A DNA stretch of 64,000 nucleotides from positions 248,001 to 312,000 of the forward strand of contig JAUFOR010000005.1 in assembly GCA_040285745.1 (NCBI GenBank), written 5' to 3'. Below, piece after piece: positions 1 through 64,000 of this stretch. The DNA is from Barthelona sp. PCE. Its lineage: Eukaryota. The notes beneath the pieces are model-generated. The model searched no databases and was not told the DNA's origin. It saw nothing but the letters and a program-made list of their open reading frames with translations. The position numbers and the translations under genes are program-made. Numbering within the stretch: position 1 is the stretch's first letter; the number at the start of each line of letters is the position of its first letter.

Positions 1-248
1 ATGGGTAAGATGATATTGTATTCATTTGATCATTGGTTGATGAATCGCCAGAAATGTATGGTTTATTATGGGGTATTATCCACATTGTGGATGTGGCTCG
101 CAGCAGCCGTATTTTGGGCCGCACTCCATGGAACAAGCATAAACATTCAGTAAAAATTACTGTATACGTTGCAGGCCACTAAACCGCTTCAATACTTTTG
201 TTTTCATATTTTCAGCCTAATTCTCATCAGTTTTGCCTGATTCACACG

Positions 249-1478
249 ATGCCAACCGTAAAACGCGAATCTGAGGACGACTATATCGATGTCCAAACGC
301 CTTTTGAGTATGTGCTGGACTTGAACCAACCTGATACCACTCTTTTGGTGGCATTACGAAAGTTCATGGTGCAAAACGATAACCATGTTGTCACCGACAC
401 TCGAGTTCTCAAGCGATTGATCAACTGGCTCGACACAGACGTAATTGTTGGTGAGCATGAAGAAAATCTTTTGTGGGTTTTGACTAATCTGGCGAGAGAG
501 ACAACTTTTCTTGACTTTGGCGCTGTAAGATATGAGTTATTGAGTGCAGTTGTTGAGAAAACTGCATTGAAGTGGGCGCAAGAAAGGAGAATCCCAGATG
601 AGTTTCTGAAAGATGTATTTGTCCAGAATGTATGGATGTTATCAAATTTGGTGCTCCAATACAACAAATAGAGACATTCATGAGATACTTTGTTGAAATT
701 TCGGATATAATATTTGAGTATTTTGCAAATGATTTTGAAAAAATTTCGACAGTAATCTGGTTTCTTTCAATTTGTTTCAGCTCGAGAGGGGAATGGTGCC
801 ACGATGTCTATTACCCTATTGCGAATTTTGTTCTAAAGTGCTGGAAGTGCCATATATCTTTGTCTTATAAATCCCTTTTTTTTGTGTCTCAAACCCCTTC
901 TTGAGATAGTGGGAAATGAGGAATTTGATATCAAGTGTAAGATTGACATGAAAGATTGGATCAGAAGCAATCTCTTGCCTCACATTTCTGAAGCACATGT
1001 CGAGGTTGATTTTTCACCGCTGTGCCGCACTTTGCACAACATTGCATGTGTTGAGCCATCTAATGAGCTATTTGAGCTTGTTTTACTTTTTTTGAATAGA
1101 GATTTTGAGGAAAAGGAGTTGAGAGAGCTTATTTGGCTCTTTTCCAAATTGCTCATTTACCCAACTGCATACAAAGCACAAATATTCAGGTTTTTAGTTA
1201 ACGGTAGAGGGAATCACTCAGAGGGTGCTGTGTATGAAGCGTTATTTTGTTTTATTAATTATTTCTTAAGGTTTAACAAGGATGTTGAGATATTTAATTT
1301 GTTTTTCCAGTATGTCAATGATACAATGCCCCTCATTATTGATTTACAAAATGATGGGAAATTGGATATTGAGAATGAGTTGATGGCAATTATGAATATG
1401 CACTGCAGCAGGGTGGAATCAACGTTTGCTGAGACCATAGCTTTGGTACAGCGTGATAACAGCGTAGTCTTAGATTGA
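249..1478 (+). pseudogene. ARM-repeat, importin-alpha-like gene broken into three overlapping frames (pseudogene or assembly indels)
   Basis: ORFs 198-671, 632-904 and 882-1478 join if one T is added at 647-649 and one removed in the T8 run 876-883. NLLWVLTNLA and QNVWMLSN resemble importin-alpha ARM helix-3 WxLxN motifs. First ATG at 249. Confidence 0.45.
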
Positions 1479-2491
1479 TAATAAATGTATGTTTTTGAGC
1501 TTTTTTTTTAATAGTAAAAATGTTCTTTATTGTGTTAACTCTTTCAAAAAAAACGTTGTTGAGGTTTTGTTTTGTTTATTTCTTCTTTTTCTTCTTTTAA
1601 TTTTATCTCACTGTTTTGCTTTTCATCAATAAATTCAATAGTTATGTCAATAATGAACTCATTTGTATTAAAACACTTTATTTGTTGGTAAAGATGACTG
1701 TCCCTCGTTTCACGAATTATAGATTTAAAGCACAAATGTGTAAATGAAATCAAACAGCATGTAATATCTGTACATATGTGATAGTATATTTAGATAACTC
1801 AAACCGCAAACAATTTTTTGGAAAAAAAAGCTGTTAATGAGTTTTTTCTTTCTTATCACTTTTTTTGACATTTAGTGCTTCACTATCACAAAAGCCATGA
1901 TAAAATGTGAATAAAAGTGATAACAACACAATCAACTTAAAAATGTTTTGCGTAAAATTTTGTTGCTATTTTAAAGTTTGTTCACTTTTTATTGAGAATG
2001 AATGTGATAAGATGAAAAACATGAACAACTTCCAGTTGTTTACTGATATAGTATAAAATGTAAGTAGAAAGAAGAAGGAGGCATCGCATTGAAAGTTCGT
2101 TCGTTTTGTTCGCCCCTTCATAGTTTTTACACTTACTAAAAGCAAAATGATAGATTGGAAATATGGAAAACAAACCCCTTTTAAAGGAAAATGAAGTGCA
2201 CTCACAGAGCAGTCGAGAGAGAATCAAGCTCTATGAAATAGTATTATTCACAAACATTTTGCCTGAAATTTCAAAATGTACATATTGCAATTGAGTTGCA
2301 TTTTTAAATGTTAAGAACAAGCACAAACAATGATAAATTCACCTCATTTTTTATCGTAAAACTGATCATTTAGAGGTTTTTGTTTGTTTTACGTTTTTTC
2401 TTCTTTTTTGAGATAGCTGTGGGCAATATTTTACTCAGTTGTTAAGATTCAATTCAAATAGTACTTTCAAAACACAGAATTTGTAGTATAT

Positions 2492-3166
2492 ATGAAGAAA
2501 TCGAGATCATACCCACCTCAAGTTACTGAGATTCTACAGGAGTCTTTTAACAAACAACCGAAACCGAATCCCACCGTATATGAACAGCTAGGAAGACAGA
2601 CAGGTCTTCAAACTAGGCAAGTGAGGGTTTGGTTTCAGAATCGTCGATCAAAGCTCAAGAAAAAGCAAGAGAAGCAACAGATATCATCAATGATGGCCAA
2701 ACAAAGTCAGAGCTATGATATGCTTCAGACAGTTTTATTAAAGAGCGGTCTTATTGCATTCAAGCAGCAAATTGACCAAGTCATACTTTCAGATGCAGCA
2801 TTATCAGCGTATTATAACGTCACAAACCAATCTCCCGTGCAGTATTCACCTACTTCTCATGTTACAGCACCTTTTGCATACTCATACTCACTTTCGCCGT
2901 CTGCATCACCAACAATGTCTCCACTCACTTTATCCCCGTCCTCAATGACACCAGGTCTCACACCAGGTCTCACACCAGGTATGACTACTATTCCAACCAG
3001 CAGTTATGAGATCGACAAGACATTGACTCCAGCTGCTATGACATATAAAACGGAAATGAAGCAGACCGACAGTCTTGCTGCCTCTTCTCCGTCCAAGGAT
3101 AGCACGAATTTTGACTTTTCTTTTGAGCTACCGTATGATGATCAACCATTTATGGGATTATTCTAG
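2492..3166 (+). CDS. Homeodomain transcription factor (non-TALE, Q50) with S/T/P-rich tail
   Basis: N-terminal ...LGRQTGLQTRQVRVWFQNRRSKLKK with canonical helix-3 WFQNRR. Confidence 0.93.
   Translation: MKKSRSYPPQVTEILQESFNKQPKPNPTVYEQLGRQTGLQTRQVRVWFQNRRSKLKKKQEKQQISSMMAKQSQSYDMLQTVLLKSGLIAFKQQIDQVILSDAALSAYYNVTNQSPVQYSPTSHVTAPFAYSYSLSPSASPTMSPLTLSPSSMTPGLTPGLTPGMTTIPTSSYEIDKTLTPAAMTYKTEMKQTDSLAASSPSKDSTNFDFSFELPYDDQPFMGLF
2948..2980 (+). repeat. 12-nt coding tandem repeat (TPGL TPGL TPG) in the homeobox gene
   Basis: ACACCAGGTCTC x2 plus ACACCAGGT. Confidence 0.9.
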
Positions 3167-3387
3167 TTCTTTAAATTTAGTGGCTAATAGATTCCAAATG
3201 GTGGTTAAAACTATGAAATTACTTCTGTAAATTTTGCCTTTTTTATTAATGTTTTGTTATTATGGTGTATGCATACTTTTTGAGAACTTTACTGGGATCT
3301 GTCAGTGTAACTTCTATGATGCGTCACGGAAGCAATAGTGTCACACCTAAAGTACTGTTTTCAACATTTTTACTTTTTTGCTTCAAC

Positions 3388-5343
3388 ATGAAAGCATTTT
3401 TTTCGCACTTAAATGTGTTTATCATTGCAGTTTTGTGCTTACTTATCGCTGTAAGCGCAGGAAACCCTTATAAAACGTCCATACCTTCGATGAGCGTGTC
3501 AAATTGGCAAGGGAAGTTCATAGGATATTCTAAGAATCGAAATGATCTCAACCACGATCCTGTACGTTATCATGGGCTGAATTTTGCGAATATTCCTGGA
3601 ATGAGGACAGATCCGTTTTCTAGTATCACAGTAGTTAACCCTGCTCCAGAATACAGTGATCCTACCAAGTACGATACAACCCTTGTTCTCGATAGACACG
3701 GTGCTATGTCATTTACATTTGATCAGTACAATGGTTCACCAGTACCCACTCTGAACCAAATTGTTGGTGATTTTGTTTTCCCACCCCAGCAAGACTTCTT
3801 TGTTTACCGCACCACGTCTGCTCACCAAGATGTACGTGTTATTATCATGATTGATCAAGATCACACTGCCTATGCTTGGGAAAACGGCGGACTTCTTTGC
3901 CTTAAGACCAACCCAACTGTCACATGCATGGCAACTCAGTCGATGGTATCCTTCGACATGGGGACTCCTGCCAACGTCTTGAAACAGTACTCTGCCAAGA
4001 ACAAAGGGTACTCTTGCAACGGTAAGAAGCTCGCAATCGCAATCACACTTGCACCATCAGGTCTCATTGCTTTTGGCGTTGGTAACAACCAGGGTAACGC
4101 TGAGCGATATGTAAGCGACGCTGGTGCTGTTGCTTTACAGAACTGGTTTGATATCAACAACATGCAGTACGATAAGTACTTGTCCACGATCAAAACTCCG
4201 CCTCTTTCAGCCACTTTCACTGAGGACGATCTTGACATGTACCAGATTAGTGCAATCATGCTGAAAAACGCCCAAAACCCCAAGGTTGGAACGTTCGTCG
4301 CATCATTCTCTCCTTCTTATGGATATAAGGCATGGGTGCGTGACCAGTTGTATGGTCAACTTGCTCTTTTTGCAATTGGTGAAGAGGAGGCCCTCGCCCA
4401 GGGTATTGAGTTCCTAGCACAGGCCCAGCTACTCAATCCAGCATTCTATACTACTTATGATTGGTTTACTGGTCGTCCTGTTAACTTTGTTGAGCCACAA
4501 TTCGACTCAGCAGGTCAGTACTTGAACTTTGTTGAGCGTCTTTTGCCTTACTACAAGGATAACGTGCCTTTGCTGGTTTTGGATCGTAGTATGTACCTGG
4601 CAAACTTCCTTGTTCAGACGGTTAACAGCGATAAGTTTGGTCTCGGACCCCGCGGCGTTTCGATATGGGAGGAAAACAGTGATCCGATGACGGGTAAACC
4701 AAAGGATCACATGTATTACACATACACTCAGGTCATGGCAGCGGTTGGTTTGCGCAGCGCTGTCACTCTTGCAAAGAAGTTTGGTTGGGGAGAGAGCACA
4801 TATCAGAACGCCTATGATCGTCTCCGCCAGGGTATCAACGATAATATGTGGTGTGGCGACCATTATTGTCGATATAAGACGAAGGAAGGTGCATTTGACA
4901 CACGTTGTGACTCATCGACAGCCATGGGTGTCGCATTTGACATATTTGACAGCGACCGCCAGCGCGTGCACATGAAGACGCTCGCTCAAAATCTCACCCG
5001 TGAGGGCGAGGGCACTGGTGTTGCTCGTTATTGGGATGATCCATTTTTCTATGACGGAAAGTGGTCACCGGGTGGAATCGAGACAGATGGCCGCTCATCC
5101 CCATGGCCAGTCACAACAGCATTCACAGCATTTGCTGAGCACAAGCTGGGCGACAAGAGCCTTGCGCTCAAGAGACGCGACTGGATTCGTTCTCGTGCCG
5201 CTTTTGGCGGTATTCCTGTAGGAGAGTGCGTTTGCATCAAGCCTGATTGCTTTGTGTGGAATTCAGCACCTGACGTGTATGAGATGGCGGGTGTGTACGT
5301 ACTTCTTTCACTGATTACAGAAGGAATGTTCGAATTGAACTAG
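3388..5343 (+). CDS. Secreted glycoside hydrolase family 15-like protein (glucoamylase/glucodextranase type)
   Basis: Signal peptide MKAFFSHLNVFIIAVLCLLIAVSAG from ATG 3388; GH15-type motifs YKAWVRD, PQFDSAG, SIWEE (catalytic acid), RYWDDPF, PWPVTT, VGECV. Confidence 0.8.
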   Translation: MKAFFSHLNVFIIAVLCLLIAVSAGNPYKTSIPSMSVSNWQGKFIGYSKNRNDLNHDPVRYHGLNFANIPGMRTDPFSSITVVNPAPEYSDPTKYDTTLVLDRHGAMSFTFDQYNGSPVPTLNQIVGDFVFPPQQDFFVYRTTSAHQDVRVIIMIDQDHTAYAWENGGLLCLKTNPTVTCMATQSMVSFDMGTPANVLKQYSAKNKGYSCNGKKLAIAITLAPSGLIAFGVGNNQGNAERYVSDAGAVALQNWFDINNMQYDKYLSTIKTPPLSATFTEDDLDMYQISAIMLKNAQNPKVGTFVASFSPSYGYKAWVRDQLYGQLALFAIGEEEALAQGIEFLAQAQLLNPAFYTTYDWFTGRPVNFVEPQFDSAGQYLNFVERLLPYYKDNVPLLVLDRSMYLANFLVQTVNSDKFGLGPRGVSIWEENSDPMTGKPKDHMYYTYTQVMAAVGLRSAVTLAKKFGWGESTYQNAYDRLRQGINDNMWCGDHYCRYKTKEGAFDTRCDSSTAMGVAFDIFDSDRQRVHMKTLAQNLTREGEGTGVARYWDDPFFYDGKWSPGGIETDGRSSPWPVTTAFTAFAEHKLGDKSLALKRRDWIRSRAAFGGIPVGECVCIKPDCFVWNSAPDVYEMAGVYVLLSLITEGMFELN

Positions 5344-5397
5344 TAAATATATATATATGATTTGTTTTCTCATTTAAATCCATTTAGAAAAAATTTT

Positions 5398-7077
5398 ATG
5401 ACAGACAGGGCTCCAAAATTGGCATTTTTTGCAATATACAATCCATCCTTTGCAGGAACAGAGGATTTAGAAAAGGATAAGCAATTACAAAAAATTCTCT
5501 ATCATTACCCTCGGAATTTTGACTTGGATACAGTTGACATCGATAGTTTAGATAAAATAATCGATGTGGACCCTGTTACTCACGTGAAGAATATTGACGG
5601 GGATGAGTTAGTTGAACCCGATCTTTTGTTAAGGCGTCTCAACTTTATGCAAGCTGCATCAACGTTTGCGTCATCGTTCCATACGATGGATAGTGTTAAT
5701 TATGTCGAAACATCGAACTATTGTTATGTAAGCATAAACCCTGAGGGAGATTTCCACTTCATGATGTGCTATTCATTGGGTGTATATGAGAACGAAAAAT
5801 GCCGCTACGAACTGAATCATGTTCTTGTGCAGAACTATCTCAATTATCTTTACGAGTTATGCATTCTTAAGTATGATATTCTGCAACGGCAGAGGGCCGG
5901 TTTGATCCATGACAAGTTAGTTTTCCTTGACGACGTGCTCGATGGATTCGCCCTCAACAACCACTCTCTCAAATGGCTGTTCCAGGGTATCACTTATCAT
6001 TCCGTTGTCAAGGAAAATTTGTTTAAGTTTCAGCGCATGTGTTTCTGCCTGAATGACATCGTTTACCAGAGCCTTAAGAATAACTACATCCGAACAAATC
6101 CTTTCTATGATGTTTTTATTGAGATCGTGAAACCTTTGGAGTACGTACTTATATTGCGCAACTCTAAGGTTTTGTTCACAAACCTTGACAACAGCGATCT
6201 CTTTACTAACTTTGCCAACGTTCGCCACATCATGACTGCCGAACTGAGCAAGTACAGCGATGCGTACCGTGGGTTTTTACTCAAAGGCGACTACCCGTTG
6301 AAAGTGAGCGTGTTCCTTCGTGGAAGCCAGTACACTCTGCTGCTGTATATGTTGAAAGAAGGGGCAGACCTGAACGTTATATGTTTATTTATCAAGAGAG
6401 TCGTGATGGTGGAGCCAATGGCTGTTCAAATCATTGAGGAGAAGCTATCGCATTATCTTGACAACTCATCTGTTGTCTTTGGGAGCATTCCCAGCCAGGC
6501 TCCACCATTAAATATCATCGGATCGTTAATTATTTTCAACTCAGTCAACAAAAGTCTTTGTTGCTTCAACTGTGATCGAGATCTTCCCATAAGCGTTCAG
6601 TCGCGCATTTATGAGATTCAAGCACAAATATTGAAGAGCACAGCGTATCTGGAGAGCGAAGAATACCGCGTTCTTTTGAGCCGGTTCAACGCGATTATTT
6701 CGGAGTTGAAGACGAAGTATTTTGGGCTGCTCAGCGAGGAGTACAGGCATCTTGTTAGTGATAACGAGGAGGAACAGGCAGCGTTTGTGCTCCTCAAGAG
6801 AGAATACGACGTTATATTACATAAGCTACAACAGTTCCGTTATGCTGCAAGATATAGCCGGATCATTGATGAAGAGAACGCCGCTGTAAGCTTCAGACAC
6901 AACCTTTACGACTTCTCGGCGAGGTACAGTGATGGATCTGTCGTCATTGCTCGTTGCGTTTTTGGTCGCATGGTTTACTATGTTCTTCAAACAGAAAGCT
7001 CAATGTTTGAGGCTATGGAGGCGTTTGAGCGGATTATCGATAAAACCCAACTGAGCCGCGTATTTCTGTTCCGCTAA
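5398..7077 (+). CDS. CCZ1: Vacuolar fusion protein CCZ1-like (longin domains, Mon1-Ccz1 Rab7 GEF)
   Basis: N-terminal LAFFAIYNPSFAGTED...KILYHYP matches the CCZ1 FFIYNP...KILFYHP signature; first ATG at 5398. Confidence 0.72.
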   Translation: MTDRAPKLAFFAIYNPSFAGTEDLEKDKQLQKILYHYPRNFDLDTVDIDSLDKIIDVDPVTHVKNIDGDELVEPDLLLRRLNFMQAASTFASSFHTMDSVNYVETSNYCYVSINPEGDFHFMMCYSLGVYENEKCRYELNHVLVQNYLNYLYELCILKYDILQRQRAGLIHDKLVFLDDVLDGFALNNHSLKWLFQGITYHSVVKENLFKFQRMCFCLNDIVYQSLKNNYIRTNPFYDVFIEIVKPLEYVLILRNSKVLFTNLDNSDLFTNFANVRHIMTAELSKYSDAYRGFLLKGDYPLKVSVFLRGSQYTLLLYMLKEGADLNVICLFIKRVVMVEPMAVQIIEEKLSHYLDNSSVVFGSIPSQAPPLNIIGSLIIFNSVNKSLCCFNCDRDLPISVQSRIYEIQAQILKSTAYLESEEYRVLLSRFNAIISELKTKYFGLLSEEYRHLVSDNEEEQAAFVLLKREYDVILHKLQQFRYAARYSRIIDEENAAVSFRHNLYDFSARYSDGSVVIARCVFGRMVYYVLQTESSMFEAMEAFERIIDKTQLSRVFLFR

Positions 7078-7985
7078 GAGCAGTCCCACCCAAAAGCTAT
7101 GTGATTAGCTTGTTTTGTGTGATGCTCTTCAATGGGAAAATCGTTCCAATGTATGAGAAAGTTGCCCCATCCGAGGTCGCCGAACATATAGTCCTGGATT
7201 TCACTGGCCCCAAGGGATACGAACAATTCGGTAACTTCATTCCAGGTTGTGGGTACACATGCTAATCTGTTCCTGATCATAAGACAGCGCGGTTCCTGGT
7301 CCCAATTGCCGATTTTGCTGAAGAAAACTGTTCCATAGTGGGAATCGAAACCATGTTCCTCAAGATAGCTTTGAACTACTCCCACGTATTTCTGTGCTTT
7401 GTCGCTTATCCCGGGCCACAGAGATGATACATCAGAATACATGTCAGCGTATGGCAGCATTGTGTCCTTCACGCTCCATCCAATGATTTGCTTTTGCTTG
7501 GTTTTTTCAATAAGACGGTATCGTGCAACAACGTCCGGATCGTAATTGTAGCATGGATTTCGGATATCGTCTTGGCTGTACACAACAACCAGCACACCAC
7601 AATCTTCGTCGTCGTAACCGCTGTTGTATTGCGAGCTTTCAACCTCTGAGTGATTGGCGAATATCTGAATTAAGGCTACGTCTTCTGGTATCTTTGAGCG
7701 AAAGGCCTCGGGAAGGTGAGCCGTGTAAAGTTGAAGAAGCATTTGATATAGATCATGATTTGATGATGGAATACATCCTAGTCTTGTAGCGTAAAGATCT
7801 GGAATACCGCCAAAGCGGCTTAATCCATGTCCGTTTCCTTCAATTTCCTCACATTTCGGGATTAAATACTCATGGTATGTTGAAAGGAAGTACTCCTGAA
7901 TATTTTCAGGAACAGTTTCTTGATTCATCAATTCTTTGATATCGTTCATGTTTAGACGCTGCTCATCAAATGGGAGGGCTTGCAT
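7074..7985 (-). CDS. YwqG/DUF1963 family protein
   Basis: SRFGGIPDL near the N-terminus, LLQL, and C-terminal YMFGDLGWGNFLIH...WDCS typical of DUF1963. Confidence 0.8.
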   Translation of the reverse strand: MQALPFDEQRLNMNDIKELMNQETVPENIQEYFLSTYHEYLIPKCEEIEGNGHGLSRFGGIPDLYATRLGCIPSSNHDLYQMLLQLYTAHLPEAFRSKIPEDVALIQIFANHSEVESSQYNSGYDDEDCGVLVVVYSQDDIRNPCYNYDPDVVARYRLIEKTKQKQIIGWSVKDTMLPYADMYSDVSSLWPGISDKAQKYVGVVQSYLEEHGFDSHYGTVFFSKIGNWDQEPRCLMIRNRLACVPTTWNEVTELFVSLGASEIQDYMFGDLGWGNFLIHWNDFPIEEHHTKQANHIAFGWDCS

Positions 7986-8314
7986 AGTTGAAGAAACTTT
8001 TGAAAAGTAAAAAGCCCAATGTTAAAGGGAAGGGAATATTTTGCAGGTGATTTCACTGTGCATTTGATTTTAATACTGCAATAAAAGTAGCTTGTAAATG
8101 TATGTTCCAGAAACATAGCTGAAGAATTGTAGTATTGAATAAATAGTTAAGAAAAGTTGTTTCTTGTTTAGATATCAATGTTGTGGCGAATTATCATTGT
8201 GAAATGTTTTTCAGTTGCATATATAGAGAATTTATTCATATACAAATACGAAACAGTCAAAAATATTCTATCTTTTACATTTTCATCCTTACACTTGGTA
8301 TTCATACACTTACA

Positions 8315-11086
8315 ATGGCGTACAATTTGCTAGAGGGTTTTTATGACATTCTTTCCATGGACAAGGAGGTTCAGAGTGCAGCAGCATTGGATATGGTAAA
8401 TTATCTTGTTTCTCTTATTGATTTGGACAACAAAGATAATGAAGCTGATGGTGAAAATGTCAGTAAGTACGATAAATTTGATATTCTTGCTGGATTTGAC
8501 GATTTGCATAAAGAAGTTCAATACACACTGAAAAGATTAGTTAAGGGATTAAATTCAACAGGCTTCAGGGTGCGTAGTTCATACGGTTCAGTTTTGAGCC
8601 TTTTCTTTACAGTCTACCGCTCTACACTTGGATCATTTATTACTTTTGCTAAAGAGACCATTTTCAAGAGCGTTCAATCTCATAGAGAGCAGAAAAACGC
8701 TGTTTTCGGTCTCCTTATTTCAATATTATGCTTTCTTAACATCGAAGAATCATTTGAGGATAGCGAGATGAACGAGAGTGATGTTGGTATTGTTGAGAAC
8801 TTATTTCAAACCGTAAAGCCACTAATGGCGACCTTCAACTCAACAAATTCGTTCCTCAGCTTTGTCTTTATCAAGATGTTGTCAGTATATTCATTTTTTG
8901 TCCCACACTTTGTTGAGGCATTCAAGATCACCCCAGAATCAATGAATATCAATACGCTTGGTATTGTACTGGGTGTACACAAGGCGACTGGGCACCCGGC
9001 GCTTGAAGCATTTGTTGAGAAGCTGCCTATCAACCGCGGTCTCTTTGATTCGATGGTGAAGCACGGAAGCACAAACCATCCTGTTTACAACTTCATTGAT
9101 GTCTCACCTGAGTTCATCGGTGAATTTGCTGCATTTTGTGAGGAGCAGAATCAGCAAAAGGTGTTATTTATGATTCTCAGCACCAACATTGATTTGTTCA
9201 ACAGTCACCCGAAGTTATACTTGAGGGATTTGAAAAATGTTGGCGTTGAGCATTTTAAAGATGAGCAGTTTGTCAGCCTCATCCAATTAGCGTTTGAGGA
9301 CGCGTCCATCGGCGTACTACTACTCAACAGCGCCTTCAACGCTCGCCTCGCCTCACTTCCTGTGGATGTTATTGATGAGCTCATCAGCTGGCTATTAAGC
9401 GAGCATCTCTTCCATAATAGCGCACTTACGATTGTATTTGAGCTGCTTAAGCTTGAGTCAGCAAGCAAACTCCGCATTGACGTGTTTGTCCTTTTCCTTG
9501 TGCTGGGATTCTTCCAGGGCGGAACGAGCTTCTGGCTGTCTAAGCTTGGCATTGGGGTCGAGACAGAGGGATACGACAATATTGATGATGCATATGCATT
9601 GGGCTTCCTCAAACGAATGTTTGTATTCATCGACGAGAAGAACGTGGATGAGTACTTTGATGTTCTCGCAGATCTAGCTACATGTCGCCCTCTATTTGTT
9701 GATGGCGAGGACCTTGCACTTTGTGTCGGTCTTGCTCGTGATGAGATTGTGCAGGGGGATCTAATGTTCTTCTTTGCACTTTTAATGGCAGTCGTCGACG
9801 CGTCAATGGCAGAGATCCTGCACCAGATGGTTCACATGAAGACGCTTGTTTGTGAGGAGACAGCAAAGATTTCTCTTCTTCTGCTTGGTGCGGATTCGTC
9901 GCACGTGCGCCGCATCGTTGAGACTTTCTGGAAGCAGAACGGCAAGAAAGCCACAGCCGAGATCGTGTCAACTCTGATTGAGTTCTTGGTTATCGACCCA
10001 TCAACGATCCAGGTCGAGGACACTGATATTATGAGCAAAATGGAGGTTGTTGATTCTGAAGAGGAAGAGGAGACAGAGATGGAGGAAGCTGAACCCGAGG
10101 AATCCCTTATTGACGCCCTTAACATGGTTGAAGGCAGCGGACGCGTTGAAGGCGAGGACATGTCGTTTGGCATCGACTCCGACGAGGAGGAGACACCGGA
10201 AGACGTACTTGCAATCGAGAAGGTTCTTGCAGAGATGGCACGTCAGAAGGAGAGACGCACCATATTCGAAGCCAGTGGAAAGCATTTGCGTCACCGCGTT
10301 CTGTCACTTTGCACATGCATTATCCATTCGGTTGACTCGGAGAACGAACTGGCATACACTCTTTTCATGCGCTTGTTCGAGCTCGGTGTTGGGCTTGACC
10401 ACTCTAAGCGAGATGCTCTTCTGGCCAGCATTCTCGTCAACGATCTTCAGTCAGTTCCCGTAAAGAGCTTATGGAAGCGCTTCGATGAGGACACACTTGA
10501 GGCAGACCGCGAGCGTGTTGTTACCCTGATGGGTAAATGTTCGAACATTGAGATGGGTCAACTTGGATGCAAGCTCATTGGAGCGATGCTTCGTCTTTCT
10601 CTCGAGCAAAAAATTGAACACATTGGTCAGATTGCACTTTGGATTTATGAAGTCGCTCTTGATGCATTCACTGTGACAACAAGTTATCTTCGTTACTCAT
10701 TGCTCAACGTTATGGCTTCACAATTGCCTTATTTCAATACATATCTGTGTCATGCATTAGGGTTCATTGTGTTTTCTGTTGACGAAGACGGCAACAACAT
10801 TCTTTCAAATAAGAGTTTTGCTGATAGCCTACGCTTGTTCAAGACATGCTTAATTTCACATCGTAATCACTGGAAGAGTGACTCTAAGCTTATGGAGCCA
10901 CTTGTTCCCGCTATGGTAGAGGCCGTGAAGAAATTCAATGTGCTCGGAAAGAAGTCAAAGCAGAAGAAACTGATTGCCGGTGTTCTTCGTTCGTTTTTCA
11001 GCATGTCGGCATTTGTTGGTTTTGACGCAACAGCAATCTCATCTGAAATCGATGCAAAGGTTATCAGAGCATACAATCTGGTGTAG
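8315..11086 (+). CDS. MYBBP1A: Pol5/MYBBP1A-like nucleolar ARM protein
   Basis: YTLKRLVKGLNSTGFRVRSSYG resembles the Pol5/MYBBP1A YALKRLIRGLxS motif; acidic tract about two-thirds along. The likely start is ATG 8315. Confidence 0.7.
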   Translation: MAYNLLEGFYDILSMDKEVQSAAALDMVNYLVSLIDLDNKDNEADGENVSKYDKFDILAGFDDLHKEVQYTLKRLVKGLNSTGFRVRSSYGSVLSLFFTVYRSTLGSFITFAKETIFKSVQSHREQKNAVFGLLISILCFLNIEESFEDSEMNESDVGIVENLFQTVKPLMATFNSTNSFLSFVFIKMLSVYSFFVPHFVEAFKITPESMNINTLGIVLGVHKATGHPALEAFVEKLPINRGLFDSMVKHGSTNHPVYNFIDVSPEFIGEFAAFCEEQNQQKVLFMILSTNIDLFNSHPKLYLRDLKNVGVEHFKDEQFVSLIQLAFEDASIGVLLLNSAFNARLASLPVDVIDELISWLLSEHLFHNSALTIVFELLKLESASKLRIDVFVLFLVLGFFQGGTSFWLSKLGIGVETEGYDNIDDAYALGFLKRMFVFIDEKNVDEYFDVLADLATCRPLFVDGEDLALCVGLARDEIVQGDLMFFFALLMAVVDASMAEILHQMVHMKTLVCEETAKISLLLLGADSSHVRRIVETFWKQNGKKATAEIVSTLIEFLVIDPSTIQVEDTDIMSKMEVVDSEEEEETEMEEAEPEESLIDALNMVEGSGRVEGEDMSFGIDSDEEETPEDVLAIEKVLAEMARQKERRTIFEASGKHLRHRVLSLCTCIIHSVDSENELAYTLFMRLFELGVGLDHSKRDALLASILVNDLQSVPVKSLWKRFDEDTLEADRERVVTLMGKCSNIEMGQLGCKLIGAMLRLSLEQKIEHIGQIALWIYEVALDAFTVTTSYLRYSLLNVMASQLPYFNTYLCHALGFIVFSVDEDGNNILSNKSFADSLRLFKTCLISHRNHWKSDSKLMEPLVPAMVEAVKKFNVLGKKSKQKKLIAGVLRSFFSMSAFVGFDATAISSEIDAKVIRAYNLV

Positions 11087-11115
11087 TAAAGTGTTATTTC
11101 TTTTCTTTCTTAATT

Positions 11116-14100
11116 ATGAATGCCAATGACTTTTTTGGGACAGCTGTTACTCAGCAAGCGGAAGTAGCTGCCCCATATCAGCCTGGTAACGAAACATTAA
11201 GCGAAAATAATACAGCACAGGGATTTTTTGGTGAAGAAGAAGACAATCTTTCACAAGTTTCGGATCTTAGCTCGAGAAAGTTTGCAATGATTGAGTCCAT
11301 GACTCAAATTTCAAGCTTAGAGGAGGATAAAGATGATCTACTACAGCCTGTAAGCATAAAACTACCAACATTTTTGTTACCTAAAAAAGTCGATGAGCAA
11401 ATAGCACAGACAGCACATACAGAACAATTTCCAGTTATGGAATCTGCAAAAGAGGAAGCAAATGTTGAGGAAAATGCGTTATCGTTTTTTGGTCATGTTT
11501 CTGATTCTGTGCAGGATGATTCTGTCACTATGTACCAAAACAGCGTGGAAGCCGTTGTTGAAGATCCAATTGAGATTGTAGATCAATCTGCCAAGAGCTT
11601 TTTTGATCAATCGTCAGAACTGAATCTTGAAAGTCCGGAGATCACTGAACGCGAACTTTCTCCAGTTGTTGATAAAGAGGTGAGCGATGCATTGTTGAGC
11701 GCTTCAACCAGTACTGTCAGCAGCCTGGAGACAAAGGTGTTGTCTCCACAAAAACCGTTAGCCAGATTCAAGCCAAAGCGCACAAAGAGACCTGCAGCAA
11801 GGGGAATCAGGTCCTTTACACAACCTACACAACCGATGTTACAGCCATCAGTGGAGGAATTGCCAGAGAAACAGCAGGAGAAGTCAGTTCCTCAATATGA
11901 CCCAATTAAACCATCCGAGCAAGTGATACAACCTCAAAAAGCAACAAGAACGAGCGAAACTGATCCAGTGAAGAGACCTACAGATGTTTTCAGCGGAGTG
12001 TGGGGTGTTCCAGATTTAACAGCCAAACCATTTTCTGCACCAGTTGAGACGACATTACCAGATGTTATGGAACATAGCGATATCACAGGTGCTCAAGTGA
12101 ACAATACAATGGTCAGTGAAAGTTATGTGCACGAAGAACCAGTTGTTGAACCCATTGTTACAGAACCAGTTGTTGAACCCATTGTTACAGAACCAGTTGT
12201 TGAACCAGAACCTCAACCACTTATTGCACCCATTGTGGCTCTACCTGACTTTTTACAGCCAGCTAACAATGTGTACAAGCCTCCAGTTGCTACAGTTGAG
12301 CAAGAAGAGCCACAACTGGTAGAGAAGCCAGATTCAAAACTCTTGGTTGAACCAGTGCAGCGTGTACAGATTAAGCGAATCAAGAAGAAGCCCAGGCGTA
12401 AATTCGTTCCTCGAGCTCCAATGAAGCAACCAGAGCCAGTGAAGCAACCAGAGCCAGTGAAAGAGCCAGTTGTGGATCCTGTTCAGCCAATGGTTCAGCC
12501 AGTGGCACCATTTCCAGGATTCCCAGTGGAACATCAACAGAAACCACTATTTGAACTGAATATTGAGCGCAAAGCTGAATCCACGTTTGGCCAAGGCGCA
12601 CCATCGCGTATTCGGGCTAACTCAATGAACATTCCGTACATTGACGGAATTTCGTCTCCGCCGCGGTCACCCGAGAGCGAACCAATGAATATGAATGAGA
12701 TCGGTGAAATCGACATCCGCCCGATACCAACCGGTGACAGGTCGCTCGTTGCGTTTGGGTTCAAAGGTCTTGTTTTCGAGAAGGCAGGGTTCAGTGAGTG
12801 TCGCGTGCGGTGCGTCAAGGATATTGTATCGCACAGAGTTGTGTCCGCTGTCGAGGACTGGGTCGGGCCAGTGCAAGGTACAGGCACTGCAGCTGTAGAG
12901 TACTGTAACGAGAGGGCCACCTCTTTTCCCAACATGTCAGCAGTGAGCAGCGCACTCTTACCTTGTGCTTGGCGCGTTGTAGCACATATTGCGAACCACG
13001 GCTTTTGTATTAACGATCCCGTCTTAATGCGCTTAATTCGCGAAGAGTTGTTCGTAGACGATCGCTTCCATGATGAGCCCATACCACAAGGAACACCAGA
13101 GGACTTCACACGTATTGTTCGTCTTCTCAGCATGGGTGATCGGGAGAAGGCAATTGAGTTTGCCATTGAGAAGAACTTTTGGTCTCATGCTTTGTTGTTA
13201 GCCATTTTTCTTGGTGATACGACGTTTACAAAGACATTAGATGCTTTTCTTAGAACATTCCCTTCAGGATCACCCATGAGAACGCTTTACAACTCTTTAA
13301 GTAACCCAAAGAAAGTTTTCACTCTTGATACGACGGCAGGTATTATGTCAAGGTGGAAAGAGAACCTGACAATGCTTTTAAGCAACAGACTGCCGAATGA
13401 TGACGGCTCGCTGTTGCTCGACTTTGGCAAGAATATTTTCTTCGAAAAGCTGTGCGACGACACACCATTCAACGATGAGGGTGTTGTCCCCAGTCAACTT
13501 TGCAACCTAATTTGTGGTGTCGATTTTCGACTCCCATCAGAGGGTTACCATCCTCTGTTCTTGTTTGGAGTCAATGTCAGAACCATGAGACAGTTTCCAT
13601 TCGATGCGGTTGTGATGACAGAGCTAATCGAGTTTGGTCACAAACTCAGTAATCCGCAATTCCAGATTGTGACTCTTCCTTGGGCTCACGTCGGGCTTTT
13701 GGGTTATCTTACCGATTTTGGTTACAGTGATCGCGCTGCCCATTACGCAAACACTGTTCAGAAGCAAATGCAGAGCACACATCACGGACTACCGCCAATT
13801 GTTGTTAACACGTTGAGGGACTATGAGAAGCGAGTAGCAGGAGTTAAGCGCAGTAAGAAATCGACTCTTGGGCGTGTCTTCTCGTTTTTAGGTGGTCGTA
13901 AGAAGAAGGCAAGGAAGAAACCGGTTGTTCGACCTGTAGCTCCTGCACCTGTGTCAAATACCGCCTACACAGACACTAATTACGCCACACATGATGCGCG
14001 ATCCGATATTTCTGCACACACAACGACCAGCCAACAGTCTACAGATAGCAAAAAGGGGTTCTTTGGTAGGTTGAAGTTTTGGGGATCAGAGGAAGACAAT

Positions 14101-14502
14101 CAGTACACAAAGGTGAAATTTAACAACAAGAGCATCTCGCAAGAGGACTTTGTGGCTAAAATGCGCGCAAAGGCTGAAGCTAAAAAGACAGTAGCCCCCC
14201 CTCCAACTGATGCAAACTTCAAAGGTGTTGTTAAAGAACAGCTCATAACCACTGTTCCTCCCTCTAATATAGGGTTTGAGGCTCCAATTTCTGCACAAAC
14301 TCAGCCCACATCACTTGGATTCGGTAATCTTGGAGCCATTGGTGTTCCACCTCCATCAGGTGCAGGTGTCAAGCGTAGAACAACACGCAGACCTCGTCGT
14401 AATTACTTTGTTGAAGGATCACATACTCAAACGCAGCCAGCAGCAGGCAATACGGCCCCTTTACCTAGTCTTTTGCCATCGGGATTCAATAATTTGGGAT
14501 AG
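11116..14502 (+). CDS. SEC16: COPII scaffold Sec16-like protein
   Basis: Long disordered P/E-rich N-terminus, then LVAFGFKG and central domain RLLSMGDREKAIEFAIEKNFWSHALLLA...WKENLTMLLSN...MTELIEF. Confidence 0.85.
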   Translation: MNANDFFGTAVTQQAEVAAPYQPGNETLSENNTAQGFFGEEEDNLSQVSDLSSRKFAMIESMTQISSLEEDKDDLLQPVSIKLPTFLLPKKVDEQIAQTAHTEQFPVMESAKEEANVEENALSFFGHVSDSVQDDSVTMYQNSVEAVVEDPIEIVDQSAKSFFDQSSELNLESPEITERELSPVVDKEVSDALLSASTSTVSSLETKVLSPQKPLARFKPKRTKRPAARGIRSFTQPTQPMLQPSVEELPEKQQEKSVPQYDPIKPSEQVIQPQKATRTSETDPVKRPTDVFSGVWGVPDLTAKPFSAPVETTLPDVMEHSDITGAQVNNTMVSESYVHEEPVVEPIVTEPVVEPIVTEPVVEPEPQPLIAPIVALPDFLQPANNVYKPPVATVEQEEPQLVEKPDSKLLVEPVQRVQIKRIKKKPRRKFVPRAPMKQPEPVKQPEPVKEPVVDPVQPMVQPVAPFPGFPVEHQQKPLFELNIERKAESTFGQGAPSRIRANSMNIPYIDGISSPPRSPESEPMNMNEIGEIDIRPIPTGDRSLVAFGFKGLVFEKAGFSECRVRCVKDIVSHRVVSAVEDWVGPVQGTGTAAVEYCNERATSFPNMSAVSSALLPCAWRVVAHIANHGFCINDPVLMRLIREELFVDDRFHDEPIPQGTPEDFTRIVRLLSMGDREKAIEFAIEKNFWSHALLLAIFLGDTTFTKTLDAFLRTFPSGSPMRTLYNSLSNPKKVFTLDTTAGIMSRWKENLTMLLSNRLPNDDGSLLLDFGKNIFFEKLCDDTPFNDEGVVPSQLCNLICGVDFRLPSEGYHPLFLFGVNVRTMRQFPFDAVVMTELIEFGHKLSNPQFQIVTLPWAHVGLLGYLTDFGYSDRAAHYANTVQKQMQSTHHGLPPIVVNTLRDYEKRVAGVKRSKKSTLGRVFSFLGGRKKKARKKPVVRPVAPAPVSNTAYTDTNYATHDARSDISAHTTTSQQSTDSKKGFFGRLKFWGSEEDNQYTKVKFNNKSISQEDFVAKMRAKAEAKKTVAPPPTDANFKGVVKEQLITTVPPSNIGFEAPISAQTQPTSLGFGNLGAIGVPPPSGAGVKRRTTRRPRRNYFVEGSHTQTQPAAGNTAPLPSLLPSGFNNLG
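12136..12206 (+). repeat. 27-nt coding tandem repeat (EPVVEPIVT x2.6) in Sec16; a second 18-nt repeat (KQPEPV x2) lies at 12422-12460
   Basis: GAACCAGTTGTTGAACCCATTGTTACA twice exactly, plus a partial third copy. Confidence 0.9.
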
Positions 14503-14569
14503 TAACTGTGTTAATAAATTTCTCATTCCTTTTCGTTGTTGATTTACTGAGAACCAGTGAGAATCAGCA

Positions 14570-15967
14570 ATGAAACAAAGGGGCCGATCAGTAACAGGGG
14601 ATTTTAGCGACGTAAAAGTTTACTTTTGCATGTTTTTGTTTCGTGGTTTGCTTTCTTTGGTTATTTCAACACATTTTGATCCAGACGAATGGTGGCAGAA
14701 CTTAGAGCCTGCCTTTAATATGGTAACTGGAGAGGGAAAGTTGACTTGGGAATGGAGTGCAGGATTACGCAGCTATTATCCAGTTTTATTGCATGTTCCC
14801 ATGTTTTTTGTGCTAAATGCCCTCAATATACACTCACCAACATTGGTTATTAGGATATCTATGATTGTTCAGAGTTTCGTTGTTGCAGGTATTGACTTGT
14901 TAGTATATAAGATTTCTTGCAGCTTTTATCGCACAAAACCATCGTACATAGCTCTATTCATCAACGTAACGAATTGGTTTGTTCAATATGCAGCAGTCAG
15001 ACCGAGTATTAATACAGTTGAGAGCTTTTTTGTGCTATTGTGCATATACTATATAAAAAGCGATCGTTTCGAAGCAGCATGTATGGCAACTGCATTTATT
15101 TTGTGGACAAGAGTGACTTCAGCTTTTTTTTTAATTCCCTTTTGGATACCCTTCTGCTTTGATGTGAAAAATGCAATCCTTGTTGTGAGAAATCTAATTA
15201 TATTTGCTTTGGGAGAATTTTTCATGCACGGGAGGATAATATTCCCGGCTTTGAATATTTTGATGTTTAATGCAACGGGAGCGAATGATTTCGGGTTGAA
15301 CTCCGTTCATTTTTATTTCTCTCAAGCGATTTTCATTATTTCAGGGTTGTTTTCACCGTTTGTCGTGGTCACACTGATCAAAAATCCCAAAAAATTGTGG
15401 AAAATTGCATTTCCAATGATTGTATTTTCGTTCATTGGTCATAAGGAGTTCAGGTGGATATTTCCGTGTGCATTCCTGCTGTGTTTCGTTATTGCAACAG
15501 TTTTGGAGAGATATTGGTTGTCTAATTGGTTTAAATATGTTGCTGTTACAATTGTCATTTTTTCTTTCGTATCCTTTGTTTTCTTTGCTCGATTCCACCA
15601 AGAGGGTAGGCTCCAAGTAGTGAGGTTTGTGCACGAGCAATGTGCAAGTCAGGTGGACGAGTGTAGAGTTGCAATTGTAGAATCGTTGCATCATTTTCCA
15701 GGACCTGCTGTAATACATTCGCATGTTCCGATCAAATATTACGGCACCACATTCATCACAGAAACAGAAGACATACGGAGAGACCCTATTCGGTATGTAA
15801 TGATGTGGATGGAGGAGAGCAAGGACTCAATTAATGTTTTTATTTTTAATTCTCGAGTTGAGGATAAGGTCGTTCCATATGTTGAGCAATTGGGCTACGG
15901 ATGTTATGAGTTTGAGAATTCATTCGTAGATGAAGAAGAAGAGTTTGTTTATGCATGCTATCGATGA
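14570..15967 (+). CDS. PIGB: GPI mannosyltransferase 3 (PIG-B/Gpi10, GT22)
   Basis: THFDPDEWWQNLEPA, TWEW, LRSY, HKEFRWIFP, HQEG; multiple TM segments. Confidence 0.9.
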   Translation: MKQRGRSVTGDFSDVKVYFCMFLFRGLLSLVISTHFDPDEWWQNLEPAFNMVTGEGKLTWEWSAGLRSYYPVLLHVPMFFVLNALNIHSPTLVIRISMIVQSFVVAGIDLLVYKISCSFYRTKPSYIALFINVTNWFVQYAAVRPSINTVESFFVLLCIYYIKSDRFEAACMATAFILWTRVTSAFFLIPFWIPFCFDVKNAILVVRNLIIFALGEFFMHGRIIFPALNILMFNATGANDFGLNSVHFYFSQAIFIISGLFSPFVVVTLIKNPKKLWKIAFPMIVFSFIGHKEFRWIFPCAFLLCFVIATVLERYWLSNWFKYVAVTIVIFSFVSFVFFARFHQEGRLQVVRFVHEQCASQVDECRVAIVESLHHFPGPAVIHSHVPIKYYGTTFITETEDIRRDPIRYVMMWMEESKDSINVFIFNSRVEDKVVPYVEQLGYGCYEFENSFVDEEEEFVYACYR

Positions 15968-16109
15968 TTGTAAATTCTATGTTGTTTGAGCTATTTTATT
16001 GCTCATTCGGTCAGTTCATAGGCTGCACCACTAGTTTCAGAGACTTTTTTCGTGATTGATTATGTTGTTGTTGAAATTATATCCTATTACTAACTTTAAT
16101 GCAAAAGTG

Positions 16110-17975
16110 ATGAATTTACCACTGTCACAGGGGATACCATACTCTGCAAAAAAGAGAACAGCATCAGCAGTTGAAAACTGGTCAATTGAAGAGGGATGGA
16201 GAATTCCAGATGGTACCAGGCGTGGAATTGACGAGGCTAGCAAGCGAATTTCGGTTGGAAAGGGGAGTTGGATTGCATCGCGTTATGAATGTCTCGAGAA
16301 GGTAGGAGTTGGTACTTTTGGAATGGTAACTAAGGTTATCGATCATTTCTATGTACATAAGTGTGAAGTTGTGCAAGGACAGGCCAAACAGCGTGTCATA
16401 GAAATCCCAAATAACGGTATTGTTGGTTTAAAACTTAGTAATTCGTGTCGCACACTTTTAAATGAATTTTTAAGTGTTGCACATCTTTTTGTGGATTTAT
16501 TTGCATCGGAAGCGTTCCACCTAACACACATTGTTGGCTTTTCAATTGTTCCACAGTTGCGCAACGAAGAGACAATGAGTACATTTGTTCTGCCACCGAG
16601 TCTTGTGCAACACAGTGCAACCACCGTTTCTCCAACCTGTCTTGCCGGGTTTATGAAGTCTGTACCGCACACATGGAGGTCGCTGCCCGACACAAGGATC
16701 CATAACTTCCACGCTTTATTCAGTGACATCCAGCGGAGTGTAGTTGATCTTTCTGCTGTGGTGCTCAAGTACCAGTTTTGTACAGAGGCAGATATTCTGA
16801 AGCATGTCTATCAAGAGCGGATGGCCGATCCGGACTACAAATACTTTGGCGCCTTTACGCTTCACCAGATTCAGATGACCCTCATTGCAAGCAATTTCTT
16901 CGACTATGCGGGTATTTACTGTATGACGCTCGAGTTCTGCTCCTGTAATATTCACCAGTTGCAAAAGGCAATGGGTGGGTTTCCTCTCTCGGCAATCAGG
17001 ACGCTCGCACCGCAGATGTGCCACGCCATTCGTGGGCTGCGCAAAGCGCGGATAATTCATTCAGATATCAAACCGGAAAACATAATGCTTTCTTTGGAGA
17101 ATGTTTTGCCTTTGTCTCTTCCAGTGGACAAGACGGTTGTCGTTCTCAGCGAGATGCTGCGCAGCGATGCATCGGTGTGGGGGCGCTTAAACATAAAGGT
17201 TGTCGATTTCAGCAGTGTGGTCGACGTTGCTGGTACCAGCGGATATCATCAAACACGTCCGTACCGAGCTCCTGAAGTTATTCTTGGCTGTCCAATGTCG
17301 CATAAGTCTGATATGTGGTCTCTGGGATGCGTTCTTGCTGAGATGTATATTGGAAAGCCGTTGTTTCTGGCAGCAAACTATTTGGAAACGATGAGGCTCA
17401 TTGTTGAGACGGTGGGGCCGCTTCTAATTCCAAAAACACCGGCGCACTCATCTTTTTGGGCAAGACCAGAGTGTAGACATGCGCTGATGCATCCTGACCG
17501 AGGATTGAGTCATTTCTTCTACCGTGCACCCAGCGGTGATCTCATCCTCCCGCCCACGTTTTTATACGGTTACCAGGTGAAAAAAAGTAGACACCAAGAC
17601 AATTTGTGCTATTATCAGCCTGTTGATGGTGTTAAAGCCAAGTCAACATACAGAGTGCCTGTTGTGATAGGCATTGATTACTGGAATGCTTATCTTGAAC
17701 GGTACGGGATGAAAGAGTGGACATGTGTAGCCAGCACCACATCTGAGCCTGGAAAAGTGTTTTTCGTCAACTCACGCATTAATGAGAGCATGTGGTATCC
17801 GCCGTGTGTACGTGCGCTTACGAAACAGATCACAGATGTACATGTTGCACGTAATCAGCTCGATTCAACACATGAGCTCGTTCTCTTTTGTGGTTTTTTA
17901 CATTCACTGCTGGATCTTGATCCAGATAAGCGTATACGTATATGGGATGCTTTCCGAGATCCGTTTCTACAGTGA
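16110..17975 (+). CDS. Divergent DYRK-family CMGC kinase with a large N-lobe insert and a WW domain in the CMGC insert
   Basis: GVGTFG, VGLK, IIHSDIKPENI, DFS, YHQTRPYRAPEVILG, DMWSLGCVLAEMYIGKPLF, LLDLDPDKRI; first ATG at 16110. Confidence 0.85.
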   Translation: MNLPLSQGIPYSAKKRTASAVENWSIEEGWRIPDGTRRGIDEASKRISVGKGSWIASRYECLEKVGVGTFGMVTKVIDHFYVHKCEVVQGQAKQRVIEIPNNGIVGLKLSNSCRTLLNEFLSVAHLFVDLFASEAFHLTHIVGFSIVPQLRNEETMSTFVLPPSLVQHSATTVSPTCLAGFMKSVPHTWRSLPDTRIHNFHALFSDIQRSVVDLSAVVLKYQFCTEADILKHVYQERMADPDYKYFGAFTLHQIQMTLIASNFFDYAGIYCMTLEFCSCNIHQLQKAMGGFPLSAIRTLAPQMCHAIRGLRKARIIHSDIKPENIMLSLENVLPLSLPVDKTVVVLSEMLRSDASVWGRLNIKVVDFSSVVDVAGTSGYHQTRPYRAPEVILGCPMSHKSDMWSLGCVLAEMYIGKPLFLAANYLETMRLIVETVGPLLIPKTPAHSSFWARPECRHALMHPDRGLSHFFYRAPSGDLILPPTFLYGYQVKKSRHQDNLCYYQPVDGVKAKSTYRVPVVIGIDYWNAYLERYGMKEWTCVASTTSEPGKVFFVNSRINESMWYPPCVRALTKQITDVHVARNQLDSTHELVLFCGFLHSLLDLDPDKRIRIWDAFRDPFLQ

Positions 17976-20477
17976 TTTATCGAAAAATGAATCACTGAAC
18001 TCCTCTTCGCTCAACACCTCCTCCACATCACTGTCCATTAGGAAGTTATCGAAGAATTCCGACTGCGCTTTGGGTTGATAAGCAAGCAGCAGTGTAGGCA
18101 TAGTTTCAGATTTTGAGATTGTGGAGTTTGTAAAACGACGACCAGTAAAGATATCTGGAACAACACTGAATACATTTTTTGATGTTTTGAAACCCTTGAG
18201 TTTGAAAGCACCTAATAAATTAATGCTGTATTCAGTGACTGGCGTCTCCATATCGATGTTGTTCTGGACCCATTGAGTCACGCTTTTCGACACCAAGATC
18301 TGACCACCCTCTGCCAGCGATGAAATGCGAGCCGCTAAGTTGACATCAGTACCGAAAAAGTCAAGGCGGCGGTTCACAGTGTTCAGTTTAACCTTGGGGT
18401 TACCAAAAGACAGACCCATCTTGATACGAGGACCGCGCCAGATGAGACGGCGTTGGTCATCGTACATTTCTCCGTAGCGCGGCTGGTTAAGCAGCTTATC
18501 GTGCCAGGGGGCAAGTAACAAAGCTGTTTGAACATAAATGGCAAAGTCTATTGCACGGGCAGGGTTGGAGAAAGCAACCATAAACGTTTCTCCCTCAACC
18601 TTGACCTCGTATCCACCGAACACGTGATGCTGTAGAGCTTGGCGGAATACGTCGCAGTACATCGAAGCTACATAGTCCATGATGTCTGCGTGGCGCGTCC
18701 ACAACAAGGCACCTCCATCGAGCTTCGCAAACAGGATGCACACGTCACCGTATGGTACACTTGGTTGTGTGTCATGGGAAAATGACATGAAACAGAGAGA
18801 TGACGTTGTGGAGCGCGTTAGTAATGTATTTTGCCCACCTACAGGCTGTATCATGAGGGTTTGACTATTCATGGACGTATTAACCATGTTGGAGAACACG
18901 TCAGATGACGAAGAATTGAGGGGTTTGGGGTTGGTTAGGACTTCCGTCGAAAACTCAGCCAGCGAGTGTATCATGACAAATGAAGAGTCGATAGCCTGCT
19001 GTAGGAGCATGTTGAAGATGTCGTTTTGATACGCGTCAAGGCCCTGGTTGATCGCCAAGTTAACAAAGAGCAGTCCGCCATCGCTGTCGCCGCAGGAAAT
19101 TAAGTTCTGCGAGAAAGACTCGATCTTTGAAAAAATGGTAAAGGGGTGGGAGACCATACTGGTCAGAACGATGTTGCCTTCACCGTCCAACGAATCCAGG
19201 GGTATCTCCTTCATCAGGATGAGAGCACCGTCGGTTCGAATCCCGCCAACGGCATAGATGCGGTAGTAGTCTTCTCCCACCTCTGATGGCATCAAGAATT
19301 CGCCAAGCGGGAAGTACGCTGCCTCATGCACAACATCGATAACCTTCAGTTCATTACTCTCTATATCAAGGGATTCAACAAGATTTCTGAACCTTTGGGC
19401 TGCCCACCGGTTGAAAACGATAGCAGCAGGCATTCCGTCGATCTCCTCAATGATCTTTAGCGATTCGCCAAAGCGCGTCACCTTTCCAGTGATTGATGTA
19501 GGCGAGAAGGGCACGCTGAAGAACTTCATGATAGGGTTCGATGGCCACATTGGCGCAAAGATAATGCCATCATACGTGAATCCCTTTTGGTTTGCAATGA
19601 ATCCGACACCACTGTTGCTGGACGCAACAGTGGCACCAAATACTTGTACAGAGTTGCCGTACACCTGTCTAAGTGCAGCAATGCCCGCCTCCTCAACGCC
19701 CTCGGTGCTGAAAACCATAACGAATTCAGGTGGTTCGCTAATGGAAACACGAGATCTCTGGGCGGTTGTGATGAGGGTATCTGTCAGCGTGAGTCCCTCG
19801 TCGATGCCCGCGCTGAGGTCGCGCAGCTCCACGCTGTGATTACTGTGTCTGTCATGGATGGCAAAGACTCCAACTGAGTTGGGTTCTGAAACGACACCAT
19901 TGTTTGTCGAAAAGCGATCGTAAGATGTCGTAATGATGAATGGGCAGTCAAGCATCTGGGTGAAATATTTGTGAAGCGACTGAATGGGGAATCCAATTTG
20001 GACGACGAAAAAAACAAAGGTTGGTGCAAAAAGAAGAGAGTTATGAATACAAGTAAGGGCTAGTCTCAGATCTTCTGGGAAGGACTCTTCTGAATCAAAT
20101 TCGAAGACGTGGCTGACGTTATCGACATGCTCCTTCGTCAACCCGCATTTTGGATCGACAGTCGTGAACGTCAATGCCTCGTTCTTACCTGCAAGCAAGC
20201 TCTCATATACGAGAAATTGAAGAGCATAGCTGTGCGAAACAACGTTACCTGATGAATGTCTGAGTAGAACAGGGCAACCAAAATGGTTTGAAACAAGGCG
20301 ACGCAGTTGTTGTGTTGACGTGAAAGGATCTATTGAAAACACCCCTTCTGCTCCTTCATGTTGAACTATTACATCAACTGTATTTGAGAAAAACGCACTC
20401 CTAGTTCTAGGTAGATTGTTAGATAACTCCGGTCCCTGAGATGACCAATTCAAAACAGATGTAGCTTTTTTCAACAT
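17967..20477 (-). CDS. PB1-like + FIST (N and C) + class III nucleotidyl cyclase fusion protein
   Basis: Cyclase: GGYEVKVEGETFMVAF, GPRIKMGLSFG, RLDFFGTDVNLAARISSLAEGGQILVS. FIST-like: VMVFST, VFGATVAS, KVTR...IEEIDGMPAA, FPLG, DGALIL. No TM segments evident. Confidence 0.8.
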   Translation of the reverse strand: MLKKATSVLNWSSQGPELSNNLPRTRSAFFSNTVDVIVQHEGAEGVFSIDPFTSTQQLRRLVSNHFGCPVLLRHSSGNVVSHSYALQFLVYESLLAGKNEALTFTTVDPKCGLTKEHVDNVSHVFEFDSEESFPEDLRLALTCIHNSLLFAPTFVFFVVQIGFPIQSLHKYFTQMLDCPFIITTSYDRFSTNNGVVSEPNSVGVFAIHDRHSNHSVELRDLSAGIDEGLTLTDTLITTAQRSRVSISEPPEFVMVFSTEGVEEAGIAALRQVYGNSVQVFGATVASSNSGVGFIANQKGFTYDGIIFAPMWPSNPIMKFFSVPFSPTSITGKVTRFGESLKIIEEIDGMPAAIVFNRWAAQRFRNLVESLDIESNELKVIDVVHEAAYFPLGEFLMPSEVGEDYYRIYAVGGIRTDGALILMKEIPLDSLDGEGNIVLTSMVSHPFTIFSKIESFSQNLISCGDSDGGLLFVNLAINQGLDAYQNDIFNMLLQQAIDSSFVMIHSLAEFSTEVLTNPKPLNSSSSDVFSNMVNTSMNSQTLMIQPVGGQNTLLTRSTTSSLCFMSFSHDTQPSVPYGDVCILFAKLDGGALLWTRHADIMDYVASMYCDVFRQALQHHVFGGYEVKVEGETFMVAFSNPARAIDFAIYVQTALLLAPWHDKLLNQPRYGEMYDDQRRLIWRGPRIKMGLSFGNPKVKLNTVNRRLDFFGTDVNLAARISSLAEGGQILVSKSVTQWVQNNIDMETPVTEYSINLLGAFKLKGFKTSKNVFSVVPDIFTGRRFTNSTISKSETMPTLLLAYQPKAQSEFFDNFLMDSDVEEVLSEEEFSDSFFDKSL

Positions 20478-20674
20478 AAAATGAAGATATTGGGAAAAGG
20501 AAAAGACGGAAAAACTAAAACGACATATTTAAACTCAGTTCACATTTCCATTCTTGAAATCGTGTGTCGTGAAAGGATAACGAAAGGAAATCATTCGGTT
20601 TCATTCTTTTTACTGTCAGAAAAGGAATATTTCTATCATTAGTTGTGTATTTCAGGTACATGCTAGTAATGCAG

Positions 20675-21202
20675 ATGACCACTCTCAAACTAGATAAAAC
20701 AACGTATACTTCGAATATAGAATGTATATTTGCATCGTTTTGCATAAGCAGGTTTTCTGATTTAGATCTTGAAATTAAGGTGATTTAAATCAATGTTCAT
20801 TTCACTAGAATGGTTAGTTAACTGATTTTTAGAACACTGCCAACATATATTAGCTTGTTAATGTCTTTCAATAATGCTTTACTCCAAATGTTTACAATGT
20901 AGCATTATCAACGAATTTGAGGAATTCAATGGGCACAAAATTCCAGAAAGTTTACAATATCGCCAAATTCGAAACATACACCCTGAAATTCAATTTTTCT
21001 GTTCATTGTCAGATTTTTGACAGTTTTTATGTTTGGTATTGATGCAAATAGAGAGCTTCCACAGAAACAGGGGTTCTTGGAAGAGCATAATGATGCCATT
21101 CCTGAAGAAATTTCATTCTTTGAGGCTATGATATTTATTAACGATAACGCTGCTCCCGCGAACCAAAATTCGTATTTGGAGAAGCTTAAGAACACTGAGT
21201 AG
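20675..21202 (+). pseudogene. Fragmented, possibly spliced gene remnant of unknown function
   Basis: ATG 20675 opens 35 codons up to a candidate intron 20780-20832 ending ACTGATTTTTAG. Downstream protein-like segments lie in different frames (IINEFEEF...SDF, then LTVFMFG...KNTE). Confidence 0.25.
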
Positions 21203-21216
21203 ATATTTATCCTATT

Positions 21217-21951
21217 CTATTCCAATGAATTGCATATTTTGAACTGTTCTACCCAGTTTTTAAGTTGTTGTTGATACTCCTCGCATCTCTTATGCCATCT
21301 CATATCCAGTGTGTGCATCTCATCCTTGTGAGAGTTTTCTAAAGCAAGTATCCTAGTAGTATACATTTTTTGGATTTCCTTGATTTGTCTTTTGTTATTT
21401 TCCAGATTCATATCCTTCTGCATGTCGAGTTCAGCAGATATCTGTTCATTGTAGTTAGTTAATTGCGATTTTGAGACGTTTAACAGTTGAATACTTTCTT
21501 TTTTCAGATCCCTCATGCTTTCTTTAATTAGTAAAAGATTGGAATTAACAGCACTGATGTGGTCGTTTATGCTCTCGAGTAAATTACGTGACAATGTTGG
21601 TTTTAGGAGATCATCTATCTCATTTTTTCTAGGCTCGCTTTTGTCCTCGCAAATTATAGTTGATAAGTGTTCTAATCTTGCCATGCGCTCATCAAGCATC
21701 GTTAAAGCTGGTGCCATTCCGTTATCCGTTCTCTCAGAACCTGCTCTATTCTTTCTTAAAAGAACGCGTTTTGTGATATGTTTCTTAATCTCAAGGTACT
21801 TCGCAAGTACACCTTCATCAGCAATCTGTTGAATAAGTTGTTCAGAAACGCTTAGAAGTTCAAGTAGACAGGTTACTTCAAAGGTCCCTGGTTCAATATC
21901 TCCAAAAAGTAACAATTCACTTAGAGACACTGCTGTTTTTCCCGTTTGCAT
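21217..21951 (-). CDS. Hypothetical coiled-coil protein
   Basis: About 245-aa ORF with heptad-rich C-terminal half; first in-frame ATG at 21951, true start uncertain. Confidence 0.65.
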   Translation of the reverse strand: MQTGKTAVSLSELLLFGDIEPGTFEVTCLLELLSVSEQLIQQIADEGVLAKYLEIKKHITKRVLLRKNRAGSERTDNGMAPALTMLDERMARLEHLSTIICEDKSEPRKNEIDDLLKPTLSRNLLESINDHISAVNSNLLLIKESMRDLKKESIQLLNVSKSQLTNYNEQISAELDMQKDMNLENNKRQIKEIQKMYTTRILALENSHKDEMHTLDMRWHKRCEEYQQQLKNWVEQFKICNSLE

Positions 21952-22463
21952 AAAAATTCGTACCAAAAAAGAAGTACTTGCAATGAAAAGGGATTCAGTA
22001 GAATATACGACATTTTACAGTAAAGTATGAATTGATAGCTATTGAGACGGTATTTAGAATACACACTGCATTCATTATACCAATGATAAGTGATGAATGA
22101 AAAATTTTTGGAAAATTGAAAAAAATTGAAAAAAAATGAAAAAAAAAACAGCCCCATGTGAATGTTGTGGCTACAACAACTCCAAAAATAAACAGAAATA
22201 AGTTTAAAATGAAACATTACAGAACATAACTATAACGTGCATAAAAGGGTTCAAACTAGACAGTCAAAAGCAAGCTTACACCAAACAAGAGCAAAATAAG
22301 TATTAGATTCACATAGGAAAAAAAACATCCAAACAAGACAAACTTTCAGCTACCTTACTGAACTACTGTATTAGAAATGGCTTCAATAAGCACTAGAACG
22401 ACTAAATATGACTGAATAAAGGTGAGAAACTTCCTTTCAATTATTCTACTTTTTTGTTCACAG

Positions 22464-23061
22464 ATGGGGTATTTCCTTCGATTTGCCCAATGCTTATTCT
22501 ACTATTTGAAGTGACTTTCGTAACGTTTTCTTGAAAAGAAGCTGATTCTGTAGTTTTTTAGAATTTTTTAACGTTACGTCGTTTTTCGAATAAGAGATTA
22601 CATTGGGAATGTCCATTTTAAGACGGTAACTTACATTTAGAAAGCCTCGTGGTATTAACGCTGGTAGAAAGTTGCGTAATCATCGTAAGATTCAACGTTG
22701 GGCTGACAAGCGTGTCAAAACCGCCCTTCTCCGTGGTGCTTCAAGCGGTGGTCCTATGGGTGGCGCTTCTCACGCCCTCGGTACTGTTTTAAAGAAAATC
22801 GGTATTGGTCCTAAGCAGCCTAACTCTGCCGTTCGTAAGTGTGTCAGAGTTCAGTTGAACAAGAACGACAAGATCATTCTTGCTTATGTTCCTTGGGATG
22901 GTTCTCTTGGCTACATTCTTGACAAGAACAAGGTTCTTATTTCCGGTATGGGTCGTTCTGGCCGTTGTGTCGGTGATCTTCCTGGTGTCCGTTTTAAGGT
23001 TGTTAAGGTTGGTGCTCAATCTCTCATCGCTTTGTGGAGAGGTCGTGACAAGAACGCTTAA
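22464..23061 (+). CDS. RPS23: 40S ribosomal protein S23 (uS12); exons 22464-22468 and 22641-23061
   Basis: Splicing GT 22469..AG 22640 gives MGKPRGINAGRKL...; KQPNSAVRKCVRVQL and VGDLPGVRFKVVKV are diagnostic. Confidence 0.97.
22469..22640 (+). other. 172-nt spliceosomal intron in RPS23 with a long internal stem-loop
   Basis: GTATTT...ACTTACATTTAG; removal restores the conserved MGK start in frame. Confidence 0.92.
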
Positions 23062-23224
23062 TTAGTTTTTACACAGATCTGATTCTCAGAATAAAAGAAT
23101 ACCATACATTGGTTGTATTAAATCTGTTCGAATTGAGAAAAGACGGCTTTTTGTTTGTTTTTCAATTCATCCCTATTATTATTATTTTGTAGACTTTTGG
23201 GACAGGAAAACACGCTATATATCA

Positions 23225-26179
23225 ATGTCTAGCGTGATAACACAACCTCCTTTGATTACAAACCAGTCTATCAAGGAGAAAATTCCGGTTGAACAAGATT
23301 TTGAGAATGAAGAAGATTTTGACAATGAGGAATCAGTTTTTGCTTTGCGAGATCTCCAAAATGAGATATTTTTATTAAAAAAAGACATAAAGAAGATGAA
23401 TAACCAATGCGAATTTTTGAAGGGTCAGTTAGAGCGTCGCACAAAAATCATGCGTGTACAGAGATCAGAATACTACAAGCAGCTTATGGCATTGAAAGAA
23501 ATGTTATATCAGCGCATGAGATTGGGAGAGGATTACCAGCCGGACCTTTTGCCGAGTTTCGGAAAGGATCTTAACTTTGAGAATGCTAACCAGGGTGAAG
23601 AGTTCAAGAAGAAGGTGTCCAAGCTGGTTAAAGAGCAGACAAGGAAGCTTCAGGAGCGTCATAAGCAGAAGGTGAAAATGGTTGAGGAAAAGATGCGGCA
23701 ACAAGACGAGGAAAACAAGAAAGAGATTGAAAAGCTAACCAAGGAGCACGAAAACGCCGCAGGAGCAAAGAAAGAGCTGGAGCTTGAACTGAAGAGAGCG
23801 TTGGACGAGTATGAAGCTGATGTAAGCAGCATTACTGAGAAATATGAGGGGCAGATCACAGAATTACAAGAAAGCCGTGACAAAGAGGTGTTACAGTTAA
23901 CTAAGGATCTTGCTCGGCTGGAAGATGATTATGAAGAGTCTACGACGCAAATTGCCAAGCTTTCAAAGCTGAACGACGACTTGGACTTGGAGGTGGATTT
24001 CGTGAAGAAGGAGCTTGAAACCAAAACATCTGAGGTCCAGGAACAGAGAGAAGCCATCGAGAGACTCAAGAACTCATCACAGAACTCAACCGAGAAAATT
24101 GACGGACTCACAAAGGAGCTAGACTTTGTCAAGAGTGATTATGACACGTACCGCGATACGACGCAGGAGACAATCAAGTCCCTGGAGTTCGACCGAGATA
24201 GTCTGATGAAACGTGTTGATGCAAAGCGCCAAGAGTGCGAGAAGTTGATGATAGAACTTGATCATGTGAAAAGCGAGGGAGATTCACGCATGCGTGAAGT
24301 ACAAGACCAGTATGAGCGGGCGATGCGCGAGAAGGAGCAGCAAGGTCAGGATACTGAATTGAAGATTAACCGTTTAGAGCGTGATCTTTCGGCGGCAGAG
24401 GAAGAGCTAATCAAGCTGAGAGCTCATATTCGCGATCTCGAAAGCCAGCTCGAGGACGCCACAGAGAATGGTGCTGCAGCACAACAGGCGTTGGAAGATG
24501 AACTCAGGCAGTTGAAGGAGGAGGAAACTGAGAGGCTAAAGGAAATTGCGGCTCTGAAAGAGGAGCTGCTCCAAGCCACCCAGTCTGTGCATGAGACCAA
24601 GGAGCTGGCGCGCCAGGCATCTCAACGGGACATGGAGCAGGAGAGCACCATCATCAGTCTTTCACAACAGATTGCCGACTTGGAAGAGTCCATTAGCAGC
24701 AGTGACGCGGATTTCCAGGTGCTCAAGGGCGAGAATGCTCGCCTTCTAGACCTTGTTGAGCGCATCAAGGCTGAGCGCGACGAAGCAATCGAGCAGGCAA
24801 AGGCAAAGACGAACATGGAATATGTGGCTGAGCCTTTGGATCTTGATAATATCGAAACACACGACATGATGACGTCTATGACGCCGCGCGATATGGACGA
24901 GACCGGAACAATTATGTCTTCCCGCTCATCTTCAAAGCTCACACAGTCCATGTCAAGCTTCCCCCAGATCACCCCCAGCTCCGATCAGTTTATTCGCCAT
25001 GAGCATGAACCTGCCGAAGTATTCATGGATGGTGCCACCACTAACCGCTCAGAGAGCCAGATGTCCACCCACTCGTTCGGAATGGACACAACTGACATAT
25101 TTGGGCGTTTCTCACGTCCTGGTTCAAAAGGTAGTCGCCCTGGTAGCAGTCGCCCCAAGAGCAGCGCATCCCGCCCCGGTAGTAGCAGTGGTCGCCCTGT
25201 ATCCCGTGAGGGTCGCCCTATTTCGCGTGAAAGTCGTCCTGGTAGCAGTGGTCGCACTTCTAGCAGGCAACATAGACCAACTGGTGTCAACGTATACACT
25301 GAGATCACTGATGCAGATCTCGAATATTTGCGTTCAGCAGCAGTTCCAGCATTTACAGATCCGGACAGTGCCTTTGCCAAGAAGCACCAAGAGGTGAAAC
25401 GCCGTCTCGATGATGTCGAGTCGTTAAGCACAATGGTGCAGCAGGCGACCAACCTTGAGAGACAGGTCATAAAGGCCGAATACCAGCTGTTGCGCGAGGA
25501 GGAGCGAAGCAGGCAACTGGATGTTGAGCGTCGTGCACTTGAGGCAACAATTCGCAGCACACAGACGCACGAGGACATCCAGAAGTTGTCCATCTTTGAC
25601 AGATTGGCGGCTCGAGGAGATGAAATGCGCAGACGTATCAATGACCGCAAGTCACAGCTTGAGAGGGAGCGTCAGCGCAACCTTGAGTTAGTGTTGGCTG
25701 CTGTCAATTTATTGGTGAAGCCGGTGATTCCTGCCGTCGATCCAAATGACACCTTTGTGGCAGATTCCGCGTTGTATGGAACTTCAATGGGAGCGATGGA
25801 CAGTACCTTCAAGGCCAATGATAAACAATACACAAAGAAGGCAATTTCCTTGTTAGAGACAGATCCGACGCGTCCGCCGTCACGTGGGCCAAGCGCTGCT
25901 TTGCTCAGCGAAGAGGTGCCACGTGCTATTAAGCCACCGTCATCGCCTCGTGTTGCGAAAACACCCACCAAATCAAGGCCGCTTTCACGTAGCTCACCAA
26001 GTAGCAAACGCAGAGATCGTTTTGACCCAAGGCGAACACAGGTCAAGTCGGCTTCCAAACTGAACAGGAGTGACTTTGCGCGCTTGTCATCACCTTCACG
26101 ACAGGAACGTCGTAGTGCTCTTATGCGAATTCTTAGTCAGGGAGCGAATGAAGGACAGAGTCAAAAGAACACACACTAA
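23225..26179 (+). CDS. Long coiled-coil protein with SRPGSS low-complexity repeats
   Basis: 984-aa ORF with E/K/Q-rich heptads; degenerate SRPGS/SRP repeats at about 25111-25260. Confidence 0.85.
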   Translation: MSSVITQPPLITNQSIKEKIPVEQDFENEEDFDNEESVFALRDLQNEIFLLKKDIKKMNNQCEFLKGQLERRTKIMRVQRSEYYKQLMALKEMLYQRMRLGEDYQPDLLPSFGKDLNFENANQGEEFKKKVSKLVKEQTRKLQERHKQKVKMVEEKMRQQDEENKKEIEKLTKEHENAAGAKKELELELKRALDEYEADVSSITEKYEGQITELQESRDKEVLQLTKDLARLEDDYEESTTQIAKLSKLNDDLDLEVDFVKKELETKTSEVQEQREAIERLKNSSQNSTEKIDGLTKELDFVKSDYDTYRDTTQETIKSLEFDRDSLMKRVDAKRQECEKLMIELDHVKSEGDSRMREVQDQYERAMREKEQQGQDTELKINRLERDLSAAEEELIKLRAHIRDLESQLEDATENGAAAQQALEDELRQLKEEETERLKEIAALKEELLQATQSVHETKELARQASQRDMEQESTIISLSQQIADLEESISSSDADFQVLKGENARLLDLVERIKAERDEAIEQAKAKTNMEYVAEPLDLDNIETHDMMTSMTPRDMDETGTIMSSRSSSKLTQSMSSFPQITPSSDQFIRHEHEPAEVFMDGATTNRSESQMSTHSFGMDTTDIFGRFSRPGSKGSRPGSSRPKSSASRPGSSSGRPVSREGRPISRESRPGSSGRTSSRQHRPTGVNVYTEITDADLEYLRSAAVPAFTDPDSAFAKKHQEVKRRLDDVESLSTMVQQATNLERQVIKAEYQLLREEERSRQLDVERRALEATIRSTQTHEDIQKLSIFDRLAARGDEMRRRINDRKSQLERERQRNLELVLAAVNLLVKPVIPAVDPNDTFVADSALYGTSMGAMDSTFKANDKQYTKKAISLLETDPTRPPSRGPSAALLSEEVPRAIKPPSSPRVAKTPTKSRPLSRSSPSSKRRDRFDPRRTQVKSASKLNRSDFARLSSPSRQERRSALMRILSQGANEGQSQKNTH

Positions 26180-26214
26180 CTGTACACTCGTGTTTCTGTA
26201 AATAATTCGCTTTA

Positions 26215-26694
26215 TTATATTATCCTGAGGATAAGTGTTTTCTTATCTATTTGTAGTTGTTCAATTGTTCTATTCAATGGAAGCTCTGTCTCGGTGTCAT
26301 TTTCACGTAAGAAGAGTGCCAGTCTCCGCCTTTCATTACTCCTATTGTTCTTAATCCGCAAATTCAAGTCCCTATTCAGTTGATCGAGGATCCTTCCCAA
26401 TTTATACGACTTCTCAAAATAACATGATGCAAATTGTTCTTTAGGCTCGACTTCCACAAAGAAATCGACTCTCCTGATAGGATCAATGTTGTCGTTACCG
26501 ATAACGATACTTTTTGTGGGTGTATGTCGAGGTTGGAGTGTTTGGCTACCTCTTAATGTTTGTTTAGCATTTCTGCAGTTGTGGTCGTAAGGAAATCGAT
26601 GTTCTCGACAATAAACGTTGTTACACTCCATACATCTTAGAGTAGCAGTTTCAGAACAGATTGCACATGGTATTGATGTTTTATGAGAAAACAT
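26215..26694 (-). CDS. AN1-type zinc finger protein with a C-terminal ubiquitin-like domain (ZFAND1/Cuz1-like)
   Basis: CAIC...CMECNNVYCREHRFPYDHNC; C-terminal FEKSYKLGRILD...NNRS...RLALF; ATG at 26694. Confidence 0.75.
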   Translation of the reverse strand: MFSHKTSIPCAICSETATLRCMECNNVYCREHRFPYDHNCRNAKQTLRGSQTLQPRHTPTKSIVIGNDNIDPIRRVDFFVEVEPKEQFASCYFEKSYKLGRILDQLNRDLNLRIKNNRSNERRRLALFLRENDTETELPLNRTIEQLQIDKKTLILRII

Positions 26695-27067
26695 TTGTGG
26701 AAATTTGATGTTTTGTGCTGAAATACGAGTTTTAAAAGGAACAAAGTGGCCCAAGCAAAGAGGGATAGAAATGTTAAAACATTAAACTGTTCAATTCTCG
26801 GTTCCACATAATTTCTCTACGCCATACTGTTTTTACTTGCTTTCGGTGAAGCCGTGTGTGTAGTTTGTAGAGGGAAAGAGCACTTTTGTGGGCCTTAATA
26901 TTTATTACTTTTTTGTGAGTTGAAGTAGTGTTAGTATGACAACCAAGTTTCAAAAAACAATATTTACAATAATATACTAATTTTAAAGACACAAAAAATT
27001 ACAAGACAACAAGACAACAAATTATACACTATTAAGACTAATGAGAATCTTTAAAATACGAAAAACA

Positions 27068-27204
27068 CTTAAAATTAGTAACATATTGTAACGTTGTTAT
27101 AATAACAACTAAGTCAGATAATATTTTCCGCATGAGGTTCCGAAGAACTAAAATGCTTACTCGGTCAGGGATACGTTTTCATCATTGACAATAGTTTAAC
27201 ATAC
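27068..27204 (-). other. Candidate 137-nt intron of an apparently non-coding host transcript
   Basis: Donor GTATGT at 27204; 3' end ACTAATTTTAAG with the same branch-point spacing as the other introns; encloses the C/D RNA. Confidence 0.55.
27114..27185 (-). ncRNA. Candidate box C/D snoRNA
   Basis: Minus strand: box C ATGATGA (27185-27179), 10-nt guide AAACGTATCC, D' CTGA (27168-27165), GTTC-TTCG-GAAC hairpin, C'-like ATGCGGA, 9-nt AAATATTAT, box D CTGA (27117-27114); flanking AACTA/TAGTT can pair. Confidence 0.7.
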
Positions 27205-27380
27205 ATTGAATTGTTTTAAATAAGGAAAGAAATGAAAATGCAAATTTTCTGCTTGTTTTTACAGCTACATTCTTTTCCTGCCGTACAAAGAATGAAATAC
27301 CTTCAGAACTCCGAACGAGTGTGCAAAATAATGTGAGTTTGTTCCTCTTCAGATTAAAAACTATAATAGTTCGAATTGAA

Positions 27381-28170
27381 TCATTCAGGTTTATTGCGAT
27401 TCAAACATGTTACAAAATCGACGTTTTCCATTGTGTAGTGTGAAAGAGAGCTCAACTCAGATTGGTCAGTTGCTATCCTGAAAGAATAAGAAAAATACAC
27501 ACTATAGGTTAATAATATCAGAAATTGAGGCGAAACACAGTGATTAAAGTAAAGAGGTTGAATATATCTCAAATTCTCAAATGTACAGATCAAGGTTTGA
27601 TCTCAAAAAATCCTGAAACACATCCTCAAACAATGATTCGACCTTCTGCACCGTCATTCTACGCACTTCCAAAGGGGTTACAACCGATATGTCCTGTGGA
27701 AGAGTAAAAACCGGAGTTGTTTCTTCACTACGTTCGTTAAATAGAACAGGGGAGTCAAGAGGGCTTACATATTTGGTCGGAGTAAAGTCACGGTTACGTG
27801 ACTGCATATCTGTTAAGTCTTTAAGCGTTCTAATACTGTTTTCTTCAACCCAACTTTCATAACTATTATAACTTTCGAACTCATCATGATATTTCATTTT
27901 TTGTTCAAAACACTTCTTCTGCTGCTCATATTGAGGTGAAGGAAGCGAAAATCTTCGATCAAGAGCTGCTTTAGTATCATTCAAGTTGATACTACTCCCC
28001 GCACTAACGGGGCGCCTTGACCTCTTCTGTGTTTGTATGTTTTCATCCTTCAACAGATTGGACGCCGTTGAATTGAGAGCTGTTTGTGGACGAAAACGTT
28101 TCCTTCGCTTCCTGTCATGTTTACGATTTTGCAATGGTACAGAAAACCCAGTTATTTGCAACCCATTCAT
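27381..28170 (-). CDS. Hypothetical basic/disordered protein; probable intron 27502-27586
   Basis: ORF 27577-28170 joins the 27381-27593 frame exactly through GTACAT...ATTAACCTATAG (CT|T = Leu); RPQTA and RPVSA motifs. The 3' end is uncertain. Confidence 0.6.
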
Positions 28171-28311
28171 TAAAAAGACGGGTGCCCAGATGTTATTGTG
28201 AAAAAAGTAAAAACGTGGTTCAATTTTCAGTTTTGATTTAAATAAGTACGTTTTTCACAATACCTATCCATAAAAGACGAAAATCAAGCAAAATATTTAC
28301 AAAAAGAAAGA

Positions 28312-30384
28312 TTAACAATGTTCAATATTTATCACAAAGGCACCTGTATCTGTGCTCTCCCTGAACATATTCATTTCAACATATTCTGCACGTGTAAGCC
28401 ATGTATCAAGAGGAATATCATGTATTTCGATGTTCAAAATATGAGTGTCGTTGAATTCGTAACGACGGTGAATAATCATACGATCTACTACTGTGAATAT
28501 GGTGAGGCTATTTTGCGCTTGGAAACAATCACATTCCGACACATCGAAGTTGTCTTCATCAAAATCAACAATTTTGGTGAGTCGGCACTTTTTAGTGATG
28601 CGGAAGATACCAACATTCAGCAAAACAATCCTTGGGGCTAGGAATCTAATGAAATAACCAATGTTGAACTGTATCTTTAGATTTTGTTCAGAATCACACA
28701 CAAAAAAGTGCTTTTTCTTAGTTGGTGAAATTGACAATTCTGTCGAGTACGGGTTAATGTGCGCCTTTACGTTATCGGTAATCTCACGTGTTAGCTCCCA
28801 CACATTGTTATTTAGCTCATAACATTGAGTTGTTCCTCCGCACTTCAACAAAATTTTCTTCTTATCATAATGGTATATCACAGGGGTATGTCTACGAAGC
28901 TCAGTAATCTCCTTTGTTACATTTGTTTCCAAACAAGTCTCAAATATTTGTATCACTTTCATCTGCTCTTCGGCATTCCATTCAGAACAGCACCAATACA
29001 TGTGCTCGTCTGTCAGCAACAGTATGCTTTCATTAGACCTGAACAATACTCTATACAATGGAAACACACCGTCCTTCAGGGATTGGACGTCAAATAGTTG
29101 GACTTCTGTGCAATCCATTTCCACGCCCCGCTTTATTTTGCAAAGGTGACCATGTAGCTTGATGACTGTATTATTAAAGTGAAACTGCTCAAAAGACGGT
29201 TTAAGCTTATGGTAGTATACAACGTTCTCTGCAAGACTGAAGATGATTTCACAGTTCCTCGTCTTGAAAAATGTATGTTTAGCGAACATACCAGTTTGAG
29301 ATTCACTTAAATGCCTGCACTCAACCACAATATCATCAATCGAAAAATATTTGCTATAGAGTGAGAGATGGTTATTAAAAGTACCAAACATCCGGCTCAA
29401 ATACATTCTATGATCAAATTCGGGGGTGAACCGGGGAAGTGGAGCAACCATCGTTCTTGGTAACTCAAAATCAAATCTGAGAACTTCATTTGCGTCAAAT
29501 ACACACAGGTGAGAAAATCTGCCTGATTTAAAGGTGCACATGGCTTGCCTGCGCTCCAAAGAGAGATACCATAGCTGAAAATCATCCAAACTGTTAATAT
29601 TCAAATCACATATGCTCGGAAAGAATTCAAAAAAGTCAATGCAATGCCAAGCTTCCAAAGTGTCCGTGAACAGAATGCACAAGGTTGTTACGGGCATTTG
29701 ATCAGAGGCATAGCAGACGTTAAAATGCATAGAAGGCCGAACGGCGTTGATATCGTCCGACAATGTAAAGTTCACTTCTAATATCCGTAATCGTCCACGA
29801 TCAATGGCTTCATTGTCCATTTTCGCGAACTTTAGCATTCCCCTTTGGAAATAAATCAAAGTCTTGGAGACTAAAGTGGAACAAAAACCATCGATTTCAA
29901 AAGTAAAATGACCGTCTTGCATTTCCCCATCTTTCCAGCGAATTACACTGATATTATTGTATGTAAACCCATAAGAAGTGTTCTTATCAAGAAATATAGC
30001 TCGCATACTTCTTGGATTGATATAGTGAAAATTTTGAACGTGAGAAAAAATGAGATTATCATCCATAACATCAAAAAATGCAACTTTTTTAACACAAGTG
30101 TACCTAAAATCTCCAAAATCCGTGGCGTAAAATGTATTTTCGTCAAACAAACATCTTTTAATGTAAAATCCATTTTTAGGCTTGCCCAATAAATCAAATA
30201 GATCAACAGGTAAGGTTTTATATCTGGTTAAATCAATCCCAACTGCCAAATTATTACTGTTCAACAGAAAATCGTTAGAAACTGGCTTCCTTTCTACCTT
30301 TTCAATTCTAAAACCATCAGAATCAATTGGAGTACAATAAAAGCCCTGATCAACTGGAAAACCGTTATCTATACGGCGAGGCAT
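28312..30384 (-). CDS. Hypothetical 690-aa beta-rich protein (possible lineage-specific family)
   Basis: Long intact ORF rich in F/I/V/C short strands; no recognised motif. Confidence 0.75.
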   Translation of the reverse strand: MPRRIDNGFPVDQGFYCTPIDSDGFRIEKVERKPVSNDFLLNSNNLAVGIDLTRYKTLPVDLFDLLGKPKNGFYIKRCLFDENTFYATDFGDFRYTCVKKVAFFDVMDDNLIFSHVQNFHYINPRSMRAIFLDKNTSYGFTYNNISVIRWKDGEMQDGHFTFEIDGFCSTLVSKTLIYFQRGMLKFAKMDNEAIDRGRLRILEVNFTLSDDINAVRPSMHFNVCYASDQMPVTTLCILFTDTLEAWHCIDFFEFFPSICDLNINSLDDFQLWYLSLERRQAMCTFKSGRFSHLCVFDANEVLRFDFELPRTMVAPLPRFTPEFDHRMYLSRMFGTFNNHLSLYSKYFSIDDIVVECRHLSESQTGMFAKHTFFKTRNCEIIFSLAENVVYYHKLKPSFEQFHFNNTVIKLHGHLCKIKRGVEMDCTEVQLFDVQSLKDGVFPLYRVLFRSNESILLLTDEHMYWCCSEWNAEEQMKVIQIFETCLETNVTKEITELRRHTPVIYHYDKKKILLKCGGTTQCYELNNNVWELTREITDNVKAHINPYSTELSISPTKKKHFFVCDSEQNLKIQFNIGYFIRFLAPRIVLLNVGIFRITKKCRLTKIVDFDEDNFDVSECDCFQAQNSLTIFTVVDRMIIHRRYEFNDTHILNIEIHDIPLDTWLTRAEYVEMNMFRESTDTGAFVINIEHC

Positions 30385-30491
30385 ATTGAAAGGGGTGGAA
30401 AGAATGTTAATAATTTGTGATAAATAAGAGACTTTATATGGTCTTAAGGTGACACATTTTACACACGTATGAAATTAATGTTTTTATTGTG

Positions 30492-31325
30492 TTAGTCTAA
30501 TATTTCTTCAAGTTTTCTGTCCAATTCGTCTTCTATCCACTCCAGTCTACGTAACTTTGCTTTTTGCTTCAGCGAATCATCACTTTCTTCCTCAAAGCAG
30601 TGTCCAATTAGACATAGGAAGAGCAGTATAAACAGAAAGCCTACAAAGAACCATGTGAGGTTAAGGGGTTTTGGCGGGATTCCCTTCATAACTGAGAACC
30701 TTCTGTGAACAGTAACACTGGCATTGGTTCCACTCCACATTCGCATAACAAGGTAATACGAATGTGTATCGTCGAGATCAACGTCCAGCGGCACATCGAT
30801 GAAGACATGGATGTACGGAAAGTCGAACAAACCGCTGTTCTTAAACTCTGTCTCATATACATATTTCGTCGTATTCATGTCAAAAATGCTTATTGTGCTT
30901 GTGTTGAACCACTGGGGCACGTAGCATGTGAACGTGTACCGTGATTTCTCAACATTAACATTGCGCAACTGCGGAACCGTTGAGTTAAATGGTACATATG
31001 CGTATTGCACAATAATTTCTTCTCCTTCTGATGTGCTGCATCGGAGGCGCATTTTGCCGAACTCCTTGTGATGAACGACAATAGAAAGTTTAGAAAGAGT
31101 GATGTTTAGTACTGTGTATTCATCCCAGAGCTGGAACTTACTCGTAACTCTGTCAAAGTGCTCGAATAAGCACTGAACTCTAGTAACCATCTCATCAGAA
31201 GCACTTAAGGCAAGAACAAAAGTGGAATTATCAAAGTATGTTTGCGCTTGCGGGCTTATCACATTCAGATTTGTAAATTGCGCGAATACAATGAAAAAAG
31301 CCCAAAATACGAGCAGTCTCTTCAT
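30492..31325 (-). CDS. Type I membrane protein of unknown function
   Basis: Signal peptide MKRLLVFWAFFIVFAQ, several NxS/T sequons, TM helix WFFVGFLFILLFLCLIG, short charged tail. Confidence 0.8.
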   Translation of the reverse strand: MKRLLVFWAFFIVFAQFTNLNVISPQAQTYFDNSTFVLALSASDEMVTRVQCLFEHFDRVTSKFQLWDEYTVLNITLSKLSIVVHHKEFGKMRLRCSTSEGEEIIVQYAYVPFNSTVPQLRNVNVEKSRYTFTCYVPQWFNTSTISIFDMNTTKYVYETEFKNSGLFDFPYIHVFIDVPLDVDLDDTHSYYLVMRMWSGTNASVTVHRRFSVMKGIPPKPLNLTWFFVGFLFILLFLCLIGHCFEEESDDSLKQKAKLRRLEWIEDELDRKLEEILD

Positions 31326-31385
31326 AAAAAGCTAGAAGAAAGACTATTTTGCAAAAGCAAAGTTTTCCATGTTAAATATCACCAT

Positions 31386-34244
31386 TTACATTAGAGGGCC
31401 GTTATTCTTGATAATTTGAACGTCACTCATTAAAGATTCAAGCTGACTAGAAAGTAGTTTCTTGGTTAACGTTAATTCTTCGCCAAGAACATCAAGTTCG
31501 CGTTCATCTATCAGTCTGGTTTCGTCTAACACGCGGGAAAGATGTGATTCAATTGGTTCTTCAATAACAGGAGGCTGAATAACCTCATTGGGAGTGGTCA
31601 AGTCTGCGATTGAATCCTCCATTGGGTGGTTTGGAGTGGAAAAACCAAAGGTCTTAGTCTTATGTAGATCCTCGACTGTGTACAGAAGCTGATCTGTGAT
31701 TGCATCTAATGAAATGCGAACATCAGAAAGCTTTGTACTTGTATCGTTCTTGAAGTTATCTACGTCTGTGCTAAGTGCCGTCAGGTGCTCCATTAATGCG
31801 CCGTTAAAGTCCAAGAGACCTCTGAGCTCATTAACATGATCCAAACTTGTATTCATAAGACGGCCATTACTGTTTTCGAATTCCTTCATTCTTTTCTCGA
31901 AAAGTCCGCATATATCATCTAGTCGCACCGAAACGATGTCGTTCGTCGTTTTGACAATCTCAGTTGTATTACGCAACTCGTCAATATGATCTACAACGAG
32001 GGCCAGCTCATCAGGAGAGACGAACGGCTGTGGCTTCTCGGCAAGGGTCATTCTGTCTTCAACCTCAGCTATTGCTCTCTCGGCACCCACAATGCGCTCG
32101 CTACATGATGCCTCCACTCGAGCCACAATGCTTGATGAGACGCTCTCAATGAGATCCTGTGTTTTGGACAATACACCATCGATTTCACCGCGTAGTGTCT
32201 GCTGCGACTCTTCTACAACGTTCTGGAACGAAGACTTGAGGCTTTCATCGAGTTCCGAAATCTTCTGTGTGACGCTGTCATACTTCTCGTTCAAATCCTC
32301 AATGTTCGACTGAATCTCAATATCAGCCTTACCAGTGTCACGTATAATCTCAACGGGAACGGAAGTAGGTTCTCTATTCTGCTTCTCAACCGTAGCCTCG
32401 AGTTCTTCTATGCGAGATGCAAATTGTTGGATTGTTTGCATAAGAAGTGTAGTTGTCTCCGTGTCAATTGTCTTTGCCTGCTTCTTAGGTGTACTTGGCA
32501 TACTTTCCCTGATTGTTTGCATTAAAGTTGCCTTTACCTCATTAAGCTGGTTGTTTGTAGCTGTTCCAATATTTTCCTTAACCTCTTCGATGTTTTTCTT
32601 CATTTCATCAATTAAATCAGCCTTTATCTCTTCAAGAATCTGCTCTTTAATCCTGTCGCCCATCTCAGCAGCTACTTGTCCTTTGATTTCAGCGATAACA
32701 TCGCTAGAAATCACATTCTTCTTAATACTGCTCTCCTCGTCACGATGAACTGGCACAGAAGTTGCGGGAATAGAAGGCATAAACGCGGAAAAGTCAATTT
32801 TGTTTATGTGAGCAGCAACACAATTCTCAACTTCTATCTGCAAATCAGAAAAAATTTCCTCTGAGTCTACAGTAGGAAAGGCGTTCTCCAACACACTCAA
32901 CCGCTTTTGTACATCAGATAGATCAGGGGAGGGACGTGTTGGCGAAAGATTCAAGTCGTCGCTCTCCACAGATGCCAATCTTTTCTCTAAAGCAGAGAAG
33001 CGCTTGGTGATGTTGTTAATGTTCTCGGTGTTAATGGACTCAAAAACACCCATGATCTTATCAGCGACGTCTCCCAGTTTGGCCTGGAAAACATCAACGT
33101 GAACTCTCTTCTTGAGCTCAGGTCCAACACCATACACAACCTCACTAAGCTCATCAATGCGACTTCCAATCTTCGCTCCCAAGTGGTCTTCAACGGCGGT
33201 GACGATTTGATCGCGGCTCTTGCTAACAGCGTCCGTCGATGCCTTTGCGCACTGGTTGACCAACTCAGATCTGTCGAAAGTGACCTGCTTGACTCGCTCG
33301 AGGATCCCCTGCTGTGTTGTCTGCAGCTCCTGCAGCTGCAACTGCATTCGGTAGAACAGGGTTCTTGCATCGCTGCGCGCTGAAATCGGAGTCCCAATGT
33401 TCTCTTCCTGTGTGAAAGGAGATATGGGCGAGGATGGGGTCACTGACTGATGAAGGGGACTGGGCGTTACGGGGATACTGGCCGTCCTGGGTTCTTCTTC
33501 AAGTTCAACCGTCTGATCATCCACTGGAATATCATAAACGGGTTCTTCTACAGGTTCTTCAGCTTCAAGTTCTCTAGATAAATTGTCGAACGCCGAACGC
33601 ACGTTCTCATGCTCTTCTAACACGTTCTTTGGGGATTCTACAGTGGGGTTCAACACCTGCCTTACTCTAAAGTACTCGCGCATTGCGAAGCGCAGATACA
33701 CAACCGACACCACCAGCTTGCGCGAGCTAGTCTTCTTTTTTGGTAGATAAAACCCGTTTTGAATGTGAGGAATCATTTCATCATCAAAGATGTACTTGGA
33801 TAGCTTCTCGCAAATGCTCACACTCAAACGACGTTCACGCAGAAAATGCACGTGTTCGCTGGCAGCTGACCCAATGAGATGGTGGTTATGTGTATAGAGA
33901 CGTCCCCAGACTTCTAAGAAGAAGACAATCGTCTCCATCGAATCGTGCTGGTTCAAAAATAGAGAGAAAAGTTCGACCTCGGTGTCCCTATCCTTCCATT
34001 CAAGTGTGGATTGGATCAATCGTTGTACAGTTTTCTCAAATTCTTGTTTCTGTGGGTATTGACCACGGAGATAGGCTAAAACATTTGGTGGAAAGTGTAA
34101 AGAGGAGTCTATTTTCTCCAAAAGGCTCTCTGGATTTTCATATGTGTATTTATACACATTGTAAGACAAGTTAAGAATAAATTTCAAATCGCTGTTCTCG
34201 TTTATCACGGACTGTGGTTGTAAGTGGATCTTAAAGCGCTTCAT
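31386..34244 (-). CDS. Hypothetical protein: helical N-terminal domain plus long coiled coil
   Basis: 952-aa ORF. The frame stays open upstream of ATG 34244 without another ATG, so the start is uncertain. Confidence 0.8.
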   Translation of the reverse strand: MKRFKIHLQPQSVINENSDLKFILNLSYNVYKYTYENPESLLEKIDSSLHFPPNVLAYLRGQYPQKQEFEKTVQRLIQSTLEWKDRDTEVELFSLFLNQHDSMETIVFFLEVWGRLYTHNHHLIGSAASEHVHFLRERRLSVSICEKLSKYIFDDEMIPHIQNGFYLPKKKTSSRKLVVSVVYLRFAMREYFRVRQVLNPTVESPKNVLEEHENVRSAFDNLSRELEAEEPVEEPVYDIPVDDQTVELEEEPRTASIPVTPSPLHQSVTPSSPISPFTQEENIGTPISARSDARTLFYRMQLQLQELQTTQQGILERVKQVTFDRSELVNQCAKASTDAVSKSRDQIVTAVEDHLGAKIGSRIDELSEVVYGVGPELKKRVHVDVFQAKLGDVADKIMGVFESINTENINNITKRFSALEKRLASVESDDLNLSPTRPSPDLSDVQKRLSVLENAFPTVDSEEIFSDLQIEVENCVAAHINKIDFSAFMPSIPATSVPVHRDEESSIKKNVISSDVIAEIKGQVAAEMGDRIKEQILEEIKADLIDEMKKNIEEVKENIGTATNNQLNEVKATLMQTIRESMPSTPKKQAKTIDTETTTLLMQTIQQFASRIEELEATVEKQNREPTSVPVEIIRDTGKADIEIQSNIEDLNEKYDSVTQKISELDESLKSSFQNVVEESQQTLRGEIDGVLSKTQDLIESVSSSIVARVEASCSERIVGAERAIAEVEDRMTLAEKPQPFVSPDELALVVDHIDELRNTTEIVKTTNDIVSVRLDDICGLFEKRMKEFENSNGRLMNTSLDHVNELRGLLDFNGALMEHLTALSTDVDNFKNDTSTKLSDVRISLDAITDQLLYTVEDLHKTKTFGFSTPNHPMEDSIADLTTPNEVIQPPVIEEPIESHLSRVLDETRLIDERELDVLGEELTLTKKLLSSQLESLMSDVQIIKNNGPLM

Positions 34245-34594
34245 AAGTGGCAGTCTAACAAGGAGCTTGGATAAATGCCCGCTAACGCTTTGAAAAAGGG
34301 AGAGAATGTTTAAACGAATATTCTGGGATTTAGCCCTCGTTGTTTCAATAAAATCGGGAAGTAATTGGGATAATGGAAATAAAAAGATGTTATTAAAGCA
34401 TTTTAATGTACATTTTGATTCGGCAGTTTCTGTTTAGTTTTGTGGGTATTTATTTGGTACATCCGCGTTTAACGTGTAGTTAGCAAGAACTATTACACAT
34501 AAAATTAGGCAGAGAGCTATTTGTCATAAGCGCACCCTTGAAATTGCAAGTTCACCCCTTTTCTTCTTTTTAAACAGCACTTCACACACAAAGA

Positions 34595-35542
34595 ATGAGC
34601 AATCAGCCTCAATTTAGGGTAGTTAAAGTTCTGCGAGGCCATTCGTCTAGCATCGTTTCTCTTGATGTTGACACAGAAAATATGCGAATTTTATCAGCGG
34701 GCCTTGACAAAAAAGTAATGATATGGTCTATTGACAGTGGGAGGACCCTTAAATATGATCACAGTGATGTAGTGCGTAGTGCTCGCTTCACAAACTCACA
34801 TTCCAGCTTTGTCACTGCCGGTGACGGACAGAAGCTATCTTTACACAAGGCTAGGGTTCAACCACAGTCTAGGTTAGTTAGTTCTGCGTTTTTTGGAAGA
34901 ATTAATGAAATTTGTTGTAGTCCTGTGGAAGATATTGTTGCAGTTGTCTGTAATGACCGATATCTTCGTGTCATAGACTACAAAACAAGGCGCATCATGC
35001 ACTCGCAGATCACACATACGTTACCAACCTCAGTCGACGTCAGTGTCCATGGTCTCGTGGCATACAGCAACGACAGAGGCAGCATCCAGGTCTTTGACCC
35101 CATGTACAAGGCCAGCATCTTGGGTATAGAGATGGAGGAGAATATATCTCAACTGAGGTTCCATCCAAGCGGGCATTTCCTCGCTGCAGTTTCTGAAAAC
35201 GGTTCGTTGCACATTTACTCATTGATACAGAAGAAGCTATACCACCGATATGTGTTGAATACAGCGTTAAAATGTGTAGCGTGGCACGACAGCGGATCGA
35301 TTGTGGCAGTCATAGGCGAAGATAATCACTGTTATGTATATGACCTCAACAGAAAGATGGCGTTGTGTGACATTGTGAACAGGGAGAGGGTCGATGCTAT
35401 TGTTTGGAAAGAAAACATGCTTGTGATGAATTTAAATCAGCAGATTGTGATATGGAATTCAGATCTTGATGTCTTCTCTGGTGAATTCGATGTGTCCAAT
35501 CAGGCGGCAGCAATGCTCGCGCACCGTATGCAGCAGATGTAA
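34595..35542 (+). CDS. WD40 protein, POC1-like centriolar protein
   Basis: LRGHSSSIVSLD...SAGLDKKVMIW, HSDVVRSARF, FHPSGHFL and terminal QQIVIWNSDLD resemble POC1; WD40 is secure, orthology is not. Confidence 0.7.
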   Translation: MSNQPQFRVVKVLRGHSSSIVSLDVDTENMRILSAGLDKKVMIWSIDSGRTLKYDHSDVVRSARFTNSHSSFVTAGDGQKLSLHKARVQPQSRLVSSAFFGRINEICCSPVEDIVAVVCNDRYLRVIDYKTRRIMHSQITHTLPTSVDVSVHGLVAYSNDRGSIQVFDPMYKASILGIEMEENISQLRFHPSGHFLAAVSENGSLHIYSLIQKKLYHRYVLNTALKCVAWHDSGSIVAVIGEDNHCYVYDLNRKMALCDIVNRERVDAIVWKENMLVMNLNQQIVIWNSDLDVFSGEFDVSNQAAAMLAHRMQQM

Positions 35543-35555
35543 ATTAAATGTGATT

Positions 35556-36074
35556 TTAACCATTAAACTGTTTTATACGGTCAATTACTCCTCTTACATG
35601 CTCGATACATAAGAAAAAATCACCTCCAATGCCCTCTGGGACGCTCTCCTCCCCTGTCTGTTCGGTTGATATCTGTACGGATGGTGAGTGAGGGGTTTGA
35701 TCGCTTCCGTCGGACAATACCGCAATATCGTGGATCGTGAAATTAAGCCACAATTCACACGGCTGGAACAGGTAGACACGGATTTTGTCGCACAGGGTCG
35801 GTGTAGCGAGATTGAAAAGGTCAAGACGAAAACTATCGTATGCATCTGCCTCAGAATCTGGCGCTTCCATTAAATCATAACGTTTAACAAGAGTTTCATA
35901 CTCTCCACTTCCCATGCACGCTCTTATGCTGATGTATGCGCTGTAAAAGTTTGAGAAACTGAGAAATCTAGGTAAACATGCCTTTGTGAAGCTTATTTCT
36001 ATATATTTGAACGATGGACGTTGATTTGGCGATGATATCTCCTCTTTAAAACTGAATGGAATTGCCGTGGTCAT
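35556..36074 (-). CDS. NICN1: Nicolin-1-like (tubulin polyglutamylase complex subunit)
   Basis: FSNFYSAYISIR, LMEAPDSEADA, IRVYLFQPCELWLNFTI parallel NICN1 FKNYYTAFLSIR, LMPDPHSEEGA, LRLILRQPSPLWLSFTV. Confidence 0.8.
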   Translation of the reverse strand: MTTAIPFSFKEEISSPNQRPSFKYIEISFTKACLPRFLSFSNFYSAYISIRACMGSGEYETLVKRYDLMEAPDSEADAYDSFRLDLFNLATPTLCDKIRVYLFQPCELWLNFTIHDIAVLSDGSDQTPHSPSVQISTEQTGEESVPEGIGGDFFLCIEHVRGVIDRIKQFNG

Positions 36075-36183
36075 GAGAAAAGGAGACTTTTAGGAAAACA
36101 ACTTTGGAGTGAGTTTTTTATATTTGAATCCTTTTCACAAAATAAATAGTGGTTGCAGTCCACAATTGTGCAAGATGAGTGGT

Positions 36184-37188
36184 TTACTTTGTCATTAAAT
36201 CATTTTCTTCAATTTCCTTCACTAGATTGAGAATGGTAAAAAAGAAGTGCGCATTTTGTAGTAATATATCACAATTTACCTTAGCAGCACCGTATGTAAT
36301 GCCTTCTACAACGTTCATCAGGCTGCCTATTTTTTTTGTCGAATCTCTGTAAAACTCTTTCAGAAAATTGCTTCTTTCTCCCAAAATACGCTGGGCTAAA
36401 TGATTGAGACTGAAGCCAAGGTTTCCAAACTTTTTGATATTCTGTTTTGTTATTCTTTGAGCTCCAGCGTTCTTGATTTGATTTTTAATTGATTTTTCAT
36501 GAACTCTTTCAAGCGTCTTTCGCACCTTGGATATGATACCAGTGGACTGCAAGTTCAAAGTTTCACTTTTTTGTACAGTATCAGTAAATTTCTGATGAAG
36601 TAGAGAAAACTCTGCAGAATTCCGTTCTAAATCCACAAGAAACCCTTCTTTCAGGGTTTTAAGTACACTGTATCTATCAAGGATGTGTTGAATCTCGTTG
36701 AAATCGTTTGAATTATCGTCAATAATGTTATTTAAATATACAGACATAAAGGCATACTTTTTGTTCTCGGTTTGGTAGCGTTCTAACTCAATCTCCGACT
36801 GCCTTATGCGCTCTTTAAGCTCTTCTATCTTATCATCTGTGTCTGAAATCAATTTGGTCTCTCTTCTAATTTTGATCTCTGCTCTCTTCACCTTTTTTAA
36901 GGATTCTGCGATTGCAGACTGCCCGGAAGCCTTCAGACGCTCCAAATCTGCGACCGCCTGTAGGATTTGCTGTTGCTTAGTATCAAGTCTCTCCATAGAT
37001 TCGTTGTAATGTTTACGCGTCTCAAGCAGCTCTTGTTGAAGCTTCATCCCCTTCTGTGTAGCGAATCTTATCCTTGTATCGTCTGAAACAAACGATCCAA
37101 GCTCTCTATCTTTCCATATTGAGCTTGAATCGTCTTGGGTGAGATGAAACAGTTTCTGCTGTTGCTGTGCGCTCATAAAAGCAGTCAT
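36184..37188 (-). CDS. CCDC42/CFAP73-like (DUF4200) axonemal coiled-coil protein
   Basis: Coiled coil with KVKRAEIKIRRE and YLNNII...DFNEIQHILDRYSVL; first ATG at 37188. Confidence 0.65.
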   Translation of the reverse strand: MTAFMSAQQQQKLFHLTQDDSSSIWKDRELGSFVSDDTRIRFATQKGMKLQQELLETRKHYNESMERLDTKQQQILQAVADLERLKASGQSAIAESLKKVKRAEIKIRRETKLISDTDDKIEELKERIRQSEIELERYQTENKKYAFMSVYLNNIIDDNSNDFNEIQHILDRYSVLKTLKEGFLVDLERNSAEFSLLHQKFTDTVQKSETLNLQSTGIISKVRKTLERVHEKSIKNQIKNAGAQRITKQNIKKFGNLGFSLNHLAQRILGERSNFLKEFYRDSTKKIGSLMNVVEGITYGAAKVNCDILLQNAHFFFTILNLVKEIEENDLMTK

Positions 37189-37344
37189 TAAAACGGCCCT
37201 GTATGTTGAAAAGATATGAAAACTCGAAAACGTTGTTTTGAACAGATTTGTTTTGAGACTTATTTGTTGCAATATCATACCGTAAACACAACACGCAGCT
37301 TAAATGCATATCGTAAAAATGAATTTATTACTTGCTACTGTTAC

Positions 37345-38910
37345 TCAATGCAATGTATACCATACCATAGTGACAAGAAACGCTACGTATAAGATAGGAC
37401 TAATATAGGCAAGGCCTTTTGATGTTCTGAATTTGTTTAAACTCATTATTATTGTCAGAGAAAGTAATGCAATGAACAAAAATACCATTGTTATGACGGT
37501 TGGTACACTTAAAGTAAAAGATACTGGGTTATTGAACGCCACAGGTGTTATAAAAACGAAAAGTCCTGCGAGGAGGTTAACTAAGGGATTTAAAAGACAA
37601 GAAGATAAAGCGGTTAGGATACCATTTGAACTCCGTGCGATTGCCATGTCAGCAACAAGATCAGCCACGCCGTTGGCCGGGGACAGTACCATTACACCCA
37701 TTATATCGCCATCAATGTGGAAGACCACGCCTAATGCCTGAAGAACGGAAACAATCTCGTTGGCAAGAAGATCACTCGCCATGACACTGAATACGATATT
37801 GAGCACCCGGATGAACGCATAGAATACTTGCGAGGGATGTGAGTGGAAATAGTGAAATGCAAATCCTGAACATAAAGTAAAAAAACTACAGATCGCTACT
37901 ATGGGAATATGAACATTAAAAAGAGAAAAATATATGTCTGTATTTAATAAATCAAGGTAAAAAAAAACAAAAAAAAGCAATAGAGTTGGTTCGAAAAAAG
38001 CTATAACTGAAGATATTTTGGATCCTTCTTTCTCTTTCTTTTTCGGATTATATAGTGCCTCGTCTGGACAAAACAGAAGAGGAATGTCAGACAAAAATGT
38101 CAGAAACCTAATTAAAAAACTTTGGTTGGTTTCTTCATTCAAATCAATCTCAACCTTTACCGAGTTAGTTGATATTAAGCGTTCTTTTGCTCGATCTGGC
38201 CGACTGTCCTTCCTTGTGTATGTGTATGTGAAATAAACTATGATTGAATATAGGATTAATGAAATCAAAGCCTGCCAGAAATGAAGTGTTCCACTAACCA
38301 ACACCCACGTTACCCAGACAGAGGCAATGAAAAGACTGAATACATCACGTAAGAAGTCCTTTTTTGGGTATATTACGTTGCTTTTCACGAGAGAAATTGC
38401 AGCAATAATTATTGAAATGCAAAAAATCGTTGATCCTAAGATTTCTCCAACAGCCAAGTCTGCATTAGCGTTATTACTGCTTCTAAACGTAGAAAACAGA
38501 TCCGCGGATCCGTTGCTAAATGCTACGATTGTTAAAGATGCAAGAGAAGGTGATATATTTAGCAAATTGGAAAAGAATAGCAAAGCAGGTGCTAGGACTT
38601 TGTCCGCTACAATACTCAGCCATGTGAACATGAAAAACATAAGTATACCAATGAAAATAAAGAAAACAGCAGGGTGATAACCACTGCAAAAGCGTAATTT
38701 AAGCAGGTTTACGTGTCCTCCAAAATTTGAGCATTTGGAGTTCACATATCCACAAGAATCATCTGCTTTTCCGGGGTCTGTGCATGATTCTTTTTCCAAA
38801 GCATCACCCAAATGAGAGGAAATAATCTTCTGATTCTCTACTCTTGGGAGCATTGTTGCGATGGTTAAAAGACAAACAACCACCAACAAAGCAGTATGAG
38901 CCGTTTTCAT
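37345..38910 (-). CDS. Cation/Ca2+ exchanger, CCX/NCLX family, copy 1
   Basis: alpha-1 LTIVAFSNGSADLFS, GEILGS, alpha-2 GVMVLSPANGVADLVAD; Cys-rich luminal N-terminus. The signal peptide fits ATG 38910; the ORF extends to ATG 39003. Confidence 0.9.
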   Translation of the reverse strand: MKTAHTALLVVVCLLTIATMLPRVENQKIISSHLGDALEKESCTDPGKADDSCGYVNSKCSNFGGHVNLLKLRFCSGYHPAVFFIFIGILMFFMFTWLSIVADKVLAPALLFFSNLLNISPSLASLTIVAFSNGSADLFSTFRSSNNANADLAVGEILGSTIFCISIIIAAISLVKSNVIYPKKDFLRDVFSLFIASVWVTWVLVSGTLHFWQALISLILYSIIVYFTYTYTRKDSRPDRAKERLISTNSVKVEIDLNEETNQSFLIRFLTFLSDIPLLFCPDEALYNPKKKEKEGSKISSVIAFFEPTLLLFFVFFYLDLLNTDIYFSLFNVHIPIVAICSFFTLCSGFAFHYFHSHPSQVFYAFIRVLNIVFSVMASDLLANEIVSVLQALGVVFHIDGDIMGVMVLSPANGVADLVADMAIARSSNGILTALSSCLLNPLVNLLAGLFVFITPVAFNNPVSFTLSVPTVITMVFLFIALLSLTIIMSLNKFRTSKGLAYISPILYVAFLVTMVWYTLH

Positions 38911-39018
38911 TACGATTAATGTTTTTGAGCTCTGGAAAAATGTGAGAATTTCAAATGCAGATTGTCCGGTGAGATATGAGTAATCAACACTATAAACATC
39001 CATAAAAGCATACTAAAC

Positions 39019-40629
39019 CTATTTATTTAATGTAAATATTAACATAGTCACACAGAATAAAATATATGTTCCAACGCTGGTTAGGGCAACAATCTTTGAC
39101 GTTCTACATGAATTAACCAACATTCCAACAAGCCATATGGCAAGGATAACCACAAGAAACACCAAAGAGATGATCAAGGAAGTATTTAACTGGAAGTGAA
39201 CTGGATAGTTTAGCGGAACAAGACTGACGCTCAATCCCAGTAATCCGTTTACCAACGGTGACAGCAAGGTGGCACTGAGGGCAATTAGGGCACCACCTGG
39301 GCGCATCGCAATTGCCAGGTCACCGACGAGATCACCAATTGAGTTAGCTGGGGATAAACACATGATACCCATTACACTGGATTCCACATTAAGGATAATA
39401 CCCAACCCCTGCAGCACATTGACGACTTCTCCGGCAAGTAGGTCACTCGCCATGATTGCGAACAGAAGATTAATGATCCGGATAACAACGTAGAAAGCAT
39501 TGTGAGGGTAGACATAGAAAGCGACGAACAACGGGCCTACTATCACCCCGATGAGCACTGCGCACGTGATGTAGCTGATCTCCATGTCGATAAATGTGAC
39601 ATACACGACATTATCCACGAGGTCTAAATAGAAGACAGAAAACAGCAGGAAAAGCAGCGGCTCAATGAATACAAACAGACATATCCAGGAAAACTCATTC
39701 TCTCTGTTCTTCTTCGGGTTAAACCTCTTGTGGTCAGGACAGAAAAGTAGCAGAATGAATGATATTGATGAAAGTAGAAACCCAACAACACCAGTTGTCT
39801 CTTCTTCTTCATCGGACGATGCCTCAAAGTTAAGATCAATTCCGCTCGGGTTGGCACTCTTCAACAGTGTCTCCTCGATGTCTCTTTTCTTTCTCTGGGG
39901 ATCACGCGTTTGAATATACGTGTAAGCGATGATGACACAGTACAAACCAAAGGACATTGCCGACTCCCACATCTTGAGCTCTCCATCAAGTAAAACAATG
40001 GACATCCAAACAAGTGCGACACAATAGCTTAAGAAATCCCTTAAAAAGTCCTTTTTTGGCCAATAAATTGGTTTCACGAGGGTGATCGCCGCTAGAACCA
40101 TGGATACAATGAATATTGCTGAACCCAACATATCGCTGACTGCGAGAGAAAAATCGCCATTAACTGAAGAACGGTACATTGAAAACAGATCAGGAGCCCC
40201 GTTGGCCCATGCCACGAAGGAAAGACTGACAAGTGATGGGGACATGTGTAATAGCCTTGCAATATACTGCAATGTAGGTGCGAGTACTCTATCTGCAACG
40301 AATCCCAATGCAAAAAATAGGGTAAACAGTACCAATATAGCTATGATAAAGAAAATAGGTGTGAAATAAAATCCAAAATCACAGTAACGCCATTCTAGGA
40401 GGGGTACATATCCTGTTTGAATGTTTGAACAGTTATGTCTGATGAAATCACATGGGTCTGGAGCATTCCCTGGATCAAAACAGGTAGCATCATCAGAATC
40501 ACCATCAGAATCACCCAATAATTTTGCAGGGTGAGAGCTCATTGCAGGTGGAACAAAAACAGCAGCCAAAAGAAGTACCAGCAGTACAGATGTTGCAAAA
40601 GTTGCACTCTTAAGCGCATAAGTGCTCAT
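39019..40629 (-). CDS. Cation/Ca2+ exchanger, CCX/NCLX family, copy 2
   Basis: alpha-1 LSFVAWANGAPDLFS, alpha-2 GIMCLSPANSIGDLVGD; shares PKKDFLRD and LLFCPD...NPKK with copy 1. Confidence 0.92.
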   Translation of the reverse strand: MSTYALKSATFATSVLLVLLLAAVFVPPAMSSHPAKLLGDSDGDSDDATCFDPGNAPDPCDFIRHNCSNIQTGYVPLLEWRYCDFGFYFTPIFFIIAILVLFTLFFALGFVADRVLAPTLQYIARLLHMSPSLVSLSFVAWANGAPDLFSMYRSSVNGDFSLAVSDMLGSAIFIVSMVLAAITLVKPIYWPKKDFLRDFLSYCVALVWMSIVLLDGELKMWESAMSFGLYCVIIAYTYIQTRDPQRKKRDIEETLLKSANPSGIDLNFEASSDEEEETTGVVGFLLSSISFILLLFCPDHKRFNPKKNRENEFSWICLFVFIEPLLFLLFSVFYLDLVDNVVYVTFIDMEISYITCAVLIGVIVGPLFVAFYVYPHNAFYVVIRIINLLFAIMASDLLAGEVVNVLQGLGIILNVESSVMGIMCLSPANSIGDLVGDLAIAMRPGGALIALSATLLSPLVNGLLGLSVSLVPLNYPVHFQLNTSLIISLVFLVVILAIWLVGMLVNSCRTSKIVALTSVGTYILFCVTMLIFTLNK

Positions 40630-40789
40630 CCGTATATTTAAAATAAGTAATAAAGAGGAAGACAGTGATACTAGAATGTTTTATTACACTGTAGCTGGTA
40701 AACTACGACAAAAGCAACGATTGAAGGCTTTAAATACCTATATCGTTTGTTACAGTTTTGTTCACCTTTTCCAGCATTGTAGGCTAATT

Positions 40790-43567
40790 ATGAGGGCTGC
40801 AGCAACCGAAGAAACAGAAGAATCCACGGGTACCACGGAAACTATGCAAGAACAGATGACAAAAGGGCAAGAGACTCAAGAAGTTGTGGAAAATGTGTTA
40901 GAAAGCGAAAAGAGCAACAGAAAACCTGAAATAGAGATCGTAAACGATCCTAAGATTCGCTTCCAGGTCCGCTTGGAGGATATAACACTCACAAATTGTG
41001 ATGGTATTGATAACCCCGTTTTAGTCTTTTATTTGGGCGGAAATTTTCATATGGAGGACCAACGTCATCTAGGAGTGACAGAGAATGGAGGAATTACCGT
41101 AACAGGCGAACGAGGCGAGAGAGTTTGCACGGGGCGATCAGGAAGTGATATTACTACAACCAGCACAGCAAATTGGGATAAAGTTTTCCGCGGCGTATGG
41201 GAGGGCACATCCACAGAGTTACGTGAGCAATTCTTACACATAGAGCTATATAACGTAAGTCTCTGTCATCCTTTTGTCCGCTGTTGCAATACACCCATCT
41301 CGGAGGCAAAGATACCTCTGCTGAGTATCGCATCGGGCGATATCAGAGTTACTACGGATTTGTTTAGGGAAACATTCCTTGGCAGACGAGCAAAATGTGC
41401 TGACTTGGATATGATGGTTTATTTTGAAGAGCACTATCGATATACTTTAGAAATCAACAATTTCAAGATTAAATCTCACAAGAAGCTCAGTTTTGGGTCG
41501 GCATCATTGAAGTTTCGTTTTGACAGATCGTTCAGACGTCTCTTTAGTGGAGGTATGACTGGTCGGTCGGCATCATTGCGCAGTAGTGGGCTCAAAGGTT
41601 ACGACTCACTGCTGTTCGAGCAGAGCACGCCATCCATCATGACTTTTGTGGGTACGCGGTCGGAATTGGAAAGTGCCGTTTTACACATTGATATTGACTG
41701 TTCGCTACCAATTGATACAGTCACAATACCTTTCATTGGAATCCTTGACAAAGGTCGCATCCATACCAAGTGTATTGGTGCAAGCGGTGATATTCTTTCG
41801 CTTTCAGGCGCTTTTATTGCCCAGTCCGTGCCATCATTCACACAGATCGGGTTTGTCCCAAAGGTTATACCTGAAAACTGTTATTTGTGCATCATTCCGA
41901 CAGAGGGCCGCAACCTCATTGCACGAGACGCTAACGGTATGTCAGACCCGTTTGTTATGGCAACGCTGTGGGACGGTCAGTTGAGAAGATCGAGGGTTGT
42001 GAAGCGTACGATCAACCCCGTCTTTCCACGCTCAACTTTTGTATTTCCACTGATGACGCACCCAGACAAGAGTCTTAGTTTCGAAGCAAATCTCATTGAG
42101 GATGATCATAAGAACAGAAGGCCTATTTCAGTCATGCTGTTCGACGAGGACGAAGGCGGTGCCGATTACTTGGGGTCTACAACTGTTGATTTGTGGGACC
42201 TCATCAAGGAAGAGAACTACCAAGAGATTGACTTCAAAGAGGAAGGTATTCACTTTGTTAATGATAGCGGACCGCAGAAGATGCTTGGATTCTCCAAACT
42301 CTTCACTAGGGATCTGCTCGAGGTTCCCTTTGGGCGCAAACGTGAACAAGGCGGGCAGGTGTTTTTCAAGATACTCATGTTCGGCGGAGATTTCACCCAA
42401 GGATTGAAGGATATAGCTGAGCAGGAGTATGTCGTTGAGGACATACACTACGCACTGGACAAGGAAATGAGGGGGAATGTCGAGCCACATCAAGAGGCAT
42501 GCGCCAAGGCAAACTTTGATGTACAATCGCTGTTCATGGCCGATGAGACCGGTATGGAATGGTTCCTTCCCTTGTTTATCACCCCAATCGCGCCCCCATT
42601 CTTGATAAGAGAGCAGCAGATGTTGGCAAGACTCGTTAGCGCAATTCCGTGGAAGGAGGACGACGATCTGTTCGCCTTGAGCGTAGCCAATCGCTCTGTA
42701 TGTATGACTACTGCAATGACGCTTGCGATGCGAGCCGGAGACGACCAGGAACGAAGTGTATTACTCGCTTCCTTCTTTATTGGTGCCGGTTACAATGCGT
42801 GGGTTGCAATATGTCGCACACATACAGACAAAGAACGATGGTTTGTTATTGCTGAAGGTCAGTCGTTCGACCACCATGAGGACATCCTTCTCTTCGAGGG
42901 ATCGACTGGCCTTCGCTATTCGCTGCGGAACGACCCGGAAGACATACCTATACGAACTGTCCAGGCTCTGTTTAGCGACACTGAGTGCTACCTCAACACT
43001 ACGCCGTTCTCACAGCCTTATGATCTTGAATGGCCACCTTCCAACGACAGTGTACTTTGGCATCGCATACACTTCCCAGCAAGGGATAGTCCATTCGTGG
43101 TTCCGTCTCTTGAACCTAAACGTGGGCTGGGTTGGTGTGCTTTGAAAGAGTACGAGATCACAGTTGAGTGCGAGAGTGCCATCCGTCAGCGAAGAACAAT
43201 CATCGGTAAGAAGACCCCTTCGCTTAAAAACATTGATATGAAGAAGTATATGCGTGAACTTCTCGAACTGTACGAGATACGCAGCCAGTGTGGATTCTTG
43301 GATGACAGTCGTATCGAGAAGAAGAAGTTTGCCATTCATAAGACTGTTCCTGAAAACTATGTTTTGTCATTTAAGATCATGTCGTTCAGAGGATTCTCAC
43401 CCAAGCAGATCATGCTTGAGATATTCACTAGAGAAAAGCCGCAAGAAAGAGAAAGTAACTACCTGTTTGCAGTGGTACCGTATGTCGTACCATTATATGG
43501 AAACTTTATGTCTGTTTGGGTAGGTTACATCGAAATGAGACCGATGACCGCGGAAGATTTAGATTAA
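40790..43567 (+). CDS. Multi-C2-domain protein with a CEP76/CC2D2A-type transglutaminase-like C-terminal domain
   Basis: C2: EGRNLIARDANGMSDPFV...LFDEDEGGADYLG. CEP76/CC2D2A-like: ARLVSAIPW, GDDQERSVLLASFF, LFEGSTG, VQALFSDTECYLN. The likely start is ATG 40790. Confidence 0.75.
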   Translation: MRAAATEETEESTGTTETMQEQMTKGQETQEVVENVLESEKSNRKPEIEIVNDPKIRFQVRLEDITLTNCDGIDNPVLVFYLGGNFHMEDQRHLGVTENGGITVTGERGERVCTGRSGSDITTTSTANWDKVFRGVWEGTSTELREQFLHIELYNVSLCHPFVRCCNTPISEAKIPLLSIASGDIRVTTDLFRETFLGRRAKCADLDMMVYFEEHYRYTLEINNFKIKSHKKLSFGSASLKFRFDRSFRRLFSGGMTGRSASLRSSGLKGYDSLLFEQSTPSIMTFVGTRSELESAVLHIDIDCSLPIDTVTIPFIGILDKGRIHTKCIGASGDILSLSGAFIAQSVPSFTQIGFVPKVIPENCYLCIIPTEGRNLIARDANGMSDPFVMATLWDGQLRRSRVVKRTINPVFPRSTFVFPLMTHPDKSLSFEANLIEDDHKNRRPISVMLFDEDEGGADYLGSTTVDLWDLIKEENYQEIDFKEEGIHFVNDSGPQKMLGFSKLFTRDLLEVPFGRKREQGGQVFFKILMFGGDFTQGLKDIAEQEYVVEDIHYALDKEMRGNVEPHQEACAKANFDVQSLFMADETGMEWFLPLFITPIAPPFLIREQQMLARLVSAIPWKEDDDLFALSVANRSVCMTTAMTLAMRAGDDQERSVLLASFFIGAGYNAWVAICRTHTDKERWFVIAEGQSFDHHEDILLFEGSTGLRYSLRNDPEDIPIRTVQALFSDTECYLNTTPFSQPYDLEWPPSNDSVLWHRIHFPARDSPFVVPSLEPKRGLGWCALKEYEITVECESAIRQRRTIIGKKTPSLKNIDMKKYMRELLELYEIRSQCGFLDDSRIEKKKFAIHKTVPENYVLSFKIMSFRGFSPKQIMLEIFTREKPQERESNYLFAVVPYVVPLYGNFMSVWVGYIEMRPMTAEDLD

Positions 43568-43622
43568 TTTGTCCACTTGTGTTGTAAATACGAAGTCAAT
43601 TTTTTAACCTCTTTCAAGTGAT

Positions 43623-44720
43623 ATGCAATCTTTGAAATTAGTCTTAGATTCGTGGGAATGGGAAGAGCTGCGTAAAACTGATGAAGCGCAGTTTGAAGAA
43701 TTACAGAGATTCTTGATTGAAGCTATTGAAGAACATGATACTCTATCGTTCGCATACGAGAAGTTAGAGGAGCAAGTGGTTACCCTGCGCTCATCAGCCA
43801 CGTCAACTGAAGAGTTGCAAGCTGCTTTAGCAGAGAATACTCAGTTAAAGTCCGAATTAGGAACTGAGAAGAAGAAGAACGAAAAACTTGTATTTGCAAA
43901 CAGCACTCTCGAACGTACTGTTGATAAATTAAAGCGTGACGCAGAGGAGAAACGCAACCAACTTGAAAGTGAGGTTGAGCGCCTTAGAAGTCAGAAGAAC
44001 GTTGTTGAACTCACAATATTTGACGATTTTTCGCAGAAACTGAGCGATATTGAGTTACGTTTACAGAGTTTTTCGGGTGTTGATGGTCTTGATACGTTAA
44101 CAATTGAAGTACACAATTTGTATGATGTGTTGATGACAGTTGCTGACGAACTAGAGCGTCTAATGAACGAAAAGCACATTGACACTAGAAGAATTAATGA
44201 CTTAATGACAGAAACACGTGAGTTGAAAAAGTCTCTAAACATTTCTGATAAGAGTTATAAAAGTATCTCAGATGAAGTCACTGTGCACAGGAGAACAGTT
44301 CTGGAACTCGAATCTCGTGTTGAGGATCTAGAAAAAGAGAAGAAAAACTATGAAACAGTATTGGAATCTTTTCAAAACATGACACCAATGGTGACTGAAG
44401 GTGATGAGACCATACAGAGTAGTCCTAGAAAGAGAAGGGGACCTAAAAAGAACAGAAATGGCAGGATATTCAGCAATTATAGACAGTCTGACTCAGCATC
44501 AGATGAAAAAATTTTGGCTTCAGTCGAACGCATTATGAGTATCATGAAGGATAATGGTATTGAGATAAGTTACAAACAAATGGAAAATAACACGTATTCT
44601 ATTGAGAACCATGAAGTACATTTATTTTGGGGAAAGAATGAAAAACCAATGGTTATGAGTACTCTTGGCAAGAGTGAGAGTCTTTCGCATTGGCTTAAAC
44701 GACACAATTTGTTCGATTAA
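43623..44720 (+). CDS. Coiled-coil protein with a possible degenerate C-terminal GAR (GAS2) domain
   Basis: Heptad-rich 250 aa, then YKQMENNTYSI...PMVMSTLGKSESLSHWLKRH, loosely like GAR VMVRVGGGWxxLxxFL. Confidence 0.7.
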   Translation: MQSLKLVLDSWEWEELRKTDEAQFEELQRFLIEAIEEHDTLSFAYEKLEEQVVTLRSSATSTEELQAALAENTQLKSELGTEKKKNEKLVFANSTLERTVDKLKRDAEEKRNQLESEVERLRSQKNVVELTIFDDFSQKLSDIELRLQSFSGVDGLDTLTIEVHNLYDVLMTVADELERLMNEKHIDTRRINDLMTETRELKKSLNISDKSYKSISDEVTVHRRTVLELESRVEDLEKEKKNYETVLESFQNMTPMVTEGDETIQSSPRKRRGPKKNRNGRIFSNYRQSDSASDEKILASVERIMSIMKDNGIEISYKQMENNTYSIENHEVHLFWGKNEKPMVMSTLGKSESLSHWLKRHNLFD

Positions 44721-44747
44721 CACGACAGCATGTAAATAATTGTGATG

Positions 44748-47120
44748 TTACAGTGTTTTTGACTCATGGAATAGATTAAATTCAACATTATCACAGATCA
44801 TATGCTCCGGCTGACGTGTCAGGTTTGCTTTGCTTCTTCTGTCGATGAATAGACCACCTGTGTTAGATTTTGTGATACTGTTGTTCTGTAGCATGGGCTC
44901 GGCTCCATTTATGACCGCAACGTTGACATCCTTATTATCACTGATGCTACAGTTCAACAACTCGCCATAGGACTTATCAAATAGGACTCCGTAACGGTTA
45001 TTATTCGTAATCATACAATCTTGCAGCGTTGTTTGAGCTCTTTCAGTTAATACAACCGCAGCCTCCTCGTGCTGTGTGAAGGCACATGCAACAAACCTAC
45101 CACACGCTCCATGTTTCGCAATGAGGCCATTTACGCCACTGTAAATTGCGCAACCAACAAAATACGGGTTTGATGTGTCGACCAGAGATACATTGAGAAC
45201 GTTGTTTGCAATTTCACAATCCTCAAAGCGGGAATCGCTTCCCTCCTCACACTGTACACCGGCGTTCTTTCCGTCGATGATGTGACAGTCAGCAAAGTTG
45301 ATCAGCGTGTTATCTGTTAGGAACAGGTTGTGACGTTCGGACTTGGTGAAGTTACATTGCTTTACGTTTCCTGTCGTGTGGTTGAATGAAATATTGTGGT
45401 TTGTGCTCTCAGATACCGTGCAGCTGCGCATCTCAATTTTCGAAGCATCACTTGCAATTCCCACAGAACATCTTTCGACTGTGCAAGAGTCTAGATCCAG
45501 CGTTGTGTCATCGGCTACATGAATGCCCTTGCCACAACTCTCAATGGCAGAAGATCCAATGCAGACACGTGATTCCATTGCGAAAACTCCCGTGCTTGTG
45601 TATCCGCTGATGGCGCTGTTGGATAGATTCAGACTGGTGAGTTGTATGCTGAAGGCACGACAGTCATAGCTTGCGATGGTGGGAATTGTGGAAAAAGTGC
45701 AGTCGCTTACCTCGCATGGTATGAGCTTCTTATGATATCCATGTGTGTTTACGGACCCTTCATCGGGGAACACGGCCAGTGCAACTTCCTTAGCGTTGGT
45801 GAACCGTGATTTGGATACTATTAGATCATCGTTTGACACAAGCTGTTGGGCACCTCCAGTGAACTCACAATCGTTGACAGCGCATGGAGAGTCGCTCATC
45901 TGGACGAGAGAGACATTCTTATCAGTTTGGGAAACAAATTTCGACTCGTCCAGCTGCACGTCCTTTATATCTGACAGCTGCATGACCAGCTCGTCTTCGC
46001 TCTCGAACATGGATCCGTTCGACACGAAGCGCGGTGCATTGATAATGTGAACGGTTGGGCTTTCCGCAGATGCCAGTGCGCAATGCGATATCTCAACGAT
46101 CGTGCCTCCGTTACTGAGAATGCACGGGGATTTGAGAGTTGTGAGTGTCGAATCTTTGATCAAAATGGGCTCTTTGCCCCTCTGGAAGTGGAAAATAGGT
46201 CCATCATTAATCTTTGTGATTTTGCATCTCTCACATGAAAAAATGCTGTTTTCTATGAGAACAGTTTCTTCATTGCTCTTACACTCTATCTGACAGTCCA
46301 CCAGCGATCCAACACCGTTATCGATGTAGAACGCGGTGCGGAATGATCCGAAGAAGTTGCTCTTGATGATGTCCACGGTGGACACGGATTGACTACTGAC
46401 ACATGTTGCGTCGCTCTCAATGTCGCACTCGTTCACTTTCACAACACTTTCTTTTAGTGATAGAACACCCCATTCTTCACCTTTCATACGACACCTCTTG
46501 GCAACAAGTTTTGACTCGCTCGTTGCAATAGCCCATTTTCCTGTGATCTCTGTGTTCTCAAGAGTAAGCTGAGACTGCTTAACGACAGAAATACCCTTCT
46601 TTTCAGCAAGGATAATTGAATTTTTCAAAACCATTGCGCTGTCAATGAATAGAGCACCAATACCAGGTGTCTTTATCACCGCATTATCAATCATACCGCC
46701 TGTGTTCTCCAAAACAAGAGCAGTCGTTGACCCGCCAAAGAAAGCGCAATCCAAGCAGGTGAGTGTACTGACATCCTTGAATAAAACACTAACATCCATG
46801 GATTCTGTGAATAAACTTGTGGAACCATCGAACTTACAGTTGCAAAGCTTCACCTTTTGCTGTCCAGTAAAGGAAACTGACCCCTCAAAAATACAATTTG
46901 AAATTTTTGTTTGCTCTCCGCTGAAAGTGAGCTCTCCGCATAGGATATGCGGCATCTCGGACGGTTCAGTCGTAGTGGATGTGATATGTATATTGTTCCT
47001 GATATGAAGTGTGGTATTTAAAGTGCTGTATGTAGTACCTTCCTCCAATTGAATATGTATGGTGCCACTTTCATCGGGCTTTGTGATTAAACTCCGTAGA
47101 TCGACCACTTTTTCTGTCAT
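44748..47120 (-). CDS. Right-handed parallel beta-helix (pectin lyase-like) repeat protein
   Basis: About 22-23-aa repeats such as FEDCEIANN, LQDCMITNNNRYGV, LLNCSISDN throughout; no signal peptide. Confidence 0.85.
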   Translation of the reverse strand: MTEKVVDLRSLITKPDESGTIHIQLEEGTTYSTLNTTLHIRNNIHITSTTTEPSEMPHILCGELTFSGEQTKISNCIFEGSVSFTGQQKVKLCNCKFDGSTSLFTESMDVSVLFKDVSTLTCLDCAFFGGSTTALVLENTGGMIDNAVIKTPGIGALFIDSAMVLKNSIILAEKKGISVVKQSQLTLENTEITGKWAIATSESKLVAKRCRMKGEEWGVLSLKESVVKVNECDIESDATCVSSQSVSTVDIIKSNFFGSFRTAFYIDNGVGSLVDCQIECKSNEETVLIENSIFSCERCKITKINDGPIFHFQRGKEPILIKDSTLTTLKSPCILSNGGTIVEISHCALASAESPTVHIINAPRFVSNGSMFESEDELVMQLSDIKDVQLDESKFVSQTDKNVSLVQMSDSPCAVNDCEFTGGAQQLVSNDDLIVSKSRFTNAKEVALAVFPDEGSVNTHGYHKKLIPCEVSDCTFSTIPTIASYDCRAFSIQLTSLNLSNSAISGYTSTGVFAMESRVCIGSSAIESCGKGIHVADDTTLDLDSCTVERCSVGIASDASKIEMRSCTVSESTNHNISFNHTTGNVKQCNFTKSERHNLFLTDNTLINFADCHIIDGKNAGVQCEEGSDSRFEDCEIANNVLNVSLVDTSNPYFVGCAIYSGVNGLIAKHGACGRFVACAFTQHEEAAVVLTERAQTTLQDCMITNNNRYGVLFDKSYGELLNCSISDNKDVNVAVINGAEPMLQNNSITKSNTGGLFIDRRSKANLTRQPEHMICDNVEFNLFHESKTL

Positions 47121-47192
47121 TGGTTGATATGGCTAGAATATTGTATAACACTTTTCAACCCTTTCCGTATGGTAATTTAAGTTTGATATACC

Positions 47193-49499
47193 ATGGAATC
47201 GTATTTTGAGAATAGGGCCATGAAATTACGAATGTTTTTGGCAAAATCAGATACACTGTACGTCACTCATTTAGTCGAAGAATTTGAATTGGAGGGTAAT
47301 GTTTTTGAGAAAGGGTGCGTTATTAATGTGCAAACAGATGGGCAGATCACTGACTGGTTTAAGGAAAGAGTAACAAATGGAGATAATTTTAGTATCAAAA
47401 ATCCACATTTATACCTTTCTTTGGAGGGTACTGGGCCGCTGATAAGACTCAAGGGCGACTGTAGTGATTTAATGGATGGCTCCGGAAAATCATTCGGGGA
47501 AAAAAAGTGCTATTTTGTTAAAGAACTCAGCACCGTAAATTTTGGATCGCGAAAAGAAAAATTTGATATATTCGGGTACATATCCGGCGTATTTATTGCT
47601 GTTGATAATCTTTGTTATCGATATGAACTGTGTGATTTTGAAGATCCCAGTTGCATCATCAGGTTGCATGTTTACGTAAGAAGAAATGCCGAAAGCATCA
47701 AGACAATGGTGGCCATAAGGCCTGGCTGCATATGCCTAGCAGCTAACTGTATGAAGGGAACAGATTACTATGTGTCAAACACAAGCAGTGACGATGCAAC
47801 AATTTCAGTATTTTCATGCTCTAAACCATCCAGACCGGAGAGGGTGGAGACGAATCTCTCGTGCATTGTTCCTAAACGAGGCTTTTTGATTGGGAATTCG
47901 ATATTCCGCTTGCTATACCACGTGTCTTATATTCGTAAGAACAATCATGATTTTTGTGTCTATGATGACAAGTTTCGTAAGATCTCCAAGAAAATGCCCA
48001 GACTTGGCGTGAATATGATACTAAAGGATGCACCGAATATTCCAAGACGTGTGTTCATCAGCCGCCTCAAATTCAATAGAGCAGTGCTCCAATGCAGGTT
48101 TTTGTCCGCGTCGTCATCCAACAAGAACAACGCAGTGTTCGTCTGTGACTCAACAGTCAGTCATTCGGTTGGTTTTCCATTGTCAAATACCCCAATTGCA
48201 TTCGCCGATATGGTTAAGTCATTGAAAATGATGCCTTGTACGGTTCTTCAGGTTAAAATAGCCAGCTGGATGATGCCCGACTTCGTTGAGAGAGTCAAGC
48301 ACGGAGATATCATCTTCTTTACATCAATCGAACCGGTGAGCGCCCTCGGATCTGTTCATTTCAGGATGTCGGCGGGGTGCAAAATTCTCATCAAAAATAA
48401 TGATCCCCAAGGTATGCTGATTAAGGCAGGGTTATTACCAACAATGCGGACAGAGCAGGATATTTTGAGAGCTTTTGTTGATATGGGCAGGCTTCCACCC
48501 ACTTTGGCGTACTCCAGCACGAGCACCAGCCCTGTTACGATGCAGACGGTTTCTCAGCCAAAGGAGACTGTTGCACCTCACATATTGGAACTGGATTCGA
48601 TAGAGGGCCCTTTGGCCATACCCCTCAACCTGGATGTGGAGGAGATTGGGAAACCTACAAAGAAAACTCATACCATCTTCAGCGGTCGTGAGTTGCCCAT
48701 AATGAGTATCATAATTGCAAAGTACTTTAAGGAAGGGCACTACCCGATGGGGGTGTTTGGGGAGGCCCTGAGTCAGGTAGGTGTTGCACCAAGGTTTCAG
48801 CCATCCTTTGCGCAGAAATATGCCACCGTTACACAGTTTATGCGCTTAAACGAGGATGGAGAGTCTATGGTCATACGAGGTAGGATCAGGAGCTTCCCAC
48901 AACGTGTGCAGTGGTCATACTGTGAATGCTTCAGGTGCAAGCGCATGTTCAGTGACGTGCAGAGGAAGGATGCTATCTGCCCAATGTGTCACATGCACAA
49001 CAATATGGGCTTGAACACGACACCTGATATGAGTAGTGATTCAGCTCACCCTATGTCACCCTTCACCTCCCCGGAGATTGGGGTGCATAGTCTATCAAGT
49101 GTTTTTGGAATTTCTCCAAAAGTCAGCAAAATTCAAGCCACCAGTTTGAGTTCATCAACATCATCACAAGAGAGTATAGTGGGCTTCCCCCCGAACCAGC
49201 GGACGTTTCTGAACAACCAACGAAGTCCTAGTTATCTTTACACGTGTCCTTTCGTTTTTCAAGACATGTTTGGTAAGAATGTTTTTTGTTACCTAAATGA
49301 GAACTCACTTATTCGCTTCTTCGGGTTGGAGGTTTTTAGTCTGGACGATCTATCTGAGCATGATAAAGAGATGATTGATGGGAAAATTTCCCTTATTGTA
49401 CGTAATTTAGATGATTGGTGTTATGATATGTTAATGATTAAGGATAAAAACATTTGTATGGTCTATGCCACAGCTTTAAATGATGATATTATGAAATAG
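47193..49499 (+). CDS. POT1: POT1-like telomere ssDNA-binding protein (multiple OB folds, Zn site)
   Basis: OB1-like FDIFGYI...LCD...RPGCI; OB2-like VFVCDST...VKHGDIIFF; C-terminal IRGRIRSFP...CFRC...CPMC...YTCPFVFQDMFG...RFFG parallels POT1 OB3. Confidence 0.6.
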   Translation: MESYFENRAMKLRMFLAKSDTLYVTHLVEEFELEGNVFEKGCVINVQTDGQITDWFKERVTNGDNFSIKNPHLYLSLEGTGPLIRLKGDCSDLMDGSGKSFGEKKCYFVKELSTVNFGSRKEKFDIFGYISGVFIAVDNLCYRYELCDFEDPSCIIRLHVYVRRNAESIKTMVAIRPGCICLAANCMKGTDYYVSNTSSDDATISVFSCSKPSRPERVETNLSCIVPKRGFLIGNSIFRLLYHVSYIRKNNHDFCVYDDKFRKISKKMPRLGVNMILKDAPNIPRRVFISRLKFNRAVLQCRFLSASSSNKNNAVFVCDSTVSHSVGFPLSNTPIAFADMVKSLKMMPCTVLQVKIASWMMPDFVERVKHGDIIFFTSIEPVSALGSVHFRMSAGCKILIKNNDPQGMLIKAGLLPTMRTEQDILRAFVDMGRLPPTLAYSSTSTSPVTMQTVSQPKETVAPHILELDSIEGPLAIPLNLDVEEIGKPTKKTHTIFSGRELPIMSIIIAKYFKEGHYPMGVFGEALSQVGVAPRFQPSFAQKYATVTQFMRLNEDGESMVIRGRIRSFPQRVQWSYCECFRCKRMFSDVQRKDAICPMCHMHNNMGLNTTPDMSSDSAHPMSPFTSPEIGVHSLSSVFGISPKVSKIQATSLSSSTSSQESIVGFPPNQRTFLNNQRSPSYLYTCPFVFQDMFGKNVFCYLNENSLIRFFGLEVFSLDDLSEHDKEMIDGKISLIVRNLDDWCYDMLMIKDKNICMVYATALNDDIMK

Positions 49500-49549
49500 G
49501 TTAAGGTTATGAGTAAAAATATTAAACACTTTTATTACTATTACAATTA

Positions 49550-50133
49550 TTACTTCTTTGCACGATACTTAGTCATCAAAAACAATGCATAGATCTGATA
49601 ACCAAAGACACCCATCAATATGAATGAGGTAAGGGTGAAAGGAATATAGAAAAGACCGACAAATGAAAAACATCTGTAAATCAGAACACCCCAACCAGCA
49701 GCGTTTGTGTAGATTCGGTACCAGACGAAGCATTCTATGGCTGTCACTAAAAGTACTTCCAAAAACACTACGAATGTAATGTCATAATCAATATGTACTG
49801 CTCCAAAAAAGCTAAAAATCCATGCGAAAGTGCCCAATACCATGACAATAGCTAGAACAGTGCTGACAGCAAGAGCTTGGAATTTCATCTTCTTAAACCG
49901 AATAGGGTAGTTAACTACCTCATCAACCGGAACAGCGTATCTTCCCGAGACGTTTTCGTACATAAATGAAGCCCTTTTTGTGTGATATGGGTAAAAAAAA
50001 TGTTTGGTGTTTTTTTCAAAGTTGTCTTCTTTGGGATACACTCCGGTATAAAATGTAAATAGCCACATGGAGAGGTAGTATACAGCATGTGAAAATGGAT
50101 AATGAACCTGCACATTTTTTTTGTTTTGTCTCA
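49550..50133 (-). CDS. Four-TM membrane protein, possibly SCAMP-like
   Basis: Four hydrophobic segments; CFVWYRIY resembles the SCAMP E-peptide CWYRPxY. Start uncertain (ATG 50133 or 50068). Confidence 0.55.
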
Positions 50134-50345
50134 TTAACTGTAGTAGCTCTGTTTTCGCTGAATAATTCTTGTTTGTGTCGGTTAGAATCCGTTTTATCAC
50201 TGCTACTTATTTGCTCACATCAATCAAAAATAGCTTGCTATTATGGCTTTGTTTCATAACTAATCTTTATCATTAGGTGCGCAAATCAACGAAAGAACAC
50301 CACAAAACGGTTGTCTCATCTGCATTCTCATATTCTACCTTTTCA

Positions 50346-53006
50346 ATGGAAAAAACTCGTTCTCTGAGAACAGTTTACGGGACCCTAGAGCCAGCACCTA
50401 GCACATATCTATACAGGGGATCGAAGAGCGATGGACGTGCAGGTCTTCAGACACTGTTGAACGTAAAGCATCATTTGCCACCAAGTTTGCACGCAACACG
50501 AACACCACGCAATATAGACCGAAAGAGCAACGCACCTAAGCGACAGTTCGGCACAGGGACAGTTTTTATGCGTTGTGTCAACTCGATTATGGGGGTTATC
50601 GCATTCCTTCGTGTTTGTTGGGTTGCAGGTCACGCAGGTCTTGGCTACGCCTCCCTGGTGGTCACCGTCGGCCTCATAACAACTTTTATCACATCCCTCA
50701 GTCTCGCGGCCATATCATCCAATGGTGAGATTGGTGGCGGTGGTCTTTTTTGGTTAATATCTCGCAACCTCGGCCCGGCATGGGGCGGGTCAATCGGTAT
50801 GCTGTACTGTATTGCAATGGCAGTAGGAACAGCGTTGCACACTTTCGGTTTCGCAGAGACTATCACATCGTTTTACACTGATCCATTTACTTCTTCTTTT
50901 GTGTGGGATCAACGAGTTATATGTCTCATCGCGATCTTCATCATGTTATTTGTTGCTATTTTCGGAATTAGCTTCGTCATGAAACTTCAAACGTTGTTAA
51001 TGATTTTCCTTTTAGTGGCAATCATGTCCTTCTTGTTGGGCACAGTAATTCCAGTTTCAGAGGCGACTGGGTACACAGGGTTCTCTTGGGACACATTGAA
51101 GTCTAATTACTCACCTGTTTGGGGCGATCAGTCACTTGCGATAGTTTTTGCTGTCTATTTTCCTGCAGCAGGTGGTCTTTTGGCGGGTTCTAGCGTCTCT
51201 GCGGAGCTGAAGGACCCACAGAAGAGTATTGGTATTGGTACATTCGCAGCAGTTATTGTCACCAATGTTCTTTATTACTTAATAGTTTTCCTCGCTTGCG
51301 GATCAGTCCAGGGTGCAACTCTCCGCGAAAATACACTGATCATGAAGGATGTTTCTCTCTGGGCCCCGCTTTTGTACGCAGGCTTATTCGCAGCATCTTT
51401 AAGTTCAGCCATTTCATCATTGGACAGTGCCCCACGTATCCTCCAGGCGGTGGCCCAGGACGAGATCTTCCCGTCGAAGATTGTTAGTTTCTTTGCCAAA
51501 ATGAGCAAATCAGGTGAGCCAATCAGAGCGTACATCCTGAGTTTTATTGTTGCGCAGATCTGTGTTCTGGTTGGAGATCTTAACCTGATCGCACCCATCC
51601 TTTCCAATTTCATGCTTTTGAGCTACACGCTCTTGAACTATGCAGTTTTTGCCATTCATCGCAGTGAGGCTATTTCATGGCGTCCGAGCTGGAAGTTCTA
51701 CCATCCTTATGTTAGTCTGATTGGAGCCATCGTGTCTTTAGCGAGTATGTTATACATGAATTTGCTGTTTGGACTCGTTTCCATCATTATTTGCCTATTA
51801 TTTTATTATATTATTGACAAGGCCGGACCTGAGGTTAATTGGGGCACTTGCGCGGACTCTGCCCTGTATGTCGAGGCAGTACTTAACACACTGAAGCTAA
51901 GCGCTCTGAAAAGTCACATCAAGACATACAGGCCGTCTTTCCTCGTTTTCTCATCTTGTACGTTACAGGATGTACGTCAGTCGTCTCTCATGGACGGCAC
52001 AACGACGGACGAAAGCGATATGGAACTGGAGATCAAGATCGACTTTATGGAGGAGGAAGAGGAAAAGGAGGAGCAGCGCGTTTCAAGAATTTCGCAATCT
52101 GTGACTCAGCACAACTTGTATGGAAGCCCATCTGTGCTTGATCTCCAGCTGTTAGCATTCGTCCAGACGCTATGGAAGAGCAGAGGTGTGGTAGTATGCG
52201 GCCATGGAATTATAACTGAGGATGAGACAGAGACAGTGCAGGAGCTTCGTCTGGAATTGTTACTACGAAGCAACCGCCTGCGTCAAGAGCTCACCGACTT
52301 TGTTCAGATCCATAATATTAAGGGTTTCGTTGACGTTGTCCACTCAAATGATCGAATCTCAGCGCTTGATCAGCTCCTACAAAGCAGTGGTGTCGGCGCT
52401 TTGAGACCAAACACGGCAGTATTCAGGCTCGATATTATCCGAAAGCCTGAGGAACTCGTCGAAACAATTAATCATGTGCTTCTGAGCAACCACGCAATCA
52501 TGTTATGCTCAAATATTCAAAACTGTGTCTTTGATGTTGGAAACATGGCTTGGGAGAAGAAGACGATCGATCTCTGGTGGATGAGTGATGATGGTGGGTT
52601 CTCACTTCTGATTCCGTTCATTATGAGATTGAACGAAGGTTATGAAAATCTGGAATTCCGAATTTTCTCGATTTCAACAAGTAAGAACCCTAAAAAGATC
52701 GCAAAACACGCAGCCACATTCTCTAAGATGCTTAGTATGTTTAGAATTAAGGCTACTGTGGAAACGCCAAATATGATTAAGTCAGAAGTTAATCACGAGT
52801 CAGAAACTGCTCAAAAGATCGCTTCACTGGCGCTAACAGTCAAACAGTACAGTATGAACGCCGCGTATGTTTATATCACACTTCCACTGCCCAATAAGAT
52901 TTCAGCAGATCAATACTGTCACTTGTTGCATGATTTAACAGACGATCTTCCACCAACTATCCTGCTCCGTGGAACAAACGAACCAGTGTTAACGTTTGAC
53001 GGATAA
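50346..53006 (+). CDS. SLC12 cation-chloride cotransporter
   Basis: VFMRCVNSIMGVIAFLR, GGGLFWLISRNLGPAWGGSIG, YFPAAGG, SAELKDPQKSI, SAPRILQAVAQD, WRPSWK, IDLWWMSDDGG, LPPTILLRG; first ATG at 50346. Confidence 0.95.
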   Translation: MEKTRSLRTVYGTLEPAPSTYLYRGSKSDGRAGLQTLLNVKHHLPPSLHATRTPRNIDRKSNAPKRQFGTGTVFMRCVNSIMGVIAFLRVCWVAGHAGLGYASLVVTVGLITTFITSLSLAAISSNGEIGGGGLFWLISRNLGPAWGGSIGMLYCIAMAVGTALHTFGFAETITSFYTDPFTSSFVWDQRVICLIAIFIMLFVAIFGISFVMKLQTLLMIFLLVAIMSFLLGTVIPVSEATGYTGFSWDTLKSNYSPVWGDQSLAIVFAVYFPAAGGLLAGSSVSAELKDPQKSIGIGTFAAVIVTNVLYYLIVFLACGSVQGATLRENTLIMKDVSLWAPLLYAGLFAASLSSAISSLDSAPRILQAVAQDEIFPSKIVSFFAKMSKSGEPIRAYILSFIVAQICVLVGDLNLIAPILSNFMLLSYTLLNYAVFAIHRSEAISWRPSWKFYHPYVSLIGAIVSLASMLYMNLLFGLVSIIICLLFYYIIDKAGPEVNWGTCADSALYVEAVLNTLKLSALKSHIKTYRPSFLVFSSCTLQDVRQSSLMDGTTTDESDMELEIKIDFMEEEEEKEEQRVSRISQSVTQHNLYGSPSVLDLQLLAFVQTLWKSRGVVVCGHGIITEDETETVQELRLELLLRSNRLRQELTDFVQIHNIKGFVDVVHSNDRISALDQLLQSSGVGALRPNTAVFRLDIIRKPEELVETINHVLLSNHAIMLCSNIQNCVFDVGNMAWEKKTIDLWWMSDDGGFSLLIPFIMRLNEGYENLEFRIFSISTSKNPKKIAKHAATFSKMLSMFRIKATVETPNMIKSEVNHESETAQKIASLALTVKQYSMNAAYVYITLPLPNKISADQYCHLLHDLTDDLPPTILLRGTNEPVLTFDG

Positions 53007-53290
53007 TAAATTTTTTGGTTTCGTAAGTTTCGGTATTTAACTTTGCAACAAGAAGAGTGAATTAATATTCAAAGGGGCTTTGTTAAGGACATAACCATAA
53101 AAAATGTTTGAATGAGCTGAAAAGCTTCAAGGCTCCTTTCGTTGTTAAATTGTATTTTGCATTGAAAAAAGCGTTTGCGGAGGTATGTCATAAACATTTG
53201 CATTCACCAAAGTAATGAAAAATTATTCAAAAAGGAAGAGCAGGTTGTTTTACTTATTCATTCCCTTTTCATTGCTCGTTTTTAGTTCGG

Positions 53291-56130
53291 ATGGAACATT
53301 TGCACTCGGAACTCGAAGAGTATAAGCAGCTGAATGAGAATCTCATGAAGAAAGTTCAAAATCAAGCAAAGTATGAAAAATCAACATTCCTTTGTAACAC
53401 CATCTAACATTCAGAGAATTGATGTCTAAACAATTGATCATCGATGAGCTTCAAGAATTCAATGAGCTCTACCAGGCAAAGATTGCAGAACAGATAAATG
53501 AAGTCGACGCTAAGCTTGAGACTGGTGGGCGAAAGGATCCTAGTCTTATTGCCACCGAAGCTCACCACAAAAAGCGGTACTCTGAACTTGAGAATCAATT
53601 CATAACACTTGAAAACGAATATAAGAGGTTGAAGAAGCGTCATGAGGAGTCCACAGTGGAGCACAAGGGTCTCAGGGACGCACATGACGAGCTTTTCAGA
53701 CGTCATAAGAACAGTGAAGATAGTCGTAAGAAATTACGCAGGCTTATCAAATCCAGTGAGTCCAAGCTGGAACAGAAGGCCAACGCCCTCAAGGAGCTCG
53801 AAGCGCGTGTTTCCACCAACGCAGAGCACAAGATGATGCGCAAGAACACTATCTTGAAGGACCGCGTAGGTCTATTAACAGAAGAAGTTGCTGATCTGAA
53901 GGAAGCATTGAAGCAGGAAGCAATTGCTGGCGAGGAGGCACGTGCATTCATTTCTGTGCTCAAGGCAGCCCTCGAGGAGAAGGCTATTGAGTTGTTTGGA
54001 TCAAAGAAGAAGAGCCGTGTTCTTATTGAGTTGCAATCTTTGCGTCAGGAAAATTCTGAGTTGAGGGATGAGAAGAACCGTTTATTGAACGGAAACAGCG
54101 CTCTAGAAAGAGAAAATGTTCAGTTACAGGAACAAGTTAACGAAATTTCAAGCGCTGATATCGATAATTTACGTAATGAGTTGTTACACTATCAAAGCGA
54201 TATTACCGTTCTCAACGAGGAGAAGACAGCACTGCTGGAGGTTGTAACAGATAACCAGCAGAAATTGAGTGATTATGAGGATATGGAGCAACGTTGTCAA
54301 GAGATTGAGGCCGAATTAACTTTGGTAACTGAGAAGTATAATGAGACTAGGATCTTGGCATCGTCGTTGGTGAACGTCGAGGAGGACAAGGCTATGTTAA
54401 TGCAGGAGGTGTCTCGTCTTGAGAAGGAAAAGAGTGATATGCAGAAAAAGATCAGCAGTACACTCACACTTCATTCAGATGTCCAGACTGAGAAGGAGAG
54501 TCTTTTACAGGAGCATAATAACGTGCAAACGGAATATACAAGCCTGAAGCATATGTACGAGCAGCGAAATAGAGAATGCGCTGATTATAAGCGTATTGTA
54601 TCCGAACTCGACGGAGATAAGACATTATTGACTGAGCAGCTCACCAAGATGCAGGAGATGATGACTTCTTTCGGAGCCAACTACGAAGATCTGGTTCAGG
54701 AGAAGCAGGATCTTCGTCAAAAGTATGAGGAGCTCAAGAAGAACTCTTCAAATACTGTTCAACAGATGAAACGCGAAACCGATATGAAGAACGCACTGGA
54801 GGATCAATGTGAGATGTATGAGAACGAAATCAGCACATACAAGGTTCAGATTGATTCCAACAACGAGCTCATAGAAAAGTGCAACGATGAGATCAAGATG
54901 CTAGAAGGCGATGTGCAGACATTGGAACAAGCAATGCTAACTAAGGACGGCGTTATTGATTCACTTAGAACGATGGTTTCTGAACTCACATCGAAGAATA
55001 GTGAGTTGACAACATCCGTTGGTGAATTGCGTTCAACCAGTGAGTTGACACACCAGTTTTTCGATAAAGAGAGACGAACATTCCTCGATTTACAGCAGCA
55101 GTTCATGGATATTAAGCAGAAGTACAGCGAGCTTGAAATTACGCACGCCACCATGATGCAGCGCAAGGACACTGTGGAGCTAGAACTGAACAGTTTGTTG
55201 AAGTCGAAGAATGCAAACGAGAGACGCATTACCGAGCTTGAGCACGAGAAGGGTGCACTCGTTACCGCCACATCAGATATGGAAGCGCTTAACCAGCATA
55301 TTAGAGTTCTGGAAGCTCAAGAAGAGCAGAATATTGAAGAAATTAAGGAGTTGAAGGAAAACATTGATGAGCTCCAATCATTATTGCAGGATATGAGCAC
55401 CCGTGAAGGATCGTTGTTGAAGGAGAAGGATGCGATTGAAGCCGAATACCAAGATCATAAGGATTCGATTAAGTTACACTCTGACGTATTTATCGAGAAG
55501 ATCAAATCACTGCAGCGTGAGAACGAGATGTTAGTCAATGAGAAGGGTAACAACGAGCAGCTCAATGAGTTGTTGAAGATCAGAAGCGATGCAGTTTCGT
55601 CATTGGAGACTGAAAACAGTGATCTTGAGGATAAGTTGCGCTATGTTAACGCAAAGAATGAGAAGATCATCGAAGAGAACACGTTACTCAAGGAACAGGT
55701 TGAGAAGATGTCAGATTCAATCGAATATAGTAACATTAAGTATCAAAAATCCATGGATTTGATTCAAACTCAAAAAGAAGAAGGTGAGAAGCGTATGCAG
55801 GCTGAGATTAGAGCCCTTGCCAACAGGGTTGTCAATCTTAATGACCAGGTTTCTTCACCTATGCCAAAGGGTACACTTAATCACACACATGATTTACGTA
55901 CATCGCAGCTACACACTGATACACTCGCTGATGATAGGGACTATACAGTGGACAAGACGCTGAGCCCCCACCGTTCAGTGAATAAGACACTGCGTGATCG
56001 TATTGAAGGTTTACAATCAAGCATAAATAGCGTTAATTCACCGTCTGCTATTGACGCTAGACTTGCTACCATTCGTGCTCGTTTCCAAACAATCCAGAAC
56101 AAGTACGCTACGCCTAAAAAGAGTATGTAA
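53291..56130 (+). CDS. Long coiled-coil protein; exons 53291-53370 and 53415-56130
   Basis: 44-nt intron GTATGA...TCTAACATTCAG (53371-53414) joins MEHLHSELEEY...QAK to ELMSKQ in frame. Confidence 0.88.
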
Positions 56131-56169
56131 ACACATTTTTTCGAATGAAAAGCTTAATATTCACATTTA

Positions 56170-57328
56170 CTATTCCAGAATACTCTTGATTTGAGCTTGT
56201 TGTTCATCAGTAAGAGTATCTGGGAAGACCACTTCAACGTCCAGCAACATATCACCACGTCTACTAGCTCTGTTGTGATGTGGCATACCTTCAGAAGGAA
56301 TACGAATAACTTGATTAGGTTTTGTGACTTGGCTTCGATCAATCGTTACATAGTGATCATCTAAATGTTTGATCTTGGTCTGGAATCCTGTAAGCGCCTG
56401 TAGAAGTGTGATTTTTAATTTTGTACGAAGATTATCCCCCTCACGAACAAAAACAGGGTGAGGTAATGTGACGATTTGCAATTTCAAATTGTTAGCCTTG
56501 ATCTTCGGCGTCTCATCTGTCATACCAGCAAATGTGATGTGTTGTCCATCACGCATGCCACGTTCAATACTGACAGGGACAACATCACTTCCAACAATGA
56601 CCTTATGACCCTTACAGTGTGGACACTTGCGCTTAATGGTTTCACCTGTGCCTCCGCAGTGTGGGCAGGGCATCTGGGACTGTTGGAAGAAGCCTGGTCC
56701 AATTTGAACTCGCTTCGATATCATACCAGTACCATGACAGTGATTACATTTTGCAACATCCGCTTTCGATTTTGCTCCAGAACCTTGACATTTAGGGCAT
56801 ATCTTCTGTCTGCCAATCGATAATTCAGTGATTTTTCCAGAATAAAGTTCTTCAAGCGTAACAGGGAAAGGAATAATGAGTTCAGGACCCATTTGAATGT
56901 GTGATCCCCTGTTACCCCTGTTTTGCCCACCAAAATTGAACTGGAAACCACTGCCACCACCGCCAAACATATTAAAAATGTCAAAAGGATTGTGCTGGGG
57001 TTGTTCATTTTCTTGTTTAAGGCCCTCCTCTCCGAATTTATCATAGATCTCCCTCTTTTCTTTGTTTGATAGTACTTCATAAGCTAAAAATTAGTTGTTA
57101 GAACAAAAAAAAAATCATACCTTGGGCGATTTCAATGAATTTATCCTCCGCTGCTGGATCATCAGGGTTCTTGTCTGGATGCCATTTCAATGACAGTTCG
57201 CGATATGCCCTACGAATGCCTTTTTTTGTGGAATCTCTGCTTACCCCAAGGACTTCATAATAATCCCTACCGGCACTTGCGACGGCCAGAAGCAACAGGA
57301 AAGCGATGTAGTAGAAACGAGTTTCCAT
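56170..57328 (-). CDS. ER-luminal type I DnaJ (Scj1/ERdj3-like); exons 57328-57121 and 57083-56170
   Basis: Signal peptide, J domain with WHPDKN. The 37-nt intron GTATGA...ACTAATTTTTAG (57084-57120) restores AYEVLS. G/F region, CxxCxGxG repeats, DnaJ C-domain. Confidence 0.95.
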
Positions 57329-57518
57329 GAATGAGGTGTATTCGTTAAAACAAGTTTGTTTCAAGTAAATCTATTTTTTACATGAGCTCAACTTCTCTAA
57401 AAGTCTTCAAAGATCTGTGTTTAACTATACTTCATGAAATATTGACACATGTGATCAACCTGCACTTTTTAGAAGTTAACTATCAATATAAACACTATAA
57501 TTTATGAAATACATTTCA

Positions 57519-59129
57519 TTATTCTATGTCTATCTCACCGTTTGAGGAACGAATCAAAGTCAAAAGCCTAGTTGGTAAGCTATGGCTTTTCAGTTGAGGC
57601 GCATACAATCTAAGCTTCGATGTATCAATTAAAGACTCCTCTCTTATCTTTTCCACATGTTTGAGGACTGAATTTAGCTTTTTTTGTTTTAGTTTTGCTT
57701 GTCTAAGAGAAATCACTTTATCTATTCTCTTCTTTTTTTCTTTCTTTTTCTTTGTTGATAAAAAGGAGGAGTTCTTAGTTAATACAAACCCATGGCTAAA
57801 TACAGCAGATAAACCAACATATTCGGCTATTTGTTTAGCAAGAATGGGATAAACAGAAGCTTCCTGGCTTTCCATAGTGTTAAAGTCAAGATTCTGTTCA
57901 GAAACGCGAAGAAATGTGTCTATAGGAGTGATGCAACATAGATCTTCGTCCAATAGTTGAAAAATCTGAAAAATTACTGAGTTAGACAAAGCGTAATGAA
58001 CAGGTAACTTTAACCTCTCACTGGCTACTAGCAAATCAAATCCTTCAACATAATCCAGATGCTGTCTATAAAATGAATAGAACATATTGTCAAAACTTGT
58101 ATACCTTTTCATATAAGTATAAAATTTTTTAAGAGCATAATTACGAGAAGTTTTAAACATATTTTTAATACTACGGTAACTGATATCTTCTAAAAAGGAC
58201 GAATAATCCACTTCAGATGTTACAGGAATGATTCTATGCAATTTGGTTTTGTACATGTTGAGATGAGCAGTTTTTCGAATTCGCTCCATGATACGATATC
58301 TAAATTCCCGTTCCGTCGCAGTTCGTTCTCTTTTGTGATGATTAGCAGTTATGTATGTGATTGCATGGCAATTAAAATGATTGATATTTGATTGATTGAA
58401 TAAAGAGTTAAATAATACAAGCATGATGAAGGGGAGCAGATTATAAACCACAGCGAAAACCTTTGTCTTTGGTCTTATTTCTCCAAAACCTAACAATGAA
58501 CAGAAGAGATCAAATTGAGACTTGCACAGGTTTGTAGACTGAAAATAGTACACAAACACAGCAAGGGTGATGAAAGCGGTGGTGTACTGTGGCTTAAAAT
58601 ACTTTAAATATCGTGTTAGTTGTACGTTCTGCTTTGCTATTAGATTTCGAGGCAGGAGATCGGAGATGGCTGATGCGTTACAATTTGCAAGTGTACGATC
58701 ATCTACAGCTAATAGCATGTTGAAGAATAGCATATCTTTGGGATTAACCGATTGAAAATCAAAAAAAACTGTTGAACCGCAAAATATTTCACCATTACTC
58801 AGCATACCATATAATTGCTGTGTTGTGTCGCTGACAAACTGTCTGTTTAGAATCGAAACATGGCCCACTGATTGCTGTGCGCTTTGAGAATTAAGATATT
58901 CACAAAATTGTTGTGTCTCATGCTTGTTATTGATGCTTGCAAGTGGAGAATAGCTTAGATAATCAATATCCCCACGGGTTCCATCCGGTAAATCATCATC
59001 AAAGTCGGTATTATGATCCGAGTCTTGGAAAATTACTTGATGTGCCCCAAAAATCAGTTTACGCGGGTTGAGACCGCTTATCTCCCGTATAGACGGTCCG
59101 CATGTGATCAAATCGACCACATTTGTCAT
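57519..59129 (-). CDS. Hypothetical AT-rich protein with a Lys-rich (NLS-like) C-terminal patch
   Basis: 536-aa intact ORF; KKKKEKKKR. Confidence 0.7.
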   Translation of the reverse strand: MTNVVDLITCGPSIREISGLNPRKLIFGAHQVIFQDSDHNTDFDDDLPDGTRGDIDYLSYSPLASINNKHETQQFCEYLNSQSAQQSVGHVSILNRQFVSDTTQQLYGMLSNGEIFCGSTVFFDFQSVNPKDMLFFNMLLAVDDRTLANCNASAISDLLPRNLIAKQNVQLTRYLKYFKPQYTTAFITLAVFVYYFQSTNLCKSQFDLFCSLLGFGEIRPKTKVFAVVYNLLPFIMLVLFNSLFNQSNINHFNCHAITYITANHHKRERTATEREFRYRIMERIRKTAHLNMYKTKLHRIIPVTSEVDYSSFLEDISYRSIKNMFKTSRNYALKKFYTYMKRYTSFDNMFYSFYRQHLDYVEGFDLLVASERLKLPVHYALSNSVIFQIFQLLDEDLCCITPIDTFLRVSEQNLDFNTMESQEASVYPILAKQIAEYVGLSAVFSHGFVLTKNSSFLSTKKKKEKKKRIDKVISLRQAKLKQKKLNSVLKHVEKIREESLIDTSKLRLYAPQLKSHSLPTRLLTLIRSSNGEIDIE

Positions 59130-59994
59130 GGAAAAGTTGAAAAGGGTTGAATATGCGGAAACTCTTTATTTTTTAATTATTAAGGTGGAAAGGCGTTACA
59201 TTATGCACAAACAGATGGATTAAGGTATTAAGATTAAGAAAGCGCAAAAAGCGCAGGATAAGGTTCTATTAGAACCTTAGCCAAAGCCCCCAAGATACCC
59301 CCGTGCCCAAATAGCCCCCAAAAAACTTCATTCAACAAATTATTAGCCCCTATAGACAAAAAAAAAAGCTAAACAGATCCCCGGCAAAAGTAAAATATAA
59401 TTGTAAACTAGTTTTGAATCTTTAAAAGGTTAAGAATAAGTTAACACTAATAAAAAAGCCCCAAAAAAAGGTTTAATATGCTGTTTTAGAAGAAGATTTG
59501 CCACAACAATCTTTTTAAAGAGTTCAGTCTGCCCAAATAGAATTAAAATGCTAAAGAATTGCCCCAAAATAAAATAATTTTGCCCTTGTCTTACACTTTT
59601 ATGTGTCATAATAAAGAATGATGAGAGAGGGATTATTTTCAATAGATGATCCAAAATTGCAGTGTATTGTCAGGTGGTTAGGATTAACAGTAAAGTGACA
59701 GGTATAGACGGTCACTTTAGTGCAAAAAAGGGTGAAAAAAAGAAAGTAAGAAAAGTTATTTCTATCTGAATTCAAGATGAAATGGTGCACATTATCCGGT
59801 GCATAACTCGCCATTGCACACATAATCGATGCATAGTTGTTGCTAATGTAGTTGGCCTTTTTTTACAAATTATCAGGCACTTCACGTTTTGTAAGTTCCC
59901 GAGTTTCAACTCTATGTGTACCCTTTATTTTCAACAATCAAGCAACCACGCATCTGTTTTTGACCAGTAACAAATCGTAACGAAAAACACCAAT

Positions 59995-61800
59995 TTACAG
60001 TAGTGTAAAGTTATCAAACATATCTAGTAAACTGAAATTCTTCTCTTCGAGGGTATAACCATTGGATTCATCGTTATAGCGTGCAATTTCCGCCTTCAAA
60101 CACATATCACTATCTAAAATCAAATTTAACTTCACCAAAACACCACTAAAAGGAGTCACAATGATGTTTGTTCTCGTGTTATAAAGATTGAACGGTACCA
60201 CACAGTCCCATTCAGATATGTTTCCATTATTAATACAATATACTGAACAGTTATCAATACAAAAAAAATTTGACCCCAAGAAAACTGGATTACTAAACAT
60301 TTGAGAATGTTCAGAATCTGGGATATCCAACGATTGTACACCGTCTTCACTCACAATAATAACATAACGTTTGCCATAGTACGTAAGAACAGCAGTGCTT
60401 CCGTTCATCGGATTCACTGTAACCCTGGCCCCCGCACCCGGTTGCAAGCGGTGTACGTGTGATTTTTCAACTGCCCTGGTTATTGGATTCAATATAAATA
60501 CATAAATAGCACAACTGAACACAACCCATATGATATCCCCCACCCAATATGATGTACGACTGCTGCTATCCTCAACCAGTACAATGGCATCACTCATTGT
60601 ATTCGATTTAAACAAAATATTATGCTTAGTTTGTACTAATAAAGCGTTACCATCACAATACCAAAATGTCTCCAGCTCATCTTCAAAAACATTTTTAATA
60701 ACATGTTCACTTGAACCACTGACAGTAAAGCTATTGTTTTCATCATTTAAACTGTGTACTAACAATCTTCCATTGATATAATTGGTGTGAGTCTTTCCAC
60801 CTACTTTGCAATAAATAATACCTGGATTTTCACTCCAAAGGTCCAAAAACAATGTATATTTCTCGTCTATTGTGACATAAGGCGTGTAACAATGATCACA
60901 ATCGAAAATGGTTGAAGTACATATAGAAACCTCAATTCCTTTTAAACGACTTATCCTAAACGGTACCAGGCTGTCTCTCATGATTCTGAGAAGCTTCCCG
61001 TCCACAGACAGCACATTTCCTATGCTTGAGATAGAAGATGACTGAAGGACTGTGTTTGTCGTCGGTTCTATTCCATACACCTTAAAATTACTTGTGAAGT
61101 ACAGCCATTCGTCGCCTGTTGTGAACGCGCATGTCAGTCTTCTTATTAGACGTGGATCAAGCGCAATATTGATTGTTCTGTACATCATCTCATTATTGCT
61201 AAAAAAATCCATCAATATCAGTCTTTCTGGAAATACACAAAGGTTGCCTACAGCGCACCCCTGTAATCTGACAACTTTAATAAGGCCTTCAAAGTTCATA
61301 TTGCATGGAATTAATCTAATACCTGCAGTGTTATCTATAGCTAGATATTCTTGTGTTTCGTTATCTTGGCACAGTGGCAGCACCCCCTTTGAATTTAGCA
61401 TTGTTGCTTGTATTGTTGTCTCCAACTCTCCGTCTGTATTGATAACTTCGATATGGTTTTTACGACTAAACAACCGTTGTGTTGAGCTAATGCTTTTTAT
61501 ACGATTCAAAGGACCCTTTCCAAGAAGCTTAAATTGTCCCAGATCATTAACAACAATATTTGAGTCATGAGAAAGCAATTCGTAGAAATGTTGAATTGAG
61601 GGTGAACATCGTTTTGATAATAGGGTTCCACAGCAGCATGCTAACATGTCTGCTCCTTCAAACATGATGATGTGATCCAAATCCTCAACAATAAACTTGT
61701 ATGTTTCATTTTCATTATTAATAAGGACCAAACTGTTGCCCAATCGCATAATAGTCATTGAAGGGTGGACCCTCTTCACATTTGCTGAAACTCTTGGCAT
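59995..61800 (-). CDS. Hypothetical beta-rich protein of about 600 aa (possible distant paralog of 28312-30384)
   Basis: ATG 61800 (MPRVSAN) avoids overlap with PCYT2; long intact ORF. Confidence 0.75.
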   Translation of the reverse strand: MPRVSANVKRVHPSMTIMRLGNSLVLINNENETYKFIVEDLDHIIMFEGADMLACCCGTLLSKRCSPSIQHFYELLSHDSNIVVNDLGQFKLLGKGPLNRIKSISSTQRLFSRKNHIEVINTDGELETTIQATMLNSKGVLPLCQDNETQEYLAIDNTAGIRLIPCNMNFEGLIKVVRLQGCAVGNLCVFPERLILMDFFSNNEMMYRTINIALDPRLIRRLTCAFTTGDEWLYFTSNFKVYGIEPTTNTVLQSSSISSIGNVLSVDGKLLRIMRDSLVPFRISRLKGIEVSICTSTIFDCDHCYTPYVTIDEKYTLFLDLWSENPGIIYCKVGGKTHTNYINGRLLVHSLNDENNSFTVSGSSEHVIKNVFEDELETFWYCDGNALLVQTKHNILFKSNTMSDAIVLVEDSSSRTSYWVGDIIWVVFSCAIYVFILNPITRAVEKSHVHRLQPGAGARVTVNPMNGSTAVLTYYGKRYVIIVSEDGVQSLDIPDSEHSQMFSNPVFLGSNFFCIDNCSVYCINNGNISEWDCVVPFNLYNTRTNIIVTPFSGVLVKLNLILDSDMCLKAEIARYNDESNGYTLEEKNFSLLDMFDNFTLL

Positions 61801-61885
61801 ACAACTCAATGTATGAGAAAAGGTTGTGTTTTTTGTTTGCAAATTCAAGTAATGTATTTTTCGCAAAACGAGATATAAGTGCGAT

Positions 61886-62875
61886 TTACTCATCCAACTG
61901 AATGTTTTGGAAAGCTTCTGCTTCCCTGCTAAATTTCTTTGCGTTTCTGGCAATGTAGACTTCTTTGTTATTCCTAATTCTATCGCAAATATGTGATACT
62001 GTGCAGTTTTTGAATGTGCTGTCAGCTTCAAAAGTGGGTAAATCATTGTAAGCCTGGTTCATCATACCTTCCTCAAACTCTTCAAACAACAATCCTGTGA
62101 TGTTGTACAAATTTTTGAACTGCTCATTAAGAGAATATGTGGTGCCCATAATGATGTTATCAAGCCACTTAATTGACAGTAGATTGAGACATCTTTCAAG
62201 CATAGTGCAAAATGGAGGTCTTCCATGCACGCTTTCGAATTCTTCATCAGAAATTAGAGATACAACGACATATGTGCCATGCTTGGCGGCCTCTTCAATA
62301 AGACTAACACCTCCGGGAGTCAAAAATTCGAATGAACCATGCACGACAATAACAGAATCTTCATTGGTTGCTTCACGACATGCATTACCACTTAGAGAAG
62401 CAAAACGAGCAGAGAATGCAGTAAATCCGACACCAGAGCTCCAGAAAGAAGCCGAATCATCCATGTTAAGGATTCTTGATAGAAGGTTACTTGTCGATAT
62501 CCCATTCGTTCTTGGGAAAGTACGGAACCGACCAGCTCTCTTTGCAATACTGTAGCAATCAGTCCCGTCATCGGCAGCGAGGACAAGATCGTCTCCATGA
62601 GCAGCAAAAGCACAGTTGTGCTGGTCAAGAATATTAAGGGACAGATTCCAGGGTGCTCCGGGTACAACTTCGTCTACGTGGCGCGTGGAGCTGAAAATAT
62701 ATGCTCTTTCATCCAGAGTCATGACAGTAGGACCCTTCTTGCGCAAGATAGTAGCATCATCATGGATACCTACATACAGCTTGTTATTAGGGTCAAGCTG
62801 CTTGGCTTTGTAGCAACTAAGGAAGTGCCCGTAGTGGGGACAGTCAAAACAACCATCTAAGTATGTACCGTTCAT
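61886..62875 (-). CDS. PCYT2: Ethanolamine-phosphate cytidylyltransferase (tandem CT domains)
   Basis: DGCFDCPHYGH, KGPTVMTLDER, HGDD, RTNGISTSNL; second domain HGSFEFLTPGG (HxGH lost) and ERCLNLLSIKWLD. Confidence 0.92.
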   Translation of the reverse strand: MNGTYLDGCFDCPHYGHFLSCYKAKQLDPNNKLYVGIHDDATILRKKGPTVMTLDERAYIFSSTRHVDEVVPGAPWNLSLNILDQHNCAFAAHGDDLVLAADDGTDCYSIAKRAGRFRTFPRTNGISTSNLLSRILNMDDSASFWSSGVGFTAFSARFASLSGNACREATNEDSVIVVHGSFEFLTPGGVSLIEEAAKHGTYVVVSLISDEEFESVHGRPPFCTMLERCLNLLSIKWLDNIIMGTTYSLNEQFKNLYNITGLLFEEFEEGMMNQAYNDLPTFEADSTFKNCTVSHICDRIRNNKEVYIARNAKKFSREAEAFQNIQLDE

Positions 62876-63439
62876 TTAGAAAAGGAAATGATAGTAAATG
62901 CGGATCCTCATTCTTTCACAGGAGTATGTATGCTCAAATATGAATAAACGACTGGTTCAAATGCTTTTAGTAACGAGTTCAGAGGACACGTATGCATAAT
63001 GAAAATGTAATTGCTATTTTAATCAGTTGTTTGTTTTCTTGAGGATATACCAGCTTTTGCACACTTGATGTTTCGTTTAATGTGCGGCAAACTACATTAT
63101 GCGAGTGTTAGAATTAGTAACCATTATCGTGTATTTTGTTCAGTTTTTGAAACTAATATTGTTTTCAATGGATTTATATCAGTGAAAAAAAAGATGTTAG
63201 AGGAGTATATATCCACATTTGTGGAAAGTAGAGTTTTTCCAATTTTTTTTTTGCTTATAGTGATGTTGAGGTACTTTCAGACACGTAAAATACTTAGTTT
63301 TCAGGATGGCCAATTGGTGGGAACATTACATAGAATGAGCACTTTGAAGGATCAATGACAAACTACTTTTTCACTTCTTTCACTGTGACATTTCATTTTC
63401 CTTCTTTAAAACCCACACACATTCTTTTTATTCATCCAG

Positions 63440-63982
63440 ATGAACGCTCCCTCGTATAAAACAGCAGTGGTTTTAATTCCAGACCAAATTGCTCAAAATC
63501 GGATTAATGAGATCCGTGCCGTACATGACTCATCCAAGATTAATAGATGGATGCCTCATGTCACTTTGGCTTATCCTTTCAGATCTGAAGAACAGTTTGA
63601 CGATGATTTATATCAGAAACTTCAAACCATTGCCGATTCTGTGGATGCTTTTACATGTAACCACGGTGAAATCGGGTCATTCAGACGTGCAGGAATTGTG
63701 TATTCCAACCCTTCTAATAGGGGACCTATTAAGGCTATCATGAAGGCTATTGTTCGTACTTTCCCTCGATACAACAACCAGAAGCGTGGTGGACGCTTCA
63801 CCCCTCACATGACAATCGGTTCTAAGGTGGATGATGTTGATATGGTAATTGCTGAGGTTCAGGGTCAGCTTGATGAAGTTAACAACCATTACACAGGATT
63901 TCATTTAATCGCCCGTGGCGATGATACACCTTTCCGTATCGTAAGGACTTTCTATTTCGGTGGAAACGTTCCTCAAGAATAA
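63440..63982 (+). CDS. 2H phosphoesterase (2'-5' RNA ligase family, LENG9-like)
   Basis: Two HxT motifs: RWMPHVTLAYPF and FTPHMTIG. Confidence 0.88.
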   Translation: MNAPSYKTAVVLIPDQIAQNRINEIRAVHDSSKINRWMPHVTLAYPFRSEEQFDDDLYQKLQTIADSVDAFTCNHGEIGSFRRAGIVYSNPSNRGPIKAIMKAIVRTFPRYNNQKRGGRFTPHMTIGSKVDDVDMVIAEVQGQLDEVNNHYTGFHLIARGDDTPFRIVRTFYFGGNVPQE

Positions 63983-64000
63983 TATGTTGAGTTATGCTCG

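Follow-up and report, generated by a model that had tools for sequence, protein, structure and literature searches.

A PB1-like/FIST/class III cyclase protein of Barthelona sp. PCE as a candidate C2-like subunit of a heterodimeric cyclase

An intact open reading frame (ORF) in a 64,000-nucleotide stretch of Barthelona sp. PCE (JAUFOR010000005.1:248001-312000, hereafter the window) encodes, judging from sequence and structural modelling, a soluble protein combining a PB1-like domain, a FIST region and a class III cyclase domain. The ORF, hereafter the query, lies on the minus strand at 17967..20477 and comprises 836 amino acids from an ATG start, plus the stop codon. Its active-site signature, written as the two metal positions followed by the remaining catalytic residues, is K E / K D N R K, with both metal-binding aspartates replaced. 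The sequence comparisons and models lean, with somewhat better than even probability, towards the query being the C2-like subunit of a heterodimeric cyclase whose most likely partner is a P0026-type paralogue.

The window has a GC content of 41.6%, and Table 1 of the genome report lists 10.2 Mb in 8 contigs, 40.3% GC and 5064 proteins for Barthelona sp. PCE (PMC11316075). ORFs of at least 200 amino acids occur about once per 2 kb in the window with overlapping gene ends, and the 3' end of the query shares 9 bases with a convergent kinase ORF (16056-17975, plus strand). Only one of 418 six-frame pieces gave a cyclase match, with no further cyclase found within the window. The sequence-only reading had described a soluble protein with the domain order PB1-like, FIST and class III cyclase. 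This order is borne out, by homologues and predicted fold in the case of the first two domains, and solubility agrees with the hydrophobicity profile: the most hydrophobic 19-residue stretch (147-165, Kyte-Doolittle 1.92) is confidently modelled as a beta-strand of the FIST fold, and its aligned counterpart in P0026 is non-hydrophobic. The structure model is alignment-based with a pLDDT of 77.8. Two segments were modelled with low confidence, a Ser/Thr/Asn-rich linker (residues 514-571, 18765..18938, minus strand, pLDDT <50) and an acid-rich C-terminal tail (residues 790-836, 17970..18110, minus strand, pLDDT <50 for 787-836).

The class III catalytic domain spans residues 566-789 (18111..18782, minus strand) and is of the trypanosome GRESAG4-like type. 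Pfam Guanylate_cyc (PF00211) matches residues 575-762 with an E of 5e-17 (62.5 bits; curated cut-off 21.9), and phmmer matches Trypanosoma brucei GRESAG4.3 (1fx4_A) at E 9.9e-18. The cyclase fold is present, with 1fx4_A matched by VIA at Z 25.4 and rmsd 2.9 over 209 aligned residues, Foldseek giving an E of 1.5e-13, and family profile A1 matching 1fx2_A at E 5.8e-46. The alignment with 1fx4_A is ungapped at the metal sites, placing 'ilfakldgg' on 'liftdiess' and 'evkvegetfmvaf' on 'evktvgdsfmia'. The alignments therefore assign K585 (aag, 18723..18725, minus strand) to the first and E630 (gaa, 18588..18590, minus strand) to the second metal-Asp position, exactly at the codons named in the sequence-only reading. 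The kept residues, all on the minus strand, are the substrate-specifying K626 (18600..18602) and D706 (18360..18362), the transition-state Asn and Arg of the NLAAR stretch from N713 to R717 (18327..18341), and K761 of 'KLKG' on the dimer arm (18195..18197), presumably the phosphate-binding lysine known from mammalian C2. The earlier claim that both metal aspartates are changed and K626, D706, N713 and R717 intact thus agrees with both the 1fx4_A alignment and the family columns.

Column statistics were drawn from 353 cyclase-domain segments of 154 proteins. Aspartate fills metal position 1 in 220 of 301 filled cells and metal position 2 in 241 of 322, and lysine fills the K761 column in 160 of 272. 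The 68 single-domain proteins in this set comprise 57 with the full signature, 6 C1-like and 5 C2-like, and the query alone among them has both metal positions changed with K, D, N and R intact. Class III cyclase active sites are assembled across a dimer interface, and in homodimeric cyclases mutants lacking the aspartates and mutants lacking Asn/Arg complement each other. Of the residues that a self-sufficient homodimer combines in one chain, the query retains the substrate Lys/Asp and the transition-state Asn/Arg, and has K585 and E630 in place of the two metal aspartates. Since both of these aspartates are lost, the query would be unable to catalyse alone.

The mirror image of this pattern is found in P0026, the closest full-length relative among the matches listed from a search of 1.84 billion representatives and named at NCBI as a Barthelona sp. 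PCE protein. Query residues 33-782 align with P0026 residues 5-762 in a single stretch (E 2e-59), BLASTP finds 25% of 796 columns identical (E 2e-65), and the whole PB1-FIST-cyclase architecture is shared. The P0026 signature is D D / L K N H E: both aspartates are kept, whereas among the other five residues only the Asn survives, with K, D, R and the phosphate lysine gone. The BLASTP alignment reproduces this contrast between the two signatures. A second relative, P0110 (1592 amino acids), carries Pfam FIST and cyclase stretches twice each in one chain, the first cyclase being DDKEAT (C1-like) and the second AGKDNR (C2-like, as in the query); by sequence, it is a natural fusion of C1-like and C2-like FIST-cyclase units. 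The claim that the query needs an Asp-supplying partner gains support from both the complementary P0026 and the fused P0110.

Other signatures occur in the same family. The complete DDKDNR signature is found in five single-domain FIST-cyclases (P0043, P0064, P0079, P0066 and P0072), and P0058 (DDGSKL) and P0061 (DDTTKH) are C1-like single-domain FIST-cyclases. The 150 best matches listed include no orthologue of the query, so P0058 and P0061 have no visible query-like partner there, which weighs against the heterodimer reading. On the same side of the balance, the branch leading to the query in the tree is long (2.04 changes per column), the placement of the query is not settled, and it does not join the C2-like half of the fused proteins.

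The middle region (residues about 117-512, 18942..20129, minus strand) is a divergent FIST and FIST_C sensor region. The FIST-like middle proposed from the sequence holds through homologues and predicted fold, but not through a direct match: Pfam FIST and FIST_C (PF08495, PF10442) gave none at E<=1 for the whole protein or at E<=10 for residues 117-568. P0026, P0058, P0066, P0043, P0064 and P0079 pass both Pfam models and P0072 passes FIST, and these relatives align with the query end to end. An HMM built from 8 relatives, leaving the query out, matches the query ORF at E 3e-58. The Atlas model aligned 388 residues (within 117-568) with a FIST/FIST_C cluster at a TM of 0.84 by the target row, and FBXO22 (8ua3_C), which carries FIST domains, matches the query model over residues 126-570 (Z 16.6, rmsd 4.3, 277 aligned). 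The query FIST region deviates at 23 of 52 conserved columns, the highest count among 9 sequences, and F163 and N473 occupy the two columns where the family most strongly conserves His and Cys. The NosP model (NCBIfam NF041558) has no match to the query at E<=1 and scores 17.7 bits against P0026, with a cut-off of 450. The suggestion of heme or NO sensing consequently finds no support, given the absent NosP match, the replaced His and Cys, and a FIST region that is the most degenerate in the family.

The N-terminal residues 31-109 (20151..20387, minus strand) are predicted to adopt a PB1-like beta-grasp fold with a pLDDT of about 90. VIA alignment matches the PB1 entries 2o2v_B (Z 12.9, rmsd 1.7, 79 of 82 aligned) and 4y5o_B (Z 12.9), 2g4s_A (NBR1 PB1) follows with Z 11.5, and all three fold-match rows over these residues are PB1 entries. 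The PB1-like assignment thus stands on predicted fold but not on sequence matching, with Pfam PB1 (PF00564) giving no match to residues 1-125 at E<=10 and phmmer finding no PB1 chain among PDB sequences at E<=10. PB1-PB1 pairing uses an acidic OPCA motif or a conserved basic lysine on strand 1. By eye, neither Lys nor Arg occurs in query strand 1 (VDVIVQH), and acidic residues are absent from the segment following strand 3 (RHSSGNVVSHS); the equivalent stretch of P0026 contains four of them. The further proposal that PB1 acts as a specific pairing module is unsupported, the N-terminal domain being present also in members with a complete, homodimer-competent signature. Query and P0026 have 31 of 79 positions of the PB1 region in common, compared with only 13 of 83 between P0026 and its tree sister P0058, a sharing that fits an origin of query and P0026 from one lineage.

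In the favoured arrangement, the query would form the C2-like half of a head-to-tail heterodimer, supplying K626 and D706 for adenine recognition, N713 and R717 for the transition state, and K761. The two aspartates and the Mg2+ ions would come from a C1-like partner, resulting in one complete site for converting ATP to cAMP and one dead pseudo-site. A P0026-type paralogue, PB1-FIST-cyclase in architecture, with the aspartates kept and K, D, R and the phosphate lysine lost, would be the most likely partner; we infer that it is encoded in the same genome, and the FIST regions would regulate cAMP production by the heterodimer.

The complex of query residues 555-800 and P0026 residues 548-775, predicted with ATP and 2 Mg, scored 0.88, with 0.01 for the best of 3 controls. 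Among solved complexes, 51 of 78 attain the score mark applied, compared with 2 of 108 mismatched pairs; for eukaryotes it is attained by 39 of 65 solved pairs without a like older complex and by 2 of 126 unrelated ones. At least 94% of contacts recur between the runs, the partner pLDDT is at least 85, and query residues 706, 713 and 717 are modelled against P0026 571-577 and 610-612, flanking the two aspartates of P0026. For the heterodimer put forward in the sequence-only reading, the score is favourable, but the pass may reflect solved cyclase dimers: since like complexes have been solved, it indicates likeness to known cyclase dimers, not binding of this pair, and such a prediction cannot distinguish a heterodimer from a homodimer.

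A more far-reaching version, which we regard as tentative and less likely than not, holds that a duplicated PB1-FIST-cyclase gene split one active site over two polypeptides, so that the enzyme would function only as a heterodimer in which a single sensor and a single catalytic site remain operative. One copy would keep the metal aspartates together with the conserved FIST residues of the family, and the query copy would keep the substrate and transition-state residues with a degenerate FIST region. The FIST departures of the query, which count against the heterodimer reading, would also result from simple decay. If the version is true, the logic of sGC alpha/beta would have been re-invented independently, in a eukaryotic sensor-cyclase family that is so far uncharacterised. 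The organism, a barthelonid flagellate, has a genome that ranks among the smallest of free-living eukaryotes.

In the strongest competing explanation, unlikely but with an appreciable chance of being right, the query is a catalytically dead pseudo-cyclase without any productive site. It would serve as a scaffold or homodimer, for instance in nucleotide binding or regulation, or titrate active cyclases as a dominant-negative partner. The loss of both metal aspartates, the long branch, the most degenerate FIST region in the family and the replacement of the conserved His and Cys by F163 and N473 are all compatible with it; degenerate cyclase domains are common in the related-protein set (111 of 337), and the fold matches include 6yii_A (Z 14.0), the structure of a class III cyclase-like protein limited to ATP binding. 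Against it, all five C2-side residues are kept and both C1-side residues are lost, whereas random loss of 2 of 6 canonical residues would hit both metal aspartates in 1 of 15 cases. The mirror loss in P0026, the closest relative, and an intact ORF in a very compact genome likewise argue against a dead protein.

A half-site role with another cyclase of the same genome, not of the P0026 type and possibly a multi-domain protein with an unpaired C1-like domain, appears distinctly improbable. C1-like domains are common among the related proteins (52 of 337 domains, many in multi-domain chains), the same-genome origin of P0026 is itself inferred, and the C1-like P0058 and P0061 lack a query-like partner among the 150 listed matches; against this, P0026 has the whole query architecture and the most similar PB1 region (31 of 79), and both units fused in P0110 are FIST-cyclases, with no other kind of cyclase involved. 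An active homodimer binding metal through the non-canonical E630 and D587 is very hard to credit: the glutamate could still bind metal, D587 lies two residues past K585 in 'FAKLDGG' and single-domain DEKDNR relatives occur, but the ungapped alignments place the lysine, not D587, on the first aspartate without any shift relative to the conserved Trp, and a lysine in the metal site would speak against metal binding.

Class III sites split over two chains are known from soluble guanylyl cyclase (sGC), membrane adenylyl cyclases and chytrid rhodopsin cyclases, and the query would represent a further, apparently independent case. In sGC, one chain gives the Asp and the other the Asn/Arg. Like the query, sGC alpha and beta are separate chains, each joining an N-terminal region of sensor type to a single class III domain, and they form one complete site and one pseudo-site across the interface, as proposed here for the pair. 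Catalytic domains of sGC are among the query fold matches (3uvj_A at Z 19.8; 4ni2_B in Foldseek), although sequence similarity is distant, the family profile matching sGC chains at E 3e-4 to 0.03. The proposed analogy to sGC beta holds by catalytic logic but not by sensor: no H-NOX was found in the query by Pfam, and in place of the H-NOX, PAS and coiled-coil of sGC its N-terminal part folds as PB1-like and FIST domains. The specificity residues also differ, being K/D (ATP) in the query and E/C (GTP) in sGC. In mammalian membrane adenylyl cyclase, C1 gives two Asp and C2 gives K, D, N, R and K, so that the C2 signature equals that of the query with labour split alike, and P0110 repeats this C1/C2 arrangement in one chain with FIST units. 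The mammalian enzyme, however, holds both domains in one G protein-regulated membrane protein, whereas here the two halves would reside on separate soluble chains, each equipped with a sensor.

The chytrid rhodopsin-guanylyl cyclases RGC1/2 and NeoR are described as sensor-fused single-domain class III cyclases, active only as a heterodimer of two paralogous chains (PMC7655827). They share with the query the sensor-fused single-domain design and a protist-grade eukaryotic host, but combine a membrane rhodopsin sensor with cGMP, in contrast to the soluble query with its FIST sensor and K/D residues. The T. brucei GRESAG4.1/4.3 enzymes provide the nearest solved catalytic domains and, like the query, have an insertion between the domain halves, but they belong to membrane receptors, show the complete D D K D N R set in the aligned chain and lack FIST and PB1.

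In the literature searched, a scope leaving out most subscription journals, no description of a FIST-linked class III cyclase was found. The PB1-FIST-cyclase family, which unites homodimer-type, C1-like, C2-like and fused members, offers a natural series for the rise of catalytic asymmetry after duplication, and a handle on what eukaryotic FIST domains sense. NosP is a stand-alone FIST protein, unlike the query. As a lead only, a bacterial Atlas cluster (64 members, commonest phylum Elusimicrobiota, feature score 0.85) has the order FIST, FIST_C and Guanylate_cyc, its representative being shorter than the query at 663 amino acids.

The query protein (P0001) is encoded on the minus strand by an uninterrupted ORF of 836 aa with an ATG start (17967-20477). 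Its sole Pfam match is Guanylate_cyc, covering residues 575-762 (E 5e-17), and its nearest solved sequences are the Trypanosoma brucei receptor cyclases, with 1fx4_A recovered by phmmer (E 9.9e-18) and by fold (Z 25.4, rmsd 2.9 Å, 209 residues), and 1fx2_A matching the family profile A1 (E 5.8e-46). In the ungapped alignment to 1fx4_A, the two metal-Asp positions are occupied by K585 and E630, encoded by the codons aag (18725-18723) and gaa (18590-18588), exactly where the sequence-only reading had placed the two changes. The adenine-selecting Lys and Asp and the transition-state Asn and Arg, which it had described as intact, are present as K626, D706, N713 and R717, and K761 of the KLKG motif is also kept, confirming the half-site residue pattern at the level of sequence.

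The order of PB1-like, FIST and cyclase domains proposed in the same reading is right, as homologues and predicted fold agree. The FIST and PB1 assignments, which remain putative, come through these two routes; Pfam FIST and PB1 give no direct match to the query, nor to its isolated segments at E≤10. HMMER, run exhaustively against 1.84 billion representatives, yielded 5593 matches at E≤0.001, of which the best 150 were listed, and 11 of these 150 have the N-terminal region in common with the query. Among the homologues, P0026, P0058, P0066, P0043, P0064, P0079 and P0138 pass FIST, FIST_C and Guanylate_cyc in Pfam, P0072 passes FIST and Guanylate_cyc, P0110 and P0084 each contain two FIST and two cyclase stretches, and P0061 has a FIST_C match below threshold as its sole FIST-type signal. 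A regional HMM built from 8 relatives, with the query left out, finds the query at E 3e-58. The single-sequence AlphaFold model reached a pLDDT of 32, and an alignment-based model was used instead (40 sequences, pLDDT 77.8, pTM 0.75). In VIA-align wide comparisons, residues 31-109 of the model resemble three PB1 entries (Z 12.9, 12.9 and 11.5; rmsd 1.7-1.8 Å, 79-80 residues) and residues 126-570 resemble FBXO22 (Z 16.6, rmsd 4.3, 277 aligned), and in the Atlas 388 residues of that resource's own model of the query (117-568) align to a bacterial FIST/FIST_C cluster with a TM of 0.84 (target row). Foldseek of the query against the PDB listed cyclases alone, with no FIST or PB1, and profile A1 found no FIST or PB1 chain among PDB sequences.

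Signatures were aligned for 353 cyclase segments from 154 proteins, with Asp in 220 of 301 filled cells at the first metal position and 241 of 322 at the second. After merging of split matches, 337 domains were classified as full at all six positions (140), C1-like, with Asp kept and Asn/Arg not (52), C2-like (34), or degenerate (111); half-site domains are therefore common, mostly within multi-domain chains. The 68 single-domain proteins comprise 57 full, 6 C1-like and 5 C2-like members, and the query alone among them combines changes at both metal positions with intact K, D, N and R. Written as the two metal positions followed by Lys, Asp, Asn, Arg and Lys, the query signature is KE/KDNRK, which is C2-like. 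P0026 (DD/LKNHE), P0058 (DD/GSKLN) and P0061 (DD/TTKHH) are C1-like; P0043, P0064, P0079 and P0066 are full (DD/KDNRK), and P0072 (DD/KDNRW) is full on the six canonical positions. In P0110, unit 1 is C1-like (DD/KEATA) and unit 2 C2-like (AG/KDNRR), so that a C1-like and a C2-like FIST-cyclase are fused in one chain, of which P0084 is a more degenerate counterpart. Homodimer-type, C1-like, C2-like and fused forms therefore all occur in the FIST-cyclase family. In P0084, a double FIST-cyclase, the second cyclase domain is additionally interrupted by a SAM domain (residues 1395-1447, E 1.2e-6). The full-signature proteins P0043, P0064 and P0079 begin with MGSSLC, MGGCFS and MGTCIS, and the query has no such start. 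We take these starts to resemble N-terminal acylation signals, suggesting that some family members may be anchored to the membrane or flagellum.

The closest full-length relative of the query among the best 150 of the 5593 matches is P0026, an 895-aa hypothetical protein of Barthelona sp. PCE by NCBI naming, and it is of the opposite half-site kind. The two proteins align in one stretch (query 33-782, P0026 5-762; HMMER E 2e-59), with 25% identity over 796 columns in BLASTP. They are likely paralogues in one genome: GC content and gene density of the window are in keeping with the Barthelona sp. PCE genome, and the PB1 regions of the two proteins are alike at 31 of 79 positions, compared with 13 of 83 between P0026 and its tree sister P0058. 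Within the window there is no second cyclase, with the query as the one HMM match among 418 six-frame pieces. No orthologue of the query appears among the best 150 of 5593 matches, and the C1-like P0058 and P0061 consequently have no visible C2-like partner there. In a tree of 14 FIST-cyclase units, with the fused P0110 and P0084 each cut into two halves, the query lies on a long branch of unsettled position, so the tree gives no order of duplication. Neither the query nor profile A1, used in word-index searches, returned anything but the query and bacterial NB-ARC/cyclase proteins; these searches miss even A1 members and are thus uninformative on family size.

Class III cyclase active sites span a head-to-tail dimer interface, with one chain supplying the two metal-holding Asp and the other the base-recognising Lys and Asp and the transition-state Asn and Arg. 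In a query homodimer both sites would lack metal ligands, and in a P0026 homodimer both would lack the residues for substrate and transition state. Pairing of the query with P0026 would instead complete one ATP-type site and leave the other as a dead pseudo-site, in which K585 and E630 would stand opposite L, K, N and H. Complex prediction with the two catalytic domains, run with small molecules along and with the supplied alignments unused, gave a score of 0.88, the best of 3 controls reaching 0.01. Since solved cyclase dimers exist, the score indicates likeness to the known arrangement rather than binding of the pair, and hetero- and homodimer would look alike to it. Of 78 solved complexes, 51 came up to the mark used, as did 2 of 108 mismatched pairs; for eukaryotes, the numbers were 39 of 65 solved pairs without a like older complex and 2 of 126 unrelated pairs. 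Contact agreement across runs was at least 94%, with partner pLDDT of at least 85, and the predicted confident contacts involve D706, N713 and R717 of the query and residues 571-577 and 610-612 of P0026, beside its two Asp.

The catalytic logic of the proposed pairing is that of sGC alpha/beta, of membrane adenylyl cyclase C1/C2 and of the chytrid RGC/NeoR heterodimers (PMC7655827, in excerpt), with the query lying outside each of these families. The FIST-FIST_C-cyclase order is present in a bacterial Atlas cluster too. No description of a FIST-linked class III cyclase was found in the literature searched, which lay mostly outside the subscription journals.

All five C2-side residues of the query are kept exactly and both C1-side residues are lost, with the mirror-image loss in P0026, a pattern that argues against pure decay. 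A decaying pseudo-enzyme is nevertheless a real rival, because the query combines its long branch and the lack of a listed orthologue with the most divergent FIST region of nine sequences, departing from the family consensus at 23 of 52 conserved columns (16 of 51 in P0026, 6-13 in full-signature members), and with F163 and N473 at the best-conserved His and Cys columns (7 of 9 each), where P0026 has H and C. For the query:P0026 heterodimer, the proposal that PB1 acts as a specific pairing module is not supported, since the PB1-like domain occurs throughout the FIST-cyclase family, homodimer-type members included, and is not a heterodimer-specific device. Heme or NO sensing by the FIST region was set aside as unsupported, the NosP model giving no match to the query and 17.7 bits for P0026 against a cut-off of 450, and the query lacking the conserved His and Cys. 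If these residues serve ligand binding, the sensing half of the heterodimer would be P0026, not the query; the ligands of FIST-FIST_C are described as little known in a review (PMC8846402).

The query ORF is convergent with a protein-kinase ORF (16056-17975, plus strand), and 9 bases (17967-17975) are common to their 3' ends. Other adjoining ORFs also overlap or sit less than 100 bases apart, for example 5362-7077 (plus) and 7074-7985 (minus), leaving almost no space for untranslated regions. The 64 kb window, with a GC content of 41.6%, contains, across both strands, 31 ORFs that reach 200 aa or more, often spaced by less than 100 bases, and their products are eukaryotic, including homeodomain, Sec16, Alg9-type mannosyltransferase, CEP76-like and SLC12 proteins. 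Among free-living eukaryotes, the Barthelona sp. PCE genome, 10.2 Mb in 8 contigs with 40.3% GC and 5064 proteins, is reported as the smallest known (PMC11316075, Table 1), and the strain has since been named Microbarthelona vorax (PMC13087550, in excerpt).

The window has one copy (30435-30444, plus strand) of the telomere-repeat 10-mer described for Barthelona sp. PCE. It lies in a spacer between two minus-strand ORFs, probably by chance because 8 of 100 shuffles likewise give one match. Seven ORFs of 683-984 aa (8183-11086, 23225-26179, 28312-30384, 31386-34244, 47193-49499, 53419-56130 and 59995-62046) match no Pfam family at E≤1e-5, a large share for so small a genome. A 790-aa ORF (44748-47120, minus strand) matches right-handed beta-helix (E 2.6e-33) and NosD periplasmic copper-binding (E 2.2e-16) families, which is unusual for a eukaryote. 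Two tandem genes of the Na/Ca-exchanger family (37345-39003 and 39019-40629, both minus strand) are separated by a 15-base gap, and their 43% identity across 491 residues (E 5e-124) indicates an old tandem duplication, kept within the very compact genome.

Follow-up and report, generated by a model that had tools for sequence, protein, structure and literature searches.

Does a non-coding gap in a compact, intron-poor genome hold an intron whose cargo is a small nucleolar RNA, and what would such an RNA modify? The question is raised by one spacer on the minus strand of the window (the whole 64,000-nt stretch of Barthelona sp. PCE DNA that was analysed), where a set of box C/D motifs lies between two splice signals. 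The presence of the boxes and of the bracketing signals is confirmed (Table 1). As to what they are, we hold with somewhat better than even confidence that a small ORF-less RNA polymerase II unit runs from 27238 to about 26945 and that its 137-nt intron would carry a box C/D snoRNA, a counterpart of snR38 by way of a CCGA box. The interpretation given in a preliminary description of this DNA is partly supported, its layout of boxes and splice sites having been borne out and its choice of guide having been revised.

Box layout and fold of the candidate RNA

Canonical C and D boxes, with D′ and C′ boxes between them, occupy the minus strand from 27185 to 27114, a C-to-D span of 72 nt. Each of the four boxes reported in the preliminary description was found in its place, as was the second hairpin reported after box D. 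In keeping with the box C/D class, the C box lies near the 5′ end, the D box lies near the 3′ end and a terminal stem is present, although this stem is short and offset: its 5 bp are separated from the boxes by 6 and 2 unpaired nucleotides in the predicted folds. Since the 3′ half of the stem and the 7-bp hairpin overlap by 3 nt, the two structures are mutually exclusive.

The hairpin between D′ and C′ had been described as an extra-stable UUCG hairpin. It is indeed present, but it has only four pairs, its computed stability is marginal and it is absent from the minimum-energy fold, which pairs CCGAG with UUCGG instead. The fold of the whole intron, compared with shuffled sequences, shows no unusual structure (z −0.35).

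Table 1. Features of the candidate snoRNA, its intron and its putative host transcript (positions in the window)
Feature	Position	Strand	Basis or remark
Initiator-like element TTTTCATT, putative host start	27238-27231	-	YTTTTCA type
Putative exon 1, ~30 nt	~27236-27205	-	from initiator to donor
Putative spliceosomal intron, 137 nt, GTATGT ... TACTAAT-TTTA-AG	27204-27068	-	splice motifs and spacing
5′ splice site GTATGT	27204-27199	-	read from sequence
Terminal stem, 5′ half AACUA	27196-27192	-	minimum-energy and centroid folds
Box C AUGAUGA	27185-27179	-	aligned with box C in all C/D families matched by Rfam
10-nt segment AAACGUAUCC	27178-27169	-	read from sequence
Antisense (guide) element AAACGUAUCCCUGA	27178-27165	-	Rfam alignments to snoR38, DdR6, TtnuCD17 and ceN61
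Guide core UAUCCCUG	27173-27166	-	complementary to LSU rRNA CAGGGAUA
CUGA, D′ of the preliminary description	27168-27165	-	overlaps the snR38-register D′ region
Candidate box D′ CCGA, snR38-family register	27164-27161	-	one mismatch to CUGA; register from cmscan alignments
Hairpin GUUC-UUCG-GAAC in D′-C′ loop	27148-27137	-	-1.8 kcal/mol
Box C′ AUGCGGA	27133-27127	-	5 of 7 positions agree with RUGAUGA
C′-D spacer AAAUAUUAU, 9 nt, all A/U	27126-27118	-	perfect duplex only -3.5 kcal/mol
Box D CUGA	27117-27114	-	read from sequence
Terminal stem, 3′ half UAGUU	27111-27107	-	pairs with AACUA, 5 bp
7-bp hairpin GUUGUUA-UUA-UAACAAC	27109-27093	-	-3.7 kcal/mol
Branch site TACTAAT, branch A at 27075	27080-27074	-	5 nt, then AG
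3′ splice site AG	27069-27068	-	read from sequence
Putative exon 2, non-coding, ~120 nt	27067-26945, 3′ end approximate	-	stops in all three frames
TGTAAAT, polyadenylation-like signal	26968-26962	-	~100 nt past acceptor

Family likeness, guide register and proposed target

Rfam gives a divided answer on the proposed C/D identity. No match was obtained at gathering score over the whole window, but in a weak-match scan (E ⩽ 10 on the 116 nt of 27090-27205) 12 of the 13 matches were to C/D families on the correct, minus, strand, every E-value being above 0.1. The same kind of weak scan on a 2.3-kb control stretch returned only two matches, one of them a C/D family. The best-scoring family is snoR38 (RF00213), with 21.5 bits against a gathering score of 45 bits (E 0.16 on 116 nt and 1.2 on 901 nt), so that the candidate falls short of formal membership in the snoR38/snR38 family. 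It is followed, all on the 116 nt, by DdR6 (20.1 bits, E 0.18), TtnuCD17 (18.8 bits, E 0.69) and ceN61 (E 1.1). These four families all carry the guide UUAUCCCUGU beside D′, where the candidate, in register with them, reads GUAUCCCUGA, and the core UAUCCCUG is common to the candidate and all four. In the cmscan alignments the consensus CCCUGU-CUGA stands over CCCUGA-CCGA of the candidate. By a rough estimate, an in-register 8-mer to one of the ~100 known methylation sites before a D′-like box would be met in about 0.1-0.2% of random candidates.

From this register we infer that the functional D′ box is CCGA rather than the CUGA that lies just upstream of it. The choice matters for the target. 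Guides had been proposed without any target that could be verified, and this still holds for the CUGA register; with CCGA as D′, the guide gains the snR38-type G of the LSU rRNA. The core UAUCCCUG would form 8 contiguous base pairs with LSU rRNA (−12.9 kcal/mol), whereas 11-13 pairs are expected for the consensus guides of the four Rfam families; positions 1, 10 and 11 of the candidate guide mismatch the universal rRNA sequence. A plausible target is thus the conserved G of the LSU peptidyl-transferase region that is equivalent to yeast Gm2815 (25S G2815). The predicted methylation site is the middle G of LSU CAGGGAUAAC within the region ACAGGGAUAACU, five nucleotides from D′, with 8 of at least 12 pairs kept. 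Yeast snR38 guides Gm2815 according to PMC5027498, and in PMC12477938 and PMC3112068 CACAGGGAUAACUGG appears in print as 28S sequence of human and fungi. For a guide element of at least 10 nt between proper boxes, the candidate therefore offers either 8 nt on a conserved LSU site or 10 nt with no recognised target. The 9-nt C′-D spacer is very unlikely to be a second guide, since even its perfect duplex is so weak (Table 1).

The preliminary description had instead taken CUGA as the D′ box of a real intronic C/D snoRNA, the guide AAACGUAUCC of which would methylate the A in GGAU[A]CGUUU (GGAUACGUUU-like) of a lineage-specific rRNA, snRNA or tRNA, the likeness to snR38 then being coincidental or ancestral. 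We consider this unlikely, although it is the strongest of the competing explanations: CUGA is the consensus D′ box, the whole 10-nt spacer becomes usable as a guide, the perfect duplex (−12.1 kcal/mol) comes near to that of the 8-bp alternative, and the evidence for a snoRNA and an intron applies equally. Against these points, the four best Rfam families all place D′ 4 nt further downstream and the guide has no known target, its sole exact match in the window being its own complement; beyond that, the guide-target search of the window gave only near matches at chance level. A C-D′ spacer of 10 nt is also on the short side by the standard of eukaryotic guides.

Putative intron, host transcript and chance

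The candidate intron had been described as having a donor and an acceptor with this genome's own spacing, and the other introns of the window show this to be so. Its signals are of one intron type (a GTATG donor, a CT[AT]A[CT] branch site and exactly 5 nt from the branch A to AG), and the spacing of branch A, 5 nt and AG is the same in all three other real or likely introns of the window, whose donors are GTATGA, GTATGA and GTATTT. The first is a 37-nt intron in a DnaJ gene (57120-57084, GTATGA...AACTAATTTTTAG), across which the joined reading frame is open. We regard it as verified because the J domain is split by it, Pfam positions 1-47 of 63 lying in exon 1 and the remaining protein in exon 2. 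The second, of 44 nt (53371-53414, GTATGA...TCTAACATTCAG), lengthens the gene at 53291/53422 in frame, and the third is the 172-nt intron of RPS23, which ends in ACTTACATTTAG. The 3′ motif of the candidate is nearly identical to AACTAATTTTTAG of the DnaJ intron. The RPS23 intron is a strongly structured rod (z −3.35), while the candidate intron is unstructured, which suggests that the length of the latter is better explained by a cargo than by a fold that constrains the distance between splice sites.

These three introns are all that were found among the ~35 genes of the window, in agreement with the scarcity of introns that had been claimed for this genome. A microsporidian origin, weighed in view of the long introns described in PMC6349667, was set aside on account of the CEP76-like and cyclase genes of the window and of its uS12, which stands much nearer to the chains of typical eukaryotes than to those of microsporidia. 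Protein searches gave no relative for the AN1 protein; the best relatives of the SLC12 protein (38% identity, Barthelona sp.) and of the mannosyltransferase (28%, a euglenid) are both known from transcriptomes only.

The host transcript appears to be non-coding. As had been proposed, the spacer (26755-27576) is poor in ORFs, holding only short ones of 56-72 aa with non-ATG starts; exon 2 has stops in all three frames within 15 codons of the acceptor, and no ORF crosses the junction. The initiator-like and TGTAAAT elements both exist within 1 nt of where the preliminary description had put them, and motifs of their kinds are enriched at gene ends: of 34 start codons, 14 have [CT]TTTCA in the 70 nt before them, as against 8.7% of random 70-nt windows, and of 34 stop codons, 11 are followed by [AT]GTAAA inside 60 nt, as against 5.1% of random windows. 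However, both are weak evidence on their own because they are common in the window, TTTTCA[AT]T occurring 32 times and TGTAAA 59 times on both strands.

An AN1 zinc-finger/UBL gene lies downstream (ATG at 26694) and a 197-aa ORF upstream, both on the same strand. The snoRNA and its intron could therefore be real and the host not dedicated, being either a long 5′ leader of the AN1 gene or read-through from the upstream ORF. The close spacing of three minus-strand units speaks for such an arrangement, as does the abundance of TGTAAA, owing to which the signal at 26968 may be unused. It is nevertheless rather improbable, and a little more so than the CUGA reading. The spliced leader would measure ~370 nt, whereas initiator-like motifs lie 7-60 nt before start codons in this window; a separate TTTCA stands 28 nt ahead of the AN1 ATG, and a WGTAAA-type signal follows ~100 nt after the acceptor.

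Could the boxes be a chance constellation in a long intron or an A+T-rich intergenic spacer that gives rise to no stable small RNA? Taken by itself, the splice-signal pair (GTATGN, 10-300 nt, ACT[AT]A[CT]N4AG) is not rare, with 2 observed and 1.76 expected. The composite of boxes and splice signals (GTATGN..RTGATGA..CTGA..CT[AT]A[CT]N4AG) was met a single time in the window, against 0.0067 times per simulated window in 300 second-order Markov simulations. This rate per 64-kb window still predicts a few composites in a genome of some hundreds of windows, and many windows were screened at the first stage; moreover, all Rfam matches are below threshold and the structure is no better than that of shuffles. 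We none the less judge chance to be a slightly poorer explanation than a leader or read-through transcript, since it leaves much unaccounted for. Five RTGATGA...CTGA pairs with a terminal stem of at least 4 pairs exist in the window, and the candidate is the sole one outside a long ORF, in one of the window's few non-coding gaps. Chance would also have to account for properly spaced D′ and C′ boxes between C and D, for a guide that agrees in register with a conserved methylation guide common to four families and for the near identity of the 3′ motif to that of the DnaJ intron. Finally, the window's other introns are either short (37 and 44 nt) or strongly structured (172 nt), and an unstructured one of 137 nt would look out of place among them if it had no cargo.

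Wider searches produced no further example. Reading of the other gaps (1479-2491, 20478-21216, 21952-22463, 59130-59994 and 62876-63439), with partial Rfam scans, gave no second C/D candidate. In metagenome contigs scanned for the C box plus guide, 34 loci were found, about the chance number estimated for a pattern of that size; none has a C/D layout, and by GC content and downstream sequence they have the look of unrelated and, for the most part, GC-rich bacterial DNA. Four of them (L009, L011, L017 and L033) are mutually related and have no C′/D boxes. A scan for bacterial promoters and terminators stayed at chance level and is irrelevant here, and literature searches with the guide strings and family names returned noise only.

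An independently transcribed, non-intronic snoRNA gene with fortuitous GTATGT and TACTAAT..AG motifs and ends made by endo- and exonucleases is the least credible alternative, and a very improbable one: most Giardia ncRNAs do sit between protein-coding genes (PMC1950533) and the initiator-like motif is only ~50 nt before box C, but, given a snoRNA at this place, a consensus donor ⩽20 nt upstream together with a branch site and acceptor of exactly the genome's own spacing ⩽50 nt downstream is estimated from base composition to have a joint chance of roughly 1 × 10−4.

Proposed pathway, known systems and significance

Probably, then, the intron of a small non-coding host does encode a snoRNA of the snR38 type. 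That the RNA is expressed, spliced out and processed, which D′ box it uses, what it targets and that its host codes for no protein are points that we infer from the sequence and from what is established for intronic snoRNAs. On that model, host transcription would start at the YTTTTCA-type initiator; Snu13, Nop56, Nop58 and fibrillarin would assemble on the C/D and C′/D′ motifs; and splicing through GTATGT and the fused branch-site/acceptor motif would excise the intron. After debranching of the lariat, exonucleases would trim it to the snoRNP boundaries, leaving a snoRNA of ~75-95 nt with the core 27185-27114 and the closing stem 27196-27192/27111-27107. The core UAUCCCUG would then pair with LSU CAGGGAUA, and by the fifth-nucleotide rule the middle G (yeast 25S G2815) would be 2′-O-methylated, the C′-to-D half serving as a structural spacer with no guide role. 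An otherwise useless intron and host would persist in a compact, intron-poor genome because the snoRNA must be produced.

The arrangement itself is already known from yeasts and animals and is not a new kind of element. Most likely, the RNA is the counterpart of yeast snR38, plant snoR38, Dictyostelium DdR6, Tetrahymena TtnuCD17 and C. elegans ceN61. Like the families concerned (RF00213, RF01574, RF02293 and RF01647 for snR38/snoR38, DdR6, TtnuCD17 and ceN61, respectively), it is a C/D RNA of similar size, with the same core directly upstream of D′ in the same register and a short A/U-rich C′-D segment, and the consensus C′ region of TtnuCD17, UGCGGAAAA, is identical to its own. It differs in falling far under every threshold, in a guide cut to 8 pairs by three substitutions and in having CCGA as D′. 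The snR38 host gene is the protein-coding TEF4. Yeast snR38 is likewise intron-encoded, in an intron of a non-essential gene according to PMC5027498, whereas the host of the candidate is apparently non-coding.

Non-coding hosts have their own precedents. UHG and GAS5 are vertebrate non-coding snoRNA host genes, and with them and the Candida-type hosts the candidate shares short ORF-less exons and an intronic snoRNA as its only evident product. In Candida, most C/D snoRNAs are intronic, some of them in clusters with tiny exons, and release of the snoRNA is expected to depend on splicing, as it would here (PMC5033589). Unlike these hosts, the candidate has one snoRNA instead of several and minimal exons of ~30 and ~120 nt; its genome, in contrast to theirs, is one in which genes stand 30-100 nt apart and introns are very scarce, and its host transcript is a predicted one.

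The splice signals resemble those of the intron-poor metamonads Giardia, Spironucleus and Trichomonas, which combine an extended 5′ site with a CTAAC/T branch at a fixed short distance from AG, in genomes that also have few introns of two size classes (PMC3510501 and PMC6679479). The long introns of those organisms are described as folded so as to draw the splice sites near each other, whereas the candidate is unstructured and contains C/D boxes; intronic snoRNAs have been called 'highly unlikely' for Giardia and Trichomonas in PMC3228867. In intron-poor fungi, snoRNA-bearing introns are preferentially kept, and the RPL7/snR59 and NOG2/snR191 introns have, as the candidate would have, survived the loss of most others with a ribosome-biogenesis guide RNA as cargo (PMC8476143). 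In fungi, RPL7 and NOG2 encode proteins of ribosome biogenesis and carry these introns at conserved positions; the candidate is without a coding host.

We suggest, tentatively and at somewhat less than even confidence, that a compact intron-poor lineage, possibly a free-living metamonad with Giardia-like fused branch/acceptor introns, keeps a minimal gene solely for splicing out an snR38-type guide. If this is so, that branch of the eukaryotes, for which intronic snoRNAs had been held highly unlikely, would gain its first intron-encoded snoRNA as well as its first non-coding snoRNA host gene, and there would be direct evidence that snoRNA cargo helps to keep the last introns and the spliceosome in reduced genomes. 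Each surviving intron in a near-intronless genome begs a reason, and among the few concrete ones on offer is a snoRNA that is obtained only through splicing; this explanation has been documented mainly in fungi and, if the candidate is confirmed, would extend to a very different compact protist. Confirmation would likewise provide the organism with a first methylation guide for a site of the ribosome that is conserved universally, and would offer a minimal host in which the coupling of snoRNP assembly to splicing by a reduced spliceosome could be studied.

Candidate snoRNA and its chance expectation

On the minus strand, a putative 137-nt intron holds a candidate box C/D snoRNA core, and all the elements listed for it in the preliminary description are present at the places given there. 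It lies in an 820-nt gap (26755-27576) with only short ORFs that have non-ATG starts, in very compact eukaryotic sequence that uses the standard genetic code and has long uninterrupted ORFs on both strands, spacers of mostly 30-100 nt and a G+C content of about 0.42. The window contains five RTGATGA...CTGA pairs with a flanking stem of at least four pairs, and the candidate alone is outside the long ORFs. No Rfam family reached its gathering score in the whole window, and no tRNA genes were found in it.

Positions of the candidate elements and of the other predicted introns and their genes in the window
Feature	Position	Strand	Remark
Donor GTATGT	27204-27199	-	read from sequence
Box C AUGAUGA	27185-27179	-	read from sequence
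Spacer/guide AAACGUAUCC	27178-27169	-	read from sequence
CUGA (first taken as D')	27168-27165	-	read from sequence
Hairpin GUUC-UUCG-GAAC	27148-27137	-	read from sequence
Box C' AUGCGGA	27133-27127	-	read from sequence
C'-D segment AAAUAUUAU	27126-27118	-	read from sequence
Box D CUGA	27117-27114	-	read from sequence
Hairpin GUUGUUA-UUA-UAACAAC	27109-27093	-	read from sequence
Branch site TACTAAT	27080-27074	-	read from sequence
3' splice site AG	27069-27068	-	read from sequence
Initiator-like TTTTCATT	27238-27231	-	read from sequence
TGTAAAT	26968-26962	-	read from sequence
DnaJ intron GTATGATTTTTTTTTTGTTCTAACAACTAATTTTTAG	57120-57084	-	37 nt; splits J domain
Intron GTATGA...TCTAACATTCAG	53371-53414	+	44 nt; gene at 53422
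uS12 (RPS23) gene	22464-23061	+	starts ATGGG; seen in no single ORF
RPS23 intron GTATTT...ACTTACATTTAG	22469-22640	+	172 nt

The composite of donor, C box, D box and branch-site/acceptor motif at bounded distances was observed once; over 300 simulations from a second-order Markov model it averaged 0.0067 per window. For a whole genome this figure is not overwhelming, and many windows had been screened at the outset. Without the boxes, a donor/branch pair at a distance of 10-300 nt is as common as expected by chance (2 observed, 1.76 expected). The case therefore depends on further independent coincidences: the position in a non-coding gap, the presence of internal boxes, which guide the candidate carries, and the acceptor motif in its details.

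A closing stem, AACUA (27196-27192) with UAGUU (27111-27107), is seen in both the minimum-energy and the centroid folds. Folding was no better than for shuffled sequences in the 101-nt piece (z -1.47) or in the whole candidate intron (z -0.35), a common outcome with C/D RNAs. The two hairpins pointed out at first do exist but were given little weight, since the C(UUCG)G hairpin has just four pairs (-1.8 kcal/mol) and the one after box D (-3.7 kcal/mol) competes with the closing stem. Judged from the sequence, a real box C/D snoRNA is quite likely made here.

The predicted guide and its D' box

An Rfam scan of 27090-27205 (E<=10) gave 13 matches, all sub-threshold yet informative as a pattern: 12 were minus-strand matches to box C/D families, compared with two matches, one of them C/D, in a control stretch of 2.3 kb. 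The best were plant snoR38 (21.5 bits), Dictyostelium DdR6 (20.1) and Tetrahymena TtnuCD17 (18.8), and a fourth match with the same guide was C. elegans ceN61 (14.0 bits). The consensus sequences of these four families share an antisense element, (G)UUAUCCCUGU, immediately before D', to which the window aligns GUAUCCCUGA, and the C' box with the bases that follow it, UGCGGAAAA, is shared by the candidate and TtnuCD17. The complement of the antisense element is the large-subunit rRNA sequence CACAGGGAUAACUGG, the middle G of which we take to be G2815; the Rfam snoR38 family is presumably the counterpart of snR38. This rRNA sequence is given for human 28S (PMC12477938) and in a fungal 28S primer (PMC3112068), and yeast snR38 is described as intron-encoded and as guiding Gm2815 (PMC5027498).

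In the Rfam alignment register, CCGA (27164-27161) takes the place of the D' box in the candidate; the plant and C. elegans sequences have CUGA at this point. The CUGA originally read as D' would then consist of the last bases of the guide (CCCUG) and one base that has changed. If CCGA serves as D', counting five nucleotides upstream from it leads to C27169, whose partner is the middle G of CAGGGAUA, and the predicted target G is the same site as in all four families. At 8 contiguous pairs (-12.9 kcal/mol) the predicted guide duplex is short, and three guide positions that are paired in the other families are substituted. Mainly because the candidate is below the RF00213 score threshold and keeps the guide only in part, it was not filed as a member of that family. 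If the snoRNA is real, it would fairly probably be a functional snR38 counterpart with CCGA as D'. It is also possible that CUGA serves as D', in which case the guide would be AAACGUAUCC and its target GGAU[A]CGUUU. No target for this guide was found within the window. The second guide proposed earlier, AAAUAUUAU, is too short and weak to act as one (-3.5 kcal/mol at best); in plants, too, the consensus has a short C'-D segment rich in A and U.

Among the metagenome loci matching a 21-nt C-box-plus-guide pattern, four (L009, L011, L017 and L033) are on related contigs with similar flanks and a G+C content of about 0.5. In these four, C'/D boxes are absent downstream, and they probably represent a conserved gene unrelated to the candidate.

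Splice signals of the window

Three other introns were found. The DnaJ ORF (56170-56970) is without a J domain, which is encoded upstream and joined by the 37-nt intron; according to Pfam, exon 1 (57328-57121, minus strand) covers J-domain positions 1-47 of 63 and ends at the donor, exon 2 carries the cysteine-rich and C-terminal domains, and the joined frame reads ...FIEIAQAYEVLS.... This DnaJ gene is of the ER type, with a signal-peptide-like N-terminus. Removal of the 44-nt intron would add 27 codons in frame, from an ATG at 53291 that is preceded at 25 nt by TTTTCATT, to the gene at 53422; the latter is a 902-aa ORF, and the added codons are coiled-coil-like. The third intron is that of RPS23.

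In all three, exactly 5 nt lie between the presumed branch A and the AG, and the candidate (TACTAAT-TTTA-AG) has the same spacing, bearing out the earlier remark that its acceptor has the spacing of this genome. Its last 12 nt differ from those of the DnaJ intron at one position. The arrangement is the fused branch site and acceptor described for Giardia and relatives (PMC3510501, PMC6679479), and the intron signals of the window are like those of intron-poor metamonads. If there is a snoRNA here, the chance that both splice signals flank it fortuitously is about 1e-4, as estimated from base composition. We therefore regard the predicted intron as well supported by the sequence, and the snoRNA quite likely lies in a spliced intron.

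For the RPS23 intron the predicted fold is a long rod (-39.4 kcal/mol, z -3.35; one shuffle in 200 did as well), in keeping with the published idea that in such lineages base pairing brings the splice sites of long introns to short-intron distance (PMC6679479). The core of the rod is a 9-bp inverted repeat, CGUAACGUU/AACGUUACG, and in this intron neither C/D nor H/ACA boxes were recognised. Unlike it, the candidate intron has no rod that would bring its splice sites together; if the snoRNP core, which spans some 90 nt from one stem half to the other, were folded out, about 47 nt would be left, near the length of the short introns (37-44 nt). Immediately upstream of the putative host gene there is another, weaker intron-like pair, GTATTT...TTTAATCTGAAG (27347-27498, minus strand, 152 nt), in a 3' region of a 197-aa ORF that would otherwise be unusually long. 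Its loose pattern has many chance matches, and no snoRNA boxes were seen in it.

Putative host transcript and lineage

No ORF runs across the putative junction, and exon 2 has stops in all three frames within 15 codons. Of 34 start codons, 14 have the motif [CT]TTTCA in the 70 nt before them versus 8.7% of random windows (p ~4e-7), and 6 have CTTTTCA there versus 1.3%; of 34 stop codons, 11 have [AT]GTAAA in the next 60 nt versus 5.1%. These motifs are candidate initiator and polyadenylation signals of the organism, so TTTTCATT, about 30 nt before the candidate donor, and TGTAAAT, about 100 nt after the acceptor, fit the gene-boundary signals of this genome, although both are common words in the window. 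The simplest model is a dedicated host RNA that would be about 150 nt long after splicing; the main alternative is a long 5' leader of the downstream AN1 zinc-finger gene, which has its own TTTCA 28 nt before the ATG. A dedicated non-coding host gene is more probable than not, and the full explanation, an snR38-type intronic snoRNA in a non-coding host, has slightly better than an even chance. Elsewhere, in the gap between the gene 21217-21951 and RPS23, four TTTTCA[AT]T motifs (TTTTCATTTTTTTTCAATTTTTTTCAATTTTCC...TTTTCATTCATC) fall within about 47 nt (22096-22142, minus strand); they may be copies of an initiator-like element or just low-complexity sequence.

The proteins of the window are divergent, and many are without a Pfam family. 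No relative of the AN1 zinc-finger protein was found in a large protein collection; the best relatives of the SLC12 transporter (38% identity) and of the GPI/Alg9-type mannosyltransferase (28%) are from a Barthelona sp. and a euglenid transcriptome, respectively. With relatives this distant, the lineage appears isolated and its placement uncertain. A microsporidian affinity was dropped, since the uS12 protein of the window resembles typical eukaryotic uS12 far more than it does chains that we take to be microsporidian, and CEP76-like and cyclase genes are present. Two Na/Ca-exchanger genes (37345-39003 and 39019-40629, minus strand) are tandem paralogues 15 nt apart, and two long ORFs in different frames (59995-62046 and 61886-62875, minus strand), which have about 160 nt in common, may belong to a single gene with a frameshift or a missed intron.

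Non-coding snoRNA hosts are known in vertebrates. Release of intron-encoded C/D snoRNAs by splicing, debranching and exonucleolytic trimming is textbook knowledge, and clusters in Candida introns with tiny exons between them are described in the same source (PMC5033589); in intron-poor fungi, snoRNA-bearing introns are reported among those retained (PMC8476143). For Giardia and Trichomonas, intronic snoRNAs have been called 'highly unlikely' on the ground that the introns are short and few (PMC3228867), and Giardia ncRNAs are described as intergenic (PMC1950533). In the titles, abstract openings and passages that our literature search covered, no intron-encoded snoRNA or non-coding host gene is described for microsporidia, Giardia, Trichomonas or Metamonada, which does not prove that there is none. 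An intron-encoded snoRNA with a non-coding host is already known elsewhere, and the candidate would add a case, the interest of which lies in its lineage.
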